This document shows, in pieces, positions 1 to 64,000 of a DNA stretch of 64,000 nt (position 1 is the first letter of the stretch; every line of letters starts with the position of its first letter). Location of the stretch: positions 416-64,415 of the forward strand of contig JBBTUV010000003.1 of NCBI GenBank assembly GCA_038063535.1, in the 5' to 3' direction. The notes under the pieces are model-generated. The model worked only from the letters and a program-made list of their open reading frames with translations, had not been told where the DNA came from and did no database searches. This DNA is from Patescibacteria group bacterium. GTDB lineage: Bacteria; Patescibacteriota; Minisyncoccia; Phycocordibacterales; UBA9973. The position numbers were made by a program, and so were the translations under genes.

Positions 1-366
1 ATTGGCGAAAATATTGCCGCAAAGTTTCTCATGAAACATGGTTTCTCCATATTGGACAGAAACTACACAAAGAAATGGGGAGAAATAGACATCGTGGCTG
101 AAAAGGAGCAGAAGCTTTATTTTATCGAGGTTAAATCAGTAGTTAAGGATACAATGGACCAGGTTTCACAAGAAACATTGGACCAATACAGGCCAGAGGA
201 TAACATGCATCCCTGGAAACTGAAACGTCTTTCGAGAGCCATCCAAACATATATCTTGTCTAAGAAATTAGACGAAAAAGATTGGCAATTCGACCTCATA
301 GCTGTCTTTTTGAGCCCAAAGGACAAGAAGGCCAGGGTGAAGGTAGTGAGTGATATAGTTCTGTGA
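1..366 (+). CDS. YraN/UPF0102 family endonuclease-like protein (5' partial, runs off window start)
   Basis: Frame is open from nt 1 (IGENIAAKFLMKHGF...). The GEIDIVA...YFIEVK motif matches the YraN family. Confidence 0.6.
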   Translation: MGENIAAKFLMKHGFSILDRNYTKKWGEIDIVAEKEQKLYFIEVKSVVKDTMDQVSQETLDQYRPEDNMHPWKLKRLSRAIQTYILSKKLDEKDWQFDLIAVFLSPKDKKARVKVVSDIVL

Positions 367-382
367 TATAAATAAAGCCCGG

Positions 383-453
383 CGGGCTGTAGTATACCGG
401 TAGTACACGTGCTTTGGGAGCATGTAGACTGGGTTCGATTCCCAGCAGCCCGA
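383..453 (+). tRNA. tRNA-Pro (anticodon TGG)
   Basis: Hand-folded cloverleaf. Acceptor CGGGCUG/CAGCCCG, T-arm CUGGG-UUCGAUU-CCCAG, anticodon loop UUUGGGA. CCA not encoded. Confidence 0.7.
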
Positions 454-454
454 C

Positions 455-862
455 ATGACAGCATTTGCATTACTTTTTACGCTTTCGGCGATTGGAATTA
501 GCGAGACGGTATATCTCATCCGCACACGGATTGCGGCGGAGCAGCCGGTCTGCCCGATCGGGGAGGGTTGCGCCACGGTACTTACCAGCAAATACAGTAA
601 GATTTTCCTGATCCCGAATGATATTCTCGGGCTTCTGGCTTACGTAGTGATTTCTTTTATCGCGGCACTCTTGGTGCTTGAAATTAATGTCGATCTTTGG
701 AGCCTCATAATAAAAATCCTGGTTGGGGCAGCATCACTCGTATCATTATTCTTCACATATCTTCAATGGCGGGAAATCCGGGCCTGGTGTTTTTGGTGCC
801 TGATGTCGGCGTTTACAATTTGGCTGATGGGAATTATAATAATTTTTAGCTCTGTAATATAG
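455..862 (+). CDS. vitamin K epoxide reductase (VKOR) family thiol-disulfide oxidoreductase
   Basis: Polytopic membrane protein with loop Cys pair (CPIGEGC) and active-site CFWC at a TM start. ATG lies 1 nt after the tRNA-Pro discriminator. Confidence 0.75.
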   Translation: MTAFALLFTLSAIGISETVYLIRTRIAAEQPVCPIGEGCATVLTSKYSKIFLIPNDILGLLAYVVISFIAALLVLEINVDLWSLIIKILVGAASLVSLFFTYLQWREIRAWCFWCLMSAFTIWLMGIIIIFSSVI

Positions 863-864
863 AA

Positions 865-1239
865 ATGAGCAAAACTGCATTTCACATTTTAAGAGTGGGG
901 CTCGCGATAACCTTCCTTTGGATCGGCATACTCATCTTGAAACAACCGGAGGCCTGGGCAAGCTACATTGCGCCCTGGGCGGCCGGGCTCCTGCCGGTTT
1001 CGCCCGTAGAAGCGATGCAGGGAACCGCGGTTCTTGATTTGGCAATCGGCCTTCTGCTTCTCACTGACACTTGGGTGTGGCTCGCGGCACTGATAGGAGC
1101 ACTTCACCTCATCACTGTGCTTGCGGTTTCGGGAATTACGGATATTACCGTGCGGGATATTGCGATTTTTGCGGGCGCGGTCGCGCTCTTCGTCGAGACG
1201 CGACCGAAAAATTTATTAATTAAACAAAAAACAATATGA
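865..1239 (+). CDS. DoxX family membrane protein
   Basis: About 4-TM small hydrophobic protein with DoxX-like N-terminus (LRVGLAITFLWIGILIL). Tightly coupled to VKOR. Confidence 0.55.
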   Translation: MSKTAFHILRVGLAITFLWIGILILKQPEAWASYIAPWAAGLLPVSPVEAMQGTAVLDLAIGLLLLTDTWVWLAALIGALHLITVLAVSGITDITVRDIAIFAGAVALFVETRPKNLLIKQKTI

Positions 1240-1739
1240 GCAAGTCAACAGTTATGGTTTTAATTTTGGTCATCGTTTTGGTCGGGGGGTATTTTATTTT
1301 CAGCAGCCCGAAGGCGACAGCGCCGACTCCTGAGACAAATACCCAGGACACGGAAACACCGGGTGAACCAGTTTCCCCGACATCGGAAATGCCCGTTCCG
1401 GGCGGCACCGTTCCGGAAATGACGGTAGAACATACGGTAACTTACACTAATAGCGGCTATTCGCCGAGCGAACTTAAGATAAAGGAGGGGGAGACAGTCA
1501 CCTGGGAGAACGAGAGTACGCAGAACATGTGGACGGCCTCCGCGATGCACCCGACGCACACAGCTTACAGCGGGACTTCTCTCTCCGCGCACTGCCCGGA
1601 CACTGAAAATGTCGCTTTCGACGCTTGTGAGGGCACTCTTCCGGGAGAGTCTTGGTCCTTCACCTTCACAAAGGCCGGTAGCTGGGGCTATCATGACCAC
1701 CTACATCCGACACTCTTCGGGAAAGTTATCGTTGAATAA
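1236..1739 (+). CDS. membrane-anchored cupredoxin-like domain protein
   Basis: N-terminal TM anchor and Pro/Thr-rich linker. C-terminal beta-sandwich-like domain with GETVTWENES and His/Cys cluster (AMHPTH..HCPD..GYHDHLHP). Confidence 0.4.
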   Translation: MSKSTVMVLILVIVLVGGYFIFSSPKATAPTPETNTQDTETPGEPVSPTSEMPVPGGTVPEMTVEHTVTYTNSGYSPSELKIKEGETVTWENESTQNMWTASAMHPTHTAYSGTSLSAHCPDTENVAFDACEGTLPGESWSFTFTKAGSWGYHDHLHPTLFGKVIVE

Positions 1740-1784
1740 AATTAAAATTTAGGCTATAAACTATTGCGGGCATTGCTCCGCAAT

Positions 1785-1858
1785 GCGGGATTAGTTTAAT
1801 GGTAAAATATCAGTTTTCCAAACTGAGGTTGGGAGTTCGATTCTCCCATCCCGCACCA
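1785..1858 (+). tRNA. tRNA-Gly (anticodon TCC), CCA encoded
   Basis: Acceptor GCGGGAU/AUCCCGC, anticodon loop UUUCCAA, T-loop UUCGAUU. The encoded CCA shares its A with the ATG of the next CDS. Confidence 0.8.
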
Positions 1859-2595
1859 TGATTTATTTATACGCATTCGGAAGTGTGATTCTGGTGAGTC
1901 TCATTTCACTGGTCGGGATTTTTGTGCTCACTTTTAAAGAAGAGTGGGTACGCAAATATATTTTTTTTCTAGTAAGTCTCGCGGTCGGCGCGCTCTTGGG
2001 CGATGCCTTTATTCACCTAATCCCGGAGGCCTTCGAAGAAGGAATTTCGTCGGCGGGGCTCTTCGTCACTGTTGGCATCCTTATCTTTTTTATCTTTGAA
2101 AAATTTATGCACTGGCACCACCACGGTGCGGACGTAGAAGAGCCGGAAATTCACCCGGTTGGCAAGCTTGTTCTTTTCTCTGATGGGGTTCACAACTTCA
2201 TTGACGGGATAATCATTGGCGTTTCCTACATGGTGAGTATTCCCCTTGGGCTCGCGAGCACGCTCGCAGTTGTTCTGCACGAAATCCCGCAGGAGATCGG
2301 CGACTTTGCCGTGCTCCTCCACGCCGGCTACGCCAAGAAGCGAGCGCTCTATCTTAACTTTCTGTCGGCCGCAGCGGCGATCGCCGGAACTCTTTTGGCA
2401 TTTATTCTCGGGGAAGGCGGTAAGGAGCTCGCCGCCTGGGTTCTGCCATTTGCCGCCGGGGGTTTCATCTACATCGCTATGAGCGATCTCATCCCGGAAC
2501 TTCATAAAACAAAAGAGCTGAAGCACTCTTCACTTCAGCTGGTTGCGGTTCTTATCGGAATTCTCGCGATGCTCGCACTCACGCTTTTAGAGTAG
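1858..2595 (+). CDS. ZIP family metal (zinc) transporter
   Basis: ZupT/ZIP signature HNFIDG and HEIPQEIGDF. About 8 TM segments and a His-rich loop (HWHHHG). Confidence 0.85.
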   Translation: MIYLYAFGSVILVSLISLVGIFVLTFKEEWVRKYIFFLVSLAVGALLGDAFIHLIPEAFEEGISSAGLFVTVGILIFFIFEKFMHWHHHGADVEEPEIHPVGKLVLFSDGVHNFIDGIIIGVSYMVSIPLGLASTLAVVLHEIPQEIGDFAVLLHAGYAKKRALYLNFLSAAAAIAGTLLAFILGEGGKELAAWVLPFAAGGFIYIAMSDLIPELHKTKELKHSSLQLVAVLIGILAMLALTLLE

Positions 2596-2601
2596 TTGGT
2601 C

Positions 2602-3633
2602 TTAGAACGGATTCTTTGCGCCCTTGACTTCGATATGAAGATGCGGGCCGGTCGAGCGGCCGGTATTGCCCACATAACCGATCGTCTCGCTTTTCTCGAC
2701 TCTAGCGCCCACCGAGGTCCCAAGCCGGGACTGGTGCGCGTAGATGGTTTGGGTTCCATTTGGATGGGAGATAATGGTGAGCACCCCGTATCCGCCGTTC
2801 CATCCGGTTCGGGCGAATGTTACGATGCCTTCTGCGGCGGCGAGAATCGGGGTGCCGGTCGGCGCTGCAAGATCAACTCCACGGTGGGTTGATGTAATGC
2901 CTCGGGTGCGCCGCGCTCCGGGAACGGGATTGGTGAAGTAACCGCTCGCGTCTCTGAGAGCAGCCTGTGAAGTCCCTCCCCGAGCGATCGCCGTTCCGGC
3001 TCTCGGAGCGCTTGGGATATTCGCGCCTGGGATCATCAGTTTTTCTCCAATTGAGAGTTTGACGCCGGCTTCAATGTCGTTCGAAAGAAGAATGTCGTCC
3101 ACGTCTACCTTGTATAAGTTAGCTATCCCCTGAAGCGTATCGCCCTTTTTAACCGTATGCTCTACCCCGGAGAAAGGCAGGATAAGGAGAATATCTCCAA
3201 CTTTGAGCTTGGCTCCTTTTTGCAAATCATTTGCGGAAAGAACAGTATCCACCGAGATGTCGAACATTTGGGCTACCTGTGAAACAGTATCGCCCGGCCG
3301 GACTACGTATACGTTAACCTCACCACCCGAAAATTCGACGCCGCCAGTGCCTCCCAAAGCGCCGAGTGGGCTTACCTCTGCGAGAAGCGCATTATCGGAA
3401 AGAATACTAACCTCTCTGCTTGCATCAACATCGCTTTTGCTGTCGCGGACTGAGGCGGAAGAAAAATTGGCCTCAAGTAAGGCCATAGTTTGAGAGTTAG
3501 CACCATCAAGAGAGGGGTTGGTGAGCACGGTCTCCGCTGAAGCTTCGCCAAAGATGGAAGAAAAGAGTCCGGCAGCGACCGGCACGGGCACGGAAAGTCC
3601 TCCCAGGGAACCCAGGAAAAGCGATGCAGACAA
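2602..3633 (-). CDS. LysM-domain M23 family peptidoglycan endopeptidase
   Basis: Signal peptide, two LysM repeats (VKKGDTLQGIANLYKV..., VRPGDTVSQVAQMF...), C-terminal M23 motifs (HRGVDLAA...GNTGRSTGPHLHIEV). Confidence 0.85.
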   Translation of the reverse strand: MSASLFLGSLGGLSVPVPVAAGLFSSIFGEASAETVLTNPSLDGANSQTMALLEANFSSASVRDSKSDVDASREVSILSDNALLAEVSPLGALGGTGGVEFSGGEVNVYVVRPGDTVSQVAQMFDISVDTVLSANDLQKGAKLKVGDILLILPFSGVEHTVKKGDTLQGIANLYKVDVDDILLSNDIEAGVKLSIGEKLMIPGANIPSAPRAGTAIARGGTSQAALRDASGYFTNPVPGARRTRGITSTHRGVDLAAPTGTPILAAAEGIVTFARTGWNGGYGVLTIISHPNGTQTIYAHQSRLGTSVGARVEKSETIGYVGNTGRSTGPHLHIEVKGAKNPF

Positions 3634-3908
3634 AAGAAAACTGAGTATTTTGCTTGTTTTTCTTGGAGGTTTTATAAAACAAAGACGATATCGAGAGAAT
3701 CCCCTTAAGCCTCAGCCCCGCTAGAGCAGGGGGTTGCTTAGAATCACAGGACGACCAAATTGTACTGCAAACAAAGGTTCTCGCGATGGTTACTATCATC
3801 CAGCCAATCAGCCATATATTCCATACCCCTACTGCCGTATCATTCCAGGGTAGCCCAAAACCGCCCCGGGGTCAAACCCCTCCTGTGGAAAGAGAAAACA
3901 GCATATAT

Positions 3909-6900
3909 TTAGGCTGCCATTTTGGGCCTCTCTAGGACTCTTAGATTGTATTTCTCCTGGACACTTTTCTTTATCGTGCCGTCCTTATTCAGAAATTTAG
4001 CTCCCAAATAATCGTGGATCTCTGAATCGAGATTCACTTGTGTACCTCGTATAAAAGCGAGCGTTTGTGGATAAGTATTGCGGCATTGCGGTCTCCCGTT
4101 CTCATAGTCCATAACAGCAAGGAGCATGCTCATGTATCCCGAATCGATCTTTTTGTTCGCCTTTGCCATCGCTTTTACCAGCTCCGGGAGTTTGCGCCGA
4201 TTCACCACCGCTTCGGCGAACAGCTTAAAGTCTATTTTGAATTTTTCCTGAAGAGCTTTGAGAACCCGCCGTTCTGGACCATATGCTCGGTTGGAAAAAT
4301 CGAGAGTTCCGCCGGCTTCGCGATAGGCTTCCAATGCAAGATCTTCAGTGACTGCCTCATTGAGAGCTCTGCCTCTTTCTTTCAGATCCGGCATATTTGC
4401 ATTTCTTCCGATGTATCTAGTCAGCCTCAAGCCGGTGCGACGAGATGTGTAAGTCTTTTGCTCTTTGTCCTCCGTCTCAAATCCCCAATAGTTATTGGCA
4501 ACAGAATCGTGAATCACTTCATGGGAAATGGTGTGAAGAAGAGAATCTTCAAGTGCATCTGGTTCTAAGGTCTCAAGCATATTCATGTTAATGAAGATTT
4601 CCCCTTCCTCAACGATACAAATCCCTGCCGCTTCGACAAATCCACGGTTCGCCATAAATTCATAGAGTCCTACTAAGTGAACTTTCCCGGACGGAGGCAT
4701 CGGGCTGCGATTTTCCCCACCATACTTTTTCATCAAGGCCTCGACATTTTGGTATGCTTTTTCGACGATTTTAGTGTATTTTTCTTTGGTCTCGGCACTC
4801 TCATACTTTTTTCGGTCCGCAAGGATTCTGAATTCCACGTAATCAGCCGCTTCGCGTGCCGAGGGAGCAGCATTGATCTTCTCAAGATCTTCTCGAAGCC
4901 ACACAGTGAAAGGACTTCTGATCATCCTCTCGGCGATTTCTCTGGGTTCGGGGAAAACGTGTTCAGCCGGGTAACGCTCTCCCAGGTCTTCCTCGCCCTC
5001 CAAGGTTTGGCTCCGGCTTGCGATGGAAGCCTTTTCCTTGTATTTTCCTGGTGGAATAGGTTGGGGAGGAAGAACATCAGACTCCTTGCTCCATTCTTTT
5101 GCTTTTTCTTCGAAAGTTTTGCGGCCAAAACCTTTCGCCTCGCCGGTCCCTTTGTAGTCTTCCAGCGCCTTACGTGGGAAAATCGGAATAAAGGACGGAA
5201 GTTCCCAATCTCTATCGACAACTCTGTGGAAAGTGTACTCATGTTTTTCAATAAGCCCGGGAGTGAATTTTTGCCCCACATCGGTCGCGATTGGAGTATA
5301 TTTTCCATCTTCGTCGGCAATAACTGCTTCCAGAAATCCAGGATGGGTCAGTCGGCCACTGGCATCTTTTCCAAAAAGAGAATACAAGCTCTCCGGGATT
5401 ATCGGTTTTCCATCTGCCCCCATTTCTATCACGATTCCTTCATGCTGATTTCCGGTATCAGGAGTAAAGAGTAATTTAATTTTTCCTTCACTCATCAGCG
5501 TGGCAATGTCGGGATGTCGAGAACCCTGAAAAGATTCGAATTGCTTCAAATTGCTTAAATCAATCGCGGGGTGCCCTTGTTCGTCAAAGCCAGTGCTGTT
5601 TACTCCGCCATAGTGAAGCCTAAGTTCGTTTAAATCCGGACGAGTAGTTTCGTTCATCAAATGAGCGTGGCGATGAATTTCCTGCAATTGCTCCGCGTAG
5701 GAATGACGATTTGCTTGTAAATATTCTTCGATGCTCCCGGCAGGAATTTTTGTACCATGATGTTCAAGAGAAAGGCCCAGTTGTTCTACCGAAAGATTCA
5801 AGATTTTGCCATCTTTTCCTTGAATTATTTCCTTCACTAGAACTTCGTGAGTTCTTGAATCAACCAAGGAGCTGGTTCCGTTCGTGTTTTCGATTATCTC
5901 GGTTCCTTGAGGAGCGCGGATTGTCGCAAGGTCGTTGTGGAGTGGGGCGTAAGCGTGAGAAAGATCGGTGGGAACTTCCTGGCCACTTCGCTCGCCTCGG
6001 AAATAATGCCAGAGTCGCTGTATAGATGTTTCCCCTCCGTTTCGTGGATGGATTCCTGTCTTATCAAGCCCTTCCTGGACAACCGCCCCTATTCCAGCAC
6101 CAATTATTCCGCCTACCACGGCCGCCTTGCCCATTTCCTTTGCCCTAAATTTACCAAGCTCTTTATTCACTCCGCCGATCCCTTCATTGAGAACCGCCAT
6201 TCTTTCGGCAAGAGAAGTTTGAAATGCCGCGAGGTCTTTTATCTGCACTTTTGTTTCAGCGAGAATCCTCATAAGCTCGAGGCGGCTTTGGCTAAGCACT
6301 TTTTCCCCTTCGTACTCTATAAGATCAAGCCCGTCAGTTTCAGAAATGGACATTCTGGCTTCCGCATCGGCGGTTTCCTCGATGAGCTGTCTTAATGCTT
6401 CTGGATTTCCCATCCGCGCTTGATTGGAAAGTTCGATCAGCCGATCCTTGATCTCGGATGCAAGACGCATGTCGTAGACGAAGCGCTCCATCGCCTCGCG
6501 ATTTTTTCTTTTCCCTTTTTTGTTTTCGAACTCGGAGATGTCTCGTCCCATTGCTCGCTCCATGCGGTGGGTTGCTACGTCAACTTTTATATCTTTTGAT
6601 CTGCGTAAGGCCCCGAAAAGCGCTCCTGCGCCAAGTGCTCCCCCTAAGAAGTACACCGGTTTCTTGGCAAAATAGGCAGCGACCGAAAGCCCCGCCGCAA
6701 GCCCGGTCGGGGAGAAGAGGTGCGCGAGAACCCTATGTTTTTGGGTACGCTCGATGATCTTGTCGATAAATCCCAAGTTCTGTTCGGTTTTGACAACGCG
6801 CTTCGCATTCCCGAGATCGACTGCAAGTCCTGCGTCGAGGCGGGCGAGTCCCTCGCCATGCTCGGCGAGTTTTCGGAATTCGCGTGCTGCTTCTAGAAAA

Positions 6901-7697
6901 TTATCCGCAGAGAGATGTCCCGGCCCAAAAGAATCGGGGTGTTTTTCGTTTACCTTACGCAAGATCTCGTGCTTTTTTTTCGTAAATTCCTCGTCAGCCA
7001 TTTTGCCGAGAGCATATTCGCGCATGAGATCGATAATAGCCTTGTTGAACTCCGGGTCTTCCAATGTTTTTTTGCTTTCACCTCCAGTGGCCCGGAATAA
7101 ATCCTCCTGGAACCTTTCAAACTCCGCGCGCATTTCCCGCTCGTGTTCTGCTTTCTTTTCCGGGTCGGCAAAGATGTTCTCCTCTCCTTTGATCCGAGCA
7201 AGTTCCTGGGCGTAGTAGCGGCGTCGATAAAATTCTTCGGCGGGGCGATACCAAAGTTTTTTGAAAAAACTGACGACCCCTTTTCTGCTTAGAACTTCAT
7301 TTACCCGTTCAGTGGCCCTTTGCTTTGCCAGTTGCTCTGCAATGTCAGAAACATCTACCGCTAAAAGCCGTTCGGGCACATGAAATTCTTTTTTTCCTTT
7401 TTCCTCTTTCTTATCGTCTGGTTCCTCTTCTTTTTCTTGCTTTTTCTTTTCCTCTTTTACATCCTTTAAATCTTCGATTTCTGCTTTCTTGGAGTTTATA
7501 TTATCGAGCTCTTCTTCGAGCTTGCGATATTCTTTTTTTGCTTTCTCGAGTTGGTTCCAAAGGTTGGCTTTTGCCTCCTTTTCCATTTCAAAATTGTACC
7601 CCTCTTCAAGGTTGTGGATGTTTTCCTTTAATTCCTTGTATTTAGAGAGGAGGTCGGCTTCTTTATTAGTTGGTTGTAGGCTTTCCCTCATAGCCAA
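3909..7697 (-). CDS. large hypothetical protein (1262 aa): N-terminal Lys/Glu-rich coiled coil, central Gly-rich TM segments, C-terminal region with HExxH motif
   Basis: Long uninterrupted ORF. Charged coiled-coil N-terminus. Hydrophobic GxxxG-type segments (LAAGLSVAAYFAKKPVYFLGGALGAGALFGAL; VVGGIIGAGIGAVV). HEVIHD motif near the C-terminus. No recognisable family. Confidence 0.6.
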   Translation of the reverse strand: MAMRESLQPTNKEADLLSKYKELKENIHNLEEGYNFEMEKEAKANLWNQLEKAKKEYRKLEEELDNINSKKAEIEDLKDVKEEKKKQEKEEEPDDKKEEKGKKEFHVPERLLAVDVSDIAEQLAKQRATERVNEVLSRKGVVSFFKKLWYRPAEEFYRRRYYAQELARIKGEENIFADPEKKAEHEREMRAEFERFQEDLFRATGGESKKTLEDPEFNKAIIDLMREYALGKMADEEFTKKKHEILRKVNEKHPDSFGPGHLSADNFLEAAREFRKLAEHGEGLARLDAGLAVDLGNAKRVVKTEQNLGFIDKIIERTQKHRVLAHLFSPTGLAAGLSVAAYFAKKPVYFLGGALGAGALFGALRRSKDIKVDVATHRMERAMGRDISEFENKKGKRKNREAMERFVYDMRLASEIKDRLIELSNQARMGNPEALRQLIEETADAEARMSISETDGLDLIEYEGEKVLSQSRLELMRILAETKVQIKDLAAFQTSLAERMAVLNEGIGGVNKELGKFRAKEMGKAAVVGGIIGAGIGAVVQEGLDKTGIHPRNGGETSIQRLWHYFRGERSGQEVPTDLSHAYAPLHNDLATIRAPQGTEIIENTNGTSSLVDSRTHEVLVKEIIQGKDGKILNLSVEQLGLSLEHHGTKIPAGSIEEYLQANRHSYAEQLQEIHRHAHLMNETTRPDLNELRLHYGGVNSTGFDEQGHPAIDLSNLKQFESFQGSRHPDIATLMSEGKIKLLFTPDTGNQHEGIVIEMGADGKPIIPESLYSLFGKDASGRLTHPGFLEAVIADEDGKYTPIATDVGQKFTPGLIEKHEYTFHRVVDRDWELPSFIPIFPRKALEDYKGTGEAKGFGRKTFEEKAKEWSKESDVLPPQPIPPGKYKEKASIASRSQTLEGEEDLGERYPAEHVFPEPREIAERMIRSPFTVWLREDLEKINAAPSAREAADYVEFRILADRKKYESAETKEKYTKIVEKAYQNVEALMKKYGGENRSPMPPSGKVHLVGLYEFMANRGFVEAAGICIVEEGEIFINMNMLETLEPDALEDSLLHTISHEVIHDSVANNYWGFETEDKEQKTYTSRRTGLRLTRYIGRNANMPDLKERGRALNEAVTEDLALEAYREAGGTLDFSNRAYGPERRVLKALQEKFKIDFKLFAEAVVNRRKLPELVKAMAKANKKIDSGYMSMLLAVMDYENGRPQCRNTYPQTLAFIRGTQVNLDSEIHDYLGAKFLNKDGTIKKSVQEKYNLRVLERPKMAA

Positions 7698-7699
7698 TT

Positions 7700-8020
7700 T
7701 TATTTAACTATGCCCAAATATGTATCTCTAAACGACATCATCGCCTGAGAAAATAATTCTTGGGCATTTGGAAAGTTCGTTGATATAAATTGGTTTACTT
7801 TCTCTTGGTCTCCCCCTTCTGTGATTTCCCGGAAGGAAGTTAATTTGTTTTCATCTAGGTTAGAAACAACTGTAGCCAGAAAACGATCTTCGAGGCGATT
7901 TTTAAGATCCGCGAACATTTGAGACCGCACTTCCGGAGAAACATTGTCCATACCGGCTTCGCTGAGCATTTTATTAAGAAATTCGTCTATTACTTTTTGC
8001 GAACTGAGTTCTGTTAGCAT
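7700..8020 (-). CDS. hypothetical small protein (106 aa), co-oriented and abutting the 1262-aa gene
   Basis: ORF with its stop 2 nt upstream of the large gene start. No TM segments and no known motif. Confidence 0.4.
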   Translation of the reverse strand: MLTELSSQKVIDEFLNKMLSEAGMDNVSPEVRSQMFADLKNRLEDRFLATVVSNLDENKLTSFREITEGGDQEKVNQFISTNFPNAQELFSQAMMSFRDTYLGIVK

Positions 8021-8113
8021 GTTATTTTGATTACTTTTAAAATTTAACCACAGAAAGTTTTATAATGCAATACCTAAACATTATAGCATATTCCATTGTG
8101 CTATAGTTGGAGA

Positions 8114-10147
8114 ATGCAAGATCACCTTGTCGAGCTCAACGAAAAACAGCGGGAGGCGGCGACGCATGTAAGCGGGCCGCTTTTGATCGTTGCCGGAGCG
8201 GGGGCAGGGAAGACAAAGACGATAACGCAGAGGATCGTGAACCTGATCAGCGGGGGCGTGGCACCGGAAAACATCCTGGCGGTGACTTTTACAAATAAAG
8301 CCGCAAAAGAAATGCGCGATCGGGTGATCGCGGAGGTGGAGAAGCTCGGCGGGCAGAGCACCCGGCCTTTTATAAGCACTTTCCACTCGCTCGGCGTACA
8401 CATAATAAAAGAAAACGCGCGAGCCCTCGGTTTCAATCGCCACTTTACGATACTCGACGAGAATGACGCGACGGCTCTCATAAAAGAAGCCATGCTCGAT
8501 CTTGAGCTTGATCCCAAGGAGCATGATCCTAGGCGGATTCGCGGAATAGTGAGTCGAGAGAAGGGTAATTTCGTCGACTCTGACGGCTTCCGCGAGCGGC
8601 TCGGAGGGGGAGCGAGCGCTATACAGAGAGTTGTCGCGCAGGTTTGGCCGCGCTATGAACGAGCAAAAGCCAAGGAAAACTCGCTTGATTTCGATGATTT
8701 ACTTCTTTTCGCGGTGAAGCTTCTTCAGGGGAAAAGGGAGGTAAGGGAAGATTATCAGGAGCGTTGGCAATACATTCATGTTGACGAATATCAGGACACG
8801 AATGAAGTGCAGTACCTTCTCACGCGCCTCCTTTCGGAGAATCATCAGAACATTTGCGTGGTCGGGGATGCCGATCAGAACATTTACTCCTGGCGGGGGG
8901 CAAACCTCCGGAACATTCTCCATTTCGAGAAAGACTATCCAGGGGCAAAAATAATTTTGCTCGAAGAAAATTACCGCTCGACCGGAAACATACTGGATGC
9001 GGCGAATGCGGTCATCAAGAAAAATAAATTCCGGCCGGAGAAAAATTTATTTACAAGAAAAAACGCAGGTGAGAAAATTTCTTTATACAGCGCTCTGGAC
9101 GAAACCGATGAAGCGGACTTCGTCGCGACGAAAATTTTGGAGATGCTCGACTCTTCCAAGAGAAGAGAAGATGTTCTTGAGAAAAGCCCTGGGAGCGCGG
9201 CGGCGCGGACACGAGGAATTTTTCAGCAGGAAAATATCCGTGCTTTTCGAGAGAATGTCTTCTCTGATATAGCTGTGCTATACCGCGCTAACTTTCAGTC
9301 GCGAGCACTTGAAGAGGCGATGCTCAATTATAATATTCCGTACCAAGTGCTTGGCGTGAAATTTTTCGAGCGAAAGGAGATAAAGGATACGCTCGCCTAC
9401 TTACGCGCGGCACTTAATCCCGCGAGCCTCTCGGACATAAAAAGAATCATCAACTTCCCACGCCGGGGGATCGGCAAGGCAACACTGGCGAAAATTTTTT
9501 CTGGCGACACCGAAAGTTTACCGGAGAAAGTTAAGATGAAAATAGAAAATTTTTACAAATTGCTCGCGGAAATTAGAAAAAAAATTGAAAGTGATAAAGC
9601 ATCTGATGTAATAAAATTCACTGTGAAAATTTCCGGCATCGAGAAGGAACTTTCCGAGGGTACGGATGAAGAGCTGGAAAAGCTTGAAAATATAAGGGAA
9701 TTAGCGACATTGGCGCTCAAGTATGATGGCCTGGAAAATGGTATTGAAAAACTTCTAGAGGAAGCGGCGCTCGCGAGCGACCAGGACTCACTCGTCATCA
9801 ATCAAGAAAAAAAGGAGAGCAAAAATGCCGTGCGCTTGATGACTGTACATGCGTCGAAGGGATTGGAATTCAAATATGTTTTTGTTGTTGGATTAGAGGA
9901 AGGATTGTTCCCCCATACGAAAAGCCGTGAAGCGAAAACGGGCGAGGACTCCGAAGAAGAGCGCCGGCTCTTCTATGTCGCGCTCACTCGCGCGAAAGAA
10001 AAACTATTCCTCTGTTATGCGGATTACCGCACCATATTCGGCTCGCGGGCAATGAACATGCCAAGCGAATTTATTTTGGACGTGCCGAAAAATCTGCTCG
10101 AGATCGAAACCGGAGAAAAAATTAAAACCGTTGACATCGATGAATAA
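8114..10147 (+). CDS. uvrD: ATP-dependent DNA helicase UvrD/PcrA family
   Basis: Walker A GAGAGKTKT. UvrD motifs throughout (TFTNKAAKEMRDR, VDEYQDTN, YRS, VHASKGLEF). The track start 8096 is a TTG; the first ATG is at 8114 (MQDHLVELNEKQ). Confidence 0.9.
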   Translation: MQDHLVELNEKQREAATHVSGPLLIVAGAGAGKTKTITQRIVNLISGGVAPENILAVTFTNKAAKEMRDRVIAEVEKLGGQSTRPFISTFHSLGVHIIKENARALGFNRHFTILDENDATALIKEAMLDLELDPKEHDPRRIRGIVSREKGNFVDSDGFRERLGGGASAIQRVVAQVWPRYERAKAKENSLDFDDLLLFAVKLLQGKREVREDYQERWQYIHVDEYQDTNEVQYLLTRLLSENHQNICVVGDADQNIYSWRGANLRNILHFEKDYPGAKIILLEENYRSTGNILDAANAVIKKNKFRPEKNLFTRKNAGEKISLYSALDETDEADFVATKILEMLDSSKRREDVLEKSPGSAAARTRGIFQQENIRAFRENVFSDIAVLYRANFQSRALEEAMLNYNIPYQVLGVKFFERKEIKDTLAYLRAALNPASLSDIKRIINFPRRGIGKATLAKIFSGDTESLPEKVKMKIENFYKLLAEIRKKIESDKASDVIKFTVKISGIEKELSEGTDEELEKLENIRELATLALKYDGLENGIEKLLEEAALASDQDSLVINQEKKESKNAVRLMTVHASKGLEFKYVFVVGLEEGLFPHTKSREAKTGEDSEEERRLFYVALTRAKEKLFLCYADYRTIFGSRAMNMPSEFILDVPKNLLEIETGEKIKTVDIDE

Positions 10148-10928
10148 AAAATTCGCGAAAAAATCCAAAAAAGCTCTCGGCCAGAATTTTTTAAAATCGA
10201 GAGATGCACTTTCTAAAATAATTTCGGCCGGCGAGCTCATGAAAGAAGACACAGTGCTCGAAATCGGCCCCGGGAAAGGAATCCTGACCGAGGAATTGCT
10301 TAAATATGCAGGAAAGGTGACCGCAGTTGAAAAAGATCGCGAACTTTTCGCATATCTTTCCGAAAAATTCAGGGGTGAGATAAAAAAAGAGAAATTAATT
10401 TTAGTGAATGATGATATTCTGAATCTGGAAGCCAGTAGCCTAGTGCCTAGTGCCTACAAAATAATTGCAAACATCCCTTACAACATCACCGGCGCGATAC
10501 TGAAAAAATTCCTGACTGAAGAAGATCAGCCGGAGCGCATGGTACTCTTGGTGCAGAAAGAGGTAGCGGAAAGGATCATCGCGCGTGACGAAAAAGAAAG
10601 CATTCTCTCGATCTCTGTGAAATCATACGGCACACCGAATATCGTCGGGAAGGTGTCGGCAAGATACTTTTCCCCAGCTCCGAAAGTGGACAGCGCAATC
10701 ATCGTTATCGGAGACATTTCTCGGCAGTTTTTCAAAGAAAATGGCTTGAAAGAGAAGAAATTTTGGGAAATTGTCAGAAAAGGCTTTGCGCATAAGCGCA
10801 AAAAACTATCGGGCAACTTGAAAAATTCGGTTCCGGCGCTGGTTTTAGCGGAGCTTTCCGACAAAAGAGCGGAGAACTTGAGCCTTGAAGACTGGGCGAG
10901 GCTCGCAAAATGGGATTTAGACAGCTAG
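10140..10928 (+). CDS. rsmA: 16S rRNA (adenine1518/1519-N6)-dimethyltransferase RsmA/KsgA
   Basis: LGQNFL motif, SAM-binding EIGPGKGILT, NIPYNI motif. ATG at 10140 overlaps the uvrD stop by 8 nt. Confidence 0.85.
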   Translation: MNKKFAKKSKKALGQNFLKSRDALSKIISAGELMKEDTVLEIGPGKGILTEELLKYAGKVTAVEKDRELFAYLSEKFRGEIKKEKLILVNDDILNLEASSLVPSAYKIIANIPYNITGAILKKFLTEEDQPERMVLLVQKEVAERIIARDEKESILSISVKSYGTPNIVGKVSARYFSPAPKVDSAIIVIGDISRQFFKENGLKEKKFWEIVRKGFAHKRKKLSGNLKNSVPALVLAELSDKRAENLSLEDWARLAKWDLDS

Positions 10929-10931
10929 CTT

Positions 10932-10940
10932 TGATATAAT
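10932..10940 (+). promoter_or_regulatory. putative extended -10 promoter element (TGaTATAAT) upstream of the T4SS-like cluster
   Basis: TGnTATAAT about 22 nt upstream of the first cluster gene start. AAGAG Shine-Dalgarno-like motif at 10954-10958. Confidence 0.35.
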
Positions 10941-10961
10941 AAATACATAATTAAAGAGTTT

Positions 10962-11876
10962 TTGGTAAAAAACAAAAGGGTCGTCCTCATCGCTTTTGCG
11001 GTACTTTTTCTTGTGCTGCTTCTGTTCTCAAGATCGAGCTCGAAGTGGAGCGCGACGTCCCCGGTTTCGGAGAATGGCCTCGTCTATGGCAGTGAATCGG
11101 TTGGCGCCCTCCTAGCGAAAGACACCGACGGCGACGGAGTGTTCGATTGGGAGGAAGGACTCTGGGGCACGGACCCCTTGAAACCCGATACGGACGGAGA
11201 CGGGGAGTCGGACCAGAACCAAATCGCAAAAATGAAGGCCGAGCGGGTGGCTGGCGCAGAAGCCAGCGGAGAAATATCCTATGCCGAAGAAGGAAGTCTG
11301 ACCCAGACCGACAAATTCGCTCGAGAACTTTTCACCACTGTCGTTGCCTTGAGCCAAGCGGGTGACGTCGATGACGGCACAGTGGCCGACATCACTGCCT
11401 CTCTGGCTACGCAGATTCAGAACCCGGCACAGAGAAAAGTCTTTACCTCGGCGGACTTGAAAATAATAAGCGATAACAGCACGCAATCTTTTATGAATTA
11501 CAGCAACGACACCGACAAGATTTTTGTCGGTAAGTATCCATTTGATGAGAAAGTCGCCGATATTTTGATAAAATTCTCTGAAGGGGAAGGGGAAGGGGAC
11601 GCCGCGGTCCTTGTAGAACTTGATCCAATAATAAAAAATCTTGCTGGTATGGTGACTGGGATGACGACAATAAATATTCCTTCGGAAATTGCTACCTATC
11701 ACTTGGCTGTTACGAATAGTCTGGAGAAAATTTACGAGAATCTGAGCGATATCAGGCTCATAGATAGCGACCCGGTCCTTTCGATAGGCGCGATAAGTAC
11801 ATATTCTGACAATCTTGAAGCTCTAGATACATCGATTGTCGCTGAATTAAAAGCAATTATGGATAAATTCCAATAA
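10962..11876 (+). CDS. secreted/membrane-anchored protein with DxDxDG calcium-binding-type repeats (first gene of T4SS-like cluster)
   Basis: N-terminal hydrophobic anchor (VVLIAFAVLFLVLLLF). Repeats DTDGDGVFD and DTDGDGESD. TTG start with upstream AAGAG. Confidence 0.55.
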   Translation: MVKNKRVVLIAFAVLFLVLLLFSRSSSKWSATSPVSENGLVYGSESVGALLAKDTDGDGVFDWEEGLWGTDPLKPDTDGDGESDQNQIAKMKAERVAGAEASGEISYAEEGSLTQTDKFARELFTTVVALSQAGDVDDGTVADITASLATQIQNPAQRKVFTSADLKIISDNSTQSFMNYSNDTDKIFVGKYPFDEKVADILIKFSEGEGEGDAAVLVELDPIIKNLAGMVTGMTTINIPSEIATYHLAVTNSLEKIYENLSDIRLIDSDPVLSIGAISTYSDNLEALDTSIVAELKAIMDKFQ

Positions 11877-11877
11877 T

Positions 11878-14361
11878 ATGATTTTTAAAAATCAAAAAAT
11901 ACAAAAGTTTCTTGCCGCACTGGTCTTGGTGGCGATTTTGGCAACTCCCATGATGATTCCGAGGAAAGCCGATGCTCTTTTTGGAGTCGGGGATATTTCC
12001 TTCGATCCCGCCGTCTTTTTGAACACCCTAGTGAGCAAAATTCAAGACGTCATTAAGCTAAAAATAAAATTCAAAGAAATTCTCAATGAGATTTTAAACA
12101 AAATTTCAAAGAAGATTGCGATGCGCGCGCTTACCAGGATGACCGAAAGCACGGTGACCTGGATAAACAGCGGCTTCCACGGCAAGCCCTTATTCTTACA
12201 AAACCCGGATACCTTTTTCGGCGACATTACCAAATTTGAAATCAGAAAGCTGGTGGATGTTTACGGCTACAACTCTTCCCGATATCCGTTCGGCAAGCAG
12301 TGGTCACTGGACGTTATCAACGCATACAAGGGCCGACTTCAAAACAACGCCTCATACAGCTTGAGTAATCTAATTCAAGATGAAGTATATTTAAACAGCT
12401 ATCGCTCGAACTTCGCAGTCGGCGGCTGGAATGGATTTCTTCTGCAAACTCAGTACCCGGAAAACAACTATATCGGCTTTACCATGCTTGCGAATGAAGA
12501 GCTGGCTCGCAGGCTCAACACCGACCCTAATGCAAACAACGAGATCGGAAAAGTAAAAACGACTCTGCAGCAAGGCTTAGGCTTCCTTTCCCCGCAGACT
12601 TGCAGTTCGAACCCGGGCCTGACTCGAAACCCATACGCTCCTCCTGATTTTAAATTTAACGAAGAGTATAAACCTCCGGAGGTATTTAGTAGGGAAAGTT
12701 ATATGAAAACGGACGCGAACACAGGCCTTCGCGTTCCCGATGATGCGGCTTACCTAGCAGATGTAGCGGCTAAAAGATTGTATGATAGTGGATACAACTC
12801 AAGAAAAGGAATCTCGCAAATTAACTGGACGAATAACAATACTTGCACGGGCGGATGGGTAAATACTACTCCCGGTTCGGTGGTGGCTGGCAAGATCACC
12901 GAGGCACTTAACGTCCCAGAAAACCAGACCGGTTGGAAGGCGGTGATCGGAGGGAGTCTCGCATCGATCTTTGATTCGCTCTTAAACAAATTCCTCGGTT
13001 CGGGCTTGGACGCCCTGGCAAGCAAGATCAACCCGCCGGCGGAGAAACCCGACAACTGGGACTACCTCGGCAATACTCTAGGAAGTCCGGCTACATATAA
13101 CCCATATAACGACAGCCCATTCGGCGGGCCGGATGAAGTTATAGTGCTTGACGAATTCAAGACAGCAGTAGATCAGGGGATTGCCGCAACTCGGGAAGAG
13201 CTCGCACTTCTCGATAACCCGAATTCAATCCAATACGGCGCGATTCAATACCTCTCCGCCATCTGGCCAAAAGTGCGTCAGCTCGACATTTGCCTGCCGG
13301 GCCCGAACTACAAATGGGAAGAAAGGTTCGATGAAGATATAAGGAACACGAGCATGAACTGGAATAAAAAAGCGAAAGATGATGGGGAAAAATTGCGGGA
13401 GGTCGGAGTAATCATCAAAGAGCTTCAATTTGCCGCCGATTTCTTCAAAGATTGGATTCGCAATCAAATGATAACGTCACTTCCGAGCGCTTTCTTTTTC
13501 CTAGATACGATTAACGAAACCGAAGCGAACGATACCCTCGTCATGGAGATAGTCAACGCAAAGAGACTTAAGGCTAAAGCCCTTCCCGCTCTTATTGCGA
13601 TCCAGGGAGCGCTCAATTCAGAAGAATTCAACGTTCAGCCCGAAGCAGGGACCCCGGCAGAAAAAAGACTTATAGACTTAAAAAAACAGTACAATATCAT
13701 TGCATATTCAATCTCAAACTCCGACACGATCGAGGAGGCTCGCGCGCAACTCAAAAGTTTAATTAATAAACTGTCAGACTTAAACAGTCTCACCGCCCAG
13801 TGTGCGACTGAAAGAAAAAACTCTCCTGACAAATGGAACCTTGTCGCCAATTGGGACGATCCTTATGGAACGAAGAGTTTTAAGGCGAGTGAAAAAGGAA
13901 AAAACATAAGAGTAAACGCTGTCAGAAAATCTGACGGGGTTTACTCAAGCATTATAATGAACTATACAACTAGTGGAACTGAACGGGAGCAGTTCTGTTC
14001 CCTTCCAGTGCTAAACGGGTATACCCATGAGATGTTTGTAAATGCGATGGACCCAAGAGAGGGGGGAACCAATGTCATATACCCTGAAATTCCTCGGGTC
14101 GCTGGCGCGATAAGAACTGAAACGGTGGGCAGTTCCGTGATTCTTTTTAACTGTAACGATATTTTCCGCTCTTACCCGCTCGACTACAAAGGAAACATTC
14201 CGGGCCAGCTGACGATTGACCCACCACCACCAGCCGACCCACTTATCGATAGTACGCCAGACGGCGGAACACCGCCGCCGGGGACACCATGCGACCCGGC
14301 GACTGACCCGAGCTGTGTGCCAGCCGGTTGTGGTGGCACGGGACAGATCGCGTGCACGTAG
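11878..14361 (+). CDS. large secreted protein (827 aa), T4SS-like cluster, Pro/Cys-rich C-terminal tail
   Basis: Signal peptide-like N-terminus. No known domains. C-terminus is PPPPADPLIDSTPDGGTPPPGTPCDPATDPSCVPAGCGGTGQIACT. Start is 2 nt after the previous stop. Confidence 0.6.
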   Translation: MIFKNQKIQKFLAALVLVAILATPMMIPRKADALFGVGDISFDPAVFLNTLVSKIQDVIKLKIKFKEILNEILNKISKKIAMRALTRMTESTVTWINSGFHGKPLFLQNPDTFFGDITKFEIRKLVDVYGYNSSRYPFGKQWSLDVINAYKGRLQNNASYSLSNLIQDEVYLNSYRSNFAVGGWNGFLLQTQYPENNYIGFTMLANEELARRLNTDPNANNEIGKVKTTLQQGLGFLSPQTCSSNPGLTRNPYAPPDFKFNEEYKPPEVFSRESYMKTDANTGLRVPDDAAYLADVAAKRLYDSGYNSRKGISQINWTNNNTCTGGWVNTTPGSVVAGKITEALNVPENQTGWKAVIGGSLASIFDSLLNKFLGSGLDALASKINPPAEKPDNWDYLGNTLGSPATYNPYNDSPFGGPDEVIVLDEFKTAVDQGIAATREELALLDNPNSIQYGAIQYLSAIWPKVRQLDICLPGPNYKWEERFDEDIRNTSMNWNKKAKDDGEKLREVGVIIKELQFAADFFKDWIRNQMITSLPSAFFFLDTINETEANDTLVMEIVNAKRLKAKALPALIAIQGALNSEEFNVQPEAGTPAEKRLIDLKKQYNIIAYSISNSDTIEEARAQLKSLINKLSDLNSLTAQCATERKNSPDKWNLVANWDDPYGTKSFKASEKGKNIRVNAVRKSDGVYSSIIMNYTTSGTEREQFCSLPVLNGYTHEMFVNAMDPREGGTNVIYPEIPRVAGAIRTETVGSSVILFNCNDIFRSYPLDYKGNIPGQLTIDPPPPADPLIDSTPDGGTPPPGTPCDPATDPSCVPAGCGGTGQIACT

Positions 14362-14370
14362 AGTTTTAGA

Positions 14371-16830
14371 TTGAACTTTATGAACTTGAGGAACTTTAAA
14401 AATTTTATAACTCCGCTCCTTCTCTTCTCAATCGCCTTGAGCATGTTCGCTGTGCCAGTAGGAACAAATTTAGAGAAAAATACAGCCCTTGCTGCAGAAT
14501 GTACTGGAGTGGATGGGAATGGGAATCCTGTTCCTGCTGGATGCACTCTTCCTCTTGGCACATGCACTTATACATTCAACGGGGAAACAAAAACAGGGAG
14601 GGTAACTGAACAATATTGTAAAAGTCCGGCTGGGTACAATAATACTTCTTTGGGATACCAGTTCGTGAGTTGGGTAAAATCGGGAAACCAAAACGCTGCT
14701 CCCTTGGCGGATCCGGCAAATGAAGCACTCGCAAACGCAGAAAATCAAAAAAAACCTGGACTGGAAGGTGAGCTTCAAGAATGCGGATTTGGGTTCAAGG
14801 GTTCCATCTTCCCCGGATGTTTTCAGCAGCTTAGTTACATTCTTTTTGTAACGGTCCCGTCTTTTTTGATGGGGGTAACCGCCAATTTTTTTAATTTCAT
14901 GGCGGCGCTGACGCTGACATCTGATTTATACAATAGTGGGTTCATAGCCCAAATCTGGAAAGTTGTGCGTGACTTCGCAAATATATTCTTTATCCTCATT
15001 CTTCTTTATGCCGCCTTTAGTATTATCTTAAATCTTGGGCATGGTGGAGGAAAGAAAATTATAGCGAACGTGATAATCATCGCGCTCCTTGTGAACTTCA
15101 GCCTATTCATGGCAAGGGTTGTCATAGACGCCTCTAACATCGTCGCTCTCATTTTTTACAACCGAGTTGAAGTGCAATGCGCTGATGGGACAGATTCCTG
15201 TTACAAAAGAATCATAAATAAGGATGGCGCAAAAGTACAGGACAAAGACATGGCTGGTGCCCTTGTTTCGCCATACAAAATTACAACTTTTTTTAGTGAT
15301 GACACAATTAAGAATTTAAAGGCTGCTATTAACAAGGACACTACGGGCCAAGTAGAATCGGGTTCTGGGCAGACTCTCGGTAAATTGACCCCGTATTTTA
15401 TTATAGGGATAATGATAGCCTATGGATTGGTAGCCTTCGCGCTGACTTATGCATTTCTAGTCGCAGGTCTCGCATTCCTAGTAAGGATTATCAACCTCAT
15501 CATGCTGATGGTCGTGGCTCCCTTTGCTTTTGTTTCTTTTGCAGTACCAAAATTCAGGAGCATCGATACGATCGGCTTTGATAGCTGGATAAAAAAGCTT
15601 TTCGAGTCAGCTTTTGTCGCTGCAATATTTATCTTTATCCTTTACATAATTTCTCAAGTCCTTAAAGCTGATATATTTGCGACTTATGCCACCGAAAATC
15701 CGGGAGGGGGGTTCTTCCGAGCTCTGCTTCTTGTTTTTATCCCGGCAATTCTCGTCGTCATCATGCTACTCAAAGGCGCGAAGTATGCAAAGAAAGCCTC
15801 TGGCGAATTCACCGGAGCGATCATCGGCGGAGCGAAAATGCTTGGCGGTGCTGCACTTGGTGCTGGACTGGGAGTTGCAGCGCTGGCTGGCACGCAAACT
15901 TTAGGAAGGGCTGGGATGGCTGCCGCGAATAGTGATAAATTGCGAAAAGACGCAATCGAAGGAAAAGGTTTTGCAAAGATCAGGGCAAAAGCACTATTGG
16001 GAGCGGGGAATTTCCTAGGCAAGAGAAGCTACGACGTCCGCCAAGTTGGCTTGGCGAAGACTGCCGCCGGCAAGGCTGGAATTAAGCTCGCAGACAAAGG
16101 ATTGGGGGCGCTTGGGACTAAATCTTTTGAAAAAGGAAGAAGGGGGCAAATAGAGCGTAAAATTGAAAAGAATGAGGAAAAAATCACGCAGACAGTGCTA
16201 CTAACCCGCGCTGCTGCCAATGCGCAAGATAACAGGGCAGCACAAGCGAAGGCTCAAAACATTCGTGCGGCCCAATACGAAACAGATAAAGAAAAAGCCA
16301 GCAAGAGTCCTAGTGGAGCGAAAAACCCGTTTTTCGATGAATCAGAATTCCGAGCGGCTTACGAGAAAGAACACGGAAGCGTCGATAAAGTCGAACCTGT
16401 GAAAACAGCAGCAGATGTGAATAAAGAACGTAGGGAAGCCTTCGCAATTAGTCTGCAAGAAGGCGGGGTCTTGAAACAAATTATGCGGGGAATTGGAAAA
16501 ATGATTCCGGTTGGCGCGGGGACAGTAGCGACAGGAGCGGTGGCCGGTTCAATCGGAGCGGGGGCACTGGCCGGAGGAATGCTAATGGTTGGGGGAGGAG
16601 TTCTAATGGCGATAAAATCGGGAATAGACAAACTTGATAGAACTACGGCAGAAGTAGCGGCGGCGGCAAGAAAAGGTCCAACCGACTTCCAGAAATTAAT
16701 TAAGGAGGTCACAAAAATGAAAGAAGGGGGAGAAAAAGGTACCGAAAAACTAGGGGGAGAAATTAAAAAGGCTGAAGAGGAACACAAAAAAGAACATGAA
16801 GAGGAGGGACATGAGGAAAAGGGGCATTAA
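14371..16830 (+). CDS. VirB6/TrbL-like polytopic membrane protein with long Ala/Gly/Lys-rich C-terminal extension
   Basis: N-terminal signal/TM, Cys-containing extracytoplasmic domain, at least 6 hydrophobic TM segments in the middle, low-complexity charged C-terminus. Architecture typical of VirB6/TcpH/PrgH-type proteins. Confidence 0.55.
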   Translation: MNFMNLRNFKNFITPLLLFSIALSMFAVPVGTNLEKNTALAAECTGVDGNGNPVPAGCTLPLGTCTYTFNGETKTGRVTEQYCKSPAGYNNTSLGYQFVSWVKSGNQNAAPLADPANEALANAENQKKPGLEGELQECGFGFKGSIFPGCFQQLSYILFVTVPSFLMGVTANFFNFMAALTLTSDLYNSGFIAQIWKVVRDFANIFFILILLYAAFSIILNLGHGGGKKIIANVIIIALLVNFSLFMARVVIDASNIVALIFYNRVEVQCADGTDSCYKRIINKDGAKVQDKDMAGALVSPYKITTFFSDDTIKNLKAAINKDTTGQVESGSGQTLGKLTPYFIIGIMIAYGLVAFALTYAFLVAGLAFLVRIINLIMLMVVAPFAFVSFAVPKFRSIDTIGFDSWIKKLFESAFVAAIFIFILYIISQVLKADIFATYATENPGGGFFRALLLVFIPAILVVIMLLKGAKYAKKASGEFTGAIIGGAKMLGGAALGAGLGVAALAGTQTLGRAGMAAANSDKLRKDAIEGKGFAKIRAKALLGAGNFLGKRSYDVRQVGLAKTAAGKAGIKLADKGLGALGTKSFEKGRRGQIERKIEKNEEKITQTVLLTRAAANAQDNRAAQAKAQNIRAAQYETDKEKASKSPSGAKNPFFDESEFRAAYEKEHGSVDKVEPVKTAADVNKERREAFAISLQEGGVLKQIMRGIGKMIPVGAGTVATGAVAGSIGAGALAGGMLMVGGGVLMAIKSGIDKLDRTTAEVAAAARKGPTDFQKLIKEVTKMKEGGEKGTEKLGGEIKKAEEEHKKEHEEEGHEEKGH

Positions 16831-16846
16831 AAATTAAAGTTGATTT

Positions 16847-17404
16847 ATGGACGAAGAAACAATAAAAAAAATAAAGGAAAGATACGACATGTTGCCAGAG
16901 AGCATCAAGGAAATTATCATGTCTTCGAATTATCAAGATACTCTGATTGAGCTTGGCAAAAAATATAACCTCAACGTGGGGCAACTTGGAATTCTCGAGC
17001 GAGAAACTACTATGGTGCTCATGGGACTCACCAATCCCGACAACTTTCAGACAGAGATTATCCGAGAGATGGATGTTGACGCGGAAAGAGGCAGACAGAT
17101 AGTCAAAGAGATTAATGAAGAAATTTTCGCGCGAATTAGAGACCTGCTCAAGTTGATGAACACGCCCCCGGGAGAAGAACCAAAGCTTGATGAGGAAACT
17201 CCTGCGCCGAGCCCGGAGATACTGAAGGCGGCAGGGGTTACCGCAGCTGCGCCGGATCTAAGTAAGCCCGAACTTCCGGCTGGGATGCTCGCGCAAAAAT
17301 TGTCCGGCTCGTTTCAAATTCCATCCGTCACCACTGATCACACGACACCGAATGTAACACCGGAAAAACCAAAGGTCGACCCATATCGAGAACCGCTGGA
17401 GTAG
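16847..17404 (+). CDS. hypothetical soluble protein in T4SS-like cluster
   Basis: ORF with coding-like composition, no TM segments, Pro-rich C-terminal half. Confidence 0.45.
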   Translation: MDEETIKKIKERYDMLPESIKEIIMSSNYQDTLIELGKKYNLNVGQLGILERETTMVLMGLTNPDNFQTEIIREMDVDAERGRQIVKEINEEIFARIRDLLKLMNTPPGEEPKLDEETPAPSPEILKAAGVTAAAPDLSKPELPAGMLAQKLSGSFQIPSVTTDHTTPNVTPEKPKVDPYREPLE

Positions 17405-17406
17405 CA

Positions 17407-17811
17407 ATGCAATTCAAAGTTCCACAATTTTTAGAAATAGAAGACAAAATTTTCGGGCCTTTTACCTTCAAGCAATTCGTCTACCTGGTAGGCGGGGCGG
17501 GAATATGCTTTGTGCTCTACCGAGTGCTTGGCTTTGTTCTCGGCGCAATTCCGATCCTCGCGATCGGCGGCTTCGCCGCCATGCTCGCTTTCTACCGGCC
17601 GAACGGCAAACCATTCCTCTTCATGGTCGAGTCGGGATTTAAATACATATTCCAGAGCAAGCTCTATATTTGGAAAGCGGAGACAGATATGCCGAGAGAG
17701 GCCACAAAGAAAGAAATGCTCCCCGTTGAATCTCTTGAAGCGCGCCTCTCCGGATCTAAGCTTCGCGATTTGGCTTGGTCGCTAGACGTTTTAGATCTGA
17801 AAAAACAATAA
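17407..17811 (+). CDS. small 2-TM membrane protein, VirB3/TcpE/PrgI-like position and topology
   Basis: Two adjacent hydrophobic helices (FVYLVGGAGICFVLYRVLGFVLGAIPILAIGGFAAMLAFY). Lies immediately upstream of VirB4. Confidence 0.45.
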   Translation: MQFKVPQFLEIEDKIFGPFTFKQFVYLVGGAGICFVLYRVLGFVLGAIPILAIGGFAAMLAFYRPNGKPFLFMVESGFKYIFQSKLYIWKAETDMPREATKKEMLPVESLEARLSGSKLRDLAWSLDVLDLKKQ

Positions 17812-17812
17812 C

Positions 17813-18442
17813 ATGGCAATTTCCGCAAGAAGAACTCAAGAATTCGTTCCGATCAAAGAAGTCCGCGACGGCGTGGTCGTGCTTAAAGACGGCTCGCTCC
17901 GGCAGGTCATCCTTGCGACTTCGACGAATCTATTTCTGAAGTCCGCCGACGAGCAGCACGCCATCATTTACCAATTCCAAAGTTTCCTGAATACTCTCGA
18001 TTTCCCCACACAGATCTCGATCCAGTCCCGACGCCTCGATATCCGGCCGTATCTGCTTACGCTCGAGAAAAGGATGGCGGAAGAAGGCGAACCCCTCCTC
18101 AAGCTCCAAACTCGGGAGTACATCGAGTTCATCCGAAATTTCACCGAGCAGGTCGCGATCATGACCAAGACTTTTTTTGTGATCGTGCCATATACAGAAA
18201 TTGCGATCCACACTGATACGGGAGTGCTCGGGAAGCTTCTCGGGAAAAGAAGAGACGCAAGCGCGGTCTCCGTGGCCTTCGAAGAGAAGCGCTCGCAGCT
18301 CGAGGAGCGGGTTTCGGTGGTACAGGAAGGCCTGGCGCGCTGCGGAATCAAGTCGGCTCCTTTGGGCACGGAAGAAGTTGTGGAAGTGTTTTATAAAGTT
18401 TTCAATCCGGGCGAGCTGCAAGGGAAAATTGCTATAAGTTAA
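17813..18442 (+). CDS. VirB4/TraC-family N-terminal domain protein (split VirB4, part 1)
   Basis: Start resembles VirB4/TcpF N-termini (EFVPIKEVRDGVVVLKDGSLRQVILATSTNLFLKSADEQ). Ends with TAA, 15 nt and a second in-frame TAA before the ATPase ORF. Confidence 0.55.
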   Translation: MAISARRTQEFVPIKEVRDGVVVLKDGSLRQVILATSTNLFLKSADEQHAIIYQFQSFLNTLDFPTQISIQSRRLDIRPYLLTLEKRMAEEGEPLLKLQTREYIEFIRNFTEQVAIMTKTFFVIVPYTEIAIHTDTGVLGKLLGKRRDASAVSVAFEEKRSQLEERVSVVQEGLARCGIKSAPLGTEEVVEVFYKVFNPGELQGKIAIS

Positions 18443-18457
18443 AAGTTCATAAAGTAA

Positions 18458-20287
18458 ATGTCAATCTTAGATAAAATTTTAGGGAGAGGAAGAGTGGGGG
18501 AGGGCGGGAGCGCCCACGTGCTTGCTGTCTTGCCCGAGCAGATATATCAGGCGGCGAACCTCGAGCTTGCGGACGTGGTCGCGCCCTCGGCTCTCAAGAT
18601 CGAATCGAAATCCATCAATCTGGGCACCAAGATCGCCCGCACATTCTTCGTGATCTCATACCCGCGCTATCTTTCCGATTCCTGGTTCGCTCCGGTTATT
18701 AACCTCGATAAGATTTTCGATGTTTCCATCTTCGTACACCCGATTGACACCTCCTTGATCCTGCGGCAATTCCAGAAGAAAGTGGCCGAGGTGCAAAGCC
18801 AGATCTCGGTCCGCGAGACGCGCGGCATGGTCCGCGACCCGATGCTTGATACTGCCCACGAAGACCTTGAGTCCCTGCGCGACAACCTGATCCAGGCCCA
18901 GCAGAAGATGTTCGACGTCGGAGTTTACATCACCATCTATGCCGATAACGAAAATGAGCTCTTTAAAATTGAAAATGAAATAAAATCGCTGCTCGAGTCG
19001 AAGCTCATATATCTCAAGCCCGCGCTCTTTCAGCAAGAGGAAGGTTTCAAAAGCGTAATTCCCTTGGGCACAGATCTTCTTGAAATCCACCAGAAGCTTA
19101 ATTCCGAGCCCCTCTCCTCGATCTTCCCGTTCGTCTCTTTCGATCTCACTTCGGACCGGGGAATTCTCTACGGGGTAAACCGGCACAACTCGTCCCTTGT
19201 CATCTTCGATCGGTTTTCGCTCGAAAATTACAACTCGGTCACTTTCGCCAAGGCTGGTTCGGGGAAAAGTTATGCTACAAAACTCGAAATCCTGCGCTCG
19301 CTCATGTTCGATGTGGAAGTGATCGTGATCGACCCGGAGCGCGAATACGAGTATTTGGCCGAGGCGGTTGGCGGGAGGTATTTCAACATCTCTCTTTCGA
19401 GCGAGCACCACATCAACCCCTTCGACCTGCCCATCCCGCGCGAAGATGAAACTGCAGAGGACGTACTTCGCACCAATACCATCAACCTGGTCGGACTCTT
19501 TCGCCTGATGCTCGGGGGGCTTTCTCCCGAAGAAGACTCGATGGTAGACCGCGCCATCACCGAGACTTACGCGATCAAGGATATTACCGCGAATTCAGAT
19601 TTCTCGAACATCGAGCCGCCGCTTCTTTCCGATTTTGAGATGGTGCTTGCCGGCATGGAAGGCGGTGGGTCCTTGATACAACGCCTCTCAAAATATACTA
19701 AGGGCACCTGGGCGACATTTCTGAATCGCCCATCGAACGTGGACATCAACAAGCGCTTCGTCGTCTTTTCAGTACGGGATATGGAGGATGAGCTCAAACC
19801 GGTGGCGATGTATATCGTCATGCACTACATCTGGACCACCATCCGGAAGGCCCTTAAAAAAAGGCTTCTCGTCGTCGACGAAGCTTGGTGGATGATGAAA
19901 TCGGAAGATACTGCGTCATTCCTCTACTCGCTCGCCAAGCGCGGGCGCAAATATTATCTTGGCCTCTCTACCATCACCCAGGATGCAGCTGACTTTTTGA
20001 ACTCCCCGTACGGCCTGCCGATCGTCACGAACTCGTCGCTCCAGCTCTTGCTCAAACAATCAGCGGCGACGATTGATGTTCTTCAGAAAACTTTCAATCT
20101 TACAGACGAAGAGAAAAACCTCCTGCTTGAATCCGACGTGGGAGAAGGGATATTCTTCGCGGGCTTGAAGCATGTGGCAATAAAAGTAATCGCCTCTTAC
20201 ACCGAAGACCAAATCATCACCTCGGACCCCTCCCAGATACTCCAGATCCGCCAGGCGAAGCAGGAGCTCGAAGCCGCCGGCGGATGA
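18458..20287 (+). CDS. VirB4-family conjugal transfer ATPase (split VirB4, part 2)
   Basis: Walker A AKAGSGKSYATK, Walker B VVDEAWWMM, C-terminal LSTITQD motif region. Typical VirB4/CagE. Confidence 0.8.
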   Translation: MSILDKILGRGRVGEGGSAHVLAVLPEQIYQAANLELADVVAPSALKIESKSINLGTKIARTFFVISYPRYLSDSWFAPVINLDKIFDVSIFVHPIDTSLILRQFQKKVAEVQSQISVRETRGMVRDPMLDTAHEDLESLRDNLIQAQQKMFDVGVYITIYADNENELFKIENEIKSLLESKLIYLKPALFQQEEGFKSVIPLGTDLLEIHQKLNSEPLSSIFPFVSFDLTSDRGILYGVNRHNSSLVIFDRFSLENYNSVTFAKAGSGKSYATKLEILRSLMFDVEVIVIDPEREYEYLAEAVGGRYFNISLSSEHHINPFDLPIPREDETAEDVLRTNTINLVGLFRLMLGGLSPEEDSMVDRAITETYAIKDITANSDFSNIEPPLLSDFEMVLAGMEGGGSLIQRLSKYTKGTWATFLNRPSNVDINKRFVVFSVRDMEDELKPVAMYIVMHYIWTTIRKALKKRLLVVDEAWWMMKSEDTASFLYSLAKRGRKYYLGLSTITQDAADFLNSPYGLPIVTNSSLQLLLKQSAATIDVLQKTFNLTDEEKNLLLESDVGEGIFFAGLKHVAIKVIASYTEDQIITSDPSQILQIRQAKQELEAAGG

Positions 20288-20305
20288 AATTGATATAATT
20301 ATTTT

Positions 20306-21268
20306 ATGAAACTGAAATTTACAATCTTCTCCCTCCTTCTTCTACCCCTGGCCGGCTTCGCTCTTTCTCCTTCGGCGATCAACGTAAGCGTCTTTCCGCA
20401 AAGCCCTGCCCCGGGAGAAAATGTGACCATAACTCTCTCTAGCTACGGAGCGAATCTAGATATCGTGAACATAATCTGGCAAGTAAACGGCAAAACCGTC
20501 CTCTCCGGCATTGGTATGAAATCTTACTTGCTCACCGCCGGGGCTGCCGGGGTGGAAGCAAAAGTGGTGGCGCGAGTGATGCTTCCGGAAGGGGAAATAG
20601 ATAAACTTATCTCGATCCGGCCGGGGGCGGTAGTGCTCCTTTGGCAGGCGAACGACTCATATGTGCCACCCTTTTACAAGGGTAAGGCTCTCCCGACCGA
20701 AGGAAGCGAGATAAAAATTGTGGCGGTACCGGAAATCAGGGCGGGCGGTGCAACCCTTGATCCGAAAACTTTAAATTATGTTTGGAAAAAAAATTACGAG
20801 AACTCCTCCGGCGATTCTGGTTATGGAAAAAACTATCTCCTTCATACTAGCGATTACCTGGACCCGGGTGTGAACGTGAGCGTTGTGGCCGGAACGGTAG
20901 ATGGAAAGTATGCTTCAGGGGGAAGTATAAGTGTCGGCGCTTATGAACCGGAGATCGCTTTCTATAAGGTTGACCCCGTGCTCGGCACTCTCTGGGAGCA
21001 TGCACTCCCCGATCCGTACAGACTCGCAAGCGGAGAGACTCTGCTGGCGGCACCTTACTTTATCGCGCCTGCCGATATCCGCCGGCCGGAGCTGGTCTTC
21101 AAGTGGTTCATAAACAACTCAATGTTGCCGGTGCAGATCGTTAGGAAAAACCTGATACCGCTCGCGCCGGCGGCCGGAGCATCGGGCACATCCCGGGTGC
21201 GCCTTGAGATCGAAAACACCGACCAGATCTTTTCCAGCGCCAGTGGTGAGATAAATATAGAATTTTGA
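20306..21268 (+). CDS. secreted hypothetical protein (T4SS-like cluster)
   Basis: Cleavable-looking signal peptide (MKLKFTIFSLLLLPLAGFA), beta-rich composition, no known motif. Confidence 0.5.
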   Translation: MKLKFTIFSLLLLPLAGFALSPSAINVSVFPQSPAPGENVTITLSSYGANLDIVNIIWQVNGKTVLSGIGMKSYLLTAGAAGVEAKVVARVMLPEGEIDKLISIRPGAVVLLWQANDSYVPPFYKGKALPTEGSEIKIVAVPEIRAGGATLDPKTLNYVWKKNYENSSGDSGYGKNYLLHTSDYLDPGVNVSVVAGTVDGKYASGGSISVGAYEPEIAFYKVDPVLGTLWEHALPDPYRLASGETLLAAPYFIAPADIRRPELVFKWFINNSMLPVQIVRKNLIPLAPAAGASGTSRVRLEIENTDQIFSSASGEINIEF

Positions 21269-22611
21269 TGAAGAAACTTTTCGTAACTTTAATACTGGTA
21301 ACATTTCTGAGTCCAATTTTTGTGCAAGCAGAGATCCCAGCGGGTGCGAAGGGAAAACAATGCTCAAGTAGCAACCCAGCAGTTGTTGATAGTTTAGGTC
21401 GCCCATTATCAGGTACATTCGACTGCTCTTCCCCTTATAACTGGGCGGTTGGTCAGAATTGCGACTACACAACTAATGGGGGACGCATTGATAGATTTAT
21501 TTGCGAACTTCCGCCTCCTTCAAGTCCGCAGGCTATTGTCGGAAAAACGTGTTTTGCCGCTCCCTTAACCAAACCAAATCCAGACACCTTCCCCTGCGAC
21601 AACCCGCCGGCGGCCTGGATAGGCAAAACTTGTGTTGTCACAAACGGCGAGCGAGTGCAATTTGCATGTCGTCTCAAAAATCCTCCGGCGCCGCCTCCTG
21701 CCGCTCCGTCGCCTACACCGCCGGCTTCTTACAACCTGCTCGAGGAGCTGCCTTGCGATAGCGCTAACACTCCCGGGTGCGTGGGCGGCAAGCTCACGGA
21801 TATCCAGCTAAGCGGAAACGACGCTCTCGGAAAATATTTGAATACCATAATCCGCTTGGCGATAGGGATTGCGGCGGTGCTTGCGGTGGTGATGATAGTA
21901 ATGGGCGGCATCCAGTACATGACCACCGAGCTTACACACAGCAAAGAAGCCGGCAAGGAGCGCATCCGAAACGCAATCCTGGGTCTCTTGGTTGCTCTTG
22001 GTGCATATTTAATCCTGAATACAATAAATCCAAAACTATTAAGCACAGAACTTGTTATAGATCCAGTATCTATTGATTATGTATATGGTAACAGCGCAGT
22101 GGTTAAATCATCTGGGGTAGCAAGTTGTTCAGTGGCAACGAGCGGGGCATGTGCCCCTTCTAACATGGCTATCTTCGGCGACCAGGCAGACGATGCCTCC
22201 AGAATATGCATGGTAGAAAGTGGGGGAATTGCTAATGCACCAAGTAGAACAGATAGGTGCGGCGATGATAAGGCCTTCTCTTATGGATTATTCCAAATAA
22301 ATCTTATTGCAAATGGTAACTTGGTGCGTGACCAGAGTGGGCGAACTTGCACAGGACTTTTCGAAATGGCTGATGGGAGCCCAATAGTGGGAAGCAAATA
22401 CATAGCAAAAAAATCAGACGGCAGTTTTGATTACTACGACTGCAGAGCAAAGACAAGTGAGATACCAAGGTTGAGCCAATGCGCAGTATCTCTGATGAAC
22501 GCCCAGACAAATATTTCAGTAGCGAAAGCATTATATAATAGAAGCTCGAGACCCTTCGGTGCTTGGTATTACAGCGATCGCAGAGCTTGTGGAGAAGCTC
22601 CATTTCAATAA
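21265..22611 (+). CDS. fusion protein: signal peptide + Cys-rich domain + pilin-like TM hairpin (VirB2/TrbC-like) + C-terminal lytic transglycosylase (SLT/VirB1-like) domain
   Basis: Hydrophobic hairpin LNTIIRLAIGIAAVLAVVMIVMGGIQYM...ILGLLVALGAYLILNTI. SLT catalytic motifs ES (MVESGG) and YGLFQIN. Confidence 0.6.
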   Translation: MMKKLFVTLILVTFLSPIFVQAEIPAGAKGKQCSSSNPAVVDSLGRPLSGTFDCSSPYNWAVGQNCDYTTNGGRIDRFICELPPPSSPQAIVGKTCFAAPLTKPNPDTFPCDNPPAAWIGKTCVVTNGERVQFACRLKNPPAPPPAAPSPTPPASYNLLEELPCDSANTPGCVGGKLTDIQLSGNDALGKYLNTIIRLAIGIAAVLAVVMIVMGGIQYMTTELTHSKEAGKERIRNAILGLLVALGAYLILNTINPKLLSTELVIDPVSIDYVYGNSAVVKSSGVASCSVATSGACAPSNMAIFGDQADDASRICMVESGGIANAPSRTDRCGDDKAFSYGLFQINLIANGNLVRDQSGRTCTGLFEMADGSPIVGSKYIAKKSDGSFDYYDCRAKTSEIPRLSQCAVSLMNAQTNISVAKALYNRSSRPFGAWYYSDRRACGEAPFQ

Positions 22612-22613
22612 TT

Positions 22614-23906
22614 ATGTCTAAAACAAACAAAACATTACTTATCATTCTCATCATCCTCATCGGGTTCGCTGTTTTCTTCTGGTTCACCCGCGAGAAGACG
22701 GAGCCGGGGGGTACACAGCCCACAGAGAGCAATTTCTGGTCACGATTCAACCCCTTTAACGAAAGTGTCGCTCCTTCTACGCCTCCGCCGAGCGAAACTC
22801 CGGGAGAAGTTATTCCCACTCCGCCGGGCGGAAGCCAAGAACTGATCCTGCGAAAAGTCTCGAACATTCCGATCGCGGGCTATGGGGTGTTTCAAAAAGA
22901 AAGATATAAAGAGGAAGTAGTTTTGGATACTTCCACCGAGGCCCCGACTGCGCCTCAAACGGAATTCGTCCCGGCGGTCCGCTATGTCGCACGCGCGGAT
23001 GGCAACATCTGGCAGACTTTCGCCGACAAAATCGAGGAACGGAGATTCACTTCGACCATAATTCCGAAAGTCTATGAAGCGTATTTCGGCGGAGGCGCGG
23101 AAGCGGTGATCATGCGGCATCTCAAAGCTGATGAGAGGACTATCGAAACTTTTACCGCAACTCTTCCGAAAGAAATCCTGGGTGGTGATTCCTCGGAAAG
23201 CGCAATCTCCGGCTCATTTCTGCCGGATAACATCACCGAACTTGCGGTATCCCCCGACGGCACGAAGATTTTCTACCTTTATAATCAAGGAGAGAACGCA
23301 ATTGGCATAATCTCTGGTATTTTAGGAGACAAAAAGACGCAGATTGTCGACTCTCCAGCCACCGAGTGGCTGGCTTCCTGGAAAAACGCAAAAGTGATAG
23401 CGCTCGCCACCAAGCCTTCCGGGCTCGTGTCCGGTTATTTGTACAATTTAAATCCCGATACGAAATCTTTCACCAATGTTCTCTCTGGAATCGCCGGTCT
23501 TACCGCTTTGGGAGATCCGGCTGGAAAAAAATTCCTCTTTGCTGACGGAAATCTTTCGCTCTTCCTCCTCGATGGTACCACTCGTTCCTCGATTGCGCTT
23601 GGAGCAAGAACGCTTCCGGAGAAGTGCACCTGGGACGGAACTGGGGCGTTCCTTTACTGCGCAGTGCCCTCCTTCGTCCCACCGGCCGTTTACCCTGACG
23701 CTTGGTATCGAGGTGAAGTCTCTTTTAACGATAGTATTTGGAAGATAGACGCGGAGACCGGAGTGGGCTCGATAGTACTAGAGCCTGAAAAAGAACCGGG
23801 AGGGGAGAGCGTGGACGCGATAAAGCCCTCGATTGATCAAGGTGAAAACTATCTTTTCTTTGTGAATAAAAAAGATTCTCGTCTCTGGGAAATGAAGCTT
23901 AGATAG
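22614..23906 (+). CDS. membrane-anchored secreted protein with TolB/PD40-like beta-propeller repeats (T4SS-like cluster)
   Basis: ATG at 22614 (MSKTNK) just after the previous stop. N-terminal TM anchor. SPDGTKIFYLYN-type PD40-like repeat. Confidence 0.5.
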   Translation: MSKTNKTLLIILIILIGFAVFFWFTREKTEPGGTQPTESNFWSRFNPFNESVAPSTPPPSETPGEVIPTPPGGSQELILRKVSNIPIAGYGVFQKERYKEEVVLDTSTEAPTAPQTEFVPAVRYVARADGNIWQTFADKIEERRFTSTIIPKVYEAYFGGGAEAVIMRHLKADERTIETFTATLPKEILGGDSSESAISGSFLPDNITELAVSPDGTKIFYLYNQGENAIGIISGILGDKKTQIVDSPATEWLASWKNAKVIALATKPSGLVSGYLYNLNPDTKSFTNVLSGIAGLTALGDPAGKKFLFADGNLSLFLLDGTTRSSIALGARTLPEKCTWDGTGAFLYCAVPSFVPPAVYPDAWYRGEVSFNDSIWKIDAETGVGSIVLEPEKEPGGESVDAIKPSIDQGENYLFFVNKKDSRLWEMKLR

Positions 23907-24378
23907 TCATTCCCGGGTCACCCAAATATTTGATGATCACGCGGCGAGTCGCTCCGGTGCCCTCTGATTCAGTTTTTAGGTCCTTCTCACCGGAGAGAAA
24001 TTCGTGCACGATGCGCCTCTCGAATGCCGGCATGGGGTCGATCTCGATGTTTGATTTGAAATATCTAGCACGCTCCGCCATCATGTGTGCAATAGCGCGC
24101 ACGCTCTCTATCCTTTTCTTCTGGAATCCGCCGATATCCACCAATATCTCTCCGACTTCCGTATCTCCTGATCTTGATTCGGTTATTTTTCTAATTAAGT
24201 GGTTGAGGGCCGAAAGCCCTTCGCCCCCGCGGGCGAGGAAATAGTGTGGCTCGGAAACTTCCACAGAAAACCAGGCACTTTCCCCGGGCTTACCTTCCTC
24301 AATCGAAATATTTTGCGCCGGAAGCGTCACTTTTTCCAGAACCTCGCGTATCAAATTTTGGATTTCCGCTTGTATCAT
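23899..24378 (-). CDS. jag: Jag/KhpB-like R3H domain RNA-binding protein
   Basis: C-terminal R3H motif (RRIVHEFL). Lies downstream of yidC in the conserved origin cluster. Confidence 0.7.
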   Translation of the reverse strand: MIQAEIQNLIREVLEKVTLPAQNISIEEGKPGESAWFSVEVSEPHYFLARGGEGLSALNHLIRKITESRSGDTEVGEILVDIGGFQKKRIESVRAIAHMMAERARYFKSNIEIDPMPAFERRIVHEFLSGEKDLKTESEGTGATRRVIIKYLGDPGMTI

Positions 24379-25097
24379 GTAATAAGTGTATCTTTTTCGG
24401 CTTTTTTATTGAGATATATCTGCTGAAGGGTCGATATGATATTACTCGTTATCCAGTACAATGCAACCGCCCCGGAAATGCTGTAAGCGATAAAGGCAAC
24501 CATGACGGGGAAGAAATATTTCATCTGGAAACGCATGCTTTTTGCGAAGGAGTCGGAGAGCGATCCCGTTTCCTCAAGCGTAGCGGCTGGGCGGGGCATA
24601 AAGTGGGCCTGGAGATACTGCGAAGCCCCCGCGAGAACAGCTAGTGCCAAACTCCGAGCCGCGAGGTTGATCCCCAGAAAGAGCATGTGCGGTACCCCGG
24701 GGCTGGGAACGAAGGAGTAAAGAAGTGCGGGATCGAAGTTTATTCCCTTATAGAAAACCCAGTAAAGCGCGAAGATGATCGGTATCTGGATGATGAGGAG
24801 GAGACACCCTGAAAAGGGGTTGGCTTTATTTTTCTTGTAAAGCTCGAGGGTAAGCCTGGCCTGTTCATCTTTCCCTTTTCCACTTTCCTTTATTTTTCGG
24901 AGTTCCGGCGCAAGTTTGTTCATCTTCGCTTGCCCTTCTATCGAGCGTCGCGAAAGAGGGAAAAGGATGATCTTAACAAGTATGGTGAGGAGAACGATGG
25001 CAGCTCCTACATTATTGCCGGGAATTATGAAAACAAGGAGAGCTAGAATGTTGAGAAGGGGGTGATAGAGCAAAAAATTCCAGACGGAAGAAATCAT
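24375..25097 (-). CDS. yidC: membrane protein insertase YidC (short Gram-positive/CPR type)
   Basis: YidC/Oxa1 core helices (LTILVKIILFPL, PELRKIKE..., GCLLLIIQIPIIFALYW). Confidence 0.85.
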   Translation of the reverse strand: MISSVWNFLLYHPLLNILALLVFIIPGNNVGAAIVLLTILVKIILFPLSRRSIEGQAKMNKLAPELRKIKESGKGKDEQARLTLELYKKNKANPFSGCLLLIIQIPIIFALYWVFYKGINFDPALLYSFVPSPGVPHMLFLGINLAARSLALAVLAGASQYLQAHFMPRPAATLEETGSLSDSFAKSMRFQMKYFFPVMVAFIAYSISGAVALYWITSNIISTLQQIYLNKKAEKDTLIT

Positions 25098-25115
25098 TTC
25101 CCCATTCTAGCAGGA

Positions 25116-25331
25116 CTACTCGAGCGGGTCAAAGCGGTTTTTCTGCCACGGGTGACAGCGTAAAATTCTTCGAAGGGAAAGCCAAGCCCCTTTCCCCGCG
25201 CCGTATTTTTCGATCGCTTGTTTGGAGTATTCCGAACAGCTGGGGTAAAACACGCAGCTCGGGGGAAGAAAGGGAGAGATGCGCCTTTGGTAAAAACTAA
25301 TTGATTTTATGAAGAATGTCTTCAATATCAT
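25116..25331 (-). CDS. yidD: membrane protein insertion efficiency factor YidD
   Basis: YidD signature ([27 protein letters not shown]). 71 aa. Confidence 0.8.
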
Positions 25332-25623
25332 CTAAGAGAGCAGCCTCGCTGCCGGGTCTTTTTTTAAGTACCAGAACACCACGAAGTCCTTGGGGTAGCT
25401 TGTGAAAATGCGGGCCTATTGCCTGGTAACCCAAGCGGCGCAGAGAGTTGCGTTCGGTTGATTTCTTTGCGGTCTCCTTTGGGATAATAAAAGAAAATCT
25501 CGGGGGGTTATTATTGTCTTCAAAGATATACCGGAGGTAAATATCCCGGCCCTGGACTACGCGCCCGAACTTGAACGCTCGAGCTACATCCTTTTTTGAG
25601 TTTCTGTTTCTTTTCGGGAGCAT
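25297..25623 (-). CDS. rnpA: ribonuclease P protein component
   Basis: RnpA-like basic protein ([15 protein letters not shown]). ATG at 25623-25621 overlaps the rpmH stop (TGATG). Confidence 0.75.
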
Positions 25624-25757
25624 CAAACGGAAACCCGGGTTCTCCCCTTTTTTCTTCTCCGAGAGAGTACGCGACGTCCGGTTTTGCTCCGTGACCGAAC
25701 GAGGTAGCCGTGCGCCCTTTTTCGTTTCCTTTTCCTGGGCTGGTAAGTTTGGGACAT
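25623..25757 (-). CDS. rpmH: 50S ribosomal protein L34 (44 aa, absent from ORF track)
   Basis: Hand-translated minus-strand ORF: [44 protein letters not shown]. Canonical L34 sequence and canonical position upstream of rnpA. Confidence 0.85.
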
Positions 25758-25855
25758 AATGCTATAGTATTACATTATTCACAGATTATCAACATAGTTA
25801 ATAAGTTGCGGGGAGCTTGCTAATTTCTTACTCGTAGTATAATGCGACGACTGAT
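25758..25855. promoter_or_regulatory. rpmH-dnaA divergent intergenic region with DnaA-box-like 9-mers (oriC part / dnaA promoter)
   Basis: TTATTCACA (25775-25783) and TTATCAACA (25786-25794), each 1 mismatch from TTATCCACA. TATAAT-like element (TAGTATAAT) about 12 nt before the dnaA ATG. Confidence 0.5.
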
Positions 25856-27202
25856 ATGGACACGAAAGAACTTTGGAAAAATTGCTTAAGCGAGATCGAG
25901 GCGGACGTTTCAAAAGCCAATTTCAGCACCTGGTTTAAAAATACCTCTATTTTGAAAGAAGAAATGGGGGTTATCTACGTCGGGGTGCCAAATGAGTTTG
26001 TCCGCGACTGGCTAAAAAACAAATATCACAAGCTGATCACCAAGAAAATAGCCGGGGCCTACGAGAACATGCGGGCGGTGGAGTACACCATCGCCAGGTT
26101 CGAGCCAGAGAGAGAGGAAACCCCCAAGACCCCGCCAGGAAACTTCATAAACAAAGAGCTCCCGCTTAAGGATCTTTATGTGAACCCTGAGGATAACCTT
26201 AACTCCCGTTATCGTTTCGATTCTTTCATTGTCGGCGCCTTCAATGAGCTTGCCTACGCCGCCGCCCAGGCGATAATCGATAGCCCTGGGACCAAATACA
26301 ATCCATTCTTCGTCTATGGAGCGACCGGTCTCGGAAAAACCCACCTCCTCCAGGCGGTTGGAAATACGATCAAAGAAAAATACCCGGACAAAAAGGTGCA
26401 CTATCTCACGCTTGAGAAATTTGCCACCGATTTCATCAACTCGCTCCAGTCTCAAAAGGCAAATTCTTTCAAGGAGAAATATAGAAAATACGATCTCCTC
26501 ATCATCGATGACATCCAATTCATCGGGAAGATGGAAAAAATACAGGAAGAGCTCTTCCACACCTTCAATACTTTTTATGAAAGTAATAAGCAGATAATTT
26601 TTTCTTCCGACAAGCACCCGAACCACATCCCAGAGCTTGCAGATAGGCTGAAGTCCCGTTTTGCTGCCGGGATGATCGTGGATGTGACCGAGCCAGAATA
26701 CGAGTCGCGCCTCGCGATACTCAAAATGAAGCTCGGGGAGCTTGACATCGAGCTCGCCCCGGAGGTTATGGAGTATATCGCAAGCGCCATCCAGGGCAAC
26801 ATCCGAGAGCTCGAAGGGAGCCTGAATATTGTCATCTGCCAATATCGTTTGAAAAATAAGCCCATCTCACTTTCTGAAGCGAAATCTCTCCTTAAAAACA
26901 GTATCCGGCCCAAGAGGAATGTGGCGATTAAAGAGGTGGTCAAAATTATCAGCGATTATTACAACCTCGAAGAGTCAGCGGTTTATGAAAAAACAAGACG
27001 GAAAGAAATAGTGCGGGCTCGTCAAGTGGTAATGTACATACTCCGAGAGGATTTTAGTGTTTCTTACCCGTTGATAGGTCAGAAACTGGGGGGGAAAGAC
27101 CACACCACAGTGATTCACTCATACCTAAAAGTGAAGGGTGACCTAAAAAACGATCCACAACTTCTCCAGGAGATAGAACAAATAAGATCGATGTTTAAAT
27201 GA
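25856..27202 (+). CDS. dnaA: chromosomal replication initiator protein DnaA
   Basis: AAA+ Walker A GATGLGKTHLL, Walker B LLIIDDIQF, C-terminal DNA-binding helix-turn-helix (RQVVMYILRE). Confidence 0.95.
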   Translation: MDTKELWKNCLSEIEADVSKANFSTWFKNTSILKEEMGVIYVGVPNEFVRDWLKNKYHKLITKKIAGAYENMRAVEYTIARFEPEREETPKTPPGNFINKELPLKDLYVNPEDNLNSRYRFDSFIVGAFNELAYAAAQAIIDSPGTKYNPFFVYGATGLGKTHLLQAVGNTIKEKYPDKKVHYLTLEKFATDFINSLQSQKANSFKEKYRKYDLLIIDDIQFIGKMEKIQEELFHTFNTFYESNKQIIFSSDKHPNHIPELADRLKSRFAAGMIVDVTEPEYESRLAILKMKLGELDIELAPEVMEYIASAIQGNIRELEGSLNIVICQYRLKNKPISLSEAKSLLKNSIRPKRNVAIKEVVKIISDYYNLEESAVYEKTRRKEIVRARQVVMYILREDFSVSYPLIGQKLGGKDHTTVIHSYLKVKGDLKNDPQLLQEIEQIRSMFK

Positions 27203-27287
27203 GAAAAATATACACAAAAAGGAATTATCCACTTACTAACACCACTAATAATACTAATAATTTAAATATATAAACTATTAACAATTC
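27203..27287. promoter_or_regulatory. dnaA-dnaN intergenic spacer: DnaA box TTATCCACT plus AT-rich candidate DNA-unwinding element
   Basis: TTATCCACT at 27225-27233. Roughly 40-nt AT-rich run at 27247-27287 (AATACTAATAATTTAAATATATAAACTATTAACAATTC). Confidence 0.5.
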
Positions 27288-28382
27288 ATGAAAGCAGAGT
27301 GTAGTTTAGAAAAAATTAAAAAAGCAGTGGACCAGGCTGAGAGGATCACTGGGAAAAACCTTACCCTCCCTGTTCTTGGGTCCGTTTTGATCTCAGCTTC
27401 TGGGAAGTCTTTAAAAATGCGCGCCACCAACCTGTCCTTGGGGGTAGAAATTGAGATCCCGGCGAAAATCCAAAAGGAAGGGCAGCTAGCGGTCCCCGGC
27501 GGGGTTCTCTCGGATGTTTTTTTGAATGTGTTTGGAGAGGAAAACGTCGTTCTTGAAGGATCGGGCGGGAATCTTGAAATCCACACCAAGCGAAATAAAA
27601 TAAAAATAAAAGGGCAGAATCATGAGGACTTCCCGACTATCCCAACCGTTTCCGGTAAAGAAATAAAAATCGACCCCAAAAGGCTCACCGACGGGATAAG
27701 GTCGGTCTATTACAGCTCCGCTATTTCCGATATCAAGCCGGAGATTTCCAGTGTTTATATTTATGGGGAGGACGAGAACCTGGTCTTTGTGGCGACCGAC
27801 TCTTTTCGTCTGGCAGAAAAAAAGATCAAAGCAAGGGGAGCAGACGATGTTTCACTTCTCATCCCATTTAAAAATATCCCCGAAATCCTGCGCGTACTTC
27901 AAGATTTCACCGAGGAAGCGGAACTCTGCTACAGCAAAAACCAGGTTTCTATCGCCTCCGGCGGCGTCTATCTTACCTCAAGGGTGGTAAATGGAATTTT
28001 CCCCGATTACCGTCAGATTATCCCCAGAGAATCAAAAACACAAGCGGTGCTTCTCAAGGAAGAACTTTTGAACGCTCTTAAACTCTCGAATGTTTTTTCC
28101 GATAAGTTCAGCCAGGTGAATTTAAAAATTTCGCCGGAAAAAAAGATTTTCGAACTCTCCTCCGCAAACAACGACGTGGGGGAAAATAAGACTTCCGTCG
28201 ACGCCGCGATAACCGGGGAAGCAGTAGACCTAGCTTTCAACTACCGCTATTTCCTCGACTGCTTCCAATCAATCAGTGCCGACAGCCTTGCCCTTAAGTT
28301 CGACGGGCCCTCCCGCCCGATAGTCGTGGCTCCTGTTTCAGACACCTCCTTTTCTTACCTCATCATGCCAATGAATCGCTAA
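27288..28382 (+). CDS. dnaN: DNA polymerase III beta sliding clamp
   Basis: Position after dnaA. Three-domain roughly 364-aa protein with typical beta-clamp N-terminus (LKFT/K..L..AV..V). Confidence 0.85.
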   Translation: MKAECSLEKIKKAVDQAERITGKNLTLPVLGSVLISASGKSLKMRATNLSLGVEIEIPAKIQKEGQLAVPGGVLSDVFLNVFGEENVVLEGSGGNLEIHTKRNKIKIKGQNHEDFPTIPTVSGKEIKIDPKRLTDGIRSVYYSSAISDIKPEISSVYIYGEDENLVFVATDSFRLAEKKIKARGADDVSLLIPFKNIPEILRVLQDFTEEAELCYSKNQVSIASGGVYLTSRVVNGIFPDYRQIIPRESKTQAVLLKEELLNALKLSNVFSDKFSQVNLKISPEKKIFELSSANNDVGENKTSVDAAITGEAVDLAFNYRYFLDCFQSISADSLALKFDGPSRPIVVAPVSDTSFSYLIMPMNR

Positions 28383-30922
28383 TTGCTAACCTGGAAGGTA
28401 GCCAAGGTCTCGGTTCGATTCCAAGCTCTATCGTAAGAAATTACCCGAAGCTCATTTTTCGCTCGGAGATTGTCCAATGTCTCAAGGTTGAAAGAAAACC
28501 CGGAGGGTGAGCTCGCGCTTCCCACGAAGACATCGTTCACAAACACATCTATTTTCTCTAGCGGGAAACGTCCGGAGCTCTCTAATTTCAGTACAATTTT
28601 TGAATCACGAGAGTAGACCATGTCCGGGGACGGCTCGAGAATGGTGACCCTCGGCCGAGAACTTTCTGTGTGAACGTCGTCACTCCCGATCGGCTTGTCG
28701 AAGTTGCTCACAGTAGGGTAGAGCCTCTTGTTCTGAGCCCACCAGTTCTGTACCGGTATTTCCCAATGACTATATTGCGGATCGCTTCTCGGGTCTTCCG
28801 GAGCCGAGCCGAGGGGGTCACCCTTCCTGACCCAATGGAGTATGGTATGGACGTTGGTTATCACTCTCTCTTCGATCGTCTCGGGCGGAGTCAGGGCGGT
28901 GGCCAGTTTCCCCGAAATCTTGTCGATCAGAAAACTTTCCCCCCCCTGCCAGAAGCCCCGCAAAACCGGTTTTAGATCCGCAGGGGAAGAAAGGTCCGGC
29001 TCTTCGAATCTTTCATTTGGGAGTGACTGAAGCGCCAGGCTCATGAATTTATTCCAGATCGGCCCCGCCAACGCGGCCCCGCCCTTTTTCATCGGCTTAT
29101 TGTCATTATTTCCTACCCACACCCCGACCGCGATCGAAGGGGTATAACCTATGGTCCAGGCATCCTTATTATTGTTCGTGGTACCAGTTTTCGCTGCTGT
29201 ATCATACCCGGGGATGAGAAGAGGTGAGCTTGTACCGAAAGTGGGGGCGCGGGCTATATTGTCGGAAAGAATGTCCGAAATAACAAGAGCGGTATTCTTC
29301 GGAAGCACCTCCGTTGAGGCTAGGGTAAACTCCTCGAGCGTATTTCCTACCGCGTCCTCCACTTTTAGAATCCCAGTGTATGGATTTCTTATGCCGTCTG
29401 CAGCAAAGATGCCGAAGGCGCTTGTCATATCGAGTAAGGTGACTTCGCCACCCCCGATCACCAAAGTGAGCCCGTAGCGGGAGAGATCGGTGAGCGTGCT
29501 TATGCCCATCGATCGTGCAAGTTCTAGAGCGTTCCTCGTCCCGGCCAGGTAAAAAAGCTTGACCGCCGGAATGTTAATCGATTGTGCCAGCGCGTCGCGA
29601 AGCTTCATTGGGCCCCGGTGCCCCCCGTCGTAGTTTACCGGCATATAGCAGTCATCCTGGTTGCGGCCCGGTAGGGCCACACCGCTTGCGTTGCAAGTGG
29701 TCTGAAACTCGGTGGGGAGATCAAAAAGGATAGTATCGGGAGTAAAACCCTCGTTGAAAGCGGTGGCGTAAATGAATGGCTTGAAGGAGGAACCCGGCTG
29801 GCGACGTGCGGTAGCGATATTGTAATTCCCGTCGATTTCTTTATCGAAGTAATCCCGTGAACCTACCATCGCAAGGATCTGTCCGCTTTGGGGGTCGATT
29901 GCCACGAGCCCTGCGTTCGAGCCGTTCCAATCTCTCTCGTTTAGAAGCGCTCCTTCTTTCACTATTTCTTCTGCTTTTGCTTCGAGGGGCCAGTCAAGAG
30001 TGCTGATGACTTTCAAGCCCCCGTTTTCAACCATCTCCGGTCCGTATTTTTGCTCCAGGTATTCTTTTATAAAAAAAACGAAGTGCGGCGCCTTGATGCT
30101 TCCAGAGGTCTGGGGGAGAAACACCACCGCCGTGTTTTTCGCGCTCTGGTATTCCTCTTCGGTTATGAAACTAAGCTCCCGCATCCGGAAGAGAACGAAA
30201 TTCTTTCTCTCCTCAAGCCTACCCACATTTTTCCCGTGGGGGGAGAGAAAAGAAGGTGATTGGGGAATAGCCGCAAGATAGGCCGCTTCCGCGAGCGAAA
30301 GGTCCTTCGCATTCTTTCCGAAATAGTTCCGCGAAGCTTCCTCGATCCCATAAATTGTTCCTCCGTATGGCACCTCGTTCAAGTAGAGCTCAAGAATTTT
30401 TTCCTTTGGGAGGGCCCGCTCGATCTTCAGCGCAAGTATCCATTCCTTTATTTTCCTGATGACGGATTTTTTTGGATTAAGCAGGGTATTTTTTACGAGC
30501 TGCTGGGTGATCGTAGAACCGCCTTGGGTGGCCCCCCCGAAAATATTGGCAAAGGTCGCGCGCAAGATAGAGCTGATTCGGATTCCGCTATGATTGTAAA
30601 AATCCGAGTCCTCGACCGCCACAGTCGCGTTTTTTATGTTCGCCCCCATGTCGGCAAAAGCAATATTTGTGCGGCGCACATCGCGATGGATGTCATAGAG
30701 CACGATTTCTCCGCTCCGGTCGTAAATCTTAGTTGAGCTTGCTATCAGGCGTTCCTCGAACGAGCTGAAGTCTGGGATTTCCAAGCGCGAGGCCCAGATA
30801 ACTCCGAACCCGAGGAGAAGAACCAATGCCCCCGCGCAGAGGAAAACGAAATTCTTCGTAGCGACAGCAGGCCGGAATTTTCGGTAAACCCTTCTTATTT
30901 TAATTACTATTTTCTCAAACAC
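28379..30922 (-). CDS. class A penicillin-binding protein (PBP1A: GT51 transglycosylase + transpeptidase) with extra C-terminal domain
   Basis: N-terminal TM. GT51 motifs (EDSDFYNHSGI, GGSTITQQLVKN, RKIKEWILALKIE). Transpeptidase motifs SSFKP, SxN-like and KTGT. About 150-aa C-terminal extension. Confidence 0.9.
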   Translation of the reverse strand: MFEKIVIKIRRVYRKFRPAVATKNFVFLCAGALVLLLGFGVIWASRLEIPDFSSFEERLIASSTKIYDRSGEIVLYDIHRDVRRTNIAFADMGANIKNATVAVEDSDFYNHSGIRISSILRATFANIFGGATQGGSTITQQLVKNTLLNPKKSVIRKIKEWILALKIERALPKEKILELYLNEVPYGGTIYGIEEASRNYFGKNAKDLSLAEAAYLAAIPQSPSFLSPHGKNVGRLEERKNFVLFRMRELSFITEEEYQSAKNTAVVFLPQTSGSIKAPHFVFFIKEYLEQKYGPEMVENGGLKVISTLDWPLEAKAEEIVKEGALLNERDWNGSNAGLVAIDPQSGQILAMVGSRDYFDKEIDGNYNIATARRQPGSSFKPFIYATAFNEGFTPDTILFDLPTEFQTTCNASGVALPGRNQDDCYMPVNYDGGHRGPMKLRDALAQSINIPAVKLFYLAGTRNALELARSMGISTLTDLSRYGLTLVIGGGEVTLLDMTSAFGIFAADGIRNPYTGILKVEDAVGNTLEEFTLASTEVLPKNTALVISDILSDNIARAPTFGTSSPLLIPGYDTAAKTGTTNNNKDAWTIGYTPSIAVGVWVGNNDNKPMKKGGAALAGPIWNKFMSLALQSLPNERFEEPDLSSPADLKPVLRGFWQGGESFLIDKISGKLATALTPPETIEERVITNVHTILHWVRKGDPLGSAPEDPRSDPQYSHWEIPVQNWWAQNKRLYPTVSNFDKPIGSDDVHTESSRPRVTILEPSPDMVYSRDSKIVLKLESSGRFPLEKIDVFVNDVFVGSASSPSGFSFNLETLDNLRAKNELRVISYDRAWNRTETLATFQVSN

Positions 30923-30949
30923 GGCTTCAATTATAACAAAAAAAGTGGT

Positions 30950-32158
30950 ATGATTCGAGAAATGAAAACCATCACCGATTCGGGGAAGATCGAAGAACTT
31001 CTCTCTCGAGGAGTGGAGAAAATATATCCTGGAAAAGAAGAGCTCAGAAAAATCTTAGTCTCCGGGAAAAGATTGAGATTATACCAAGGATTTGACCCGA
31101 CTGGCACGAAACTTCACCTCGGTCATATGGTCGGGCTTCGAAAACTTGCTGCCTGGCAGGAAATGGGTCATGAGGTGATATTCTTGATCGGCGACGGCAC
31201 CGGCCAAGCGGGCGATCCATCAGGAAAAACTTCCGCCCGTGAGAAATTTCATACCCGTCAGGAACTCCGCGAGAATGCAAAGAATTATATTGAAGAAGTA
31301 AGTCCGATCCTAAAATTCGACGGCAAAAACCCGGCTAAAGTGTTATATAACGGGGACTGGTTGAACGAGGCGCTTCTTAATATTTTAAATATCGCGGAGC
31401 ATTTCTCCCTCTCCCAGCTTGCCGAGAGAGATCTTTTCCAAGAAAGGATAAAAAAAGGCGGAACGGTCAACATGAAAGAGTTTCTTTATCCGCTCCTTCA
31501 GGGCTATGACTCCGTGCACATGGATGTGGATTTAGAAATCGGCGGGAGCGATCAGACATTTAATATGCTCTGCGGCCGCACACTTCTAAAATCGATGAAG
31601 GGAAAAGAAAAATTCGTGATGACGACCCCGCTCCTAGCGGACAAATCGGGCAGGAAGATAGGAAAAACAGAGGGGAACATCATCGCTCTTGATGACGCAC
31701 CCGGGGAGCTCTTTGGGAAGATCATGGCGCTTCCTGATGAAGTAATCGTCCAGTGTTTCGAATGTCTGACAACCGCCCCGATGGAAAAAGTTAGATCAGT
31801 CGCCAAGGCAATATCTCTCGGTGATAACCCAATGGTTCATAAAAAGGAACTGGCTGAAGAAATAGTCAGGGAATTAAACAATGACCACGCGGCCAAAGAA
31901 GCTGCCGCAGAGTTCAGTGCAACATTCCAAAAAAGAGAAACCCCGGAAGATATGCCGGAAGTTCTCGGCAAGGGAAGTCTCATCGAAACCTTTGTCGCGG
32001 CCGATATAGTTTCTTCGAAAACGGAGTTTCGCCGCCTAATCCAGGAAGGGGCGATCGAGAATCTTGAAGCGCGCGCGTCAGTCGAAAATGTAAACGAGAG
32101 AGCTGTGTCAGGAACCCGCTACAAAATCGGCAAGAAAAGGTTTGTGCGCATAAAGTAA
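30950..32158 (+). CDS. tyrS: tyrosine--tRNA ligase
   Basis: Class I motifs GFDPTG..LHLGH and KIGKT (KMSKS-like). C-terminal S4-like RNA-binding domain. Confidence 0.8.
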   Translation: MIREMKTITDSGKIEELLSRGVEKIYPGKEELRKILVSGKRLRLYQGFDPTGTKLHLGHMVGLRKLAAWQEMGHEVIFLIGDGTGQAGDPSGKTSAREKFHTRQELRENAKNYIEEVSPILKFDGKNPAKVLYNGDWLNEALLNILNIAEHFSLSQLAERDLFQERIKKGGTVNMKEFLYPLLQGYDSVHMDVDLEIGGSDQTFNMLCGRTLLKSMKGKEKFVMTTPLLADKSGRKIGKTEGNIIALDDAPGELFGKIMALPDEVIVQCFECLTTAPMEKVRSVAKAISLGDNPMVHKKELAEEIVRELNNDHAAKEAAAEFSATFQKRETPEDMPEVLGKGSLIETFVAADIVSSKTEFRRLIQEGAIENLEARASVENVNERAVSGTRYKIGKKRFVRIK

Positions 32159-32184
32159 AATGCCCCGCTTGGGGCATTTTACTT
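32157..32184. terminator. bidirectional intrinsic terminator hairpin between convergent tyrS and minus-strand operon
   Basis: Perfect 10-bp stem AAAATGCCCC / GGGGCATTTT with GCTT loop, immediately after the tyrS stop. Confidence 0.6.
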
Positions 32185-32400
32185 TCAGTGGTAGCTATCT
32201 TCCGGATCTTCTTCGCCAAGGCCTGCCTCAATTTCCTTCTCGTCGGCAGAGGGCTCTATCATCTCATTCTCTCCGCTGTCTTCATCTAAGCGATAGTTTC
32301 GCTCCTGAAGCATCTCGTTTTCGTTGTAATCCATGGAAATAAAATTTCTTAAACGACCTTTGATAAAAGCGATAAATATTTTTTTCTTATTTAATATCAA
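32185..32400 (-). CDS. small acidic hypothetical protein (possible start at internal Met, MDYNENEM...)
   Basis: Short ORF downstream of ruvC with a highly acidic C-terminus. Weak support. Confidence 0.3.
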   Translation of the reverse strand: MILNKKKIFIAFIKGRLRNFISMDYNENEMLQERNYRLDEDSGENEMIEPSADEKEIEAGLGEEDPEDSYH

Positions 32401-32428
32401 ATAAGAGAACCTTTAGCAAGGAAAATTT

Positions 32429-32923
32429 CTATTTTATGTGGATAACTCTCTCGCTTCTGATATAAGAGAAAGCAGTCAGGGCTATGGCTATAGAGTCAAG
32501 TTCGTCGTCGGAAATGATTGCCTCGTCGATTTTAACAAGCATTTTAAGCATTTTTTTGATCTGCGCTTTGTCTGCGCGGCCGGAACCGGTGACAGCGAGC
32601 TTAATCGCCGGAGGCGATGCTTCGAAGATACGCAAGCCACCCGATTTTCCCTCATTTATGACCACGCCCCGAACTTCCGAAACCCGCATGGCGGTTTTCT
32701 GGTTGGTTCCGAGGTAAAGAGTTTCCACCGCAAGGACATCCGGCTGGAAATTTTTGATCAATTCCTTCACCTCTTTTGATATAAGGAGCAGCCGCTCGGA
32801 AAACTCAAGGTCACTTCCGGTTTTGAAACAGGAAGAATATAAAACAGCCTCGCGCCCGCCCTTTTTCTCTAGAACCGCGAGCCCGAGCCGCTCATACCCA
32901 GGGTCAACTCCCAAGACTTTCAT
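32429..32923 (-). CDS. ruvC: crossover junction endodeoxyribonuclease RuvC
   Basis: RuvC fold: N-terminus VLGVDPGYERLGLAV, catalytic acidic residues, about 164 aa. Confidence 0.85.
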   Translation of the reverse strand: MKVLGVDPGYERLGLAVLEKKGGREAVLYSSCFKTGSDLEFSERLLLISKEVKELIKNFQPDVLAVETLYLGTNQKTAMRVSEVRGVVINEGKSGGLRIFEASPPAIKLAVTGSGRADKAQIKKMLKMLVKIDEAIISDDELDSIAIALTAFSYIRSERVIHIK

Positions 32924-32938
32924 CCTATTATTCTACCA

Positions 32939-33460
32939 TCACTCGACATTTGTATGGACTTCTTGTACGGCATCATGCTCTTCGAGCTCATCCACAAGTT
33001 TCTCGAGTAATTTCAAATCTTCACCAGAAAGGAGAATCGTGCTTGTCGGCACCCACTCGTTATTTTTCTTTCTGAAGGCCCAGACTACCGACCCCGGAGC
33101 TCCGAGGGAGAACCCGTTTTCCGAAAGCAAGTGTTTCATCTCTTGGGTTGTGCGGTTTTTGTTGTCCGAAAGTGCAGTAATAATTATCCCCGCGCCCCCA
33201 GGCCCATAAGTTTCGTATAGAACCGATTCCATTTCTTTCGTTTCGTTTGCTCTCTTTAAGGCCCGTTCGATAATATCCTTAGGTGCGTTTGCGCGCCTTG
33301 CCTTTTCAATTGCCGCGCGCAGCTCGGGAGTTTCTTTCCCGCCGGAGATTTTGGCTGCCACACCGATTGCTCGCGCAAGCTTACCGAAGGTCTTACTTTT
33401 CTTAGCGTCGGTTACCTCCTTCTGCCTTTTTATTTGGGTCCACTTATTATGCCCTGCCAT
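32939..33460 (-). CDS. YebC/PmpR family DNA-binding regulatory protein (short form)
   Basis: N-terminus MAGHNKWTQIKRQK is the family signature. Sits between ruvB and ruvC as in many bacteria. Confidence 0.75.
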   Translation of the reverse strand: MAGHNKWTQIKRQKEVTDAKKSKTFGKLARAIGVAAKISGGKETPELRAAIEKARRANAPKDIIERALKRANETKEMESVLYETYGPGGAGIIITALSDNKNRTTQEMKHLLSENGFSLGAPGSVVWAFRKKNNEWVPTSTILLSGEDLKLLEKLVDELEEHDAVQEVHTNVE

Positions 33461-33463
33461 CTC

Positions 33464-34486
33464 TTAAATCAATTTATTCTGTGATTTTTTTTCCTGAACA
33501 CCGGTATGTGCTCGTGCTTTTTCTGTCGCGAGGCGTCCCCGAGCAGTGCGCTCGATAAAACCGAGCTGAAGGAGATATGGTTCGATTACTTCTTCAAGTG
33601 TCGCCTCTTCTTCTGAGAGGGCCGCCGCGATCGTTTTGAGGCCGATCGGGCCACCCCCAAATTTCGCAATTAAAACCTCGAGATATTTTCGGTCGGTGGG
33701 ATTAAGACCGATTTCGTCCACCGAAAGCATCTCAAGAGCCGCTGCCACGGAATCTTTGTCGAGCTTCTTCTTGTGAACCTGCGCAAAATCACGACAACGT
33801 TTCAGAAAATAGTTTGCAGTACGCGGCGTCGCTCGGCTCCTTTTCGCGATTTCTTCCACCGCCTCCGGCGCAAGCTCTGCCCCAAGGAGTTTGCTCGAGC
33901 GGAGAAGTATTTCCTCGATCTCCTTCACCGAATAAAATTCGAGCCGGAAGACCCCTCCGGAAAAACGCGAACGAAGCGGCGCTGAGATCAAAGCCGCCCG
34001 AGTGGTCGCCGCGATCAAAGTGAATTTGGGAAGATCGAGCTGTATGGTACGGGCAGAGGGACCCTTACCGATCACGATGTCGAGAACTCCGGATTCCATC
34101 GCCGGGTAAAGAATCTCCTCAACCATTTTGTTCAAACGATGGATTTCGTCGATGAAGAGAATGTCCCCGGGCGATAGGTTGGTCAGGATCGAAGCGAGAT
34201 CGCCGACTTTCTCAATCGCCGGCCCCGAGGTTATTTTCATCTGTTTTTTCGTCTCCCGCGCGATCAGGTGGGCGAGAGTAGTCTTGCCAAGCCCCGGCGG
34301 GCCATAGAAAAGTATGTGTTCAGGAGCGTGTCCCCGCTCTTCGGCTGCCTGAAGAAGTATCCGGATATTGTCCTTAATATGCTTTTGGCCGACATACTCG
34401 GAAAAACTTCTTGGGCGAAGGGTTTCAACTAACTCCTTTTCTTCTACAGGGGGCCCCCCGCCTTTTTTCTTATTAGGGGTTGACAT
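33464..34486 (-). CDS. ruvB: Holliday junction branch migration ATPase RuvB
   Basis: Walker A GPPGLGKTTLA, Walker B ILFIDEIHR, sensor and arginine-finger regions, C-terminal winged helix. Confidence 0.95.
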   Translation of the reverse strand: MSTPNKKKGGGPPVEEKELVETLRPRSFSEYVGQKHIKDNIRILLQAAEERGHAPEHILFYGPPGLGKTTLAHLIARETKKQMKITSGPAIEKVGDLASILTNLSPGDILFIDEIHRLNKMVEEILYPAMESGVLDIVIGKGPSARTIQLDLPKFTLIAATTRAALISAPLRSRFSGGVFRLEFYSVKEIEEILLRSSKLLGAELAPEAVEEIAKRSRATPRTANYFLKRCRDFAQVHKKKLDKDSVAAALEMLSVDEIGLNPTDRKYLEVLIAKFGGGPIGLKTIAAALSEEEATLEEVIEPYLLQLGFIERTARGRLATEKARAHTGVQEKKSQNKLI

Positions 34487-34789
34487 TTAATTGAAAATAT
34501 GCTATGCTTCTAATATAGGGAATTTATCAACAGCCTTTCCACCGGCTCATCCACATTATAGCATTAATTTTCAAGGCCTGACCGGAGGGCAGTTGTATAA
34601 TAACCAAGTTCCTGAAAAAAGAAGATACTGATCTCTAATCAATCAACCTCGCGGTTATAGAAATTTGCCCAGGACGCTCTGGTTATCCTTCGGATCTACT
34701 GGGGCCATCCTAGAAAAATTTGTTACTTTTGGGTTATCTAACTTAAAAGGATTGTTTAGAGATTAGTGTCTTTTTTTATTAACTATCGG

Positions 34790-35443
34790 CTAGATCTTGT
34801 ATTTTTTGTAGTTCAGGCAAAAATCTTTTCCTCCGCGCTTGAAGCTTGCATGGCTCTCCTCGATTATTTTCACTGCCTGCTGCGGAGTGTCCACGCAAAA
34901 GACCAGCTCATAATCCTCCGGATTCATGTATTTTTTTCTGAGCGGCTCCTGCTTTATCCAACGGAGAAGCCCTCTCCAGCGCTTACCGAGAAGAATGATC
35001 GGAATATTGCAGATGTTTTTTACCTGGACGAGTTGCCAGGCGTAAAAAAGCTCAAGAGAGGTGCCGAGGCCACCGGGAGCAACTATGATCGCGTTTGAAA
35101 GCAGCATAAATTCATCCAGCCGACTCGAGAATTTGTTGAACTCTTCTTTGTATTGAACGGACTTGTTGAATTTTTGATTCCAGAGCATTTTAACGCCGAT
35201 GCCAATCGAATGTGTCCGATGATGCCCCTTCTTACTGCCCCTCCTGTGCCCCTCGTTCGCCGCCTGCATGAGTCCGGGTCCGCCACCGGTGACTACGTCG
35301 ATCCCGCGCTCCCCGAGCATTTCCGCAAGGTTCTGGACGCTTTTATAAACTCCGTCTCGCTTTTTCACCCGGGAGCCCCCGAAGATAATCACCTTGAAGT
35401 GTCCCCGGTCCTTTTTTTCGAAAATTTGGAATTTGCTTCTCAT
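34790..35443 (-). CDS. LOG family protein (TIGR00730; cytokinin riboside 5'-monophosphate phosphoribohydrolase-like)
   Basis: Motifs GGGPGLMQAANEG and PGGLGTSLELF. Confidence 0.7.
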   Translation of the reverse strand: MRSKFQIFEKKDRGHFKVIIFGGSRVKKRDGVYKSVQNLAEMLGERGIDVVTGGGPGLMQAANEGHRRGSKKGHHRTHSIGIGVKMLWNQKFNKSVQYKEEFNKFSSRLDEFMLLSNAIIVAPGGLGTSLELFYAWQLVQVKNICNIPIILLGKRWRGLLRWIKQEPLRKKYMNPEDYELVFCVDTPQQAVKIIEESHASFKRGGKDFCLNYKKYKI

Positions 35444-35446
35444 TTT

Positions 35447-37144
35447 TTATTCTTCTGAAATATCGACGACATTTTTTACCTCCGCAAAAGAGGTGACCCC
35501 CGAAAGTATTTTTATCATAGCATCTTCCCGCATCGTAAGTATGCCCTGAGCGGCCGCGATCTTTCTGATTTCCCTTTCGCTCGGCTTCCCCGCCGTTATT
35601 TTTTCTATCGCCTCATCTGTCTTTATCGCCTCAAAAACTCCGACCCGGCCGGAGTAACCAGTGCTGTTGCACTTGTCGCACCCAACCGGTTCGTAAAATA
35701 CAAGATTTTTCTCCTCAATCCCATATTTCAGGAGTTCTTTTCCATCTTTTTTCATTTTATCCAGGATAGATTCGATCACCTTACGTGCTTCCGAATCTGC
35801 CGTCGACTCTCGCTTGCAAAACTTACAGAGCTTGCGTACCAGCCGCTGCGCCATCGAGAGCGTTAGGGCCGAGGGCAGAATTTTTGGGTCCGCTCCGAGC
35901 TCGATCAGCCGCGGGATCGCCCCGGCCGCGTTGTTGGTGTGCAAAGTAGAGAGGACCAGGTGCCCAGTCAGCGCGGCCTGCACTGCGGTTTTGGCCGTTT
36001 CCCCGTCGCGGATCTCGCCGACCATGATGACATCCGGGTCCTGCCGGAGGGATGATCGTAACCCTTCGAGGAAAGTAAGGTTGCCGCTTTTTTCGTCAAC
36101 CTGTGTTTGGGTGATCCCCCCTATGTGATATTCCACCGGGTCTTCGATTGTTATCACATTTATTTCCGGAGTGTAGATCTTCCGCAGGAACGCATAGAGG
36201 GTGGTGGTCTTACCGGACCCGGTCGGGCCGGTAACGAGGATAAGCCCGTTCGGCCGCGCGATCTCCGCTTCCACGATCCGCAGGAGATAAGGCTCGATCC
36301 CAAGCTCTTCAAACGCGACCTGAATCGCTTTCGGGTCGAGTATGCGCATCACGATCGACTCGCCATAGGTTCCCGGGATCATCGAGCTTCGGATATTGAT
36401 TTCATCCGTGCCCTCCATGATAGAAAAACGGCCATCCTGACTGATTTTCGAGGTAAGCTTCATGCCGGAGAGAAGTTTAATACGAGAGTTGAGCAACTCG
36501 TAAATGTGAGTTTCGAAGAAGGTTATATCCTGAAGAATCCCGTCGAGGCGAAGTCGCAGTCTGCCGCGCCCCTTCTCCGGTTCGATGTGAATGTCCGAAG
36601 CCCGAATGGCAATCGCCCCGGCGAGAATGATCTCGAGAATGCGCGAGATCTTATGCGGCTGGTTCTCTTTGAGCGTCGCCTCGATAGTCACCGAAATGTC
36701 TTTCATTTTTTGGATGTTTTTTGCGGTTTCGCGCAAAACTTCCGCCGAAATTTCAACTCCGCCCACCTGCGAGCTTTTGGCCATTGAGAGCTCCTCATAT
36801 CTTTCCCAGACTTTTTTTAAGGACGCTTCCGAAACCATGTAAAAAGACGGGGCAAGGCTTTGTAAGAGCATTTCTTTTTTCAAACGTTCTAGTATCTCCG
36901 GTTGGGGAGAGCGGACGGCGATCAGGATATTCGATCCAGAGAGCTTGAAGGGAGCGACCCCGAGCGCATGCGCCTCTTCTTCCGGAATCGCCCGCAGAGC
37001 CTCGTTCTCCACGATCTGATGATAGAGGTCAATGTAAGGTATGCCGTATTTTGATTCGGCGAGAGCCGATACCACTTGTTCCTCCTCCAGACGCCTCCAG
37101 TCCTCGAGCTGCTTTTTCTGTTTTTCGTCGTCGAAATCCGCCAT
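35447..37144 (-). CDS. pilB: type IV pilus assembly / type II secretion ATPase (PilB/GspE family)
   Basis: Walker A GPTGSGKTTTL, Asp and His boxes, N-terminal GspE-N domain, C-terminal tetracysteine zinc motif (CDKCNSTG). Confidence 0.9.
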   Translation of the reverse strand: MADFDDEKQKKQLEDWRRLEEEQVVSALAESKYGIPYIDLYHQIVENEALRAIPEEEAHALGVAPFKLSGSNILIAVRSPQPEILERLKKEMLLQSLAPSFYMVSEASLKKVWERYEELSMAKSSQVGGVEISAEVLRETAKNIQKMKDISVTIEATLKENQPHKISRILEIILAGAIAIRASDIHIEPEKGRGRLRLRLDGILQDITFFETHIYELLNSRIKLLSGMKLTSKISQDGRFSIMEGTDEINIRSSMIPGTYGESIVMRILDPKAIQVAFEELGIEPYLLRIVEAEIARPNGLILVTGPTGSGKTTTLYAFLRKIYTPEINVITIEDPVEYHIGGITQTQVDEKSGNLTFLEGLRSSLRQDPDVIMVGEIRDGETAKTAVQAALTGHLVLSTLHTNNAAGAIPRLIELGADPKILPSALTLSMAQRLVRKLCKFCKRESTADSEARKVIESILDKMKKDGKELLKYGIEEKNLVFYEPVGCDKCNSTGYSGRVGVFEAIKTDEAIEKITAGKPSEREIRKIAAAQGILTMREDAMIKILSGVTSFAEVKNVVDISEE

Positions 37145-37165
37145 TAAATATGATTATATCGCAAG

Positions 37166-37181
37166 TGGTATAATTTACATA
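37166..37181 (+). promoter_or_regulatory. extended -10 promoter (TGgTATAAT) placed for a leaderless polA transcript
   Basis: TGGTATAAT ends 7 nt before the polA ATG. Whole pilB-polA divergent spacer is only 37 nt. Confidence 0.45.
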
Positions 37182-39554
37182 ATGAAAACCAAAGAGAAGC
37201 CCAAACTGCTGGTGCTGCTCGACGCGCATGCCATCATCCACCGCGCTTATCACGCCCTGCCCGAATTCCTCTCTTCGGCTGGGATGCCGACCGGCGCGCT
37301 CTACGGGCTTTCCACCATGCTCATGAAGATAGTCACTGAGCTCAAGCCAGACTATATGGTCGCTTGCTATGATCTCCCTGGAAAAACATTTCGCCACGAG
37401 GCTTATGAGGCATACAAAGCGAAGCGAGTGAAAGCGGACGATGCCTTAATCGCTCAACTTCAAAGCTCCCGGGAGATTTTCGAAGCATTCAATATTCCGA
37501 CCTATGACTCTCCCGGATTTGAGGCTGACGACGTAATTGGCACGATCGTCGATAAATTAAAAAAACAAAATAATCTCAAGGTCATTATCGCTTCGGGTGA
37601 CATGGATACGATGCAGCTCGTCCGGGACAAGAGGGTCTTGGTCTACACGCTCCGCAAGGGCATCGCCGATACCATCCTCTACGATGAAGAGAAAGTAAAA
37701 GAGCGCTTCGGCCTGCCGCCGGCGCTTCTCCCCGACTTCAAAGGGCTTCGCGGCGACCCGTCGGACAACATTGTAGGCATTAAAGGCATCGGGGAAAAAA
37801 CCGCGACCAAGCTCATTCAGAAATTCGGAACCGTCGAGGAGATTTACAAGAAAGGAGAAAAAGCGCTCATCAAAGCGGGGATCAGACCCCGCATCGTTGT
37901 GCTGATAAAAGAGAACAAAGAAGAAGCGCTTTTTTCCAAAACTCTCGCCAAGATCCGCAGTGATGCGCCGGTCAACTTCGCAATACCCGTGAAAACTTTC
38001 TGGGAGAATATGGATGAGAAAAAGATCGAGCAGGTTTTTCGAAAATTCGAATTCAAAAGCCTGCTCGAGCGAGTGTGGAAATTCTTCGGAACGAACGGGA
38101 AAGACATCCCGGCGCAAGCCGAACTTGCGATCCCGGAGGTAGGGGAGGTGAACCTGGCGCTTCTCAAAGAAACCTCTATTGCCCTCTGGCTCCTTGACTC
38201 CGATACACCGAACCCGGATCTTCCTGCGATGCTTTCCTATTCGGGGAAAAACACCCTTCGAGAGGCGCACGAGTATATATTCCGGGAACTCGAGCAGAAA
38301 AAACTCGATAAGGTTTTTGGCGAAATAGAAAGGCCGATCATTTCGGTTGTAGAAAGGATGGAGAGGACGGGTGTCCTTCTCGACAAGGAATATTTCGAAG
38401 AACTTTCACGCGAGTACCACAAAAAACTCGATAAACTTGTAGCAAAAATATACGTACTTTCCGGAGGAGAGTTCAATATTAATTCCCCAAAACAGCTTGG
38501 GGAGGTTTTGTTTGGGAAACTCGGCCTTAAGAGCAGCAAGCGCGGCGCGAGCGGCGCGCTTTCTACGAAGATCGAGGTGCTCGAAGAGCTTGCAGAGGAG
38601 AGTGAGATCGTCCGGAAGATCATAAACTACCGCGAGCTCGCCAAGCTTCTCTCCACGTACGTGGACGTGCTTCCGAAGATGGCGGGAGAGGACGGGCGCC
38701 TGCATGCCCGATTCATTCAAAACGGCGCGACTACCGGCCGGTTTTCTTCACAGGAGCCGAACTTGCAGAACCTGCCGATAAAATCCGAGCTCGGACGGCG
38801 GATTCGAACGGGATTCATCGCCCCACCGGCGGCGGTGCTCGCAGCCTTTGATTACTCGCAGATAGAACTGCGCGTTGCGGCGATCCTCTCCAAAGACGAA
38901 AAGATGACACAGATCTTCCGCGAGGGCAAAGATATCCATGCGGGTGTTGCGTCATATGTGTTCGGCGTGCCGATAGAGAAAGTTGACCCGGAGATGCGCC
39001 GGCGGGCAAAGGTGATAAACTTCGGCATCATCTACGGCATGGGTGTAACGGCGCTTCGCAAGAATTTGGGCGGGACGCGCGAAGAAGCGCAGAAATTTTA
39101 CGACAATTATTTCCGACAATTCTCCGGCATAAAAAGGTATCTTGAAGAAACCAAAATTTTTGCGCGGAAGCACGGCTACACCGAGACACTTTTTGGCCGG
39201 AGACGGTATTTCCCGAACATCAATTCGAAAATTCCGTACCTTGCGAGTATGGCTGAACGCACCGCAACCAATGCGCCAATCCAAGGCACCGCCACGGCGG
39301 ACATCATAAAGCTCGCAGTACGCTTTGCAGACGAAGACCTGAAAGAAGCAAAGCTTGAGAATGCGGCAAAACTAGTCCTTACCATCCATGACGAGCTGGT
39401 CTATGAAATAGACCAGAGCGTCCTTCCCCGGGCCGTGGAGATCATAAAAATGGCAATGGAGGGTGTACTCGAACGTTCTTTCATACGTCTCAAGAGCCCT
39501 GTTCCCATACTCGTTCATGCAGGCTCCGGCGCAAACCTCGGTGAAGTGAAATAA
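37182..39554 (+). CDS. polA: DNA polymerase I
   Basis: 5'-3' exonuclease domain (LLVLLDAHAIIHRAYHAL), polymerase motifs A/B/C (DYSQIELR, RRRAKVINFGIIYG, HDEL). ATG at 37182; the track ORF begins earlier in frame and overlaps pilB. Confidence 0.9.
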   Translation: MKTKEKPKLLVLLDAHAIIHRAYHALPEFLSSAGMPTGALYGLSTMLMKIVTELKPDYMVACYDLPGKTFRHEAYEAYKAKRVKADDALIAQLQSSREIFEAFNIPTYDSPGFEADDVIGTIVDKLKKQNNLKVIIASGDMDTMQLVRDKRVLVYTLRKGIADTILYDEEKVKERFGLPPALLPDFKGLRGDPSDNIVGIKGIGEKTATKLIQKFGTVEEIYKKGEKALIKAGIRPRIVVLIKENKEEALFSKTLAKIRSDAPVNFAIPVKTFWENMDEKKIEQVFRKFEFKSLLERVWKFFGTNGKDIPAQAELAIPEVGEVNLALLKETSIALWLLDSDTPNPDLPAMLSYSGKNTLREAHEYIFRELEQKKLDKVFGEIERPIISVVERMERTGVLLDKEYFEELSREYHKKLDKLVAKIYVLSGGEFNINSPKQLGEVLFGKLGLKSSKRGASGALSTKIEVLEELAEESEIVRKIINYRELAKLLSTYVDVLPKMAGEDGRLHARFIQNGATTGRFSSQEPNLQNLPIKSELGRRIRTGFIAPPAAVLAAFDYSQIELRVAAILSKDEKMTQIFREGKDIHAGVASYVFGVPIEKVDPEMRRRAKVINFGIIYGMGVTALRKNLGGTREEAQKFYDNYFRQFSGIKRYLEETKIFARKHGYTETLFGRRRYFPNINSKIPYLASMAERTATNAPIQGTATADIIKLAVRFADEDLKEAKLENAAKLVLTIHDELVYEIDQSVLPRAVEIIKMAMEGVLERSFIRLKSPVPILVHAGSGANLGEVK

Positions 39555-39581
39555 GAAGATTTCATGCTAGAATAAAGGAAT

Positions 39582-40052
39582 ATGGAAACAAGCGGCGTGG
39601 ACAATCTAACCAATAAAATCCACCATACCCTCGCGCATTCCTATTTCATTTACCTCTTTTTTTTGGTGCTAGGGATTGCGCTCGATCTACTTTTCCCGAT
39701 GCGAATCATCAAAAATCCTCTTTCCGTCGGCCTCGGGATTTTTCTTCTGGTTATCGCGACCATTATTATTTTCTGGGCACAGCGGACGACCCGAAATTTG
39801 CACTCGGGGGATACGCTTACGAAGGAGGCATTTCTCTGCGGACCTTATTGCTACACGAGGACACCCACCCACTGGGGACTCTTTATTCTCACTCTTGGTT
39901 TTGGCTTTATTGCCAATGCCTTCTTCGTCGTTCTCTCTACATTAATTTCATTTTTTGTCACCAAGTTCGTATTTCTGCGGAAGTACGAAGAGATCCTGGA
40001 AGAAAAATATGGAGACGCTTACCGGGATTATGAGAAGGCGGTGAAGTTATGA
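39582..40052 (+). CDS. isoprenylcysteine carboxyl methyltransferase (ICMT)/phospholipid methyltransferase family membrane protein
   Basis: GPYCYTRTPTHWG motif (ICMT/PEMT signature GPY.Y.RHP.Y). About 4 TM helices. Confidence 0.65.
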   Translation: METSGVDNLTNKIHHTLAHSYFIYLFFLVLGIALDLLFPMRIIKNPLSVGLGIFLLVIATIIIFWAQRTTRNLHSGDTLTKEAFLCGPYCYTRTPTHWGLFILTLGFGFIANAFFVVLSTLISFFVTKFVFLRKYEEILEEKYGDAYRDYEKAVKL

Positions 40053-40693
40053 TATATCTTTTCGCCGGGTCTGATGCGGGAAAGAGGCATCTTGCACATG
40101 AAAGGTTCTTGAAGACCCTCCCCGTGGGTACAGAGATTTTCCGGGTGGGGAAGGGGGACTTCAATCCGCTCGAGGCGGAGAGATTTTACTCAAGTTCAGG
40201 GCTTTTTTTTGATAAAATAGCGGTGATATTTTCTGAAGTTCTCGAGAATGCGGAGGCACGCGATTTTATCTTCTCGAAACTCGCGGAGATGGAAAAATCA
40301 GAGAACTATTTCATTTTCCTCGAAGGAAAACTACAGAAGACGACCCTCGATGCCTTCAAGAAGGCGAGAACCGAAATCGAAGTTTTTGAAAAAGAGGAGG
40401 TGGGAGAGAAGTTCAACAATTTTCTTCTCGCGAACGCGCTCGGGAAAAAGGACAAGCTCGGGATTTGGATATCATACCGCCAAGCCATAGAGAAAGGGGT
40501 GTCGCTCGAAGAGCTTGCCGGGGTTCTTTTTTGGAAAGCGAAAGATATGATACTGAAAAAAGATTTCCGCACTTGGAGCGAAAACGAATTGCAGGGGTTT
40601 GCCAGTAAATTCTCCTATCTTCTCCCGGAAGCCCGCCGCGCCGGCCGCGACGCCGAAGCAGCATTCGAGGAATATCTCCTTGAAGCGGTCTAG
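40049..40693 (+). CDS. hypothetical protein, possibly short DNA polymerase III delta-subunit (HolA)-like
   Basis: N-terminus IYLFAGSDAGKRHL resembles the HolA start. Only 214 aa. Weak. Confidence 0.3.
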   Translation: MIYLFAGSDAGKRHLAHERFLKTLPVGTEIFRVGKGDFNPLEAERFYSSSGLFFDKIAVIFSEVLENAEARDFIFSKLAEMEKSENYFIFLEGKLQKTTLDAFKKARTEIEVFEKEEVGEKFNNFLLANALGKKDKLGIWISYRQAIEKGVSLEELAGVLFWKAKDMILKKDFRTWSENELQGFASKFSYLLPEARRAGRDAEAAFEEYLLEAV

Positions 40694-40717
40694 AAAAACT
40701 GATATTATCGCTCTATT

Positions 40718-40791
40718 CCGCCCTTAGCTCAGCCTGGTAGAGCTGCTCCCTTTTAAGGAGAAGGTCGTAGGTTCGAATCCTACAGGGCGGA
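40718..40791 (+). tRNA. tRNA-Lys (anticodon TTT)
   Basis: Acceptor CCGCCCU/AGGGCGG (C1-G72). D-arm GCUCAGCCUGGUAGAGC, anticodon loop CUUUUAA, T-loop UUCGAAU. The stop codon of the convergent gene begins at 40792. Confidence 0.75.
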
Positions 40792-41313
40792 CTACGAATT
40801 TTTCTTGAGCCAGTCGATCATTTTCTCGTAGGTTGCGGGGCCAGTTTCGCCGTCGGCAGTAAGGCCCACCGCTTTTTGGAAATTCGCTACGTCGGTTTTC
40901 ATGCCCTTGCCGTAATCATTGTCTATCTTTTTCGAGGTCTTAAAATATATATTGAGAAAATTCTGCACTGTGCCAACCCGCGTACCTTTCGAGCCGACTT
41001 TCATGTAAACTTTATCATCAGTCAGTTTCTGCAAGTCGCCTATCAGACTCTGGTATTTTGAAGATACGGGCGCTGGTTCGGGTGCGGGCGGCGGCGACTC
41101 CTGTGCCGGCTCGGGCGGGGCAAGCCGCGCGAGTTCGTTCTCAAGATTCTTCACCTTTTCTCGAAGTTCTTCACTTTCATTCTCAAGCGTCTTAATCCTC
41201 TCCCGTTCGGCGTGCACGTCACCTGGCTCGAGCGTCTGAAAGGCCCACCAGCCCAGAACCCCGATCGCGATTATTACCCCTACTACCAAAAGCGCCGCCT
41301 TTAAATTCTGCAT
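40792..41313 (-). CDS. membrane-anchored coiled-coil protein with C-terminal peptidoglycan-binding (PG_binding_1-like) domain
   Basis: N-terminal TM, coiled coil (ENESEELREKVKNLENELARL), Pro-rich linker. C-terminal YGKGMKTDVANFQKAVGLTADGETGPATYEKM resembles the PG-binding domain. Confidence 0.6.
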   Translation of the reverse strand: MQNLKAALLVVGVIIAIGVLGWWAFQTLEPGDVHAERERIKTLENESEELREKVKNLENELARLAPPEPAQESPPPAPEPAPVSSKYQSLIGDLQKLTDDKVYMKVGSKGTRVGTVQNFLNIYFKTSKKIDNDYGKGMKTDVANFQKAVGLTADGETGPATYEKMIDWLKKNS

Positions 41314-41533
41314 TTTCTAATTATAGCAAATATGACCCGTCCAACAAATTCAAGGTCATGGTGAGTAAAGTCGAACCATGATAAAATGTAGAAATGGTGC
41401 TCTCCTTAAAACTAAACCAGTCGCTTTTCTTTATCTTCTTGTTTGTAATAGTTAGCTCGTTTCTGGCCTATAAAATAATTGTAAAAGCCTACAGCGGCGT
41501 TTACGATTTCGAAAATTCTGCTACTCTGTATTA

Positions 41534-43540
41534 GTGGCAGATAAGCTTTTCAAACTAAGGAGCGAGTTCCGGCCCGCCGGCGATCAGCCGCAGGCGATTT
41601 CGAAGCTCCTCTCCGGGCTTCGGAGCAGAATGCGGAAGCAGACTCTTCTCGGGGCCACCGGTACGGGTAAAACTTTCACTATGGCGAACGTTATCGAAGA
41701 GATAGGGGTGCCTACGCTTGTCATCGCCCACAACAAGACGCTCGCGGCCCAGCTTGCGCAAGAATTTCGGGGGTTCTTCCCAGACGCGGCGGTTCACTAC
41801 TTCGTCTCCTATTACGATTACTACCAGCCAGAAGCGTATCTACCAGTTACCGATACTTATATCGAGAAGGATGCGGATATCAATAAAGAGATAGATCGCC
41901 TCCGGCACGCCAGTACCCAAGCACTCCTTACCCGACGCGATGTGATCGTGGTGGCTTCTGTCTCATGTATTTATGGGCTCGGAAGCCCGGAAGAATACGA
42001 GAGGGTCAATCTTCATCTTCTGCTTGGGGGAAAGATAGACCGGCTCGCGCTCATGCGCCGGCTCATAGAAATACATTTCTCGAGGACCAATTCCGATCTT
42101 CTGCCCGGGACCTTCCGTTCGAGCGGCACGAGAGTTGAAGTCATGCCGGTGTCTGAAACTTTCGTTTACCAAATTGAATTTTTGAAAGGTACTATCTCAA
42201 AGATCTTGAAAATCGACCCGGTTTCTTCCGCTCTCCTGGCCGAGGAGAAGCAAATTTTCATTTTTCCCGCTAAGCATTTCATCACCGAGGACGAGAAACT
42301 GAAAATCGCACTCAAGGGCATTAAAGAGGAATTGAACGCGCAGCTCAAGAAATTCGAAAAAGAGGGGAAACTTCTCGAAGCTGAGCGGCTGCGCCGTCGA
42401 ACCAATTATGACCTTGCGATGATTCGGGAGGTCGGCTACACGAGCGGTATAGAAAATTATTCCAGGCATCTTTCTGGGAAGCGCGAAGGCGAGCCGCCGG
42501 AGACACTGCTCTCGTATTTCCCAAAATCGGGGTTTCTCACCATTATCGATGAGTCTCATGTAACATTACCGCAACTTTCAGGCATGTATGCGGGCGATGC
42601 TTCGCGGAAGAACACTCTCGTCGAATACGGCTTTCGTCTCCCCTCCGCCCGCGACAACCGACCACTTAAGTACAGAGAATTCGAAGAGCGCATCGGCCCG
42701 GTTATTTACACTAGCGCGACTCCCGGGGGAGAAGAGCGCAAGGAGAGCGAGCAAATCGTAGAGCAGATTATACGGCCGACGGGGCTCCCAGACCCCGAGA
42801 CGACAGTAAAACCGATAACGCCGAAGAGCGACTATACGGGCCAGGTCCAAGATTTCATTGAAGAAGCAAAAAAAACAGTCGGAGCAGGATTTCGCGTACT
42901 TGCCACAACCCTTACAAAAAAGATGGCGGAGGATCTGGCCGCATATCTTAAAGAAAGAAGGATAAAAGCTGAATATCTCCACAGCGAGATAAAAACCATT
43001 GAGCGGATAAAAATACTGACCCAGTTCCGAAAAGGTGGTTTCGATGTCTTAGTGGGCGTGAATCTCTTGCGCGAGGGGCTCGATCTACCGGAGGTGGCGC
43101 TCATCGGTATACTTGATGCTGACAAAGAAGGATTTCTGCGTTCCGAGACCTCACTTATCCAGACTATTGGCCGAGCGGCACGGAACGCTGCCGGGCGGGT
43201 AATTCTCTATGCCGATAATCTGACCGGCTCGATGGAGCGAGCGCTTACCGAGACCGAGAGAAGGCGCAACCTCCAGCTTGCCTACAACAAAAAGCACGGC
43301 ATCACCCCTAAGACCATTATAAAGAACATCAGAGATATAACGGAGGAGCTCGAGAGCGAGCACGAGAAAGCACTTGCGAGCGAACTTCTTATCGACCTCG
43401 AGGTGTTCGGCGGAAGGCTCGAGGAACTAGTCAAGATAAAAGAACGCAAGATGCGCATAGCGGTGAAGACGCTTGATTTTGAATCGGCCGCGCTCCTCCG
43501 AGACGAGATAAAGATCATCCGTGATAAGATAAAGGGATGA
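41534..43540 (+). CDS. uvrB: excinuclease ABC subunit B
   Basis: GTG start. Helicase motifs GATGTGKTFTMA and DESH. UvrB beta-hairpin region. C-terminal UVR domain (DFESAALLRDEIKII). Confidence 0.95.
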   Translation: MADKLFKLRSEFRPAGDQPQAISKLLSGLRSRMRKQTLLGATGTGKTFTMANVIEEIGVPTLVIAHNKTLAAQLAQEFRGFFPDAAVHYFVSYYDYYQPEAYLPVTDTYIEKDADINKEIDRLRHASTQALLTRRDVIVVASVSCIYGLGSPEEYERVNLHLLLGGKIDRLALMRRLIEIHFSRTNSDLLPGTFRSSGTRVEVMPVSETFVYQIEFLKGTISKILKIDPVSSALLAEEKQIFIFPAKHFITEDEKLKIALKGIKEELNAQLKKFEKEGKLLEAERLRRRTNYDLAMIREVGYTSGIENYSRHLSGKREGEPPETLLSYFPKSGFLTIIDESHVTLPQLSGMYAGDASRKNTLVEYGFRLPSARDNRPLKYREFEERIGPVIYTSATPGGEERKESEQIVEQIIRPTGLPDPETTVKPITPKSDYTGQVQDFIEEAKKTVGAGFRVLATTLTKKMAEDLAAYLKERRIKAEYLHSEIKTIERIKILTQFRKGGFDVLVGVNLLREGLDLPEVALIGILDADKEGFLRSETSLIQTIGRAARNAAGRVILYADNLTGSMERALTETERRRNLQLAYNKKHGITPKTIIKNIRDITEELESEHEKALASELLIDLEVFGGRLEELVKIKERKMRIAVKTLDFESAALLRDEIKIIRDKIKG

Positions 43541-44280
43541 AAACGCTTCTGATCGCTATCGTAATAATTCTGCTTGCCTTTGCGGGCTTTCAGTTCATCA
43601 TTAAAAATCGCGCGAGCTACGAAGCCGAAATTCCAGAGCTTAAGAAACAAGCGCCCGTAGAAGGGGAGGTGCTTGTTGACACCACTCTTTCTGAAACTAA
43701 GACCTTCAATGCGCCCACAGCCTTTGCAACCTTCGATGTAGCATATCCGACGTTCAAAAATGCAAGCGTGGAATTCAATCAAAAGATCGAGGACCTTGTA
43801 ATGAGCGCGGTTGCTGAACATAAGAAAATTGCGGAAGACACTTGGAGGGCGCAGGCAGAGACCGGCGGAACGCCGGAGGAGAAATTCCAATTTTATGCTT
43901 CCTGGACTCCGGTGCAGGTGAATGACAATTACATAAGCGTGCTTCTGCGTGAGGGTGGGTATACCGGCGGGGCGCATGGGTATGAAATGCTGACCTCGTT
44001 TAATTTTGACGTAATGGGAGAAAAAGAAATTGTGCTTTCTGATCTTTTTCCCGGTGATCCTAATTATTTGAAAGCTATTTCCGAGTTTGCGCGCAAAGAA
44101 TTGAGGAGACAATTGAAGGAAAACTTGAACGAGGATATGCTGCTTCCCGGCACAGAGCCCAGAGATGAGAATTTCAGCGTGTTTTCTTTCACCCCTGGCT
44201 CTTTGACTTTCTATTTCCAGCAATATCAAGTTGCTCCGTATGCCGCGGGCCAGTCGAAAGTGACAATGCCTCGGGATTAG
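43537..44280 (+). CDS. DUF3298/DUF4163 (RsiV-like) domain membrane-anchored protein
   Basis: N-terminal TM. Motif GGYTGGAHGYEM is typical of DUF3298. Confidence 0.6.
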   Translation: MKTLLIAIVIILLAFAGFQFIIKNRASYEAEIPELKKQAPVEGEVLVDTTLSETKTFNAPTAFATFDVAYPTFKNASVEFNQKIEDLVMSAVAEHKKIAEDTWRAQAETGGTPEEKFQFYASWTPVQVNDNYISVLLREGGYTGGAHGYEMLTSFNFDVMGEKEIVLSDLFPGDPNYLKAISEFARKELRRQLKENLNEDMLLPGTEPRDENFSVFSFTPGSLTFYFQQYQVAPYAAGQSKVTMPRD

Positions 44281-44349
44281 GCTATACTCTGGACAATCGA
44301 ATATCGATATGCACCCCCAAGCGCAAGCCGAGGGTGTGTTTAAGGTTGT

Positions 44350-46890
44350 ATGAAGGAAGAAAAGGAAGAAATAATCAAGGTTCGGGGGGCCCGAACCCAC
44401 AATTTGAAAAATATCAATGTGGAAATGCCGCGCAATAAGATGGTGGTGATTACTGGTGTCTCTGGGAGCGGCAAATCCTCACTTGCCTTCGACACCATTT
44501 TTGCCGAAGGGCAGCGGCGATACGTGGAGTCGCTCTCTTCCTACGCCCGGCAGTTCTTGAATCAGATGCCCAAACCAGACGTAGACGAGATCACCGGCCT
44601 TTCGCCAGCGATCTCGATCGATCAAAAGTCCCGTTCGAACAATCCTCGCTCGACGGTCGCAACGATCACCGAGATTTACGATTACATGCGGGTGATGTAT
44701 GCACGAATCGGCCGGCCCTATTGCCCGGTTTGTGGAGAAGAGATCCGGAAACTCTCCAGCGAAGAGATCCTGAACTTCGTGCTTGAAAAAATAAAGAACA
44801 AAAAAAACGAGGTCTCTATTTTCTCGCCGGTAGTCCGGGGCAGAAAGGGCGAGTACTATCAGCTTCTTTATGACCTCCTCGGCAAAGGCTTTTATGAAGT
44901 GCGCCTTGATGGGGTGATGAAAAAACTCCGGGAGCAGATCATCCTCTCCAAGCACAAAGCGCACACGATAGAAGTTCTTGTGGATCGTTTTTCGCCCGCA
45001 GAATTTGGTAAAGATACAGCGGGGTTTCGGATGCGCCTCGCCGAGGGGGTCGAACGCGCGCTGATCGAATCGGACGGCCTGGTGCAAGCAAAAATAGACA
45101 AGGAGGAGTTCTTAATTTCGGCGAAGTTTGCCTGCAAGAACGACGGGTTTTCCTTTCCAGAGATCGAACCGCGACTTTTTTCTTTTAATTCCCCATACGG
45201 AGCTTGCCCTACTTGCCATGGCCTGGGGACCAAGTATTTCGGGAGCGGTGAGCCTTGCCCGGACTGCAAGGGTGCACGCCTGCGGACCGAGGCCTTGAAT
45301 GTTTTCATCATGGCAGGGAAAGAGAGAAAAAATATACTAGACCTCTCTTCGCTCTCGATCGCTAGAGCTCATGAGTACTTCAAAAATTTGAAGCTGACGG
45401 AGAAAGAAAAGGAAATTTCCTTCGCCGTCGTCCGGGAAATAGTTTCGCGCCTCTCTTTCATGCTCGATGTCGGCCTCGATTATCTTGAACTTTCACGGAA
45501 AGCCAATACGCTCTCCGGCGGGGAAGCGCAGCGGATTCGTCTGGCATCTCAACTCGGCTCACGACTAGTAGGAGCTTTGTATGTACTGGACGAGCCTACC
45601 ATCGGGCTCCATCAGCGGGACAATGATCGCCTGATCAAGACGCTTGAAAATCTCCGCGACCTCGGCAATACCATCATAATAGTCGAGCACGATGAGGACA
45701 CGATCTACGCTTCAGACTACATCGTGGATATCGGACCGCGAGCCGGAGTACACGGCGGGGAGATCATTGTAAGTGGGTGGCTCGACGCGCTGCTTACCGC
45801 GCCCAAAGACAAAACCGGCTCGCGCACCCTTGCATACCTGCGCGATGAAGCGAAAATCCCCATGCCTCAAAAGCGGAGAGAGGGCAAGGGGGTTTTACGC
45901 GTTGCTGGAGGCAATGCTTTTAATATCAAAAACTTGAGTGTCGAGGTACCGCTCGGAGTGATGACAACGATCACTGGTGTTTCCGGGTCGGGAAAGAGCA
46001 CGTTTATGTATGAGATACTTTATAAAAATCTCCAAGCGAGGTTCGAGCGCAAATACCGGAGCGCGCAGGTTTTCAACTGTGCGTCCATGACCGGTACCGA
46101 ATACCTCGCACGAGCGATCCTCATTAATCAATCACCAATCGGCCGAACCCCAAGATCGAATGTTGCCACTTACACCGGCGCCTTCACTCATATTCGTGAC
46201 CTTTTTGCTGCGACCGAGGAAGCGCGGCTTCGCGGCTGGAAACCGAACCGCTTTTCTTTCAATGTGCCGGGCGGGCGCTGCGAGGCCTGTGAAGGAAACG
46301 GCGAGATCGCAGTCGAGATGCACTTTCTCCCGACCGTTTACGTCACTTGTGATATTTGCCAGGGTAAGCGCTTCGACAAGGAAACGCTGACCGTAAAATA
46401 TAATAAAAAAAACATCCACGAAGTGCTTCGGATGACAGTGGAAGAGGGATTACAATTTTTCAAGGACATTCCGGAAATAGCGGATAGACTAGGAACGCTC
46501 TTCGATGTGGGCTTGGGGTACCTTGAACTCGGTCAGCCAGCTACCACACTCTCGGGCGGCGAAGCCCAAAGAGTAAAAATATCAAGCGAGCTTTTCCGAC
46601 CACATCTTGAGAAAACCATCTATCTCCTTGATGAGCCGACCGTGGGTATGCATTATGATGATGTTGCAAAGCTCCTTGAGGTTCTCCGGAAACTTCTCGG
46701 GCGAGGCAACACTGTTGTTCTTATTGAGCATAATCTCGATGTCATAAAAAATGCCGATTACATACTCGATTTCGGCCCGGAAGGCGGAGAACGGGGAGGC
46801 GATCTCGTTGCCAAGGGGACCCCAGAGGCGGTCGCAAACAATTCGAAGAGCTACACAGGGAAATATCTTAAGAAAGTTTTGAAGAGATAG
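44350..46890 (+). CDS. uvrA: excinuclease ABC subunit A (compact 846-aa form)
   Basis: Two ABC ATPase modules (GVSGSGKSSLAF; GVSGSGKSTFMYE), signature LSGGEAQR twice, zinc-finger Cys pairs. Confidence 0.95.
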   Translation: MKEEKEEIIKVRGARTHNLKNINVEMPRNKMVVITGVSGSGKSSLAFDTIFAEGQRRYVESLSSYARQFLNQMPKPDVDEITGLSPAISIDQKSRSNNPRSTVATITEIYDYMRVMYARIGRPYCPVCGEEIRKLSSEEILNFVLEKIKNKKNEVSIFSPVVRGRKGEYYQLLYDLLGKGFYEVRLDGVMKKLREQIILSKHKAHTIEVLVDRFSPAEFGKDTAGFRMRLAEGVERALIESDGLVQAKIDKEEFLISAKFACKNDGFSFPEIEPRLFSFNSPYGACPTCHGLGTKYFGSGEPCPDCKGARLRTEALNVFIMAGKERKNILDLSSLSIARAHEYFKNLKLTEKEKEISFAVVREIVSRLSFMLDVGLDYLELSRKANTLSGGEAQRIRLASQLGSRLVGALYVLDEPTIGLHQRDNDRLIKTLENLRDLGNTIIIVEHDEDTIYASDYIVDIGPRAGVHGGEIIVSGWLDALLTAPKDKTGSRTLAYLRDEAKIPMPQKRREGKGVLRVAGGNAFNIKNLSVEVPLGVMTTITGVSGSGKSTFMYEILYKNLQARFERKYRSAQVFNCASMTGTEYLARAILINQSPIGRTPRSNVATYTGAFTHIRDLFAATEEARLRGWKPNRFSFNVPGGRCEACEGNGEIAVEMHFLPTVYVTCDICQGKRFDKETLTVKYNKKNIHEVLRMTVEEGLQFFKDIPEIADRLGTLFDVGLGYLELGQPATTLSGGEAQRVKISSELFRPHLEKTIYLLDEPTVGMHYDDVAKLLEVLRKLLGRGNTVVLIEHNLDVIKNADYILDFGPEGGERGGDLVAKGTPEAVANNSKSYTGKYLKKVLKR

Positions 46891-46891
46891 C

Positions 46892-48079
46892 ATGAATATA
46901 AAGAGTTTTAAAAAATTGAGAATCCCCGAGAAACCAGGCGTGTATTTATTTAAATCTGGAAAGGAAATTCTATATATCGGCAAGGCGACTTCGCTCCGGG
47001 CGCGGACCAGGAGCTATTTTGCGAAGGATCTGATGGAGACCCGCGGGTCGGGTTTGGTCGAGATGCTTACTCGGGCAAAGGGACTTTCCTGGCAGCCGAC
47101 TGAAAGTGTGCTTGAGGCGCTGATCCTAGAGGCTAATCTCATCAAAAAATTCCAGCCAAAATACAACAGCCGCGAGAAGGATGACAAAAGTTTTAATTAT
47201 GTAGTTATCACTAGAGAAAAATTACCCAAGATTATTATCGTACGAGGCAAAAATTTGATTAATTTTAAAGGCTCCGTTTTCGGCCCCTTTATCAATGGGG
47301 GCCAACTGAAAGCGGCACTAAAACTTATACGAAGAATTTTTCCGTTTCTGGATGAGAAGACCAAGAACTACCATGAGTTTTACAAACAGCTCAACTTAGC
47401 TCCCGACTTGGAGAACAGAAAAATGTATTTACAAAACATCAGAAATATACGTTTGTTTTTCCAAGGGAAAAAGAAAAAAATCCTTCGGGGCCTTAAGAAA
47501 GAAATGAAAGAACTTGCAAGAAGTGAAGAATTCGAGAAAGCGGCAGAGATACGCAGGCAAATATTCGCCCTCGAGCACATTAACGATGTGGCGCTCATAA
47601 AAGAAGAGCCTAAAGCGGGGGCGCTGGATTCTCTTTTCCGTATCGAAGCTTATGATGTCGCCCATATCTCTGGGCGGAATATGGTTGGGGTAATGGCGGT
47701 CATTGAGAACGGAATGCCCGCAAAGAGCGAATACAGAAAATTTAAGGTTCGAACGCAGAAAGGAGCAAACGACACCGGCGCGCTTGCGGAAATCGTCGAT
47801 CGGCGTCTCGCGCACCAGGTGTGGCGTTACTCCAATCTGATCGTCGTCGATGGGGGAAGGGCGCAAATAACCGCAGTAGAAAAAGTTCTCGGCAAAGCCG
47901 GAGTAAAAATCCCTGTTCTTGCAGTGGTCAAGGACAAGTTTCACCGGCCGAGGCAGATACTCGGCGATAGGGCTCGAGCCCGTAAATATGAGAAAGAGAT
48001 TATGCTCGCGAACAACGAGGCGCATCGGTTTGCGATCGCATACCACAAAAATTTGAGAGGCCGAGAGTTCCTAAAATGA
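46892..48079 (+). CDS. uvrC: excinuclease ABC subunit C, short form lacking C-terminal HhH domain
   Basis: GIY-YIG (GVYLFKSGKEILYIGKA), UVR domain (MKELARSEEFEKAAEIRRQIFALEHI), RNase H-like endonuclease domain (RIEAYDVAHISG). Ends at 395 aa. Confidence 0.8.
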   Translation: MNIKSFKKLRIPEKPGVYLFKSGKEILYIGKATSLRARTRSYFAKDLMETRGSGLVEMLTRAKGLSWQPTESVLEALILEANLIKKFQPKYNSREKDDKSFNYVVITREKLPKIIIVRGKNLINFKGSVFGPFINGGQLKAALKLIRRIFPFLDEKTKNYHEFYKQLNLAPDLENRKMYLQNIRNIRLFFQGKKKKILRGLKKEMKELARSEEFEKAAEIRRQIFALEHINDVALIKEEPKAGALDSLFRIEAYDVAHISGRNMVGVMAVIENGMPAKSEYRKFKVRTQKGANDTGALAEIVDRRLAHQVWRYSNLIVVDGGRAQITAVEKVLGKAGVKIPVLAVVKDKFHRPRQILGDRARARKYEKEIMLANNEAHRFAIAYHKNLRGREFLK

Positions 48080-48537
48080 AAACCGTAGTTATTCTTCACA
48101 ACATCAGAAGTGCGGAAAATGTCGGGTCAATGTTCCGGACCTGCGATGCGGCGGGAGTGGATAAGATATATCTCACCGGCTATGCCCCTGCGCCCTTGGA
48201 CCGCTTCGGGCGCAAGAGAAAAGATATAGCGAAATCTGCTCTCGGAGCGGAGGAATTTGTAGAGTGGGAATCGAAGAAGAGTTTGCCCGCACTAATTCGC
48301 AAGTTGAAGCAGGAAAATTTCCGAATTGTTGCCATAGAACAAGACAAAAATTCTATTGATTATCGGAAATTGAAGTTGCGAGAGAAAAATGCCTTTATCA
48401 TGGGAGCAGAAGTGGCAGGGGTTCCCCAAAATATTCTGAAGCTTTGTGACGTGATTGCCGAAATCCCAATGCATGGCAAAAAAGAGTCCTTGAATGTTTC
48501 CGTCGCGCTCGGGGTCGTTCTTTTCTTTCATCTCTGA
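48076..48537 (+). CDS. SpoU/TrmH family (SPOUT) RNA 2'-O-methyltransferase
   Basis: SPOUT motifs NVGSMFRTCDAAGV and the C-terminal knot region IPMHGKKESLNVSVALGVVLF. Confidence 0.75.
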   Translation: MKTVVILHNIRSAENVGSMFRTCDAAGVDKIYLTGYAPAPLDRFGRKRKDIAKSALGAEEFVEWESKKSLPALIRKLKQENFRIVAIEQDKNSIDYRKLKLREKNAFIMGAEVAGVPQNILKLCDVIAEIPMHGKKESLNVSVALGVVLFFHL

Positions 48538-49430
48538 TGAACAGGGCAGAAGTGGGTGCTGCGGCCGGCGAGGGCGATTTTTTTGACGACGCCGCGGCAG
48601 TTTTTTCTTTGGCATTTTTCGTCCGTTCGCTGGTAGGCCATATGGTGCAGTTGAAATTTACCACGCCGGCCGAGGAGGTCACGATAATCGGACATCGAGT
48701 CTCCGCCCAGATCGATGCCTTTCGAGAGTGTCTCTTTAGTTGCCTTTAAAATTGACTTAAGTTCACCTTCTTTTATTTTTGAAACTTTACGTAGCGGATG
48801 CACCCCAGCCCGCCAGAGAATTTCATCAGAATAAATGTTGCCGATGCCGGCAATCACACTCTGATCCATAAGCACAGACTTTACCTTTCCGTTCAGCTTC
48901 TTGCTCAATCTCTCCTTGAACTTTACCAAAGTAAAGTTTTTGTCCAAGGGTTCCGGGCCGATGCCGTTGAGGTGTTTAGTATCGTGAGCGGTCTCCGTGT
49001 CCATTAGCGTGACTTTCCCGAATTTTCGCGCATCCGAAAACGCTAAATGTTTTTTGCCTGATAGTGAAAATACAACATGGATGAATCTATTGAATGGATC
49101 ACCTAGCGGCCCTTCTTTTTTCGGGACCCACTTCCCATCTCTCACTTCATACCTTCCATATAAAAGATGCCCGGTCATCTTCATATGGATGAGAATGGTT
49201 TTTCCGTTATTTAGGTTAATGAGAATGTTCTTTGCTCGTCGTTCAACTGAAACGATCTTCGCATTTCGGACGGCTCGTCTGAATTTCGGGAAAAATTTAG
49301 GATTAGCGATGTTTCCCGCTTGTCTTTTGTCTTTGGTCGAGAGGTCCGTCCAAACATCGAGGATTTTTTTCCTGACAATATACTTTTTCAATCCCCGCAC
49401 CGTCGTTTCTACCTCTGGCAATTCAGGCAT
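48528..49430 (-). CDS. mutM: formamidopyrimidine-DNA glycosylase (Fpg/MutM)
   Basis: N-terminus MPELPEVETT, H2TH region, C-terminal zinc finger (CQRKNCRGVVKKIALAGRSTHFCPVHQ). Confidence 0.9.
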   Translation of the reverse strand: MPELPEVETTVRGLKKYIVRKKILDVWTDLSTKDKRQAGNIANPKFFPKFRRAVRNAKIVSVERRAKNILINLNNGKTILIHMKMTGHLLYGRYEVRDGKWVPKKEGPLGDPFNRFIHVVFSLSGKKHLAFSDARKFGKVTLMDTETAHDTKHLNGIGPEPLDKNFTLVKFKERLSKKLNGKVKSVLMDQSVIAGIGNIYSDEILWRAGVHPLRKVSKIKEGELKSILKATKETLSKGIDLGGDSMSDYRDLLGRRGKFQLHHMAYQRTDEKCQRKNCRGVVKKIALAGRSTHFCPVHQR

Positions 49431-49431
49431 A

Positions 49432-50004
49432 TTAGTATTTTTTCCGATACAGGAAACTTTCGAGGAATGTAAAAATTAAACTTGCATAGAGAAGAAATTC
49501 GGCGGATTTGAGCCAGGAGGAAGAAGTTGCGAAAATTCCGATGAAAATCATGCCGAAGGCAAAACACTGGATCATCATTTTTACTTTCCCGGCCCAATTG
49601 GCCCCCGGAGTTCTCCCGGTGCGCTTTTTGCTCAAGTAAGCACCCCTAGCGTTCAGAAGTTCCAAAACAATTATCACGGTCATCAATCCCCAACCGAAAT
49701 ATCTTGGGACAAAAATTAGCGCAACCAGCCCGATCAGCCCCCGGTCTGCGACTGCGTCTAAAATTTTTCCAAGGTCAGTCACCTGGCTTCTTTTTCTTGC
49801 CAGAGCGCCGTCTACCGCGTCAGTTAGAGCTGCGATGGTAAAAATGGCTAACCCCCAAACATACGATTCATTTAGTAGCGAATAAAAAATAAAAGGTAAA
49901 GACCAAATTCTCAGCCCGCTTACTTGGTTCGGTGTAATTTTTTTTGGGATTAAACGAAGCAGGGTGATTTCGAGGAAGTTGTCGGAATATTTTTGCAGAT
50001 TCAT
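49432..50004 (-). CDS. CDP-alcohol phosphatidyltransferase family protein (PgsA-like)
   Basis: Motif DAVDGALARKR....G...DAVAD. Polytopic membrane protein. Confidence 0.8.
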   Translation of the reverse strand: MNLQKYSDNFLEITLLRLIPKKITPNQVSGLRIWSLPFIFYSLLNESYVWGLAIFTIAALTDAVDGALARKRSQVTDLGKILDAVADRGLIGLVALIFVPRYFGWGLMTVIIVLELLNARGAYLSKKRTGRTPGANWAGKVKMMIQCFAFGMIFIGIFATSSSWLKSAEFLLYASLIFTFLESFLYRKKY

Positions 50005-50011
50005 ATAAATT

Positions 50012-50566
50012 CTATCTTCCGCCTAGAATTTTGAGCGCTTCTTTTATTTTCGCATTCGTGTCCGAGGCCCCGGAGACTTTTTTGAGAGCTTCGCGGGCTT
50101 CACTCTGCGAATAGCCGAGGGATTTCAGGGCCTCAAGCGCGTCGAGCTCTCCGGCAAGCGACGTTCCTCCCTCGTCAGAGATTTTATCGCGCAGTTCAAC
50201 CACAATCTTCTCCGCGGTTTTTCTGCCGATACCGGAGACCTTAGTCAGATATGCCGTATCGCCGGTAGAAACTGCCTTACGCAAGGTTTCAAGCGTTGCG
50301 ATGCCCAGGATCGCCAGTGCCGATTTCGGCCCGATGCTGGGAACGGAAAGGAGCATCTCAAAAAACTCTAAGTTTTCCCTGTTTTCGAATCCGTATAACT
50401 CAATCGCGTCCTCGCGGACATGGGTGTGCGTCCAAAGAAACGCATCGCCGGCAACCTTGGATATAGTCTCGGGGGTAGCGTTTATTTTGTACCCGACTCC
50501 ACCTGATTCGACAACCAGAAACTTCTCGGTTTTTAGTATGACTTTCCCTCTCAAGCTTCCTATCAT
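50012..50566 (-). CDS. ruvA: Holliday junction DNA helicase RuvA
   Basis: N-terminus MIGSLRGKV, OB domain, two HhH motifs (GIGPKSALAILG; GIGRKTAEKIVVEL), C-terminal domain III. Confidence 0.9.
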   Translation of the reverse strand: MIGSLRGKVILKTEKFLVVESGGVGYKINATPETISKVAGDAFLWTHTHVREDAIELYGFENRENLEFFEMLLSVPSIGPKSALAILGIATLETLRKAVSTGDTAYLTKVSGIGRKTAEKIVVELRDKISDEGGTSLAGELDALEALKSLGYSQSEAREALKKVSGASDTNAKIKEALKILGGR

Positions 50567-50586
50567 AAGTTAACTTTACCATAAGT

Positions 50587-50621
50587 TTGCAATTGAACCA
50601 GCTTTCTGTTAAATTACCCCC
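50587..50621 (+). promoter_or_regulatory. sigma70-like promoter (TTGCAA-N17-TAAATT) positioned for a leaderless rpsT mRNA
   Basis: -10 element ends about 6 nt before the rpsT ATG. No Shine-Dalgarno possible. Coordinates +/-1. Confidence 0.4.
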
Positions 50622-50873
50622 ATGCCAATTACAAAGGGAGCCAAGAAAGCGATCCGCGGTTCTGCTCGCAAGCGCGGGTACAATGAACGCCGGAAGCGCG
50701 CGATGAGGGAGATCATAAAGAAGATCGAGAAACTGGCAAAGACCGATAAAAAAGAAGCGGAAAAACTTCTCGCCTCTGTCTATCAAACTATTGATAAGGC
50801 AGCTAAGGTTGGAGTAATCAAAAAGAACAATGCCGCACGCAAAAAATCCCGCTTAGCAAGGTTAGTTAAGTAG
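50622..50873 (+). CDS. rpsT: 30S ribosomal protein S20
   Basis: Basic helical protein MPITKGAKKAIRGSARKR... with the S20 family signature. Confidence 0.9.
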   Translation: MPITKGAKKAIRGSARKRGYNERRKRAMREIIKKIEKLAKTDKKEAEKLLASVYQTIDKAAKVGVIKKNNAARKKSRLARLVK

Positions 50874-50891
50874 GATTTTTGTTGGCCGTTC

Positions 50892-53800
50892 TTAAGACTG
50901 TGCTACGCGGCTCTCCGGAGATTGTTTGAACAGATGTCGAATGAGTGCGGCGAGGATGAGCAAGAGGATAAGAAGTATCAGCCAGCCGAAGAAGGTCGAG
51001 GGCAGGAAATCGCCGCCGAAGAGAGCGGCCGCTCCGAGAACCGAACCAGCTCCAGTAAATCTGTGGGTAGTATAAGCAACTGCGTCTCCCTGAGTATCGT
51101 TCGGAGTAGTGTAGACGAGATTCGCTACCACCACTATTTGTTCTCCGCTTTCCGTGCTGCGGTTTGCCGAAGCTACCAAGAAGAGATCATCGGTATCCCC
51201 TGGGCGCAAAGTGCCCACATCAAGATTGAGAGAGTTGTCAGCGCTTGAGAAAACTCCCTTGTTCGATCCATCATAGGTCATGGTCTTTGGAAGAAGAACC
51301 CGGAGAACAACATCTCGGAGAATTTGGCTTGAGACGTTCTCCCATGTCACTTGATAGTATCTCTGCTCGCCGGCGGTAATTATTTCCGCTCCGCCGTCGA
51401 TGCTGAGTTTCACAAGTTCCCCTGCTCCGCTCCCGCCGATCAGGCTGGTAGTACGGATGACTGTTGGCGCAGCTGCGATGAACTGAGAGATTTCATTAGT
51501 GATAAAGGAGAGGATTGCGCCGTTTGATCTTCCGTAAGCGTTTTCGGCAACGGCCCGGTAATAATACACCGTTCTCGGAGAAAGCCCACTCGCAACCGCC
51601 GGATGTACCACCGAAGCTTGGGTTCCGACAGAATCCCTTTGAGTAGAGAAGCCCAAGCCCGGTGTCGCACCCCACTCAAACCAAGCAGTCGCTGAAATTC
51701 CCGAGCTATTGAGGATCAGGGAGCTTAGTTGCGCGTTGCCGCTCGTTATGTTTATTGCGCTAGTGGTAATGGCGGTCGGGGCGTTGCCGAAATCTTGATC
51801 TGTGTCGCCGTCCCTGACCCGGATAGTCACCAGGTCGTCATCCGAATCATCATCGTTTTCGCAACGGATGCTGAAGGTGGTATCGCGGGTGAGGGAACCC
51901 GTATTGAACGATCCGTCGGTATCAAGGTCGCGATTTCTCCAGTTCGAGGTGCCGTCCTCGCCTTCGCAGGAATCTGCGTTGTCGGAATTCCAGCGGATAC
52001 GGGTCGAATCTCCGCTATCTATACTTGTGTCATCAGCAGTTAAGTCCACCGAAACGTTTCCTCCACCGTTGTCTGTTCGAATGGTTACCGAGTCGCTGTC
52101 TTCATCGCCGTTGTTATCAAAGCAAGTGATCCGGAAAGTCGTGTCGCGGTCAAGGTCACCGGTGTCTCTGGATCCGTCGGTGCCCAAATCTCTTCCGTTC
52201 CATCCGTTGTCGCCGTCCTCCCCCTCGCAGAAATCTGCATTGTCAGAAGTCCAGCGGACACGAGTGCTGTCACCTTCATCGATGCGTGTGTCGTCGGCGG
52301 AAATATCAACCGAGACGTTTCCGCCGTTGTCTTCGTCTACGTTTATCGTCACCGAATCGGAATCCGAGCTCGAGTTGTTAGAGCAGACGATGCTGAAAGT
52401 TCTCGTTGAAGTGAGATCTCCAGTGAAAAAAGTTCCTGATGGCCCCCTTGTCCCGCTCCAGCCGCCGGTTCCGCCTGATGCCTGGCAAGAGTTTGCATTA
52501 TTTGCCTGCCAATGGACAATCGTAGAGTCTCGAAAGTTGACGTCATCGTCGTCTGCCCAGATGTCTACGCTCACCTGATTGTTTTGCTGATATCGGCAAG
52601 GCAATAGCCCGCCGTAATTCAGAGCTTGGGGGTCTTGGCAAGTTTGCTGTTGCTGCTCTTGTCCCACTTGCACGGTAACTTGCTCGCTCGAAGTTCCTGC
52701 CGAATTTGAACAAGAAAGAGTGAAAGTGGTGGTGGAGAAGAGCGCTCCGGTTGGGAAAGAAGAATAGAGAGATGTGCTCTTTGCACCCGACCATCCGCTT
52801 GACCCACCCGAGCCGGAACATGCTACCGGATTATTAGTCGGGTTCCAGCGAATGACAGTCGAGCCGGCGTAAGGCATGAATGTACTATCCGCACGCAAGT
52901 TCACGATCGGGCGATTGACTTGTTCGTACAGACAAGGTAGGGGTCCTCCAAAATTCAATGCCTGCGGATCTTGGCAAGTTTGCACTTGCTGTTGGCCGGC
53001 TTGGACGGTTACAGATTCTTGATTAGAGGTTCCCGCGGAATTCGTGCAAGTCATTAAGAACGTAGTGGTGTTTGTGAGTGATCCGGTATTGAATGTACCA
53101 TTCGTGGCGCTTCTCGCCCCGCTCCAACCGTTGGTGCCGCCTGAGGCCTGGCAGGAAGTTGGGTTGTTCGTCGGGAACCATCGAATAGTAGTGGAGCCGT
53201 TATACGGAACAAAAGTACGGTCGGCAGAGAGATTGACCACTGGCCGAATTACTTGCTTATACTGACACGGAAGAGGCCCACCGTAGTTTAGAGCTTGCGG
53301 ATCCTGACAAACTTGAGGAGGTGGCGGAGGAGGTGGCGGAGGAGGTGGCGGCTGGTTACCGACTTGAATTGTCACAAAATCCATATCAGATTGTCCAGAA
53401 TTGTTGAAACAAGTAACGGTGAAATTTTGGGAATTGCTAAGCGCTCCGGTAAAGAAACTGCCGGAGGTTTGTCGCAGACCCGCCCAATTATTTGCCCCAC
53501 CGCTTCCCTGGCAGGATGTTGCGTTCGAAGAATTCCAGCGGACGATGGTAGAACCGCCAAAGCTTAAAACCATTTGATCGGCGGTGATATCAACATTGGG
53601 TTGCGCAGGAGGCGGTGGCGGTGGTGGTGGTGGTGGAGGTGGCGGGTTGACTTGGTTTACGAAAACAGAAACGCTTTCACTATCTGAGAGCCCACTTGCA
53701 CTATCAGTGCAGCGGATACTGAAAGTTGTGGTAGAGGCAGGAAAGAAATCCGCGCGGCCGGTCAGAGGTTTTCCGCCCGGCCAAATGCCCATTCCGCCTG

Positions 53801-54338
53801 AGCCGTTGCAGTTAAGAGTCGAAGAATTTAGGGGTTGTGCGGTCCAGGTAATGCTGGCAACCTGGCCGTTTTGGATTGTAGTAGAACCTCCTTGACCATT
53901 GGCAAAGATATCGACACTAACCTGTGGAGGCGGCGGTGGTGGAGGAGGAGGAGGTGGAGGAGGAGGAGGTGGGGGCGGAGTATCACAAACAGATGTTTTG
54001 AAAGAGATGGTATTTCCTGTCGATTTACCGGAGCTATTTTGCGCCATGGCTCGGTAATAGTAGGTTGTATTTTGGCTCAAGTTAGAAATTTGGGCGCTGA
54101 AATTTAAAGGGGAAGTAAATGTTTGAGGCGAAGTCGCGTACCCGAGAGACTTAGTCGGCCCCCATTCGAACCACACTGCGGTGGCTTTGCCGTTCGGGTC
54201 GACGAATCCGCTCAGAGTCGCGCTATTACATGTCGGAACCGCATATTGCGCGGAGACTGGAGCCTCGCTCGCGAAAAGACTCAGGGCCATTACTAAACCT
54301 GTGATTAAAACAATCGCTGATTTTATTTTTCTGTTCAT
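50892..54338 (-). CDS. giant cell-surface repeat protein (1148 aa): signal peptide, FN3-like ends, polyproline linkers, two families of about 100-aa tandem repeats, C-terminal TM anchor
   Basis: N-terminal signal peptide. Three poly-Pro tracts (up to about 20 P). Four QDPQALN(Y/F)GGPLPC...-type repeats. Two Asp-rich GGNVSVD..ADDT.ID.GDSTR.RW.SDNAD.CEGEDG repeats. C-terminal hydrophobic anchor LILLILLLILAALI. Confidence 0.75.
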   Translation of the reverse strand: MNRKIKSAIVLITGLVMALSLFASEAPVSAQYAVPTCNSATLSGFVDPNGKATAVWFEWGPTKSLGYATSPQTFTSPLNFSAQISNLSQNTTYYYRAMAQNSSGKSTGNTISFKTSVCDTPPPPPPPPPPPPPPPPPPQVSVDIFANGQGGSTTIQNGQVASITWTAQPLNSSTLNCNGSGGMGIWPGGKPLTGRADFFPASTTTFSIRCTDSASGLSDSESVSVFVNQVNPPPPPPPPPPPPPAQPNVDITADQMVLSFGGSTIVRWNSSNATSCQGSGGANNWAGLRQTSGSFFTGALSNSQNFTVTCFNNSGQSDMDFVTIQVGNQPPPPPPPPPPPPQVCQDPQALNYGGPLPCQYKQVIRPVVNLSADRTFVPYNGSTTIRWFPTNNPTSCQASGGTNGWSGARSATNGTFNTGSLTNTTTFLMTCTNSAGTSNQESVTVQAGQQQVQTCQDPQALNFGGPLPCLYEQVNRPIVNLRADSTFMPYAGSTVIRWNPTNNPVACSGSGGSSGWSGAKSTSLYSSFPTGALFSTTTFTLSCSNSAGTSSEQVTVQVGQEQQQQTCQDPQALNYGGLLPCRYQQNNQVSVDIWADDDDVNFRDSTIVHWQANNANSCQASGGTGGWSGTRGPSGTFFTGDLTSTRTFSIVCSNNSSSDSDSVTINVDEDNGGNVSVDISADDTRIDEGDSTRVRWTSDNADFCEGEDGDNGWNGRDLGTDGSRDTGDLDRDTTFRITCFDNNGDEDSDSVTIRTDNGGGNVSVDLTADDTSIDSGDSTRIRWNSDNADSCEGEDGTSNWRNRDLDTDGSFNTGSLTRDTTFSIRCENDDDSDDDLVTIRVRDGDTDQDFGNAPTAITTSAINITSGNAQLSSLILNSSGISATAWFEWGATPGLGFSTQRDSVGTQASVVHPAVASGLSPRTVYYYRAVAENAYGRSNGAILSFITNEISQFIAAAPTVIRTTSLIGGSGAGELVKLSIDGGAEIITAGEQRYYQVTWENVSSQILRDVVLRVLLPKTMTYDGSNKGVFSSADNSLNLDVGTLRPGDTDDLFLVASANRSTESGEQIVVVANLVYTTPNDTQGDAVAYTTHRFTGAGSVLGAAALFGGDFLPSTFFGWLILLILLLILAALIRHLFKQSPESRVAQS
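53314..53980 (-). repeat. simple-sequence coding repeats (GGNGGNGGN on plus strand = poly-Pro CCN codons) and tandem domain-repeat DNA within the giant surface protein gene
   Basis: Runs such as GGAGGTGGCGGAGGAGGTGGCGG at about 53314-53353, 53607-53647 and 53927-53980. Confidence 0.7.
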
Positions 54339-54451
54339 ATTTTTTTATTAAGTAAAAATTTTGTTTTTACTTTCCGAAATCATGAACTTCCTGATTCATA
54401 ACTTTGGAAGGTAGGGGAGGAATGATCACTCCCCAAACTCACTTCTTACTG

Positions 54452-55105
54452 TCAGCCGCCGTTGGGGGGGATGGTGGCGATGAAAGCCTTGGCATCGTTT
54501 CCGAGGGCTTTGATCCCTCGGTAGCCACCGTAGCCGACAGCGGCAAATCCCACGAGGCATGCTCCGAATTGGAGCGGCCCTCTAGTACACCAGGCGCCTC
54601 CTCCACCTTTCGGCACCGAGACCATTTGAAGGTTGGGCCGTTGCGTGGAATCGCGCACTGTCACGTCAACCTTGATGCCGATCTGGCCGGTAAAGACGTG
54701 AGTGGTGGTGTCGGAGCGGCGTCCAATGACTGCGATTGGCGGAGGAGCCGGAATTTGTTCCTGCGGTGCCGGGGTTTCGGGAATCACGAATCCCTTGGCG
54801 CCGTTCCCGCAATCCCAGCGTCTCGTAATGGTGGACCCCCTTGCCACCATTTTCGTACCGGTTGCTTGGGCGACGATTGCCCAGCGGCCGCCGGCAATCT
54901 CCATCTCTCCGCACTGACGTTGCTCCAGCGTGACGATGCGTTCCCCTTCCTTAAGCGGCTTATGGCCGCTGAGGAAGGAGGGAGTGTAAACTTCCGCAGA
55001 AGCCTCGCAGGCTTCCATAGAAGTGAACACCCCAGGGATCTGTTGTGCCTCGGCCCGGATAGAAACCAGGGCGAGCGCAACGAGCGCCAGGGTATTTCGC
55101 TTCAT
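54452..55105 (-). CDS. secreted hypothetical protein in GC-rich islet
   Basis: Classic signal peptide (MKRNTLALVALALVSIRAEA). Local GC clearly higher than surroundings. The overlapping plus-strand ORF was rejected. Confidence 0.55.
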   Translation of the reverse strand: MKRNTLALVALALVSIRAEAQQIPGVFTSMEACEASAEVYTPSFLSGHKPLKEGERIVTLEQRQCGEMEIAGGRWAIVAQATGTKMVARGSTITRRWDCGNGAKGFVIPETPAPQEQIPAPPPIAVIGRRSDTTTHVFTGQIGIKVDVTVRDSTQRPNLQMVSVPKGGGGAWCTRGPLQFGACLVGFAAVGYGGYRGIKALGNDAKAFIATIPPNGG

Positions 55106-55163
55106 AGTAGGCCCCTCCCAGGGCCAAAAACATTAAAAGTTGTAAGATCAAAAACCTAGCGGA

Positions 55164-55191
55164 ATCATATCATATTATGGAAAAAAGTCAA
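55164..55191 (-). promoter_or_regulatory. near-consensus sigma70 promoter TTGACT-N16-TATGAT driving the secreted protein gene
   Basis: On the minus strand, -35 TTGACT (55191-55186), 16-nt spacer, -10 TATGAT (55169-55164). Followed by a GGCCC/GGGCC hairpin in the roughly 55-nt leader. Confidence 0.45.
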
Positions 55192-55220
55192 TAGAAAAGT
55201 GTTAACAGAAAGTCACCTTG

Positions 55221-55292
55221 TGACCCCATCAGGAATCGAACCTGAATTACAAGATCCGCAATCTTGCGTTCTATCCGTTGAACTATGGGGCC
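55221..55292 (-). tRNA. tRNA-Arg (anticodon GCG)
   Basis: Reverse complement folds as tRNA. Acceptor GGCCCCA/UGGGGUC, D-arm GUUCAACGGAUAGAAC, anticodon stem CAAGA/UCUUG with loop UUGCGGA, T-loop UUCGAUU. Confidence 0.7.
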
Positions 55293-55301
55293 GGTTTAGT
55301 C

Positions 55302-55784
55302 CTAGAACCCGAGCCTCTCCATTATTTTCTCCGAGAGATGCTCGCGCATCTCTTCTTCAGGAATTTCCTTTGCAAGAAAGACATTCCGTACCGCATAGGC
55401 ATGTGCTTCGTCGATCGGCACGGAAAGTATCGGCATAAAAAACCGCTCGGTGTGAATGAAAAGAAGAGGCTTTACGGAAGCTCCGTCGTGCGCTCCGCTC
55501 TGCACCCAGAAGGATTTTATACTTTCATATGTGTAAAGTCGAGTTTTGATCCTAAGGCCGCGGTTGTCGAGCTGGTAGGAGATTGTCTCCGGCGGGCGCA
55601 CGGAGAAAGTCCAAAGAAGTGCTCCGCCCAGCACGATCAGCGCCGCGAAAAAGTAATTCGCAAATATTATCGAAGCGAGCGCGGCGGTGACGATAATGAC
55701 TCCGAGCGCCCAGAACCAGTCTTTGCTCCTTTCCTTCTGTTCGTACTCCGGTGCAGCCCACTCTATTTTCTCCGGTCCGTCCAT
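55302..55784 (-). CDS. hypothetical 2-TM membrane protein
   Basis: ORF with two adjacent hydrophobic helices near the N-terminus. Stop is 10 nt from tRNA-Arg. Confidence 0.5.
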   Translation of the reverse strand: MDGPEKIEWAAPEYEQKERSKDWFWALGVIIVTAALASIIFANYFFAALIVLGGALLWTFSVRPPETISYQLDNRGLRIKTRLYTYESIKSFWVQSGAHDGASVKPLLFIHTERFFMPILSVPIDEAHAYAVRNVFLAKEIPEEEMREHLSEKIMERLGF

Positions 55785-55806
55785 CCTTTAATTATATCAG
55801 ATTTTC

Positions 55807-55815
55807 TGCTACAAT
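55807..55815 (+). promoter_or_regulatory. extended -10 element TGcTACAAT about 15 nt upstream of tRNA-Ser
   Basis: TGnTACAAT at 55807-55815. Candidate promoter for the tRNA-Ser-ruvX-pilMNO transcript. Confidence 0.35.
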
Positions 55816-55830
55816 CCCCGTGTTTATAAG

Positions 55831-55915
55831 GGAGGCGTCGCATAGTGGTTTAGTGCACCTGTCTTGAAAACAGGAGTGTCGAAAGGCACCGTGAGTTCGA
55901 ATCTCACCGCCTCCG
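55831..55915 (+). tRNA. tRNA-Ser (anticodon TGA), long variable arm
   Basis: Acceptor GGAGGCG/CGCCUCC, anticodon stem CCUGU/ACAGG with loop CUUGAAA, long variable arm, T-arm GUGAG-UUCGAAU-CUCAC, discriminator G. Confidence 0.8.
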
Positions 55916-55918
55916 CCC

Positions 55919-56272
55919 ATGAGATTTTTGGGCATTGATTATGGAGCAAAAAGAATAGGGATAGCGCTTTCTGACGAAGGGGGGAAGCTTGCCTTTCCGC
56001 GGGAGATCTTGCCGAACGACTCGAAAGTCTTTGAGAAACTTGAGGGCATAATTCGAGATGAGGGTGTAGCGGAAATAGTTATCGGAGAAACAGATTTGAT
56101 TTTGAGGGAGACCGAAATATTTCGGGAGCAACTGGCTCAAAGATTTGGAATAGCGGTGAGGAGGCAAAAAGAAGAATTGACAACCCGGGAGGCACGACGC
56201 TACCAAGGGGGAGTTGCCGACGCACGGGCGGCCGCGCTCATTCTGCAGCGATACTTGGACAGAAAAACCTGA
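55919..56272 (+). CDS. ruvX: Holliday junction resolvase-like protein RuvX/YqgF
   Basis: N-terminus MRFLGIDYGAKRIGIALSD is canonical YqgF. ATG begins 3 nt after the tRNA-Ser discriminator. Confidence 0.85.
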   Translation: MRFLGIDYGAKRIGIALSDEGGKLAFPREILPNDSKVFEKLEGIIRDEGVAEIVIGETDLILRETEIFREQLAQRFGIAVRRQKEELTTREARRYQGGVADARAAALILQRYLDRKT

Positions 56273-56280
56273 TATAATTA

Positions 56281-57369
56281 TTGCAAATGATCAGGAACAA
56301 GATTTATCGTTTTTTTCCCACGCCTCGGTTCCTTATGTCTCCGTCTTTCGGATTGGATATTTCCGACCAGTCGCTTAAGTTCGTAGAACTCAATGTCACC
56401 AAAGATGGTATTCACATGGGCCACTTTGGAGAGCGGAAAATTCCGCCCGGGATCATCGTTTCCGGGAAAATCAACGATCCGAAACGCTTGAAGGATGTGC
56501 TGTTTGCGCTTCGGCGCGAGGAAGGCATCAGATTTGTGCGCGTCTCGCTTCCCGAGGAGCAAGTTTACCTCTTCCACCTACGACTTCAAAAAGGGAGCCT
56601 CGAGAACCTCCGCGAGGGCATCGAGCTTTCGCTTGAGGAGCATATTCCGATCCCAGCCGCGGAAGCGATCTTCGATTACGAGCTCCTTGCCCAGGATGCT
56701 GGCAGCATCGAGGTGGAGGTGGCCGCAATTCCGCAGAACGTGATCGAGAATTATCTTTCTGTTTTCCGTGAATCTTTTATCTCGGTGCAGTCGTTTGAAC
56801 TTGAGGCTCAGGCGATCTCGCGCGCGGTCATAAAAAAAGGAGACTCGGGTACTTACATGGTCGTGGACTTCGGCCAGACCCGAACAGGCATTTTCATCAT
56901 CTCCCGCGGACTCGCGATCTTCACTTCGACTTTTGAAATGGGAGGCGCCTCGCTTGCCGGCGCGATACAGAAAAGTTTCAAGGTCAGTTTCGAAGAAGCG
57001 GAAAAGATGAAGAAGATGTATGGCCTTCTGCGCAACGCTCCGGAGAAGGAAATCTTCCCGATACTCTTGAACAGTGTCTCGGTCCTGCGCGATGAGATTG
57101 TGAAGCACCTGCTCTACTGGCAGACCCACAAGGATGATCAGGGCAATGACCACCCGCCGATCAAGAAAATTCTCCTCTCCGGCGGAGACTCGAATCTGAC
57201 CGGCCTCCCGGAGTATCTATCCGCAAGCACCCACACCCCAGTCGAACTTGCGAACGTCTGGGTGAACGTCTCTGACACAAAAAAATACATTCCGAGAATA
57301 GATTTTAACAGATCGCTTTCATTTGCGGCGGCGCTCGGGCTCGCGCTCGGCGATTTCGACTATGATTAA
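56281..57369 (+). CDS. pilM: type IV pilus assembly protein PilM (actin-like ATPase fold)
   Basis: FGLDISDQSLKFVEL N-terminus and overall PilM architecture. Alternative start at Met 56335. Confidence 0.8.
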   Translation: MQMIRNKIYRFFPTPRFLMSPSFGLDISDQSLKFVELNVTKDGIHMGHFGERKIPPGIIVSGKINDPKRLKDVLFALRREEGIRFVRVSLPEEQVYLFHLRLQKGSLENLREGIELSLEEHIPIPAAEAIFDYELLAQDAGSIEVEVAAIPQNVIENYLSVFRESFISVQSFELEAQAISRAVIKKGDSGTYMVVDFGQTRTGIFIISRGLAIFTSTFEMGGASLAGAIQKSFKVSFEEAEKMKKMYGLLRNAPEKEIFPILLNSVSVLRDEIVKHLLYWQTHKDDQGNDHPPIKKILLSGGDSNLTGLPEYLSASTHTPVELANVWVNVSDTKKYIPRIDFNRSLSFAAALGLALGDFDYD

Positions 57370-57919
57370 CCTCATCCCGAACCAGGAAAAAAAGAAAAAA
57401 GTAAAGGATTTTTATTTTCGTCTTGCAGTGGTGACCTTTTTCCTCCTTTCTTTCACAATTTTAGTTGCTTCACTGGCGATGATCCCCGCTTACTTCCTCT
57501 CCGCCGCCAAAAAAGACGTGGTATTTACGAAGTTGTCCGAGGAAAGCAATACCCCCAACTCAGCGCTCCTCCTTGAGACCCAGGAGTCTATCGCAGCCTT
57601 GACCAAGAAACTCAATATTGTCGAGAAAGTGCAAAAGAACGAGTACAGAATTTCGGGAAAAGTCGTAAATGAAATACTGGGAGACAAAATCTCCTCGATA
57701 AAGATCACCGCCATTCTCTACGAGACCCCTCTTCCGAAAAACCCGGGTGACCCCAATAAAAAAGTTACGGTTCAGGGTGTTGCCACCAGCCGCGAAGAGC
57801 TGCTTCGCTTTCGCCGCGCGCTCGAGGACAATGTCGCCTTCCAGAAGGTTGATTTGCCAATTTCCAATTTCGTGAAAGGGTCGAATATTTTCTTCTCGAT
57901 AACTCTCACTCCGTCTTAA
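57362..57919 (+). CDS. pilN: type IV pilus assembly protein PilN
   Basis: MINLIPNQ start, single TM, periplasmic domain. ATG at 57362 overlaps the pilM stop by 8 nt; the track start is earlier in frame. Confidence 0.7.
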   Translation: MINLIPNQEKKKKVKDFYFRLAVVTFFLLSFTILVASLAMIPAYFLSAAKKDVVFTKLSEESNTPNSALLLETQESIAALTKKLNIVEKVQKNEYRISGKVVNEILGDKISSIKITAILYETPLPKNPGDPNKKVTVQGVATSREELLRFRRALEDNVAFQKVDLPISNFVKGSNIFFSITLTPS

Positions 57920-57921
57920 AT

Positions 57922-58452
57922 ATGGACACGCCTAGAAGTTTCAAAAAATTTAAAAAGGGTCCGCTTGCTCTTTCGCTCGCTCTTCTCGGATTTTCTGCTG
58001 CTCTTTCTCTCTTTTTATATGGCAAGATTCAGGCGAACAAGCAGGTGCAGGATGAAGCGCAAGGAAGCTGGCAGAGGGCGGTTGAGCTCCGGCGGGAGAT
58101 CAATTTTGCCGAGGACAGAGTGAAAAAAACCGCAGAGGACAGAGTAAAACTAAGTTCACATTTTGCGGAAAGTCTTGATGCGGTCCCGTTCTTGGATTCT
58201 CTCGAAGAGCTGGCCGGAAAGGTTTCGGCGAAATCGGAGATTTCCTTAGTCGATATCGCCAAGGACAAGTCGGGAATTTTCGTGAACCTAAGAGTGGCCG
58301 GGAGTTTCGAGTCGGTATATAAATACTTGCTTCTGCTCGAGAACTCCTCCTACGTCCTAGAATTCAGGGCAGTAAACCTACATAAGGCGAGCAGCGAAAG
58401 CACTGAGTGGCAGGGAGATTTTGCTTTGAAACTTCTTACCTTTATTCCATAA
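57922..58452 (+). CDS. pilO: type IV pilus assembly protein PilO
   Basis: N-terminal TM then coiled coil, position after pilN, PilO-like size. Confidence 0.65.
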   Translation: MDTPRSFKKFKKGPLALSLALLGFSAALSLFLYGKIQANKQVQDEAQGSWQRAVELRREINFAEDRVKKTAEDRVKLSSHFAESLDAVPFLDSLEELAGKVSAKSEISLVDIAKDKSGIFVNLRVAGSFESVYKYLLLLENSSYVLEFRAVNLHKASSESTEWQGDFALKLLTFIP

Positions 58453-58455
58453 AAT

Positions 58456-58758
58456 ATGAAACTAGCGTTCAAGAAAAAGGAAAAAGTTTTCAGGAAAGGC
58501 GGTTTTCATACCAATCCCGACATCGGCTGGGAAGTTGTTCTATACTTTAATTTTGCCTTGATCATCGGCGGATTCGTCTTCGGGTATTTCCTGTGGGGAA
58601 AGGTGAATGAAGAATATGTTCTGCCTCCAAACATCAGCAACGAGAGAAAAGCCGAAGAGGCACAAATAGCAAAGGCACTCGAGTACTTTTCCGAGCGGGG
58701 GAAAAAATCCGCCGAGATCCTGAAGGCTCCTTCTCCTTTCGTTGACCCCTCGAAGTAA
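58456..58758 (+). CDS. small single-TM hypothetical protein downstream of pilO
   Basis: ORF tightly coupled (3 nt) to pilO. One TM helix. Confidence 0.4.
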   Translation: MKLAFKKKEKVFRKGGFHTNPDIGWEVVLYFNFALIIGGFVFGYFLWGKVNEEYVLPPNISNERKAEEAQIAKALEYFSERGKKSAEILKAPSPFVDPSK

Positions 58759-58778
58759 AAATGTTATTTTGACCTTGC

Positions 58779-58851
58779 GCGCGCTTAGCTCAGTTGGTAG
58801 AGCGACTCGTTTACACCGAGAAGGTCGGGGGTTCAAGTCCCTCAGCGCGCA
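58779..58851 (+). tRNA. tRNA-Val (anticodon TAC)
   Basis: Acceptor GCGCGCU/AGCGCGC, D-arm GCUCAGUUGGUAGAGC, anticodon loop UUUACAC, T-loop UUCAAGU. Confidence 0.75.
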
Positions 58852-58855
58852 CCCC

Positions 58856-58927
58856 GCTCCCGTAGTTCAATGGATAGAACAGGGCTCTTCTAAGGCCTCG
58901 ATGTGGGTTCGATTCCTACCGGGAGCG
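58856..58927 (+). tRNA. tRNA-Arg (anticodon TCT)
   Basis: Acceptor GCUCCCG/CGGGAGC, D-arm GUUCAAUGGAUAGAAC, anticodon loop CUUCUAA, T-loop UUCGAUU. Lies 4 nt after tRNA-Val. Confidence 0.75.
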
Positions 58928-58928
58928 C

Positions 58929-59558
58929 ATGAAATTTAAAATTCTCTACGAAGATGAAGATTATCTCGCGATAGACAAGCCCTCGGGTATTGAAGTTTTA
59001 GATTTGGCAGAAAAATATTTCCCTGAGAAAATTTTAGCGCATCGATTAGATACAGGAACGAGCGGAGTGCTAGTCCTTGCGAAAAGCGAAAAAGTGCGCG
59101 AATTTCTCAAGAAGCAATTTCAGAAGCGCGAAGTTAAGAAAATATATAATGCGATAGTTAACGGCTGGCCGAAGAATGATCGTGGAGTAGTGGATAAGCC
59201 GATCGGGCGGAGCCCGGTGGATTTTAGAAGAAGACTTGCCGGTCGGGGAGTAAAAGGAAAGATCAGGGAGGCGACCACAGAATACAAAGTACTTAAAAGA
59301 TTTGAAGAAGGTGGAAATAAATTCACACTGGTCGAAGTAAAACCCAAAACCGGCCGGACGCACCAGATCCGCGTGCATATGAAGTTCGCAAATTACCCCG
59401 TGGCCTGCGATCCGCTCTACAATCCTGGCAAACCCTGCCCGAAGGGTATTGAGCGCTTGGCTCTCCATGCGAAGTCTGTAGAGTTTAAAAATCTCTCCGG
59501 CAAAACCATCAAAGTGGAATCGCCTCTACCTAAAGAGTTTCAAAGAGTATATATTTAA
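58929..59558 (+). CDS. RluA family pseudouridine synthase (short)
   Basis: Catalytic motif HRLDTGTSGVLVLAKS. ATG begins 1 nt after the tRNA-Arg discriminator. Confidence 0.8.
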   Translation: MKFKILYEDEDYLAIDKPSGIEVLDLAEKYFPEKILAHRLDTGTSGVLVLAKSEKVREFLKKQFQKREVKKIYNAIVNGWPKNDRGVVDKPIGRSPVDFRRRLAGRGVKGKIREATTEYKVLKRFEEGGNKFTLVEVKPKTGRTHQIRVHMKFANYPVACDPLYNPGKPCPKGIERLALHAKSVEFKNLSGKTIKVESPLPKEFQRVYI

Positions 59559-59576
59559 ATATATATTTGAATATAT

Positions 59577-61286
59577 ATGAAATCTGAAACTCGTCAGTGC
59601 CAGAATTGTCACCAAAACTTCACCATCGAGCCGGATGATTTTGGATTTTATGAGAAAATAAAAGTCCCTCCGCCGACTTTTTGCCCGGATTGCAGATTAC
59701 TTAGACGCTTTATGCATACCAGCGAAACAGTCTTGTATAAGAGAAAGTGCGATTTCTCAGGTAAGGAAATTTTTAGCATGTATTCAGAAAATACAATATT
59801 CCCTGTCTATGAAACTGATATTTGGTATAGCGATGCCTGGGATCCATATGAATACGGTATGGATTTTGATGAGAACCGCCCATTTCTCGAACAATTTTTA
59901 GAATTGCAAAATAAGATTCCAAGGATGTCTATTGTTAGACAAGGTAAGGCAGTAAACAGTCCGTACGCACATAGAGTTACAGACCCAAAAAATTCTTACA
60001 TGGTTTTTCGAAGTTCTTATCCTGAAGATTCTATGTACCTCTATAACGGCAAAATGCATATAAAAGACTGTTGCGATGGCTCGTGGCTTTATGAATGCGA
60101 ATTGTGTTATGAGTGCGTAAATTGTGCTAATTGTTACAATGTGAAGTTCAGTCAGGAGAGTAAAGATTCGAGAGATTGTTCTTTTATTTACTCATGCAGA
60201 AACTGCTCAAATTGCGTTGGTTGTGTAAATTTAGTAAGCGCCGAATATTGTATTTGGAATAAGAAATATACAAAGCAAGAATATTTTGAAAAACTCAAAG
60301 AGATGAAACTCAATACTTTCTCTGGGATCGAAAAGATGAAGATTGAATTTGAGAATTTTAGAAAAAAATTCCCTCAAAGAGCAATAATGTCCATAAAATC
60401 TGAAAAGGTTTCCGGCAATTGGTTTTTAAATAGCAAAAATGTTACTAAATCTTTTGATTGTGAAGGAGTGAAGGATGGTAAGTATTTATTTATGGTCTTT
60501 AATGCAGAAGATTGTATGGATTATTTTGAATGGGGGAATAAAGCCGAACAAATTTACGAAACGGAAAATTCCGGCATAGACATTGCGCGTCTGTCTTTTT
60601 GCAACCAATGCTGGCGAGGCTCGCACGATCTATGGTATTGCCATTCCTGCCAAGGGAGCCATAATTGTTTTGGCTGCATGGGTCTTAAAAAAGGTGAGTA
60701 TTCAATCTTGAACAAAAAATATACGAAAGGAGAGTATGAAAAACTGGTGCCGCAAATTATCGAGCAGATGAAAACGATGCCTTATACAGACAACCGTGGT
60801 TTGGAATATCGGTTCGGGGAGAATTTTCCTGCAAGCTTTTCCGATTTTGGCTACAATGAAACCATCGCGAATTATTATCATCCGCTGACCAAAGAAGAAG
60901 CGCAAGAGAAGGGTTACCGCTGGGCGGATAGATTAAAAAATAATTATCAAGTCACCTTAAAAGCTTCTGAGTTGCCGGAAATGATCGGAGAAGTGAACGA
61001 TTCGATTTTGGATGAAGTCATCGAATGTGCGGAAAAAGATCACCCGAATTCCGTCGGCGCTTATCGGATAACGCAAAACGAACTAAATTTCTACCGGCGG
61101 ATGGATTTACCTTTACCGAGAGTATGCTTTGATATCAGGCATATTCGCAGAATGAACAAGCGTCCGCCTCTTAAGATCATCAAGCGCCACTGCTCGCAAT
61201 GCGGTGTCGAGGTAGAAACTGTTTACACCGAAGAATATGCGCCGATCGTTTACTGCGAATCTTGCTACCAAAAAGAAGTCTACTAA
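59577..61286 (+). CDS. cysteine-rich hypothetical protein (569 aa) with N- and C-terminal zinc-ribbon motifs and internally duplicated CxxCxxCxxC modules
   Basis: CQNCHQN...CPDC at the N-terminus and CSQCG...CESC at the C-terminus. Central CELCYECVNCANC...CRNCSNCVGC and CNQCW...CHSCQGSHNCFGC, each followed by a (Y/L)NKKYTK(Q/G)EY(F/E)KL repeat. Confidence 0.7.
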   Translation: MKSETRQCQNCHQNFTIEPDDFGFYEKIKVPPPTFCPDCRLLRRFMHTSETVLYKRKCDFSGKEIFSMYSENTIFPVYETDIWYSDAWDPYEYGMDFDENRPFLEQFLELQNKIPRMSIVRQGKAVNSPYAHRVTDPKNSYMVFRSSYPEDSMYLYNGKMHIKDCCDGSWLYECELCYECVNCANCYNVKFSQESKDSRDCSFIYSCRNCSNCVGCVNLVSAEYCIWNKKYTKQEYFEKLKEMKLNTFSGIEKMKIEFENFRKKFPQRAIMSIKSEKVSGNWFLNSKNVTKSFDCEGVKDGKYLFMVFNAEDCMDYFEWGNKAEQIYETENSGIDIARLSFCNQCWRGSHDLWYCHSCQGSHNCFGCMGLKKGEYSILNKKYTKGEYEKLVPQIIEQMKTMPYTDNRGLEYRFGENFPASFSDFGYNETIANYYHPLTKEEAQEKGYRWADRLKNNYQVTLKASELPEMIGEVNDSILDEVIECAEKDHPNSVGAYRITQNELNFYRRMDLPLPRVCFDIRHIRRMNKRPPLKIIKRHCSQCGVEVETVYTEEYAPIVYCESCYQKEVY

Positions 61287-62509
61287 ATAGGCCCCATTTC
61301 TTTGCCGACCGAGGAGAGAATCTCGAGCGCGTGGTCTATGTGATCGCGAGTGTGCGCGGCGGAGATTTGGAAACGCAGGCGCGCTTTGCCTTCGGGGACA
61401 ACAGGGAACCAGAGGCCGACGACATAGAGACCGCGCTCGAGAAGTTTTTTGCTCATCTCCTGTGTCTTTGCCGCATCGCCGATCATTACCGGCACTATCG
61501 GGTGTTCGCCTTCGAGTACATCGAAGCCCAACTTTTTTACTTCAGTTCTGAAGTAGTTTGCGTTCTCGCGAACTTGTTTGAGCAGTTCTGGTTTTTCTTT
61601 GAGAAGCTCAAGTGCCCGTAGCGAGGCCATGACCACCGAGGGAGGCAAGGAATTCGAGAAAATATATGTTCGGGATTTTTGGCGCAGAAGCTCTATTAGG
61701 TCTTTCGGTCCCGCGACGTAGCCACCGACGGCTCCGCCCAGAGCTTTGCCGAAAGTTCCAGATAACACATCTATTTTTCCGTGCAATCCAAAGTGCTCGG
61801 GAGTTCCAGCTCCAGTTTTTCCTAGTACGCCCACCGAGTGCGCATCATCGACGAAAAGTAGCGCCTCGTATTTTTCGGCCAAAGCTTTAATTTTGGGCAG
61901 ATCGGCCAAATATCCTTCCATGGAGAATACTCCGTCCGTTACTACAAACTTAAACCTATAACCTTTATCTTCATCCTCTTTGAGCATCTGCTCGAGCGCC
62001 ACTAAATCGCCGTGCGGGCAAATTCTTTTAACTAAATTTTCGCGCTTGCAGAGCTTGAAGGCGTCTATGATGCTCGCGTGATTGAGCTCGTCGCTATAGA
62101 TTGCGTCCATGTGCTTTCCGTCCCCGCCGAGAGGTTCGTTTACAATGCTTGCGAAGAAGCCCAGATTCGACATAAAATTCGTGGAATATAGTATCGCATC
62201 TTCGGTGTCCAAGAATTCTGCAAGTTTTTTCTCGAGAGTTTTGTGAATTTTCTCCGTCCCGGCGATGAATCGTACCGAAGAAAGGCCGTAGCCGTATTTT
62301 TCCAGACCCTCTCGGGCCGCTTTTACGATCTCTGGGTGATTCGAAAGGCCGAGATAGTTGTTCGAAGCGAACATCAAAAACTTTTTCCCGTTAATTTCCA
62401 CCTCCGCCCCCTGTGCACCTTCGATCTCGCGCTCGAATTTAAATTTCCCGCCGGCTTTCAGGCTATCAATCTCTTTTTCTACCGCACTTTGTAGTTTTTT
62501 TGAATACAC
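61283..62509 (-). CDS. kbl: 2-amino-3-ketobutyrate CoA ligase (glycine C-acetyltransferase) / 8-amino-7-oxononanoate synthase family PLP enzyme
   Basis: Class II aminotransferase fold with PLP-lysine region (SGTFGKALGGAVGGY) and VDDAHSVG motif. Adjacent to a TDH-like gene, which favours Kbl. Confidence 0.7.
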   Translation of the reverse strand: MYSKKLQSAVEKEIDSLKAGGKFKFEREIEGAQGAEVEINGKKFLMFASNNYLGLSNHPEIVKAAREGLEKYGYGLSSVRFIAGTEKIHKTLEKKLAEFLDTEDAILYSTNFMSNLGFFASIVNEPLGGDGKHMDAIYSDELNHASIIDAFKLCKRENLVKRICPHGDLVALEQMLKEDEDKGYRFKFVVTDGVFSMEGYLADLPKIKALAEKYEALLFVDDAHSVGVLGKTGAGTPEHFGLHGKIDVLSGTFGKALGGAVGGYVAGPKDLIELLRQKSRTYIFSNSLPPSVVMASLRALELLKEKPELLKQVRENANYFRTEVKKLGFDVLEGEHPIVPVMIGDAAKTQEMSKKLLERGLYVVGLWFPVVPEGKARLRFQISAAHTRDHIDHALEILSSVGKEMGPI

Positions 62510-62518
62510 GCTATTTAT

Positions 62519-63433
62519 TTAATTTTTTTTCAGGTTTTTAAGCACTACCTCAGTCATTTTCGGTAGATCATACTCGTGCTGCCAGCCCCAGTCGCGCCTG
62601 GCCTCGCTGTCATCGATGCTCGAGGGCCAGGAATCGGCGATTGCCTGGCGATGGTCGGGAGCGTAACTGATTTTGAAATCTGGGACGTGTTTTTTAATCT
62701 CGGCGGCAATTTCTTTGGGAGAAAAACTGATAGCCGAGAGATTGTAAGACATGCGGGTCTTGAGTTTCTCTGCGGGCGCTTCCATGAGCGAAATCGTTGC
62801 CCTGATAGCATCGTCCATGTACATCATGGGAAGATATGTATTTTCAGAAAGGTAGCAGGTGTACTTGCCTTCTTTAAGCGCTCCATGAAAAATCGCCACC
62901 GCATAATCTGTGGTGCCGCCACTCGGTTCATCGCTTCCTGAGATGAGCCCAGGATAACGAATGCTCCTCACATCTACACTGAATTTCTTATAATAATACT
63001 GGCAAAGAAGCTCCCCCGCATACTTGGTTACCCCATACATTGTCGTAGGTTCTATGATTGTGTGCTGCGGAGTGCTTTCTTTCGGAGTAGTCGGCCCGAA
63101 GGCAGCTATCGAGCTCGGCCAGAATATTTTAAGTTTGTGTTCGACTCCGACATCAAGAACGTTGCGCAGGCTCCCCATGTTGAGCTCCCAGCAGCGCTTC
63201 GGGTCCTTCTCCCCGCTTGAAGATAAAAGTGCAGCTAAATGGTAAATCTCGCCCACATTTTCTTTTTTCACTATAAAGAGAATCGCTTCTTTATCCATTG
63301 CATCAAGGACCACGGAAGCCTCCTTGTGTATGCCGCTTGCGATTACTTGCGAATCTCCGTATTTTTTCCGTAGCGCAAGGACAAGTTCTGTTCCCACTTG
63401 GCCATATGCCCCAATTACAAGAATTTTTTTCAT
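62519..63433 (-). CDS. tdh: NAD-dependent epimerase/dehydratase-fold L-threonine 3-dehydrogenase-like protein
   Basis: N-terminal Rossmann ILVIGAYGQVG. Extended-SDR catalytic YxxxK (YGVTKYAGELL). Paired with kbl. Confidence 0.65.
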   Translation of the reverse strand: MKKILVIGAYGQVGTELVLALRKKYGDSQVIASGIHKEASVVLDAMDKEAILFIVKKENVGEIYHLAALLSSSGEKDPKRCWELNMGSLRNVLDVGVEHKLKIFWPSSIAAFGPTTPKESTPQHTIIEPTTMYGVTKYAGELLCQYYYKKFSVDVRSIRYPGLISGSDEPSGGTTDYAVAIFHGALKEGKYTCYLSENTYLPMMYMDDAIRATISLMEAPAEKLKTRMSYNLSAISFSPKEIAAEIKKHVPDFKISYAPDHRQAIADSWPSSIDDSEARRDWGWQHEYDLPKMTEVVLKNLKKN

Positions 63434-64000
63434 AAAAACGATAGTTTTTCTTTTTTAACCCCCGCCTTGTCGCGCCCTGCTTGGGTTTCAGCAAACAATT
63501 TCCGCATTTCTTCTTCGTCGGCTTTTGTGAATTCCACATTTCGCCGGGCGCTCATGGCTTTTTGAATTTTTATCGCCAGGTCAATCGGCAGTTCATACAT
63601 ATTGCCCGGTGAGACGTGGCTTGCAAATGCCGGCACGTCTTCGGTGACCATGCCGTATAGATGCGCCGAATCGCCGATTACTTTTCCGCAGAAGATCGAA
63701 GTATTGACTGCGGTTTTGACATAGTCGCCGATGATGGCACCCAATTTCATCTGCCCCGTATCTTCTCCCTTAACTTTAATAGCACCATAAGTGTTCTTTA
63801 GGTCAGAGACGCTCGTCCCGCCGCCTATGTTTACCCAGCTTCCAATATAGCTATGGCCTAAGTACCCGTAATGCTGTTTATTGGTGTAGTTGCCGATCCA
63901 CGAATGCTCGATCTCTCCGCCCAATCTCGAGTTTTTTCCAGCCCAGATGGGGCCGCGCAGGACTGTCCCGGCTCTGATTATTGAATCATCGCCGATAACG
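63430..64000 (-). CDS. left-handed beta-helix (hexapeptide repeat) sugar-nucleotidyltransferase/acetyltransferase-like protein, 5' partial (continues past window end)
   Basis: Frame stays open upstream of the track's TTG start to the window end (...VIGDDSIIRAGTVLRGPIWAGKNSRLGGEIEHSWIGNY...). Hexapeptide repeats throughout. Confidence 0.6.
   Translation of the reverse strand, partial: VIGDDSIIRAGTVLRGPIWAGKNSRLGGEIEHSWIGNYTNKQHYGYLGHSYIGSWVNIGGGTSVSDLKNTYGAIKVKGEDTGQMKLGAIIGDYVKTAVNTSIFCGKVIGDSAHLYGMVTEDVPAFASHVSPGNMYELPIDLAIKIQKAMSARRNVEFTKADEEEMRKLFAETQAGRDKAGVKKEKLSFL

Follow-up and report, generated by a model that had tools for sequence, protein, structure and literature searches.

In the stretch of patescibacterial DNA analyzed here (64,000 nt, hereafter the window), four protein-coding genes begin 1–3 nt downstream of the 3′ end of a tRNA gene, and the same arrangement recurs in related genomes. 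The explanation that we favor, with a probability of about two in three (0.68), is that these are tRNA-led operons in a mostly leaderless bacterium: on the evidence of sequence signals, the tRNA and the CDS would be co-transcribed, and cleavage at the tRNA 3′ end would expose a 5′-terminal AUG.

To fix the tRNA ends, we used two independent finders, ARAGORN and the Rfam tRNA model, the latter of which ends at the discriminator. The two agreed at all four junctions and placed the discriminator bases at positions 453, 1855, 55915, and 58927. The abutting tRNAs are bona fide tRNA genes, each with a full cloverleaf, an intact anticodon assigned by ARAGORN, and an Rfam score (59.8–71.5 bits) above the gathering threshold of 29. 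As an initial annotation had stated, tRNA-Pro(TGG) (383–453) is followed by a single nucleotide, C454, and then by the ATG of a VKOR gene at 455 (gap, 1 nt), and tRNA-Gly(TCC) (1785–1855) is followed by C1856 and C1857 and the ATG of a ZIP gene at 1858 (gap, 2 nt). The latter junction reads A-CCA-TG, the A of the start codon being also the A of the apparent CCA of the tRNA. The two further cases named in that annotation were recovered as well: tRNA-Ser(TGA) (55831–55915) is separated by CCC from the ATG of RuvX at 55919 (gap, 3 nt), and tRNA-Val(TAC) (58779–58851) is followed by a 4-nt spacer, tRNA-Arg(TCT) (58856–58927), C58928, and the ATG of RluA at 58929 (gap, 1 nt). The spacer nucleotides at all four tRNA-to-CDS junctions are C only, and this space is too short for a promoter or, as had been claimed, for a Shine–Dalgarno site. 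Each of the four ATGs is the first start codon past an upstream in-frame stop and the only usable start of its gene, and the VKOR and ZIP starts are identical in the public gene calls for the source contig, which comes from Hainich groundwater Patescibacteria. The features of these regions are as follows.

364–372, plus strand: extended −10-like box TGaTATAAA, 10 nt 5′ of tRNA-Pro, its TG lying inside the stop codon of the upstream UPF0102 gene; read from the sequence, with no call at this box in a strict −35/−10 scan; putative promoter.
383–454, plus strand: tRNA-Pro(TGG), discriminator A453, then C454 (ARAGORN, 383–454; Rfam, 383–453, 59.8 bits).
455–862, plus strand: VKOR-family CDS, 135 aa (Pfam VKOR, residues 6–128 on profile positions 2–132).
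865–1239, plus strand: DoxX-like CDS, 2 nt past the VKOR stop and probably translationally coupled to VKOR (DoxX E = 3e-4, below the Pfam cut-off).
1236–1739, plus strand: cupredoxin-like CDS, its start overlapping the preceding stop (ATGA) (ORF and Pfam).
1755–1760, plus strand: −10-like box TATAAA 5′ of tRNA-Gly, read from the sequence; putative promoter element.
1764–1783, plus strand: hairpin TTGCGG-N8-CCGCAA, putative 5′ leader of tRNA-Gly, read from the sequence; a scan listed an overlapping small stem.
1785–1858, plus strand: tRNA-Gly(TCC), discriminator A1855, then CCA at 1856–1858 (ARAGORN, 1785–1858; Rfam, 1785–1855, 71.5 bits).
1858–2595, plus strand: ZIP-family metal transporter CDS, 245 aa (ORF, Pfam, and public gene call).
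55807–55815, plus strand: extended −10-like box TGcTACAAT 5′ of tRNA-Ser, read from the sequence; putative promoter element.
55831–55917, plus strand: tRNA-Ser(TGA), discriminator G55915, then CCC (ARAGORN; Rfam, 55831–55915).
55919–56272, plus strand: RuvX/YqgF CDS, 117 aa (Pfam RuvX, residues 1–114 on profile positions 1–133).
58742–58770, plus strand: promoter-like TTGACC-17-TATTTT with TG, ending 8 nt 5′ of tRNA-Val (promoter scan).
58779–58853, plus strand: tRNA-Val(TAC), discriminator A58851, with CCCC before the next tRNA (ARAGORN and Rfam).
58856–58928, plus strand: tRNA-Arg(TCT), discriminator G58927, then C58928 (ARAGORN and Rfam).
58929–59558, plus strand: RluA-family pseudouridine synthase CDS, 209 aa (ORF and Pfam).

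The promoter-like boxes thus lie directly 5′ of the abutting tRNAs rather than between tRNA and CDS. Since each tRNA seems to own an upstream promoter, the arrangement points to tRNA-led operons, not to demonstrated long polycistrons of the mitochondrial kind. The gaps on the other side, from a CDS to a following tRNA, are mostly at least 20 nt, and the mRNAs would be punctuated on their 5′ side only.

Abutment does not hold for every tRNA. The initial annotation had claimed that every same-strand tRNA-to-CDS junction in the window is 3 nt or less; this is contradicted by tRNA-Arg(GCG) on the minus strand, from which the next CDS lies 115 nt away, with a Shine–Dalgarno sequence of its own.

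55292–55221, minus strand: tRNA-Arg(GCG), the counter-example (ARAGORN and Rfam).
55105–54452, minus strand: secreted-protein-like ORF with a signal-peptide-like N-terminus, a GGGAGGGG Shine–Dalgarno sequence, and a promoter-like site, TTGACT-16-TATGAT, at 55191–55164; no Pfam match.

A plus-strand ORF over the same region (54404–55159) was considered instead of the minus-strand ORF and was rejected on its composition and its want of a signal-peptide-like N-terminus. On the same contig just 5′ of the window, the distance is ∼112 nt from tRNA-Arg(TCG) to UPF0102 and ∼10 nt from tRNA-Gly(GCC) to cca. The latter belongs to a second gap class of 8–15 nt found in related loci, which implies either that an exact 5′ AUG is not obligatory or that extra trimming occurs.

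We then compiled the distances between tRNAs and downstream CDSs, as the initial annotation had proposed, from 153 related loci containing 176 same-strand junctions. The gap was 1–4 nt in 24 of these junctions, and abutting junctions make up ∼14% of the same-strand junctions in the lineage. Gaps of 1, 2, 3, and 4 nt occurred 15, 3, 4, and 2 times, respectively; between 5 and 29 nt there was about one junction per nucleotide, and the density at 1 nt was at least 10 times higher. The pattern is far above chance. At least 11 tRNA/gene pairs abut, namely Pro with VKOR, Gly with ZIP, Ser with RuvX, Arg(TCT), Val(TAC), and Val(GAC) with RluA, His with three genes, and Leu, Glu, and Thr; the tRNA ends at junctions in 10 relatives were confirmed with the Rfam model. 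The start codon is ATG at all four window junctions and at all confirmed junctions in relatives. The syntenic VKOR locus L086 reads tRNA-Pro, A, ATG; the tRNA-Ser junction with RuvX is also present in L025 (gap, 1 nt) and L050 (gap, 3 nt); and RluA orthologs abut tRNA-Arg(TCT), tRNA-Val(TAC), or tRNA-Val(GAC) with gaps of 1–6 nt in at least 10 genomes. The ZIP gene is a natural swap, headed by a −10 box or by a tRNA end depending on the relative: among 78 orthologs, 42 have a −10 box at −11 to −16 and five abut tRNA-Gly(TCC), with gaps of 1, 1, 1, 1, and 3 nt, and a Shine–Dalgarno sequence was found in only two. In one relative (L078), the sequence ccgcaccATG looks like a relic of a tRNA-Gly 3′ end, but alignment shows a promoter common to L078 and L099, and the resemblance may be due to chance.

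Judged by its promoter and ribosome-binding signals, the lineage is rich in genes predicted to be leaderless, and Shine–Dalgarno motifs are rare. Among 579 operon-first genes from 70 related loci, TAnnnT started exactly at −12 from the ATG in 132 (23%), against a background of ∼20 per position, and the Shine–Dalgarno core peaked at only ∼4% per position. Similarly, of the 58 ORFs in the window, 10 had a −10 box at −12, 17 had one at −12 to −15, and three had a Shine–Dalgarno core. Window genes with such a box include those with ATGs at 20306 and, on the minus strand, at 25097, 32923, and 41313. The junctions with gaps of ≤ 4 nt behaved differently: none of 17 had TAnnnT at −12 to −15, and only one had a Shine–Dalgarno core. 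Because the abutted genes have no −10 box, they would be leaderless by processing and not by transcription.

Taken together, these data suggest the following sequence of events. A promoter just 5′ of the tRNA would drive a single transcript in which the coding sequence follows the tRNA; endonucleolytic cleavage at the discriminator or 1 nt past it would mature the 3′ end of the tRNA; the cut would free a downstream RNA with its AUG at the 5′ end or within 0–3 nt of it; a ribosome would start on the released RNA by the leaderless route; and the CCA-adding enzyme would complete the tRNA. We infer co-transcription, the cleavage position and its enzyme, and translation of the released product from the arrangement of the genes. 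RNase P makes the tRNA 5′ end only, whereas the cut of interest here is on the 3′ side. Thus, of the earlier proposal that tRNA–mRNA precursors yield leaderless messages as in mitochondria, the co-transcript survives as the best fit to the computed data, whereas RNase P cannot make the required cut and long polycistrons give way to tRNAs that seem to have their own promoters. Several observations speak against our model: gaps outside 1–4 nt also occur, abutment is limited to ∼14% of the same-strand junctions, a processed mRNA with a 5′-monophosphate should suit RNase J, which Patescibacteria retain (PMC12641178), as a substrate, and Shine–Dalgarno-led genes also occur in the window genome.

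The encoded tRNA 3′ ends bear on where a cut might fall. Position 74 is C in 259 of 272 tRNA genes (95%), and only 66 (24%) encode the full CCA. The commonest junction reads N73-C74-AUG, where cleavage behind C74 would leave the AUG exactly at the 5′ end. At the tRNA-Gly/ZIP junction, the initial annotation was right that the ATG shares its A with a CCA; however, of the five orthologous abutting junctions, four are A-C-ATG, with no CCA, and one (L097) is A-CAC-ATG, so a functional shared CCA was rejected and the encoded CCA is probably incidental. Endonucleolytic cleavage between C74 and C75 has been mapped by dRNA-seq in P. acnes, a species with many leaderless mRNAs and no RNase Z (PMC3848588). 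The gene for the CCA-adding enzyme is on the same contig, and the presence of rnpA in the window indicates that the tRNA 5′-processing enzyme is encoded.

25626–25297, minus strand: RNase P protein subunit, RnpA (Pfam Ribonuclease_P, E = 1.6e-11).

The window and 8 kb of flank (∼72 kb) yielded no RNase Z, a result that is uninformative for the genome as a whole. A scan for the HxHxDH motif of RNase Z over all loci, which is powerless for the window genome, gave one candidate, in a locus of an unrelated lineage with T-rich tRNA trailers (L121). It is possible, if doubtful, that in Paceibacteria-type Patescibacteria an endonuclease cuts after the near-universal C74, and not after the discriminator, and is a genome-wide source of exact 5′-pAUG leaderless mRNAs, a bacterial counterpart of mitochondrial punctuation with its own enzyme, and that cca, always 8–15 nt behind a CCA-less tRNA, falls under the same step.

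The same 3′ ends allow a different, unlikely explanation, in which the two products exclude each other: with exonucleolytic or imprecise 3′ maturation, each precursor would end up as a mature tRNA or as a translatable mRNA, or the mRNA would be translated only with the tRNA attached, and gene expression would be coupled, possibly for regulation, to tRNA processing flux. Exonucleolytic maturation of tRNA 3′ ends would also count against our model, since a single transcript could then give the tRNA or the mRNA and not both. The A common to the tRNA-Gly CCA and the ZIP AUG fits this explanation, in that one molecule could not supply both the complete encoded CCA and an unbroken AUG without repair, as do the failure to find RNase Z in the sequence examined and the fact that several abutted genes act on RNA (RluA, RuvX/YqgF, TsaE, and cca). 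However, most junctions read N73-C-AUG without CCA and a CCA-adding enzyme is encoded, so one endonucleolytic cut with CCA repair would give both products, and there is no known mechanism for internal initiation beside a folded tRNA without a Shine–Dalgarno sequence.

Genome compaction alone is improbable too, and slightly more so. Here, deletion bias would have removed the spacers without any functional tie to tRNA processing, and the downstream genes would be poorly expressed or expressed by read-through from other sites. These genomes are very compact, with many CDS-to-CDS gaps of 1–4 nt or overlaps of 4 nt, and in one case the stop codon of a convergent gene overlaps C74 of tRNA-Lys. Nevertheless, CDS-to-CDS gaps decay smoothly with no single-nucleotide spike, whereas the tRNA-to-CDS gaps are bimodal, with the one-nucleotide spike and a trough at 5–19 nt. 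The junctions are also conserved between orthologs at 47–68% protein identity and recur with different tRNAs before the same gene, housekeeping genes are among those abutted (RuvX, RluA, and TsaE), and no upstream ribosome is available for coupling behind a tRNA.

A promoter inside the tRNA gene, with transcription starting at the ATG, would produce an ordinary leaderless transcript independently of tRNA processing. Leaderless promoters are common in the lineage, but the lack of TAnnnT at −12 to −15 in all 17 abutting junctions makes this very unlikely, as does the nature of the −10 region, which is the G+C-rich 3′ strand of the acceptor and T-stem (e.g., CAGCCCGAC before ATG455). Misassigned start codons, with the real starts lying downstream behind normal leaders, are a generic risk of ORF-based start calls with nothing specific in their favor, and they are hardly credible here because the Pfam matches start at residue 1 (RuvX) or residue 6 (VKOR), VKOR and ZIP each have their first transmembrane helix at the N-terminus, a long stretch separates the ATGs from the next Met codons, and ortholog N-termini are conserved up to the ATG.

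tRNA punctuation was reportedly described in animal mitochondria by Ojala, Montoya, and Attardi in 1981. In the mechanism proposed here, as there, tRNA genes abut the first codon and tRNA excision would set the 5′ end of leaderless mRNAs without a Shine–Dalgarno sequence. The present case differs in that it concerns a minority of genes on the chromosome of a free-living or episymbiotic bacterium, in tRNA-led operons with apparent promoters of their own instead of genome-length polycistrons; the tRNAs do not obviously set upstream mRNA 3′ ends, and no stop codon is completed by polyadenylation. Within bacteria, the E. coli thrU-tyrU-glyT-thrT-tufB operon has tRNAs and a protein gene on a shared promoter and transcript, but tufB lies ∼100 nt from the last tRNA and has a normal Shine–Dalgarno leader. 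Plants are said to have dicistronic tRNA–snoRNA genes (attributed to Kruszka, 2003), and Nanoarchaeum equitans has a dicistronic tRNA-Val/C-D box sRNA8 (PMC3491384). In these genes also, a functional RNA lies directly 3′ of a tRNA, and its 5′ end is made by RNase Z 3′ processing; the downstream product there is a guide RNA, in archaea and plants, whereas here it is an mRNA in a bacterium. In plant mitochondria, mRNA ends are set by t-elements, tRNAs or tRNA-like structures that RNase P and RNase Z cut (PMC1920247). Many of these elements are tRNA-like pseudo-structures, and a leader is usually retained on the mRNAs, whereas here the tRNAs are bona fide and high-scoring and the AUG lies at the putative cut.

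Leaderless mRNAs of Actinobacteria and Deinococcus are generated by promoters (PMC4633059, PMC4007540, PMC3848588) and likewise have a 5′ AUG and no Shine–Dalgarno sequence, as would the many genes of this lineage with the same −10 box 6–7 nt 5′ of the ATG. The tRNA-abutted genes differ from them in having no −10 box, and their mRNA 5′ end would come from cleavage (a monophosphate) and not from initiation (a triphosphate). For the MazF system of E. coli, an endonuclease cut just 5′ of the AUG is reported (Vesper, 2011, as cited in PMC3848588), such that a leaderless mRNA is made post-transcriptionally, as is proposed here. However, MazF, a stress toxin, cleaves at ACA, producing a 5′-OH, whereas here the tRNA structure would define the site constitutively. 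A MazF-like ACA site formed by A73, C74, and the A of the ATG was rejected as a general rule, since two of the four window junctions, those of tRNA-Ser and tRNA-Arg(TCT), have G as the discriminator.

In the literature on leaderless mRNAs combined with tRNA, RNase Z, or Patescibacteria, including papers on Streptomyces, M. smegmatis, and Gracilibacteria, we did not find this arrangement described for bacteria. If the proposed mechanism is true, tRNA excision would here be a routine source of translatable leaderless mRNAs, the first such case in bacteria, and a hallmark of mitochondrial gene expression would be tied to a large bacterial radiation that is poorly understood. In ultra-small genomes, a strong tRNA promoter would then serve housekeeping genes as well, and the frequencies of encoded C74 and CCA would bear on tRNA 3′ processing in Patescibacteria. 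The junctions also matter for annotation, in that gene callers misplace starts beside tRNAs: the call for cca, for instance, shares 33 nt with a tRNA.

Seven tRNA genes were detected in the window by ARAGORN, and their 3' ends were placed with the Rfam tRNA covariance model, which terminates at the discriminator base (N73). The discriminators, the first base after each (position 74), the tRNA-to-CDS junctions read from the sequence, and the promoter-like boxes lying just 5' of tRNAs are as follows.

tRNA-Pro, plus strand: discriminator 453; position 74 at 454; VKOR junction A453-C-ATG455; box TGaTATAAA at 364-372 (+)
tRNA-Gly(TCC), plus strand: discriminator 1855; position 74 at 1856; ZIP junction A1855-CC-ATG1858; box TATAAA at 1755-1760 (+)
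tRNA-Lys: discriminator 40791; position 74 at 40792
tRNA-Arg(GCG), minus strand: discriminator 55221; position 74 at 55220
tRNA-Ser, plus strand: discriminator 55915; position 74 at 55916; RuvX junction G55915-CCC-ATG55919; box TGcTACAAT at 55807-55815 (+)
tRNA-Val, plus strand: discriminator 58851; position 74 at 58852; promoter-like TTGACC-17-TATTTT at 58742-58770 (+)
tRNA-Arg(TCT), plus strand: discriminator 58927; position 74 at 58928; RluA junction G58927-C-ATG58929

The tRNA ends from ARAGORN and Rfam agree with the junction coordinates of the initial annotation. These coordinates are correct, because each of the four ATGs is the earliest possible start past the upstream in-frame stop, RuvX residues 1-114 align to Pfam profile positions 1-133 (i.e., from the very N-terminus), VKOR residues 6-128 align to positions 2-132, and the VKOR and ZIP starts are identical in the public gene calls of the source contig. 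The accompanying claim that every same-strand tRNA-to-CDS junction in the window is 3 nt or less held for four of the five, but not for tRNA-Arg(GCG), whose next CDS is 115 nt away; the gene past tRNA-Lys is convergent and the next gene after tRNA-Val is tRNA-Arg, so neither forms such a junction. The CDS past tRNA-Arg(GCG) (ORF 55105-54452, minus) has a signal-peptide-like N-terminus, its own Shine-Dalgarno sequence (GGGAGGGG) and a promoter-like TTGACT-16-TATGAT. The convergent gene at tRNA-Lys (41313-40792, minus) has a stop codon that shares one base with C74 of this tRNA (40791-40794), which shows how tightly this genome is packed.

The source contig (291,722 bp) is from the 0.1 µm fraction of Hainich groundwater (ENA ERZ1292624). 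An RluA-based scan of species-representative genomes gave 73 related loci, nearly all from Paceibacterota, Nomurabacteria or Parcubacteria (i.e., Patescibacteria), and a ZIP-based scan of metagenomes gave a further 80. Discriminators in all loci were set by acceptor-stem pairing, with an Rfam check in 10 loci; ORFs were called greedily after the tRNA bodies were masked, and the gap was taken as the distance between the discriminator and the nearest downstream ATG. Among 176 same-strand junctions in the relatives, the gap was 1 nt in 15, 2 nt in 3, 3 nt in 4 and 4 nt in 2. Since gaps of 5-9, 10-19 and 20-29 nt were found at only 8, 9 and 11 junctions, respectively, junctions are at least ten times denser at gap 1 than over the next 25 positions. 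In these loci, the gaps between one CDS and the next show a smooth decay, except for the usual 4-nt overlap. Across the lineage, only about 14% of same-strand junctions abut, and gaps of 5-19 nt, which leave no space for a promoter, account for another 10%.

The abutting junctions are not a single inherited event, because many different tRNA/gene pairs are involved: Pro-VKOR, Gly(TCC)-ZIP, Ser-RuvX, Arg(TCT)-RluA, Val(TAC)-RluA, Val(GAC)-RluA, His with three different genes, Leu(GAG) with a PCD-like gene, Glu with a 234-aa gene and Thr(CGT) with a 289-aa gene. L086, the locus syntenic to the window, has both tRNA-Pro-A-ATG (VKOR) and tRNA-Gly-C-ATG (ZIP). Rfam also detected tRNAs missed by ARAGORN at L075 9674-9744 and L084 9847-9917, two loci of relatives; the latter lies 5 nt 5' of tRNA-Gly(TCC), at the place of the VKOR operon in the window.

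At the abutting junctions, the -12 to -15 region is formed by the 3' strand of the acceptor stem, which is G+C-rich, and in none of 17 junctions whose gap is ≤ 4 nt was a -10-like hexamer found at -12 to -15 from the ATG. Co-transcription with the tRNA would thus be the sole evident route to expression of the abutted genes, because the tRNA 3' end holds no such hexamer and the promoter-like boxes lie 5' of the tRNAs. Leaderless genes appear to be abundant in this organism and in Paceibacteria generally. When transcription begins at the A of the ATG, the canonical -10 box falls at -12. In 579 genes with an upstream spacer of ≥ 40 nt, TAnnnT started exactly at -12 in 132 (23%), against a background of about 20 per position, and Shine-Dalgarno cores peaked at about 4% per position. 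Among 58 ORFs in the window, TAnnnT was found at -12 in 10 (e.g., ATGs at 8114, 16847, 20306, 25097(-), 32923(-), 41313(-) and 43537, and the divergent pair 50566(-)/50622(+)) and at -12 to -15 in 17, and a Shine-Dalgarno core in 3. From the frequent -12 box and the rare Shine-Dalgarno sequence, we infer that AUG-initial mRNAs are routinely translated here. Full-text literature searches found no description of leaderless expression in Paceibacteria.

The ZIP gene illustrates both arrangements. Of its 78 orthologues, 42 are preceded by a -10-like hexamer (at -11 to -16), 5 abut tRNA-Gly(TCC) (gaps of 1, 1, 1, 1 and 3 nt), and only 2 have a Shine-Dalgarno sequence. By these counts, either a promoter starting at the AUG or the 3' end of a tRNA would set the 5' end of the mRNA, a pattern that would be expected if the two were functionally equivalent. 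The initial annotation noted that the ZIP ATG shares its A with an encoded CCA. The sequence does contain this overlap, but a functional encoded CCA is improbable: four orthologous junctions read A-C-ATG and the fifth (L097) A-CAC-ATG, and the window has one additional C that by chance spells CCA. In a relative, L078 (3934-3966), the final 7 nt before the ZIP ATG (ccgcacc) are identical to the window tRNA-Gly 3' end plus CC (1845-1860), with a TATAAT box and not a tRNA in front; another locus, L099, has the same promoter without ccgcacc. The stretch may have been left behind when a promoter replaced a tRNA, or the resemblance may be fortuitous. Between the TATAAA box and tRNA-Gly, a hairpin (TTGCGG-N8-CCGCAA, 1764-1783), whose 5' arm (TTGCGGGCAT) resembles the 5' end of tRNA-Gly itself (ATGCGGGAT), might act as a leader structure or have arisen by partial duplication.

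Comparative genomics therefore supports, with a probability of roughly two in three, leaderless mRNAs made by excision of the tRNA from a co-transcript. Of 272 tRNA genes in the Paceibacteria-type loci, 259 (95%) carry C at position 74, compared with 19% C in the genome overall; only 66 of these genes encode the complete CCA, and the commonest 74-75 dinucleotide is CA (148/272). The C74 bias is not a pipeline artefact, because tRNA trailers in other-lineage loci of the same data set are T- or A-rich, and its combination with scarce CCA suggests that tRNA 3' ends mature by an unusual rule in this lineage. At the commonest junction form, N73-C74-AUG, cleavage after C74 would yield an exact 5' AUG, and canonical cleavage after N73 would leave a C-leader of 1-3 nt. 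In P. acnes, which has many leaderless mRNAs and lacks RNase Z, dRNA-seq maps endonucleolytic cuts between C74 and C75 (PMC3848588), a precedent, not proof, for such cleavage here. A gene for the RNase P protein lies at 25297-25626(-), and the approximately 72 kb of this genome that was read showed no RNase Z gene, a weak guide to the whole genome. Because Patescibacteria retain RNase J (PMC12641178), the predicted 5'-monophosphate mRNA would be exposed to it.

The gene for the CCA-adding enzyme (cca), which is needed to complete CCA-less tRNAs, is found on the source contig 0.6 kb upstream of the window; the cca region (6230-7792 of L001, the source-contig locus) lies some 0.4-2 kb before the window starts. 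In L001, L075, L076, L081, L084, L086, L097 and L099, cca always starts 8-15 nt 3' of a same-strand CCA-less tRNA (Gly-GCC or Arg-TCG). In L001, the sole in-frame start past the tRNA is a TTG, 10 nt from the discriminator; the public call places the start at an ATG within the tRNA, so that gene and tRNA overlap by 33 nt, and is probably wrong. Because the class with gaps of 5-19 nt exists and includes cca, an exact 5' AUG is not obligatory.

Mitochondrial tRNA punctuation, to which the initial annotation likened these junctions, is among the closest precedents, but the likeness covers only the 5' side of the mRNA, because CDS-to-tRNA gaps in the loci are mostly 20 nt or more and window tRNAs have their own promoter-like boxes. 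Other close precedents are plant mitochondrial t-elements (PMC1920247), the RNase Z-cut tRNA-Val/C-D box sRNA8 dicistron of Nanoarchaeum equitans (PMC3491384), plant tRNA-snoRNA genes and the MazF-made leaderless mRNAs of E. coli. Full-text searches found no paper describing tRNA-abutted leaderless genes in bacteria.

Other features of the window include a replication-origin-like neighbourhood (23899-28382; jag (R3H domain), yidC and rnpA on the minus strand, dnaA and dnaN on the plus strand), with a 230-nt spacer upstream of dnaA (25627-25855), and a type IV secretion-like cluster (16847-23906) encoding a PrgI-family protein, a TraG/VirB4-like P-loop ATPase, a T4SS pilin-domain protein and several ORFs without a Pfam match. 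Very large ORFs at 3909-7697(-), 11878-16830(+) and 50892-54338(-) (1262, 827, 819 and 1148 aa) had no significant Pfam domains and may encode lineage-specific surface proteins. Outside the window, about 45-60 nt before its first position (L001 8085-8100), a perfect, operator-like 16-nt palindrome (AGTTTCACGTGAAACT) ends 1 nt 5' of the UPF0102/YraN ATG.

Follow-up and report, generated by a model that had tools for sequence, protein, structure and literature searches.

A relaxase-less, origin-proximal T4SS cluster in a Paceibacteria genome, with a pilin fused to interchangeable cell-wall enzymes

The T4SSs of Patescibacteria have been described from both genetics and genome surveys. In S. epibionticum, Tn-seq showed that epibiotic growth requires T4SS genes, among them those for TrsD, PrgI, VirB6, the pilins and the hydrolases encoded downstream (Wang 2023, Cell; PMC10633639), whereas comEC is dispensable (PMC10633639, PMC12857230). 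A catalogue covering 2,417 genomes noted that TrsD is split off, that pilins are present, that a relaxase is absent and that the locus is close to dnaA and KsgA (Quinonero-Coronel 2025; PMC12102498). The same work placed 2,425 VirB4 proteins in one Patescibacteria clade nested in MPF_FATA and located the T4SS locus near dnaA, dnaN, KsgA and RnpA, with KsgA often adjoining virB4 (PMC12102498). Published work also links VirB1 homologues to VirB4 in Paceibacteria (PMC12102498, PMC10633639), and in a cultivated Microgenomatia strain tubular parasite-to-host connections have been suggested to be T4SS pili (bioRxiv 10.64898/2026.06.21.733656).

We analysed a 64 kb stretch of DNA (the window) from a Hainich groundwater genome of the Paceibacteria/Nomurabacteria, in which an earlier note had recognized a ten-gene, single-strand cluster resembling a Gram-positive-type secretion apparatus. 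Ten co-directional genes on the + strand (g1 to g10; positions 10962-23906) were confirmed as intact ORFs, and gene calling done independently for the source contig returned the same set (304, 827, 795, 185, 134, 209, 609, 320, 447 and 430 aa), the last being one residue shorter than the 431 aa originally given. Spacing between genes ranges from a 1-base overlap of the g8 stop with the g9 ATG to 18 nt. UvrD and RsmA are encoded upstream, where the housekeeping gene rsmA/ksgA (10131-10928, + strand; PF00398, 6.9e-55), also the neighbor in related loci, forms the boundary. The origin-proximal downstream boundary is jag (23899-24378, - strand), followed by yidC (24375-25097, - strand), rnpA (25297-25626, - strand), dnaA (25856-27202, + strand) and DnaN. 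At 0.455-0.52, the GC content of the genes in the cluster does not leave the range of the window, and the composition of the cluster equals that of the flanks. With a probability of about 0.85, we interpret the locus as the Paceibacteria/Nomurabacteria version of the relaxase-less, origin-proximal T4SS cluster of the core genome of ultrasmall Patescibacteria (CPR). The central claim of the earlier note, a probably non-conjugative, Gram-positive-type (MPF_FATA-like) T4SS core that lacks DNA-processing genes and lies in a CPR chromosome, was supported by all tests run and agrees with the published view of Patescibacteria T4SSs (PMC10633639, PMC12102498, PMC12857230). Its implied novelty did not survive, because the system was described in papers from 2023 to 2025: the cluster is real but already known, along with its split VirB4, PrgI, VirB6, VirB2-like pilins, absent relaxase and location. 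What we add is a pilin hairpin scaffold with swapped enzymes, a triple repeat in g8, a weakly TolB-like g10 and a g4 predicted to be cytoplasmic.

The assignment of the core begins with g5 (17407-17811; 134 aa), a two-helix membrane protein of the PrgI/VirB3 type that matched PrgI above the Pfam cutoff (PF12666, E=4e-9) and TcpE more weakly (8.6e-4), in agreement with its proposed VirB3-like identity; it was found in 76 of 80 loci at a median identity of 51%. VirB4 is indeed encoded by two ORFs. The N-terminal domain forms g6 (17813-18442; 209 aa), which aligned with the N-terminal part of a VirB4 model (NF045975 positions 102-233), has a precomputed match to the TraC-like PF26593, and is TrsD-like, although its match to the TrsD/TraD family NF041427 (1.6e-5, 24.8 bits) was far under the 200-bit cutoff. 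Since g6 is a separate ORF of constant length (210-221 aa) in 77-79 species, the split is genuine and not a frameshift. The ATPase itself is g7 (18458-20287; 609 aa), which matched the CD1110 family of VirB4 (CTn2-type, MPF_FATA) across model positions 183-733 (NF045971; 1e-109; score 367.9 bits, cutoff 325 bits) as well as P-loop_TraG (4e-24), and carries Walker A (AKAGSGKS, 264-271) and Walker B (LLVVDE, 470-475) motifs. The 80 closest genomic relatives of g7 are all Patescibacteria MAGs (74-88% identity), and its best relatives outside the CPR are on Gram-positive plasmids (28-36% identity); judged by model score and nearest relatives, g7 is predicted to belong to the MPF_FATA-derived Patescibacteria clade. 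Beside virB4, PrgI/VirB3 is joined by a second membrane component, g3 (14371-16830; 819 aa, or 795 aa if translation starts with the ATG at 14443), a polytopic protein with a tail of ~300 aa rich in Ala, Gly, Lys and Glu. The VirB6 label previously attached to g3 was recovered in the predicted fold but not by sequence HMMs, with no Pfam family matching g3 or its 114 homologues.

The pilin component is g9 (21268-22611; 447 aa), which consists of a signal peptide, a Cys-rich N-domain, a YxLLxxLP motif, a VirB2-type pilin hairpin (aa ~185-255) and a lysozyme-fold domain (aa ~285-447). Of the pilin/SLT fusion suggested earlier, the pilin half was detected by profile (T4SS_pilin PF18895, 2.9e-9), whereas the SLT/lysozyme-type half was seen by structure only; its fold, an E-S motif with the catalytic Glu at a helix end (E317-S318) and a GLxQ motif (GLFQIN, 340-345) fit the lysozyme-like/lytic transglycosylase superfamily. 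No other pilin ORF is present in the window, and 69 of the 72 related loci with a pilin-domain ORF have just one, while some related loci encode two paralogous pilins carrying different modules. Across species the hairpin is a conserved scaffold on which the C-terminal enzyme is swapped, with a sharp break directly after the hairpin; the modules include lysozyme-like, NlpC/P60, VanY/M15, YkuD, SLT and other domains. The enzyme class changes even among species whose VirB4 proteins are 92-94% identical, and in one whole clade a coiled-coil tail takes the place of the enzyme. The searchable literature yielded no account of a pilin fused to a hydrolase or of modules being exchanged on a pilin, and within that literature a sole pilin fused to interchangeable cell-wall-cutting enzymes appears to be unreported.

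The five remaining genes had been described as secreted or membrane proteins, which fits g1, g2, g8 and g10, each of them either anchored or exported, but not g4 (16847-17404; 185 aa). This protein has a helical N-domain, a Pro-rich linker and a conserved C-terminal DPYRE motif; it has neither a signal peptide nor a TM segment, and is predicted to be cytoplasmic rather than secreted. It had no relatives in Pfam, NCBIfam or PDB profile searches, and 50 of the 80 loci carry it in the interval from g3 to g5. The two DTDGDG repeats reported in g1 (10962-11876; 304 aa) are present at 54-59 and 76-81 as Ca-binding, TSP3-type repeats that follow an N-terminal TM anchor or signal (7-25) and precede a helical domain without a known family. 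Matches to TSP3_bac (7e-4) and CglD (3e-5) were both sub-threshold, and among PDB profiles g1 matched only a biofilm surface protein, in its repeat region (7c7r, E=0.0016); g1 occurs in 37 of 80 loci, each time first in order. The next gene, g2 (11878-14361; 827 aa), encodes an N-terminal hydrophobic anchor, a conserved extracellular domain of ~380 aa with invariant W95, G102, W184, C242 and C323, and a variable tail (coiled-coil, Pro/Cys-rich). Searches of Pfam, NCBIfam and PDB profiles returned no relatives of g2, which was recognized in 35 of the 43 loci with sufficient upstream DNA, the other eight having a co-directional ORF of 650-1170 aa in its place. Directly after virB4 in 75 of 80 loci is g8 (20306-21268; 320 aa), an exported protein with a signal-like N-terminus and three tandem, homologous, beta-rich repeats of ~100 aa (96% with E 2e-9, 92% and 68% in repeat-versus-repeat hhalign); its homologues number at least 855, all of ~305-340 aa and none with a Pfam domain. 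Last in order, in 65 of 80 loci, is g10 (22614-23906; 430 aa from the ATG at 22614), with an N-terminal TM anchor (8-26), a Pro-rich linker and a possible beta-propeller region containing two conserved Cys. Its PDB profile matches were all weak (TolB 7mx5, E=0.016; other TolB, 0.33), and two orthologues matched PD40 (0.0038); g10 is weakly TolB-like. Finally, none of these five proteins matched a VirB8-like NTF2 protein (TcpC/PrgL/TraM) by sequence, and VirB8 was not found in most Patescibacteria by a published survey either (PMC12102498).

The absence of VirD4, relaxase and integrase stated in the earlier note held in the window: no relaxase, VirD4/TcpA coupling protein, integrase or transposase family was detected in any ORF of at least 150 aa in these 64 kb of a ~292-346 kb contig. 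Other parts of the genome may encode a T4CP or relaxase, and the cluster could then be the mating-pair-formation module of a system that moves DNA among Patescibacteria or to hosts, with relaxase, coupling protein and oriT encoded at a distance. Its VirB4 family is otherwise known from Gram-positive conjugative elements, the order PrgI-VirB4-hydrolase is that of CTn2-type plasmids, and most Patescibacteria genomes encode VirD4 homologues, as a rule well away from virB4 (PMC12102498). The synteny comparison proposed earlier argues in the other direction, since 77 of 80 related Paceibacteria/Nomurabacteria species have kept the gene order, with rsmA invariably on one side and jag-yidC-rnpA-dnaA on the other, and VirB4 (median identity 79%) was conserved above DnaA (65%) and DnaN (55%); this fixed chromosomal site and conservation are unlike the behavior of a mobile element, as are the flank-like composition and the lack of an integrase in the window. 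Furthermore, relaxases occur in just 103 of 3,035 genomes, and the distant t4cp of S. epibionticum is non-essential whereas its T4SS is essential (PMC12102498), making a role in conjugation very unlikely. The missing relaxase and T4CP, together with a VirB4 in two ORFs, might instead mark a decaying, functionless remnant of an integrated conjugative element stripped of its DNA-processing genes. We give this explanation almost no weight, as it is already contradicted by ten intact ORFs, a VirB4 split of constant lengths, the conserved synteny, the essentiality of the Saccharibacterial counterpart, and VirB4 proteins that are 74-88% identical among species whose DnaA proteins are only 53-84% identical.

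We infer that the cluster functions as a host-contact conduit rather than in conjugation. In the model we propose, g5 would dock the g6/g7 ATPase onto a g3 channel platform at the cytoplasmic membrane, and the ATPase would extract or position g9 pilin subunits, both termini of which would face outward given standard VirB2 topology. By opening the peptidoglycan, the g9 enzyme domain would let a short pilus or stalk pass through a cell wall, with g1, g2, g8 and g10 presumably supplying the wall-spanning or surface part and g4 acting as a cytoplasmic accessory. Such a machine would serve exchange with a host cell upon contact, either importing material from the host or exporting effectors. The high conservation of VirB4 is indirectly consistent with a need for the system in host-associated growth, a need shown only in S. 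epibionticum. A narrower proposal is a ComB-like machine that takes up DNA or other nucleic acid and so provides nucleotides that the bacterium cannot synthesize itself. As in H. pylori ComB, relaxase and coupling protein are absent; nucleotide acquisition via T4SS has been raised as a candidate role in reviews (PMC11665869), both uptake of host RNA and the suggested T4SS pili are reported for the Microgenomatia strain (bioRxiv 10.64898/2026.06.21.733656), and in class ABY1 the locus lies alongside comF, recG and radA (PMC12102498). Conversely, transformation of S. epibionticum needs comEC and T4P, and its comEC deletion is viable whereas the T4SS is essential (PMC12857230); Pfam and NCBIfam revealed no recognizable DNA/RNA-binding or nuclease component among the ten genes, and the direction of transport is unreadable from sequence. 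Although we consider nucleic-acid uptake improbable as the specific role, it is a sub-case of the host-contact conduit (import) and does not contradict it. How g9 takes part is a closer call. A pilin with domains on both termini may be unable to polymerise, and g9 may be just a membrane-anchored VirB1 equivalent, self-directed and opening the cell's own wall for assembly, its class diversity reflecting neutral non-orthologous replacement and not host adaptation. In Gram-positive T4SSs, VirB4 is always followed by a membrane-anchored hydrolase with several domains (NlpC/P60 in one locus, SLT in another), and since the cluster contains no other hydrolase, g9 fills this VirB1-type slot; moreover, no immunity gene co-varies with the enzyme class, and g10 is 57-64% identical whatever that class is. 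However, its turnover among species whose VirB4 identity is 92-94% is quicker than expected of a housekeeping assembly factor, the YkuD domain on some pilins is a transpeptidase and not lytic, and the clade with coiled-coil tails and the paralogous pilins with different modules fit poorly. We rate this self-directed role at slightly below even odds.

Compared with known systems, the locus is most like SEML1_0006-0019 of S. epibionticum, which is also chromosomal and origin-proximal, lacks relaxase and T4CP at the locus, encodes VirB2-type pilin(s) in a monoderm, and has KsgA, DnaA, DnaN and RnpA as neighbors. Both share the order VirB6-like, an intervening gene, PrgI, TrsD-like, VirB4, wall hydrolase(s) and Ig-like exported proteins. 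However, the pilins of Saccharimonadia are six in number, small (~130 aa), divergent and arranged in an array, in place of one large hydrolase-bearing pilin, and Saccharimonadia further have separate large lysozyme and peptidase genes (SEML1_0006/0007) and an NTF2-like protein (SEML1_0012) with no recognizable equivalent in the Paceibacteria locus, where g1, g2, g8 and g10 are lineage-specific. Among Gram-positive elements, the CTn2/CD1110-type MPF_FATA of Bacillota (C. perfringens pSXP-169_2, Brevibacillus NZ_CP144923) is a closer match than the Tcp/Prg channel first invoked: it provides the best-scoring VirB4 model (NF045971) and shares the local order, in which a membrane protein is followed by PrgI, VirB4 and then a large cell-wall hydrolase. 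These plasmids differ in having MobC, relaxase, DUF3801 and VirD4 (CD1115) just upstream of the core, an unsplit VirB4 of 783-804 aa that is 28-36% identical to g7, no VirB2-type pilin, and a 264-aa membrane protein whose profile hhalign did not significantly relate to that of g3 (probability 1.6%). In the Trs/Tra systems of pGO1, pSK41 and pIP501, a small homologue of the VirB4 N-terminus (TrsD/TraD) adjoins the ATPase (TrsD plus TrsE) as g6 adjoins g7, but these are conjugative plasmids with relaxase and T4CP. H. pylori ComB, a non-conjugative T4SS without relaxase or coupling protein, offers a precedent for import, yet it is a diderm MPF_T system with VirB7-10, and its sequence relationship to the locus probably goes no further than membership of the VirB4 superfamily. 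Finally, whereas the known VirB1-type hydrolases (PrgK, TcpG, TraG_pIP501) and VirB2/TrbC conjugative pilins are separate proteins, g9 combines the two types in one fused protein.

The ten tightly packed genes g1-g10 are, with near certainty, a type IV secretion system (T4SS) of the Patescibacteria type, and the reading of the earlier note, a Gram-positive-type T4SS core without DNA-processing parts, is supported. These plus-strand ORFs, bounded by rsmA (10131-10928) on one side and by the convergent minus-strand jag (23899-24378) on the other, are g1 (10962-11876, 304 aa), g2 (11878-14361, 827 aa), g3 (14371-16830, 819 aa, or 795 aa from the ATG at 14443), g4 (16847-17404, 185 aa), g5 (17407-17811, 134 aa), g6 (17813-18442, 209 aa), g7 (18458-20287, 609 aa), g8 (20306-21268, 320 aa), g9 (21268-22611, 447 aa) and g10 (22614-23906, 430 aa), with spacing that ranges from a 1-base overlap of the g8 stop and the g9 ATG up to 18 nt. 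An independent gene call on a 291,722-bp Hainich groundwater metagenome contig encoding an identical VirB4 gave the same ten genes and flanks (UvrD and RsmA upstream; Jag, YidC, RnpA, DnaA and DnaN downstream), confirming the co-directional arrangement noted before, and the GC content of the cluster is no different from that of the remainder of the window, in line with the claim that its composition matches the host. Promoter and terminator candidates did not exceed the numbers expected from shuffled sequence (24 vs 18.6 and 31 vs 24.2), so that the scan does not delimit the transcription unit, and uvrD-rsmA may be co-transcribed with the cluster.

Two of the core components were assigned by family models. 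The g5 product belongs to the PrgI (VirB3-type) family, with a match above cutoff (PF12666, 4e-9) that bears out the small VirB3/TcpE-like membrane protein of the earlier note, and g7 matches the CD1110 (CTn2-type) VirB4 ATPase model (NF045971, 1e-109, 367.9 bits vs a cutoff of 325) over model positions 183-733, with Walker A and Walker B both intact. The g6 product matches the N-terminal positions of the VirB4 models that detect g7, as well as the TrsD/TraD family, and has a precomputed PF26593 TraC-like match; g6 and g7 jointly tile one VirB4, as had been suggested. A frameshift artefact was considered for this split and rejected because the split is conserved across species, g6 being an ORF of its own (210-221 aa) in 77-79 of them. 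The VirB6-like call for g3 stood in part. Sequence HMMs gave nothing firm, in that Pfam and NCBIfam searches with g3, its TM core, 29 orthologues and distant homologues returned only a single match, to TrbL_4 (0.0014). A PDB profile search of g3 gave only noise, and an hhalign comparison of the g3 family with the VirB6-position membrane protein of a Clostridium perfringens CD1110-type plasmid had a probability of 1.6%, its 25 aligned columns coinciding with an invariant R...P motif. In a structure search, de novo designed helical proteins took ranks 1, 3 and 4, and a natural DUF1311 protein took rank 5; the result supports a VirB6 fold well, though not conclusively.

With one genome scanned per species, relatives of g7 were detected at more than 560 loci, and the best 80 of these, with VirB4 74-88% identical to g7, all come from Patescibacteria MAGs, labeled Paceibacterota, Nomurabacteria or Parcubacteria, with some mislabeled as Saccharibacteria. 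When the ten proteins and flanking genes were searched by tblastn, gene content and order were kept in 77 of the 80 loci, and the rsmA and jag-yidC-dnaA neighbors were present in every locus whose contig extends far enough. Median identity to the window protein was 79% for VirB4 (g7), a figure somewhat inflated because the loci were chosen by VirB4 similarity, 58% for the TrsD-like g6, 51% for PrgI (g5), 46% for g9, 39% for g10, 34% for g8 and 27-30% for g1-g4, and among the flanking genes 65% for DnaA and 55% for DnaN and YidC. Subject to the same selection bias, VirB4 (18458-20287) thus exceeds DnaA (25856-27202), DnaN and YidC in the same loci. Even so, the cluster behaves like core genome under strong constraint and unlike a mobile or a decaying element.

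No relaxase, VirD4/TcpA coupling protein, integrase or transposase was found among the ORFs of at least ~150 aa in the 64-kb window, upholding the statement that no VirD4, relaxase or integrase is in view. This absence within 64 kb, together with published phylum-wide data, makes it well supported that the cluster is not a conjugation machine. The window otherwise holds housekeeping genes (UvrABCD, RuvABC, PolA, PBP1a and a TyrS/TrpS-type synthetase), large surface proteins and type IV pilus genes, the latter encoding a PilB-type ATPase (35447-37144, minus strand), PilM (56281-57369, plus strand) and a weakly matched PilN (57323-57919, plus strand). In Saccharibacteria, the type IV pilus is the other envelope machine whose essentiality has been established. 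Three large ORFs with no or marginal Pfam matches (3909-7697, minus strand, 1262 aa; 50892-54338, minus strand, 1148 aa, with DUF11 and fn3-like PhoD_N/Pur_ac_phosph_N matches; 59577-61286, plus strand, 569 aa) are probably CPR surface proteins.

The accessory proteins were described in the earlier note as secreted or membrane proteins of no recognizable family, and the latter part agrees with the present searches, in which g2, g4, g8 and g10 (and g3) lacked any Pfam or NCBIfam family match; PDB profile searches of g1, g2, g4 and g8 gave nothing usable. Since g4 lacks a hydrophobic segment, it does not belong among the secreted proteins, contrary to that description. The DTDGDG calcium-binding repeats attributed to g1 are present as two thrombospondin type 3 repeats. 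The g2 product has a conserved N-terminal extracellular domain of ~380 aa and a variable tail, and was not detected in eight loci, where a large co-directional ORF sits in its position. The g8 family, named only "hypothetical protein" and lacking a Pfam model, has at least 855 members of very uniform length. The g8 product itself is built from three tandem homologous repeats of ~100 aa (hhalign probabilities 96%, 92% and 68%), which recalls the exported Ig-like proteins encoded downstream of the T4SS in Saccharibacteria; an hhalign comparison of g8 with the protein that follows the hydrolase in the C. perfringens plasmid gave nothing. Besides a TM anchor and a proline-rich linker, g10 shows weak beta-propeller signals (TolB in the PDB profile search, and PD40). 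Pfam scans of g2 and g10 orthologues revealed no common family, only scattered domains (PG_binding_1 x3, PD40 x2, and discoidin, Ig-like and DUF4141 x1). Within the cluster no VirB8-like protein was identified by sequence, and the unannotated conserved families g2, g8 and g10 may be the wall-spanning parts that are missing from monoderm T4SSs.

The only pilin-domain ORF of the window is g9 (T4SS_pilin, PF18895, 2.9e-9, aa 185-253). Alignment of g9-position genes from 28 species indicated that the pilin core alone is conserved, consisting of a YxLLAPLP motif, two hydrophobic helices and an LNTINPxLL ending, and that the regions flanking it are unrelated between species. Pfam scans of 66 g9-position proteins identified T4SS_pilin in 54, NlpC/P60 in 10, VanY in 7, YkuD in 4, SLT_2 in 2, and SLT and Peptidase_M15_4 in 1 each, and the same architectures occur in database homologues. 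Clustering of the C-terminal regions gave NlpC/P60 (11 species), a LAS-metallopeptidase-like family without a Pfam model (10), VanY or M15 (8), YkuD (4), lysozyme-like (3; the window, L016 and L025), SLT (3), an "NNPGNIGN" domain (3) and SLT_2 (2), with coiled-coil or other tails in ~15 species, mostly of the deeper VirB4 clade. On a tree of VirB4 similarity these classes are intermingled; for example, different enzymes occur in the species pairs L004 (YkuD) and L011 (NlpC/P60), with VirB4 identity of 94.5%, L018 (LAS-like) and L031 (NlpC/P60), with 93.5%, and L042 (VanY) and L036 (SLT), with 92%. Identity in such pairs is 73-90% per 30 residues across the pilin core and falls to background straight after the hairpin, and the downstream g10 remains 57-64% identical. 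In the reading proposed here, the Paceibacteria T4SS has one large "armed" pilin, whose conserved VirB2-type hairpin serves as a scaffold displaying an exchangeable extracellular module, and recombination replaces this module at a fixed point directly behind the hairpin, even where VirB4 identity between species is 92-94%. If g9 adopts the topology typical of VirB2 (signal peptide cleaved, termini outside and basic loop inside), its enzyme would be extracytoplasmic.

Several further features of this gene position were recorded. The module break point is sharp, directly behind LNTINPxLL, and N-terminal Ig-like or Cys-rich domains vary too. A pilin-domain ORF was found in 72 related loci, as a single copy in 69 and as two paralogues in three, where the pilin fusions lie near virB4 with differing modules (L003, 12862-14616 and 15982-17868; L053, 13870-15303 and 15334-16143; L055, 12735-14198 and 14197-15645, NNPGNIGN-type plus NlpC/P60). 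The LAS-like domain (C-terminal ~160 aa; L010, L018, L019, L020, L026, L030, L051, L070, L072 and L075) lacks a Pfam model and bears the motifs CTSTRGLN...ITGGTExWLH...HxxxSxxVD...HWH, by which it looks like a LAS-type zinc peptidase; a second C-terminal domain without a Pfam model is centered on YRTNNPGNIGN (L033, L035 and L055). A phmmer search of the g9 C-domain against PDB returned nothing. The NCBI record for g9 (21268-22611) gives a 318-aa "pilin" (P0001) that lacks the signal peptide and Cys-rich N-domain. Both regions are backed by the ENA call of 447 aa and by the orthologue alignment, and the start codon in the public annotation is probably miscalled.

By analogy with homologous systems, the ATPase would dock via PrgI on the VirB6 platform and mobilize the pilin, the enzyme of the pilin would open peptidoglycan, and anchored or exported accessory proteins would span the wall. 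A self-directed hydrolase is possible because the genome encodes its own peptidoglycan machinery; genes for peptidoglycan synthesis or remodeling in the window encode a LysM-M23 peptidase (2602-3633, minus strand), PG_binding_1 (40792-41313, minus strand), PdaC/DUF3298 (43537-44280, plus strand) and PBP1a (28379-30922, minus strand). A more speculative proposal, which we consider rather unlikely, casts the T4SS filament or stalk as an enzymatic drill aimed at the host wall; the enzyme class would then track host wall chemistry and help set host range, in the manner of a polymorphic effector without an immunity gene. A role for g10 in immunity to the g9 enzyme was discarded, since g10 and enzyme class do not co-vary. 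If the host wall is the target, metagenomes alone could be enough to predict the type of host from the enzyme class, and the enzyme would account for how an ultrasmall monoderm breaches the envelope of another cell.

Since the system has already been published, its recognition here is a correct rediscovery, and the window adds no new kind of T4SS. In S. epibionticum, the T4SS (SEML1_0006-0019) also adjoins dnaA and has neither coupling protein nor relaxase, and Tn-seq showed it to be essential, its pilins included (Wang et al. 2023, PMC10633639). Of 3,035 Patescibacteria genomes surveyed, 2,417 encode VirB4, which forms one clade nested in MPF_FATA; TrsD is its commonest companion, PrgI/VirB3, VirB6 and pilins of the VirB2 type are also reported, VirB1 homologues accompany VirB4 specifically in Paceibacteria, relaxases are confined to 103 genomes, and the locus lies close to dnaA, dnaN, KsgA, RnpA and RpmH (Quinonero-Coronel et al. 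2025, PMC12102498). The same findings are restated in a FEMS review of 2025, which speculates on a pilus conduit (PMC12857230), and a 2024 PNAS perspective calls the T4SS role "completely unknown" and raises nucleotide uptake (PMC11665869); uptake from the host through a conduit is among the roles on which current reviews speculate. In one cultivated Microgenomatia strain, a 2026 preprint shows uptake of host RNA and tubes connecting parasite and host that were suggested to be T4SS pili (bioRxiv 10.64898/2026.06.21.733656). We found no description of a pilin-enzyme fusion or of module swapping in the open-access text searched, and this modularity is the part worth follow-up. Patescibacteria are very abundant and mostly uncultivated, and their T4SS is one of the few machines on which epibiotic life has been shown to depend; a sole pilin in Paceibacteria that carries a rapidly exchanged cell-wall enzyme offers a handle on its role.

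Among plasmids, the closest VirB4s are those of Bacillota and Actinomycetota, with 28-36% identity to g7. The two CD1110-type plasmids compared encode a membrane protein, PrgI, VirB4 and then a large NlpC/P60 or SLT hydrolase. Their VirB4 is unsplit (783-804 aa), in contrast to the split g6/g7 of the window, and their core is preceded by MobC, relaxase, DUF3801 and VirD4, which are absent from the window cluster. The window cluster is this plasmid core without its DNA-processing half and with a pilin added.

Follow-up and report, generated by a model that had tools for sequence, protein, structure and literature searches.

Domains of the CxxC-x17-CxxC type, described by the models TIGR04272 (cxxc_cxxc_Mbark) and PF23477 (zf_Tbcl_2), are known as small stand-alone proteins or as appendages, and bound zinc was detected by ICP-MS in two small Methanosarcina proteins of this type, M. 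mazei A00184 and A01980 (PMC12704099). A further domain, zf_Tbcl (PF13451), is a probable treble-clef domain, and no literature mentioning PF13451 was found. Among repetitive folds, the antifreeze beta-helix of the beetles Tenebrio and Dorcus (TCTxSxNCxxAx, PDB 1EZG) has every third position of its 12-residue coil facing inward (positions 2, 5, 8 and 11), as described for TmAFP (PMC8038014). In Patescibacteria, 5,713 homologues of the VirD4 ATPase have been counted in 2,918 genomes, 148 of them near virB4, and their exaptation 'cannot be ruled out' (PMC12102498).

The gene analysed here lies in a 64,000-nucleotide stretch of Patescibacteria DNA (the window) and encodes a Cys-rich protein of 569 aa that is 100% identical to the MAG protein MEK7569469.1, annotated as 'hypothetical protein AAB500_01085' of a Patescibacteria group bacterium. 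The ORF has exactly the limits, strand and length proposed in an earlier note on this DNA. The ORF is a real gene, with at least 3,680 homologues, the best 120 of which are full length at 63-100% identity; the suspicion that its Cys clusters could be artefacts of a mis-framed ORF was looked into and dropped, the ORF being in frame. The protein contains 32 Cys (5.6%), not the approximately 44 once estimated, but all the strings quoted from it were located: CELCYECVNCANC at residues 174-186, CRNCSNCVGC at 207-216, CNQCW at 342-346 and CHSCQGSHNCFGC at 355-367. Neither a signal peptide nor a transmembrane segment was found in the protein, the hydropathy maximum of which is 0.77 in a 19-residue window; it is soluble and presumably cytoplasmic, with a mildly acidic pI of 6.0. 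The features assigned along the gene are collected in Table 1.

Table 1. Features of the gene for the 569-aa protein, in positions of the window.
Feature	Position	Strand	Basis or remark
Whole gene	59577..61286	+	ATG-to-stop ORF, 569 codons + stop; subfamily A member
Site N1, intact predicted Cys4 zinc finger C8/C11/C36/C39 (residues 8-44)	59598..59708	+	Cys 94-98% conserved
Site N2 relic, degenerate CxxC-x17-CxxC finger (residues 58-85)	59748..59831	+	C58 alone survives
Conserved linker and first predicted solenoid coils (residues 86-150)	59832..60026	+	pLDDT 87-98 in the full-length model
Predicted beta-solenoid 1 with Cys ladder (residues 151-232)	60027..60272	+	Period-3 signal, AF2 strands
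Cap motif 1, WNKKYTKQEYFEKL (residues 227-240)	60255..60296	+	N228 99% conserved
Basic helical hairpin between solenoids (residues 233-272)	60273..60392	+	Net charge +4
Predicted beta-solenoid 2, homologue of solenoid 1 (residues 273-382)	60393..60722	+	Homology and period-3 signal
Cap motif 2, LNKKYTKGEYEKL (residues 378-390)	60708..60746	+	N379 100% conserved
Helix and acidic region (residues 383-483)	60723..61025	+	Conservation, charge
Site C1 relic, homologue of N1 (residues 484-525)	61026..61151	+	C484 and C517 retained
Site C2, intact predicted zinc finger C539/C542/C560/C563 (residues 539-563)	61191..61265	+	Cys 95-98% conserved
Fixed C-terminal tail YQKEVY-COOH (residues 564-569)	61266..61283	+	Family end positions

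The conservation of Cys throughout the family was followed in an alignment of 337 diverse members, in which zinc sites were counted by alignment columns because the presence of extra Cys and His in the paralogues made regex counts unreliable. Four ancestral Cys4 sites were recognised, all of them in the terminal modules, and the ligands of a site were retained or lost together (phi 0.80-0.97). The 569-aa protein retains the outermost two of the four, N1 and C2. Site N1 shows the motif FYxK...PxPxxCPxCRxxRR, resembling Pfam zf_Tbcl, with a C11-C36 spacing of 24 in 280 members and with R40 and R44 conserved in 96-97%. The adjacent N2 site has all of C58, C61, C79 and C82 in about 40% of the family, with a spacing of 17 in 117 of 123 cases; positions 61, 79 and 82 co-occur with phi 0.93-0.97, and all three were lost in the 569-aa protein.

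At the other end, Cys frequencies in the family at the C1 positions 484, 492, 517 and 520 are 98, 70, 80 and 70%, respectively, with phi 0.80-0.95 for the co-occurrence of the last three, and the 569-aa protein carries Ser and Ile at 492 and 520. Within C1, R521 and R525 are invariant, these positions being basic in 100% and 99% of the members, respectively. Where 542 and 560 are both Cys (about 320 members), the spacing of the C2 site is 17 in 298 cases. The chain then ends almost invariably at the same place, as 314 of the 337 members stop exactly six residues past the last Cys and 256 end in C-[YFH]-x-x-E-[VI]-x. The net charges of the two end modules are -1 and +3, so neither is strongly basic. 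Because the terminal Cys are conserved and a related domain binds zinc, the 569-aa protein probably binds two structural Zn2+ ions. The reading of the terminal CxxC...CxxC pairs as zinc ribbons was thus well founded, as they behave as Cys4 sites in the diverse members.

When both ends were compared, the N-terminal module (residues 20-70) was found to be homologous to the C-terminal one (residues 501-551), with 29% identity and z=11.9 (0 of 1000 shuffles). This homology between modules had been missed in the earlier note.

The spacing of TIGR04272 and PF23477 is that of C539-x2-C542-x17-C560-x2-C563, and also that of the N2 site in the paralogues. Matches of domain models were counted over 57 family members at E<=0.1: PF23477 was matched by 27 of them, the best at 1.9e-6 and about at threshold, and a paralogue scored 17.5 bits with the model of this type, below its cutoff of 27, whereas the 569-aa query gave no match to either model even at E<=10. 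Unlike in the known members of TIGR04272 and PF23477, the finger here belongs to a set of four and is attached to a solenoid core within a chain of 569 aa. PF13451 aligns with the N-terminal C-x2-C...F-Y-x-K...P-x-P-x2-C-P-x-C-R-x2-R-R module, and it was matched by 17 of the 57 members, but not by the 569-aa query; residues 12-51 of a paralogue scored 20.5 bits against a gathering threshold of 24 bits. The family profile also aligned with the second finger of LIM proteins (CRP1/CRP2) in the PDB through the pattern W-x-R-x-C...C-x2-C...Y-C-x2-C-Y, and a weak Foldseek match to LIM 1qli covered half a LIM domain, both being non-significant (E=0.012 and E=0.99, respectively).

The central part of the protein is an ancient internal duplication, as had been proposed. 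Residues 121-290 and 291-440 aligned with a local score of 140, compared to 34 +/- 6.5 in 1000 shuffles, none of which scored as high (z=16.3), and solenoid 2 shares 34% identity with the first half in an alignment of 125 residues (E=3e-15). As z was 16.5 when all Cys were masked to Ala, the duplication signal is not due to Cys composition. The repeated segment described after each cluster occurs twice indeed, in the form of the two cap motifs of Table 1. However, the two C-x2-C-x2-C-x2-C modules that had been described were confirmed as true runs in the first half only; the pattern in the second half is C342-x2-C345 ... C355-x2-C358-x5-C364-x2-C367.

In solenoid 1, every third position is occupied by Cys, Ser or a small aliphatic residue, and no permutation out of 2000 reproduced the Cys-frequency peak at period 3 (p<0.0005), the corresponding signal in solenoid 2 having p=0.017 or lower. 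A strict period-3 register extends over about 22 triplets of the centre, and power at period 6 is absent. The full-length AF2 model (pLDDT 90.3, pTM 0.88; residues 150-200 at pLDDT 64-79) places strands at 176, 188, 202, 212 and 223 in solenoid 1, about 12 residues apart, and at 327, 337, 350, 362 and 374 in solenoid 2, with helices at 233-243 and 248-262 in the hairpin between them. The period-3 register and this model fit the central runs being an inward-facing ladder of tight beta-solenoids with about 12 residues per coil.

The central Cys are conserved in a different manner from the terminal ones. Their frequency in the family ranges from 13 to 97%, with single replacements by Ser, Leu, Val or Ile; at positions 207/210/213/216, for example, CCCC was found 202 times, CCCS 45, LCCC 32 and CLCC 8. 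Pairwise co-occurrence did not exceed phi 0.32, compared to the 0.80-0.97 of the terminal ligand sets in the same alignment. Therefore, the low phi, the single swaps and the period-3 spacing led us to read the central Cys as non-ligands. Two coils of the 569-aa protein consist of Cys at all four positions (177/180/183/186 and 207/210/213/216), and the conservation of the second quartet (83-96%) is high for mere packing.

Outside these regions, D86, W88, D98, F103, Q106, L110, P115 and Y141 of the linker are conserved in at least 90% of the family. The acidic region has a net charge of -8 over residues 403-483 and conserved G414, P418, Y426, N427, P436, G446 and W449. Residues 383-483 had pLDDT values above 90 in the full-length model, compared to 37-77 when modelled without the solenoid, so they probably pack on solenoid 2 according to the models. 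The conserved positions of the protein are mostly aromatics, Asp, Asn and Arg. No position has His in 90% or more of the members, the highest frequencies being those of H522 (63%) and H397 (60%), and no enzyme-like invariant residue was found in the family alignment.

The core resembles the beetle antifreeze beta-helix in its period-3 register of Cys and small residues and, to judge from the spacing of the AF2 strands, may do so in a coil of about 12 residues. However, neither the 569-aa protein nor the family profile has a sequence or fold match to TmAFP (1EZG), which is a secreted protein with disulfides between positions 2 and 8 of each coil, while the 569-aa protein has no signal peptide and no obligate i/i+6 pairing of Cys; the T-x-T ice-binding face of TmAFP is absent as well. 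The resemblance is thus one of construction, an analogy and not family membership. Foldseek retrieved for the core only weak matches to left-handed beta-helix proteins with hexapeptide repeats (LpxA, LpxD, GlmU, gamma-carbonic anhydrase and a phage hexapeptide-repeat protein), with TM-scores of at most 0.10 (query-normalised) or about 0.23 (target-normalised) and E about 1e-3 or worse, and none of them was a significant superposition on the left-handed beta-helix. In contrast to these proteins, the core gives no Hexapep Pfam match at E<=10, has period 3 instead of 6 and lacks a catalytic His. In sequence, solenoid 1 and the start of solenoid 2 are homologous to the phage proteins of phrog_15341 (query 155-318 against 100-255 of the 276 profile positions, E=1.5e-8), a profile matched by 31 of the 57 family members. 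This remote match is the sole one to phages, as no relative was detected in INPHARED (tblastn) or IMG/VR, and a phage origin was consequently rejected.

At 50% identity, the family falls into at least 4,500 clusters, of which the best 150 are nearly all 545-600 aa long. Species-representative genomes contain 568 confirmed family stretches; this genome scan was run with one alignment of the family (A1), the diverse alignment (A3) being without a conserved stretch of 7-10 columns. With a single exception, the loci listed are assigned to Patescibacteria lineages or carry no classification, and the searches found the family only in Patescibacteria, in agreement with the CPR origin assumed for the protein. 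The genes usually stand in tandem, with 2 to at least 12 ancient paralogues per array, individually conserved and in recurrent order; the longest, with at least 12 copies in about 23 kb, comes from a single-cell genome. The 569-aa protein belongs to one such ancient subfamily, present as a single copy per locus and with 63-86% identity within the subfamily across many genomes.

An assignment of the 569-aa protein to a known family was also looked for, and no characterised family claims it. Pfam, NCBIfam and PDB sequence searches with the 569-aa query gave no match, nor did PADLOC models with this protein and three paralogues, and nothing was found in the literature on the family or on PF13451/PF23477. 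One member (P0200) is fused to a GNAT acetyltransferase; as it is a single member of its cluster, in a single lineage, it was discarded as a Rosetta-stone clue.

Function could not be deduced from the genes next to this copy (rluA, tRNAs or kbl), as such neighbours are not conserved even in orthologues at 73-85% identity, which lie in quite different contexts; the rluA and tRNA setting, pointed out before as a possible hint, is uninformative. Orthologues at 73-80% identity lie between Frr-RseP and Map-Ddl. Over the family, the commonest non-family neighbour was a VirD4-like ATPase, present at 32 of 84 loci; among 71 uncut arrays, 27 have such an ATPase no more than two genes away and 13 are flanked by ATPases at both ends, with PaaX-DnaK-x-ATPase(zf)-FAMs-(RsmE)-ATPase-DnaJ as a recurrent order. 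The arrays bracketed by soluble VirD4-like ATPases belong to one clade. The long neighbouring ATPase carries a CxxC-x17-CxxC finger itself (51.9 bits with TIGR04272 and 49.5 bits with PF23477).

Both neighbouring ATPases contain the NTPase domain (TrwB_AAD_bind, T4SS-DNA_transf) and were matched weakly by the mad8 and HerA models of PADLOC. No transmembrane segment was found in either of them, the Walker A motif being located at residue 42 or 64, and their scores with the equivalog models for type IV coupling proteins were 47-54 bits against cutoffs of 250-650. Therefore, to judge from these scores and the missing membrane segments, they do not qualify as type IV coupling proteins, which combine the VirD4/TraD NTPase domain with an N-terminal membrane anchor and are encoded near virB4 or a relaxase. 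In the reciprocal scan, made on an independent collection, a family member was found within 8 kb at 12 of 80 ATPase loci; these 12 all belong to the 31 ATPases of highest identity (57% or more), compared to none of the other 49. This result ruled out an obligate partnership, and the 64-kb window itself contains no VirD4-like ATPase.

The explanation that we favour is that of a zinc-capped double beta-helix acting as a binder or scaffold, which as a whole we regard as slightly more probable than its contrary. The ancestor had four Cys4 sites, one pair of fingers at each end; in each pair, a finger of the zf_Tbcl-like kind, with its C-P-x-C-R-x3-R helix, precedes one of the CxxC-x17-CxxC type. 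The centre would be formed by two homologous beta-solenoids, each of them ending in an N-K-K-Y-T-K-x-E-Y cap with a helix, in which the CxxCxxC runs would pack the core as a ladder with an 'out-in-out' register, like that of the beetle antifreeze beta-helix. We are rather confident of this architecture and of the two zinc ions. The protein would then be a rigid binding or scaffold protein and not an enzyme, in which the zinc-finger ends, the arginines R40/R44 and R521/R525 and the -CYxxEVY-COOH tail would be surfaces to hold a macromolecular partner, either nucleic acid or protein, and the ancient paralogues would differ from one another in specificity or serve as distinct subunits. No conserved His and no Pfam, NCBIfam or PADLOC match were found, and the reading as a non-enzymatic binder or scaffold, reached partly by elimination, has in our opinion an even chance of being right.

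Alternatively, the family could provide partners, adaptors or substrates of the orphan VirD4-like (T4CP-like) ATPases, a rather unlikely reading that is equally doubtful in its detailed form, in which the family and the two paralogous ATPases would constitute one module inside the dnaK-dnaJ locus, with a common finger that would let both bind the same partner. The frequency of these ATPases as neighbours (32/84), the recurrent dnaK-dnaJ order, the common finger type, the lack of transmembrane segments in both ATPases and the location of most VirD4-like homologues away from virB4 (PMC12102498) speak for it. However, the reciprocal test was weak (12/80), this window has no such ATPase, the orthologues are elsewhere and the synteny is common to related genomes, so it does not count as independent evidence. 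Another unlikely proposal is a nucleic-acid- or ribosome-associated factor acting in translation or RNA metabolism, with the arginine-helix zinc ribbons binding RNA or DNA. Such a role is suggested by the position of R40/R44 and R521/R525, invariant or nearly so, directly after the CPxC knuckles, and by recurrent neighbours such as Frr, Map, RsmE and a ribosomal-protein operon, or RluA and tRNAs in this case. Nevertheless, translation genes are abundant in small CPR genomes, where neighbours of this kind would be expected by chance. Ribbons of the ribosomal protein L32 type appear among the weak fold matches to the C-terminal module, but all these matches are non-significant (best E=0.58), and no RNA- or DNA-binding family of Pfam or NCBIfam is matched. 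Nor is nucleic-acid binding favoured by the acidic pI of 6.0 and by end modules that are not strongly basic.

The remaining alternatives concern the core. The idea of a multi-zinc or Fe-S protein was not supported for the central Cys. Chelation of metal ions or clusters inside the solenoid by the four inward Cys of successive coils could be argued from the high Cys density, the two all-Cys coils and the conservation of the second of them; we consider it very unlikely given the single swaps with phi <=0.32 and the solenoid-core spacing. Moreover, no known Fe-S or metal-cluster family or motif (CxxxCxxC, CxxCxxCxxxCP) was matched in Pfam or NCBIfam, and the central spacing of 2-2-2 is neither that of radical-SAM proteins (CxxxCxxC) nor that of ferredoxins, as had been noticed from the start. 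Still more improbable is an antifreeze-like beta-helix stapled by disulfides, extracytoplasmic or redox-switched. The inward TmAFP-like register would agree with it, but no signal peptide, transmembrane segment or TmAFP match was found, and the i/i+6 positions do not covary, C210 being accompanied by S216 in 45 members and C213 lacking C207 in 32. Hardly credible, finally, is an enzyme of the left-handed beta-helix acyltransferase type, to which the weak Foldseek tail of LpxA, LpxD and GlmU and the GNAT-fused member could point, since the TM-scores are low, the period is 3, there is neither a Hexapep match nor a conserved His, and the GNAT fusion is confined to one lineage.

The favoured reading of a zinc-capped binder or scaffold gives the domain map a clear prediction, namely that each chain binds two zinc ions and carries no Fe-S, and the comparison of Cys covariation with an internal positive control offers a general test to distinguish ligand from packing Cys in Cys-rich proteins. 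With respect to the ATPases, the family is a candidate, non-obligatory genomic partner of the orphan VirD4-like ATPases of Patescibacteria. A more speculative extension, which we hold to be decidedly unlikely, is that the paralogues form a cytoplasmic structure specific to Patescibacteria, with zinc-finger-capped, Cys-laddered beta-helices linked end to end by their homologous N- and C-terminal modules and loaded, remodelled or powered by the soluble ATPases that carry the CxxC-x17-CxxC finger too; if true, an ATPase-driven structure would explain the thousands of coupling-protein homologues that lie far from type IV secretion genes.

Patescibacteria genomes are of roughly 1 Mb, so the array of at least 12 copies represents a few percent of a genome. 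The family is among the larger nameless protein families of Patescibacteria and is without a full-length Pfam or NCBIfam model. The identity of 63-86% within the subfamily, together with ancient paralogues kept as a single copy per locus, suggests that the family has an important role peculiar to Patescibacteria.

The target gene, an ATG-to-stop open reading frame of 569 codons in the ORF listing of the window, encodes a Cys-rich product identical to a MAG protein annotated as 'hypothetical protein AAB500_01085 [Patescibacteria group bacterium]'. The ORF coordinates and all the motif strings quoted in the earlier note were found in the target sequence, and what it had observed was largely right except for the number of Cys residues, put at about 44 and counted here as 32 (5.6%). 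The C-x2-C-x2-C-x2-C runs that it described for both halves of the centre were present in the first (174-186 and 207-216) and absent from the second, where the pattern is C342-x2-C345 and C355-x2-C358-x5-C364-x2-C367. The proposed internal duplication was confirmed, the central halves being 34% identical across 125 residues (E=3e-15), with a local score of 140 versus 34 ± 6.5 for 1000 shuffles (z=16.3). When all Cys were masked to Ala, the signal persisted (z=16.5); therefore, Cys richness is not its cause. A second duplication had been overlooked: the N-terminal (20-70) and C-terminal (501-551) modules are homologues of each other, with 29% identity and a score reached by 0 of 1000 shuffles (z=11.9).

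Conservation and covariation of the Cys residues were followed in an alignment of 337 diverse family members, with sequence-weighted co-occurrence. Positions C8/C11/C36/C39 and C539/C542/C560/C563 were Cys in 94-98% and 95-98% of members, respectively, and the CxxC-x17-CxxC spacing was present in the target, in agreement with the terminal zinc ribbons suggested earlier. Family-wide, positions 484/492/517/520 were Cys in 98/70/80/70% (the target has Ser492 and Ile520), and positions 58/61/79/82 in about 77/39/42/41% (the target keeps C58 alone). Positions 61/79/82 (phi 0.93-0.97) and 492/517/520 (phi 0.80-0.95) were retained or lost jointly, which is the behaviour expected of the ligands of one metal site and a built-in positive control. 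In contrast, the central positions ranged from 13% to 97% Cys, were replaced singly by Ser, Leu, Val or Ile, and co-occurred pairwise with a phi of at most 0.32, versus 0.80-0.97 for the ligand sets; positions 207/210/213/216, for example, read CCCC in 202 members, CCCS in 45, LCCC in 32 and CLCC in 8. This pattern points to an ancestor with four Cys4 sites, each located in a terminal module. The target retains the two outermost, and the central Cys 'clusters' do not behave as ligand sets. The earlier interpretation was half right: the terminal zinc ribbons and the duplication were supported, and the multi-zinc or Fe-S reading of the centre was not.

The family protein carries two fingers at each end. 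The first, C-x2-C-x24-C-P-x-C-R-x3-R (spacing 24 in 280 members), resembles Pfam zf_Tbcl (PF13451), which was matched by 17 of 57 diverse members at E<=0.1 and by residues 12-51 of a paralogue with 20.5 bits versus a cutoff of 24. The second, C-x2-C-x17-C-x2-C (the spacing is 17 in the C-terminal finger of 298 members and in the N-terminal one of 117/123), resembles zf_Tbcl_2 (PF23477), matched by 27 of 57 members (best E 1.9e-6) and by a paralogue with 17.5 bits versus a cutoff of 27. As the target itself reaches neither model, it was not filed as a member of either. In two purified small proteins of Methanosarcina mazei, a domain of this CxxC-x17-CxxC type was shown by ICP-MS to bind zinc (PMC12704099). 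Arginines that follow the CPxC knuckle are fully or almost fully conserved (R40 97%, R44 96%, R521 100% and R525 99% basic), and the chain terminus is fixed, 314 of the 337 members stopping exactly six residues past the last Cys and 256 having the tail C-[YFH]-x-x-E-[VI]-x-COOH. The C-terminal third modelled alone had a pLDDT of 74.6 versus above 90 in the full-length context, which suggests that residues 403-483 pack against solenoid 2, the second central half; a fold search with this third returned generic zinc modules alone, none of them significant.

Two Cys-laddered beta-solenoids are the best-supported description of the centre. The AlphaFold2 model of the target (120 homologues; pLDDT 90.3, pTM 0.88, with residues 150-200 weaker at 64-79) had one helix after each central half, and short strands were predicted about 12 residues apart, at 176, 188, 202, 212 and 223 and at 327, 337, 350, 362 and 374. 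The family Cys-frequency profile of residues 160-230 gave one sharp peak at period 3 (0/2000 permutations) and none at period 6, and solenoid 2 also gave a period 3 signal (p<=0.017). Across about 22 triplets, each third position is occupied by Cys, Ser or a small aliphatic residue. Foldseek searches of the model against PDB and BFVD found no significant match, and the weak tail consisted of beta-helix proteins alone (LpxA, LpxD, GlmU, gamma-carbonic anhydrase and a phage hexapeptide-repeat protein), with TM values of at most 0.10 query-normalised and about 0.23 target-normalised. The likeness to the beetle antifreeze beta-helix (TmAFP) is in construction only, with no sequence or fold match; the target has no signal peptide, and the central Cys of the family lacked the i/i+6 covariation expected from obligate disulfides. 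Residues 155-318 are homologous to the phage family phrog_15341 (E=1.5e-8), and its profile matched 31 of 57 diverse members; neither INPHARED genomes nor IMG/VR contigs yielded a relative.

In the window, PilM, two ORFs in PilN/PilO positions, tRNA-Val, tRNA-Arg and RluA precede the target. Together with the two ORFs, which fit PilN/PilO in position and size, PilM seems to form a cluster for type IV pilus assembly that ends about 1 kb before the target. Because the gap to the target is so short, rluA and the target are probably co-transcribed. For rluA and the RuvX/YqgF-like gene, the mechanically called ORF starts are probably too far upstream. On the other side, the Kbl-like and Tdh-like genes, judged by eye to be a threonine-degradation pair, are convergent with the target. 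The rluA/tRNA neighbourhood pointed out in the earlier note was not conserved: orthologues 73-80% identical to the target are located between Frr-RseP and Map-Ddl, and an orthologue with 85% identity forms part of an array of three copies next to PaaX-DnaK-ATPase.

Coordinates of features in the window and in other loci bearing homologues (L numbers)
Feature	Positions	Strand	Remarks
1148-aa ORF, probably a large surface protein	50892-54338	-	weak DUF11 and purple-acid-phosphatase N-domain matches only
tRNA-Ser and start of RuvX/YqgF-like ORF (by eye)	55831-55919		tRNA ends at 55917, ORF starts at 55919
PilM gene cluster	56281-58758		PF11104, E=2e-33; then two Pfam-less ORFs, then a 100-aa ORF
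tRNA-Arg(tct) and start of listed rluA ORF	58779-58929		tRNA ends at 58928, one base ahead of ORF start at 58929
rluA stop to target ATG	59559-59576		18 AT-rich bases; no obvious Shine-Dalgarno motif
Target gene	59577-61286	+
Overlap of stop codons, target and Kbl/Tdh-like pair	61283-61286		4 nt
Kbl-like class I/II aminotransferase and Tdh-like NAD-dependent epimerase-family gene	61283-63433	-	by eye
dnaK-dnaJ insertion locus, L004	1-10893
Long ATPase, L004	2041-4263
Array of at least 12 copies, L027 + L060, contig JALLOO010000001.1	9192-32318		runs past both ends of the examined DNA

Searched by sequence against Pfam, NCBIfam, PADLOC and PDB, the target alone had no match even at E<=10, and no family match carried an informative name. 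Homologues formed at least 3,680 clusters at 90% identity, the best 120 all being full length and 63-100% identical to the target. An exhaustive profile search gave at least 4,500 clusters at 50% identity (1,906 at E<=1e-30), the best 150 matches being almost all of 545-600 aa with a single match spanning the whole length, and species-representative genomes, scanned with two short peptide patterns alone, contained at least 568 confirmed stretches. Nearly all the loci listed were labelled Nomurabacteria, Paceibacterota, Staskawiczbacteria, Minisyncoccia, generic Patescibacteria or unclassified, the exception being one short contig labelled Bacteroidales. The family-bearing contigs of L064 ('Bacteroidales bacterium', 5.3 kb) and of member P0056 ('Burkholderiales bacterium', 76 kb) are probably mis-binned, since the genes around the family members and the sequence similarity appear to be those of Patescibacteria. 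Within +/-8 kb, 84 loci held 229 copies, with 2-9 copies in 66 loci, and at least 12 tandem full-length copies across 23 kb were found in one single-cell Patescibacteria genome. Tandem neighbours are full-length paralogues, 36-42% identical. Clustering at 55% identity gave 77 subfamilies, each essentially single-copy per locus and with recurrent gene orders; therefore, the arrays consist of old paralogues that are conserved individually and do not turn over fast. The target, the sole copy in the window, belongs to subfamily A (24 members, 24 loci). In member P0200 (731 aa), an N-terminal GNAT acetyltransferase domain (PF00583, E=3e-8) is fused to a full-length family protein, in a single lineage (one cluster member, seen on 3 contigs). 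The family is best described as very large, unannotated, multi-copy and found only in Patescibacteria; it and its architecture are new to curated libraries and the searchable literature, and the building blocks, zinc ribbons or treble clefs plus a beta-solenoid, are of known kinds.

Among genes outside the family, the most frequent neighbour over the 84 loci was a soluble VirD4/TraD/HerA-like P-loop ATPase, present in 32; DnaJ came next with 16 loci and DnaK with 10. A recurrent order was PaaX-like regulator, DnaK, x, ATPase, family array, (RsmE), ATPase, DnaJ. The ATPase lay within two genes of 27 of 71 uncut arrays, and on both sides in 13. Its long form (about 660-750 aa) has a strong CxxC-x17-CxxC finger (TIGR04272 51.9 bits, PF23477 49.5 bits) and a Pro-rich tail; in L004, this tail follows the finger, is of low complexity and spans about 250 residues with abundant Pro, Lys and Glu. 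The short form (about 480-520 aa) is without the finger. TM segments, and with them the membrane anchor of true coupling proteins, are absent from both, and both fall far below T4CP equivalog cutoffs. In many Nomurabacteria-like genomes (L004, L002, L007, L020, L081 and others), dnaK and dnaJ are split by an ATPase(zf)-family array-(RsmE)-ATPase insertion, with a PaaX-like regulator (PF20803) divergently upstream and a 183-aa ClpP-like fragment after dnaK. Two further neighbours, both named by eye, were seen in or beside arrays: a CutA-like protein of roughly 103 aa (cluster c11; 7 loci: L024, L042, L044, L049, L057, L066, L069) and a cytidylyltransferase-like protein of roughly 166 aa (cluster c9; counted in 6 loci; listed for L008, L024, L029, L048, L055, L073, L077).

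This synteny favours a functional link of the family to orphan VirD4-like ATPases, which we regard as an unlikely, minority hypothesis, and an assembly of paralogues driven by such ATPases is more doubtful still. In a reciprocal test on an independent metagenome collection, with the finger-bearing ATPase as the starting point, a family member was found within 8 kb at only 12 of 80 loci, which rules out an obligate partnership; all 12 were among the 31 closest ATPases and none among the other 49, and the linkage is a lineage-restricted synteny. An acyltransferase of the left-handed beta-helix type is unlikely, since no family-wide position has His in >=90% of members (maximum 63%) and the target has no Pfam Hexapep match. 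Aromatic residues (31 positions), Asp, Asn and Arg make up most of the positions conserved in at least 90% of members. In Patescibacteria, 5,713 VirD4-like homologues in 2,918 genomes have been reported, only 148 of them near virB4, and their exaptation was not dismissed (PMC12102498); the synteny described here touches this published puzzle of homologues far from virB4. The target itself is best described as a soluble protein that most likely binds two zinc ions, with zinc fingers at both ends, and its most likely role is that of a non-enzymatic binder or scaffold acting through these finger ends.
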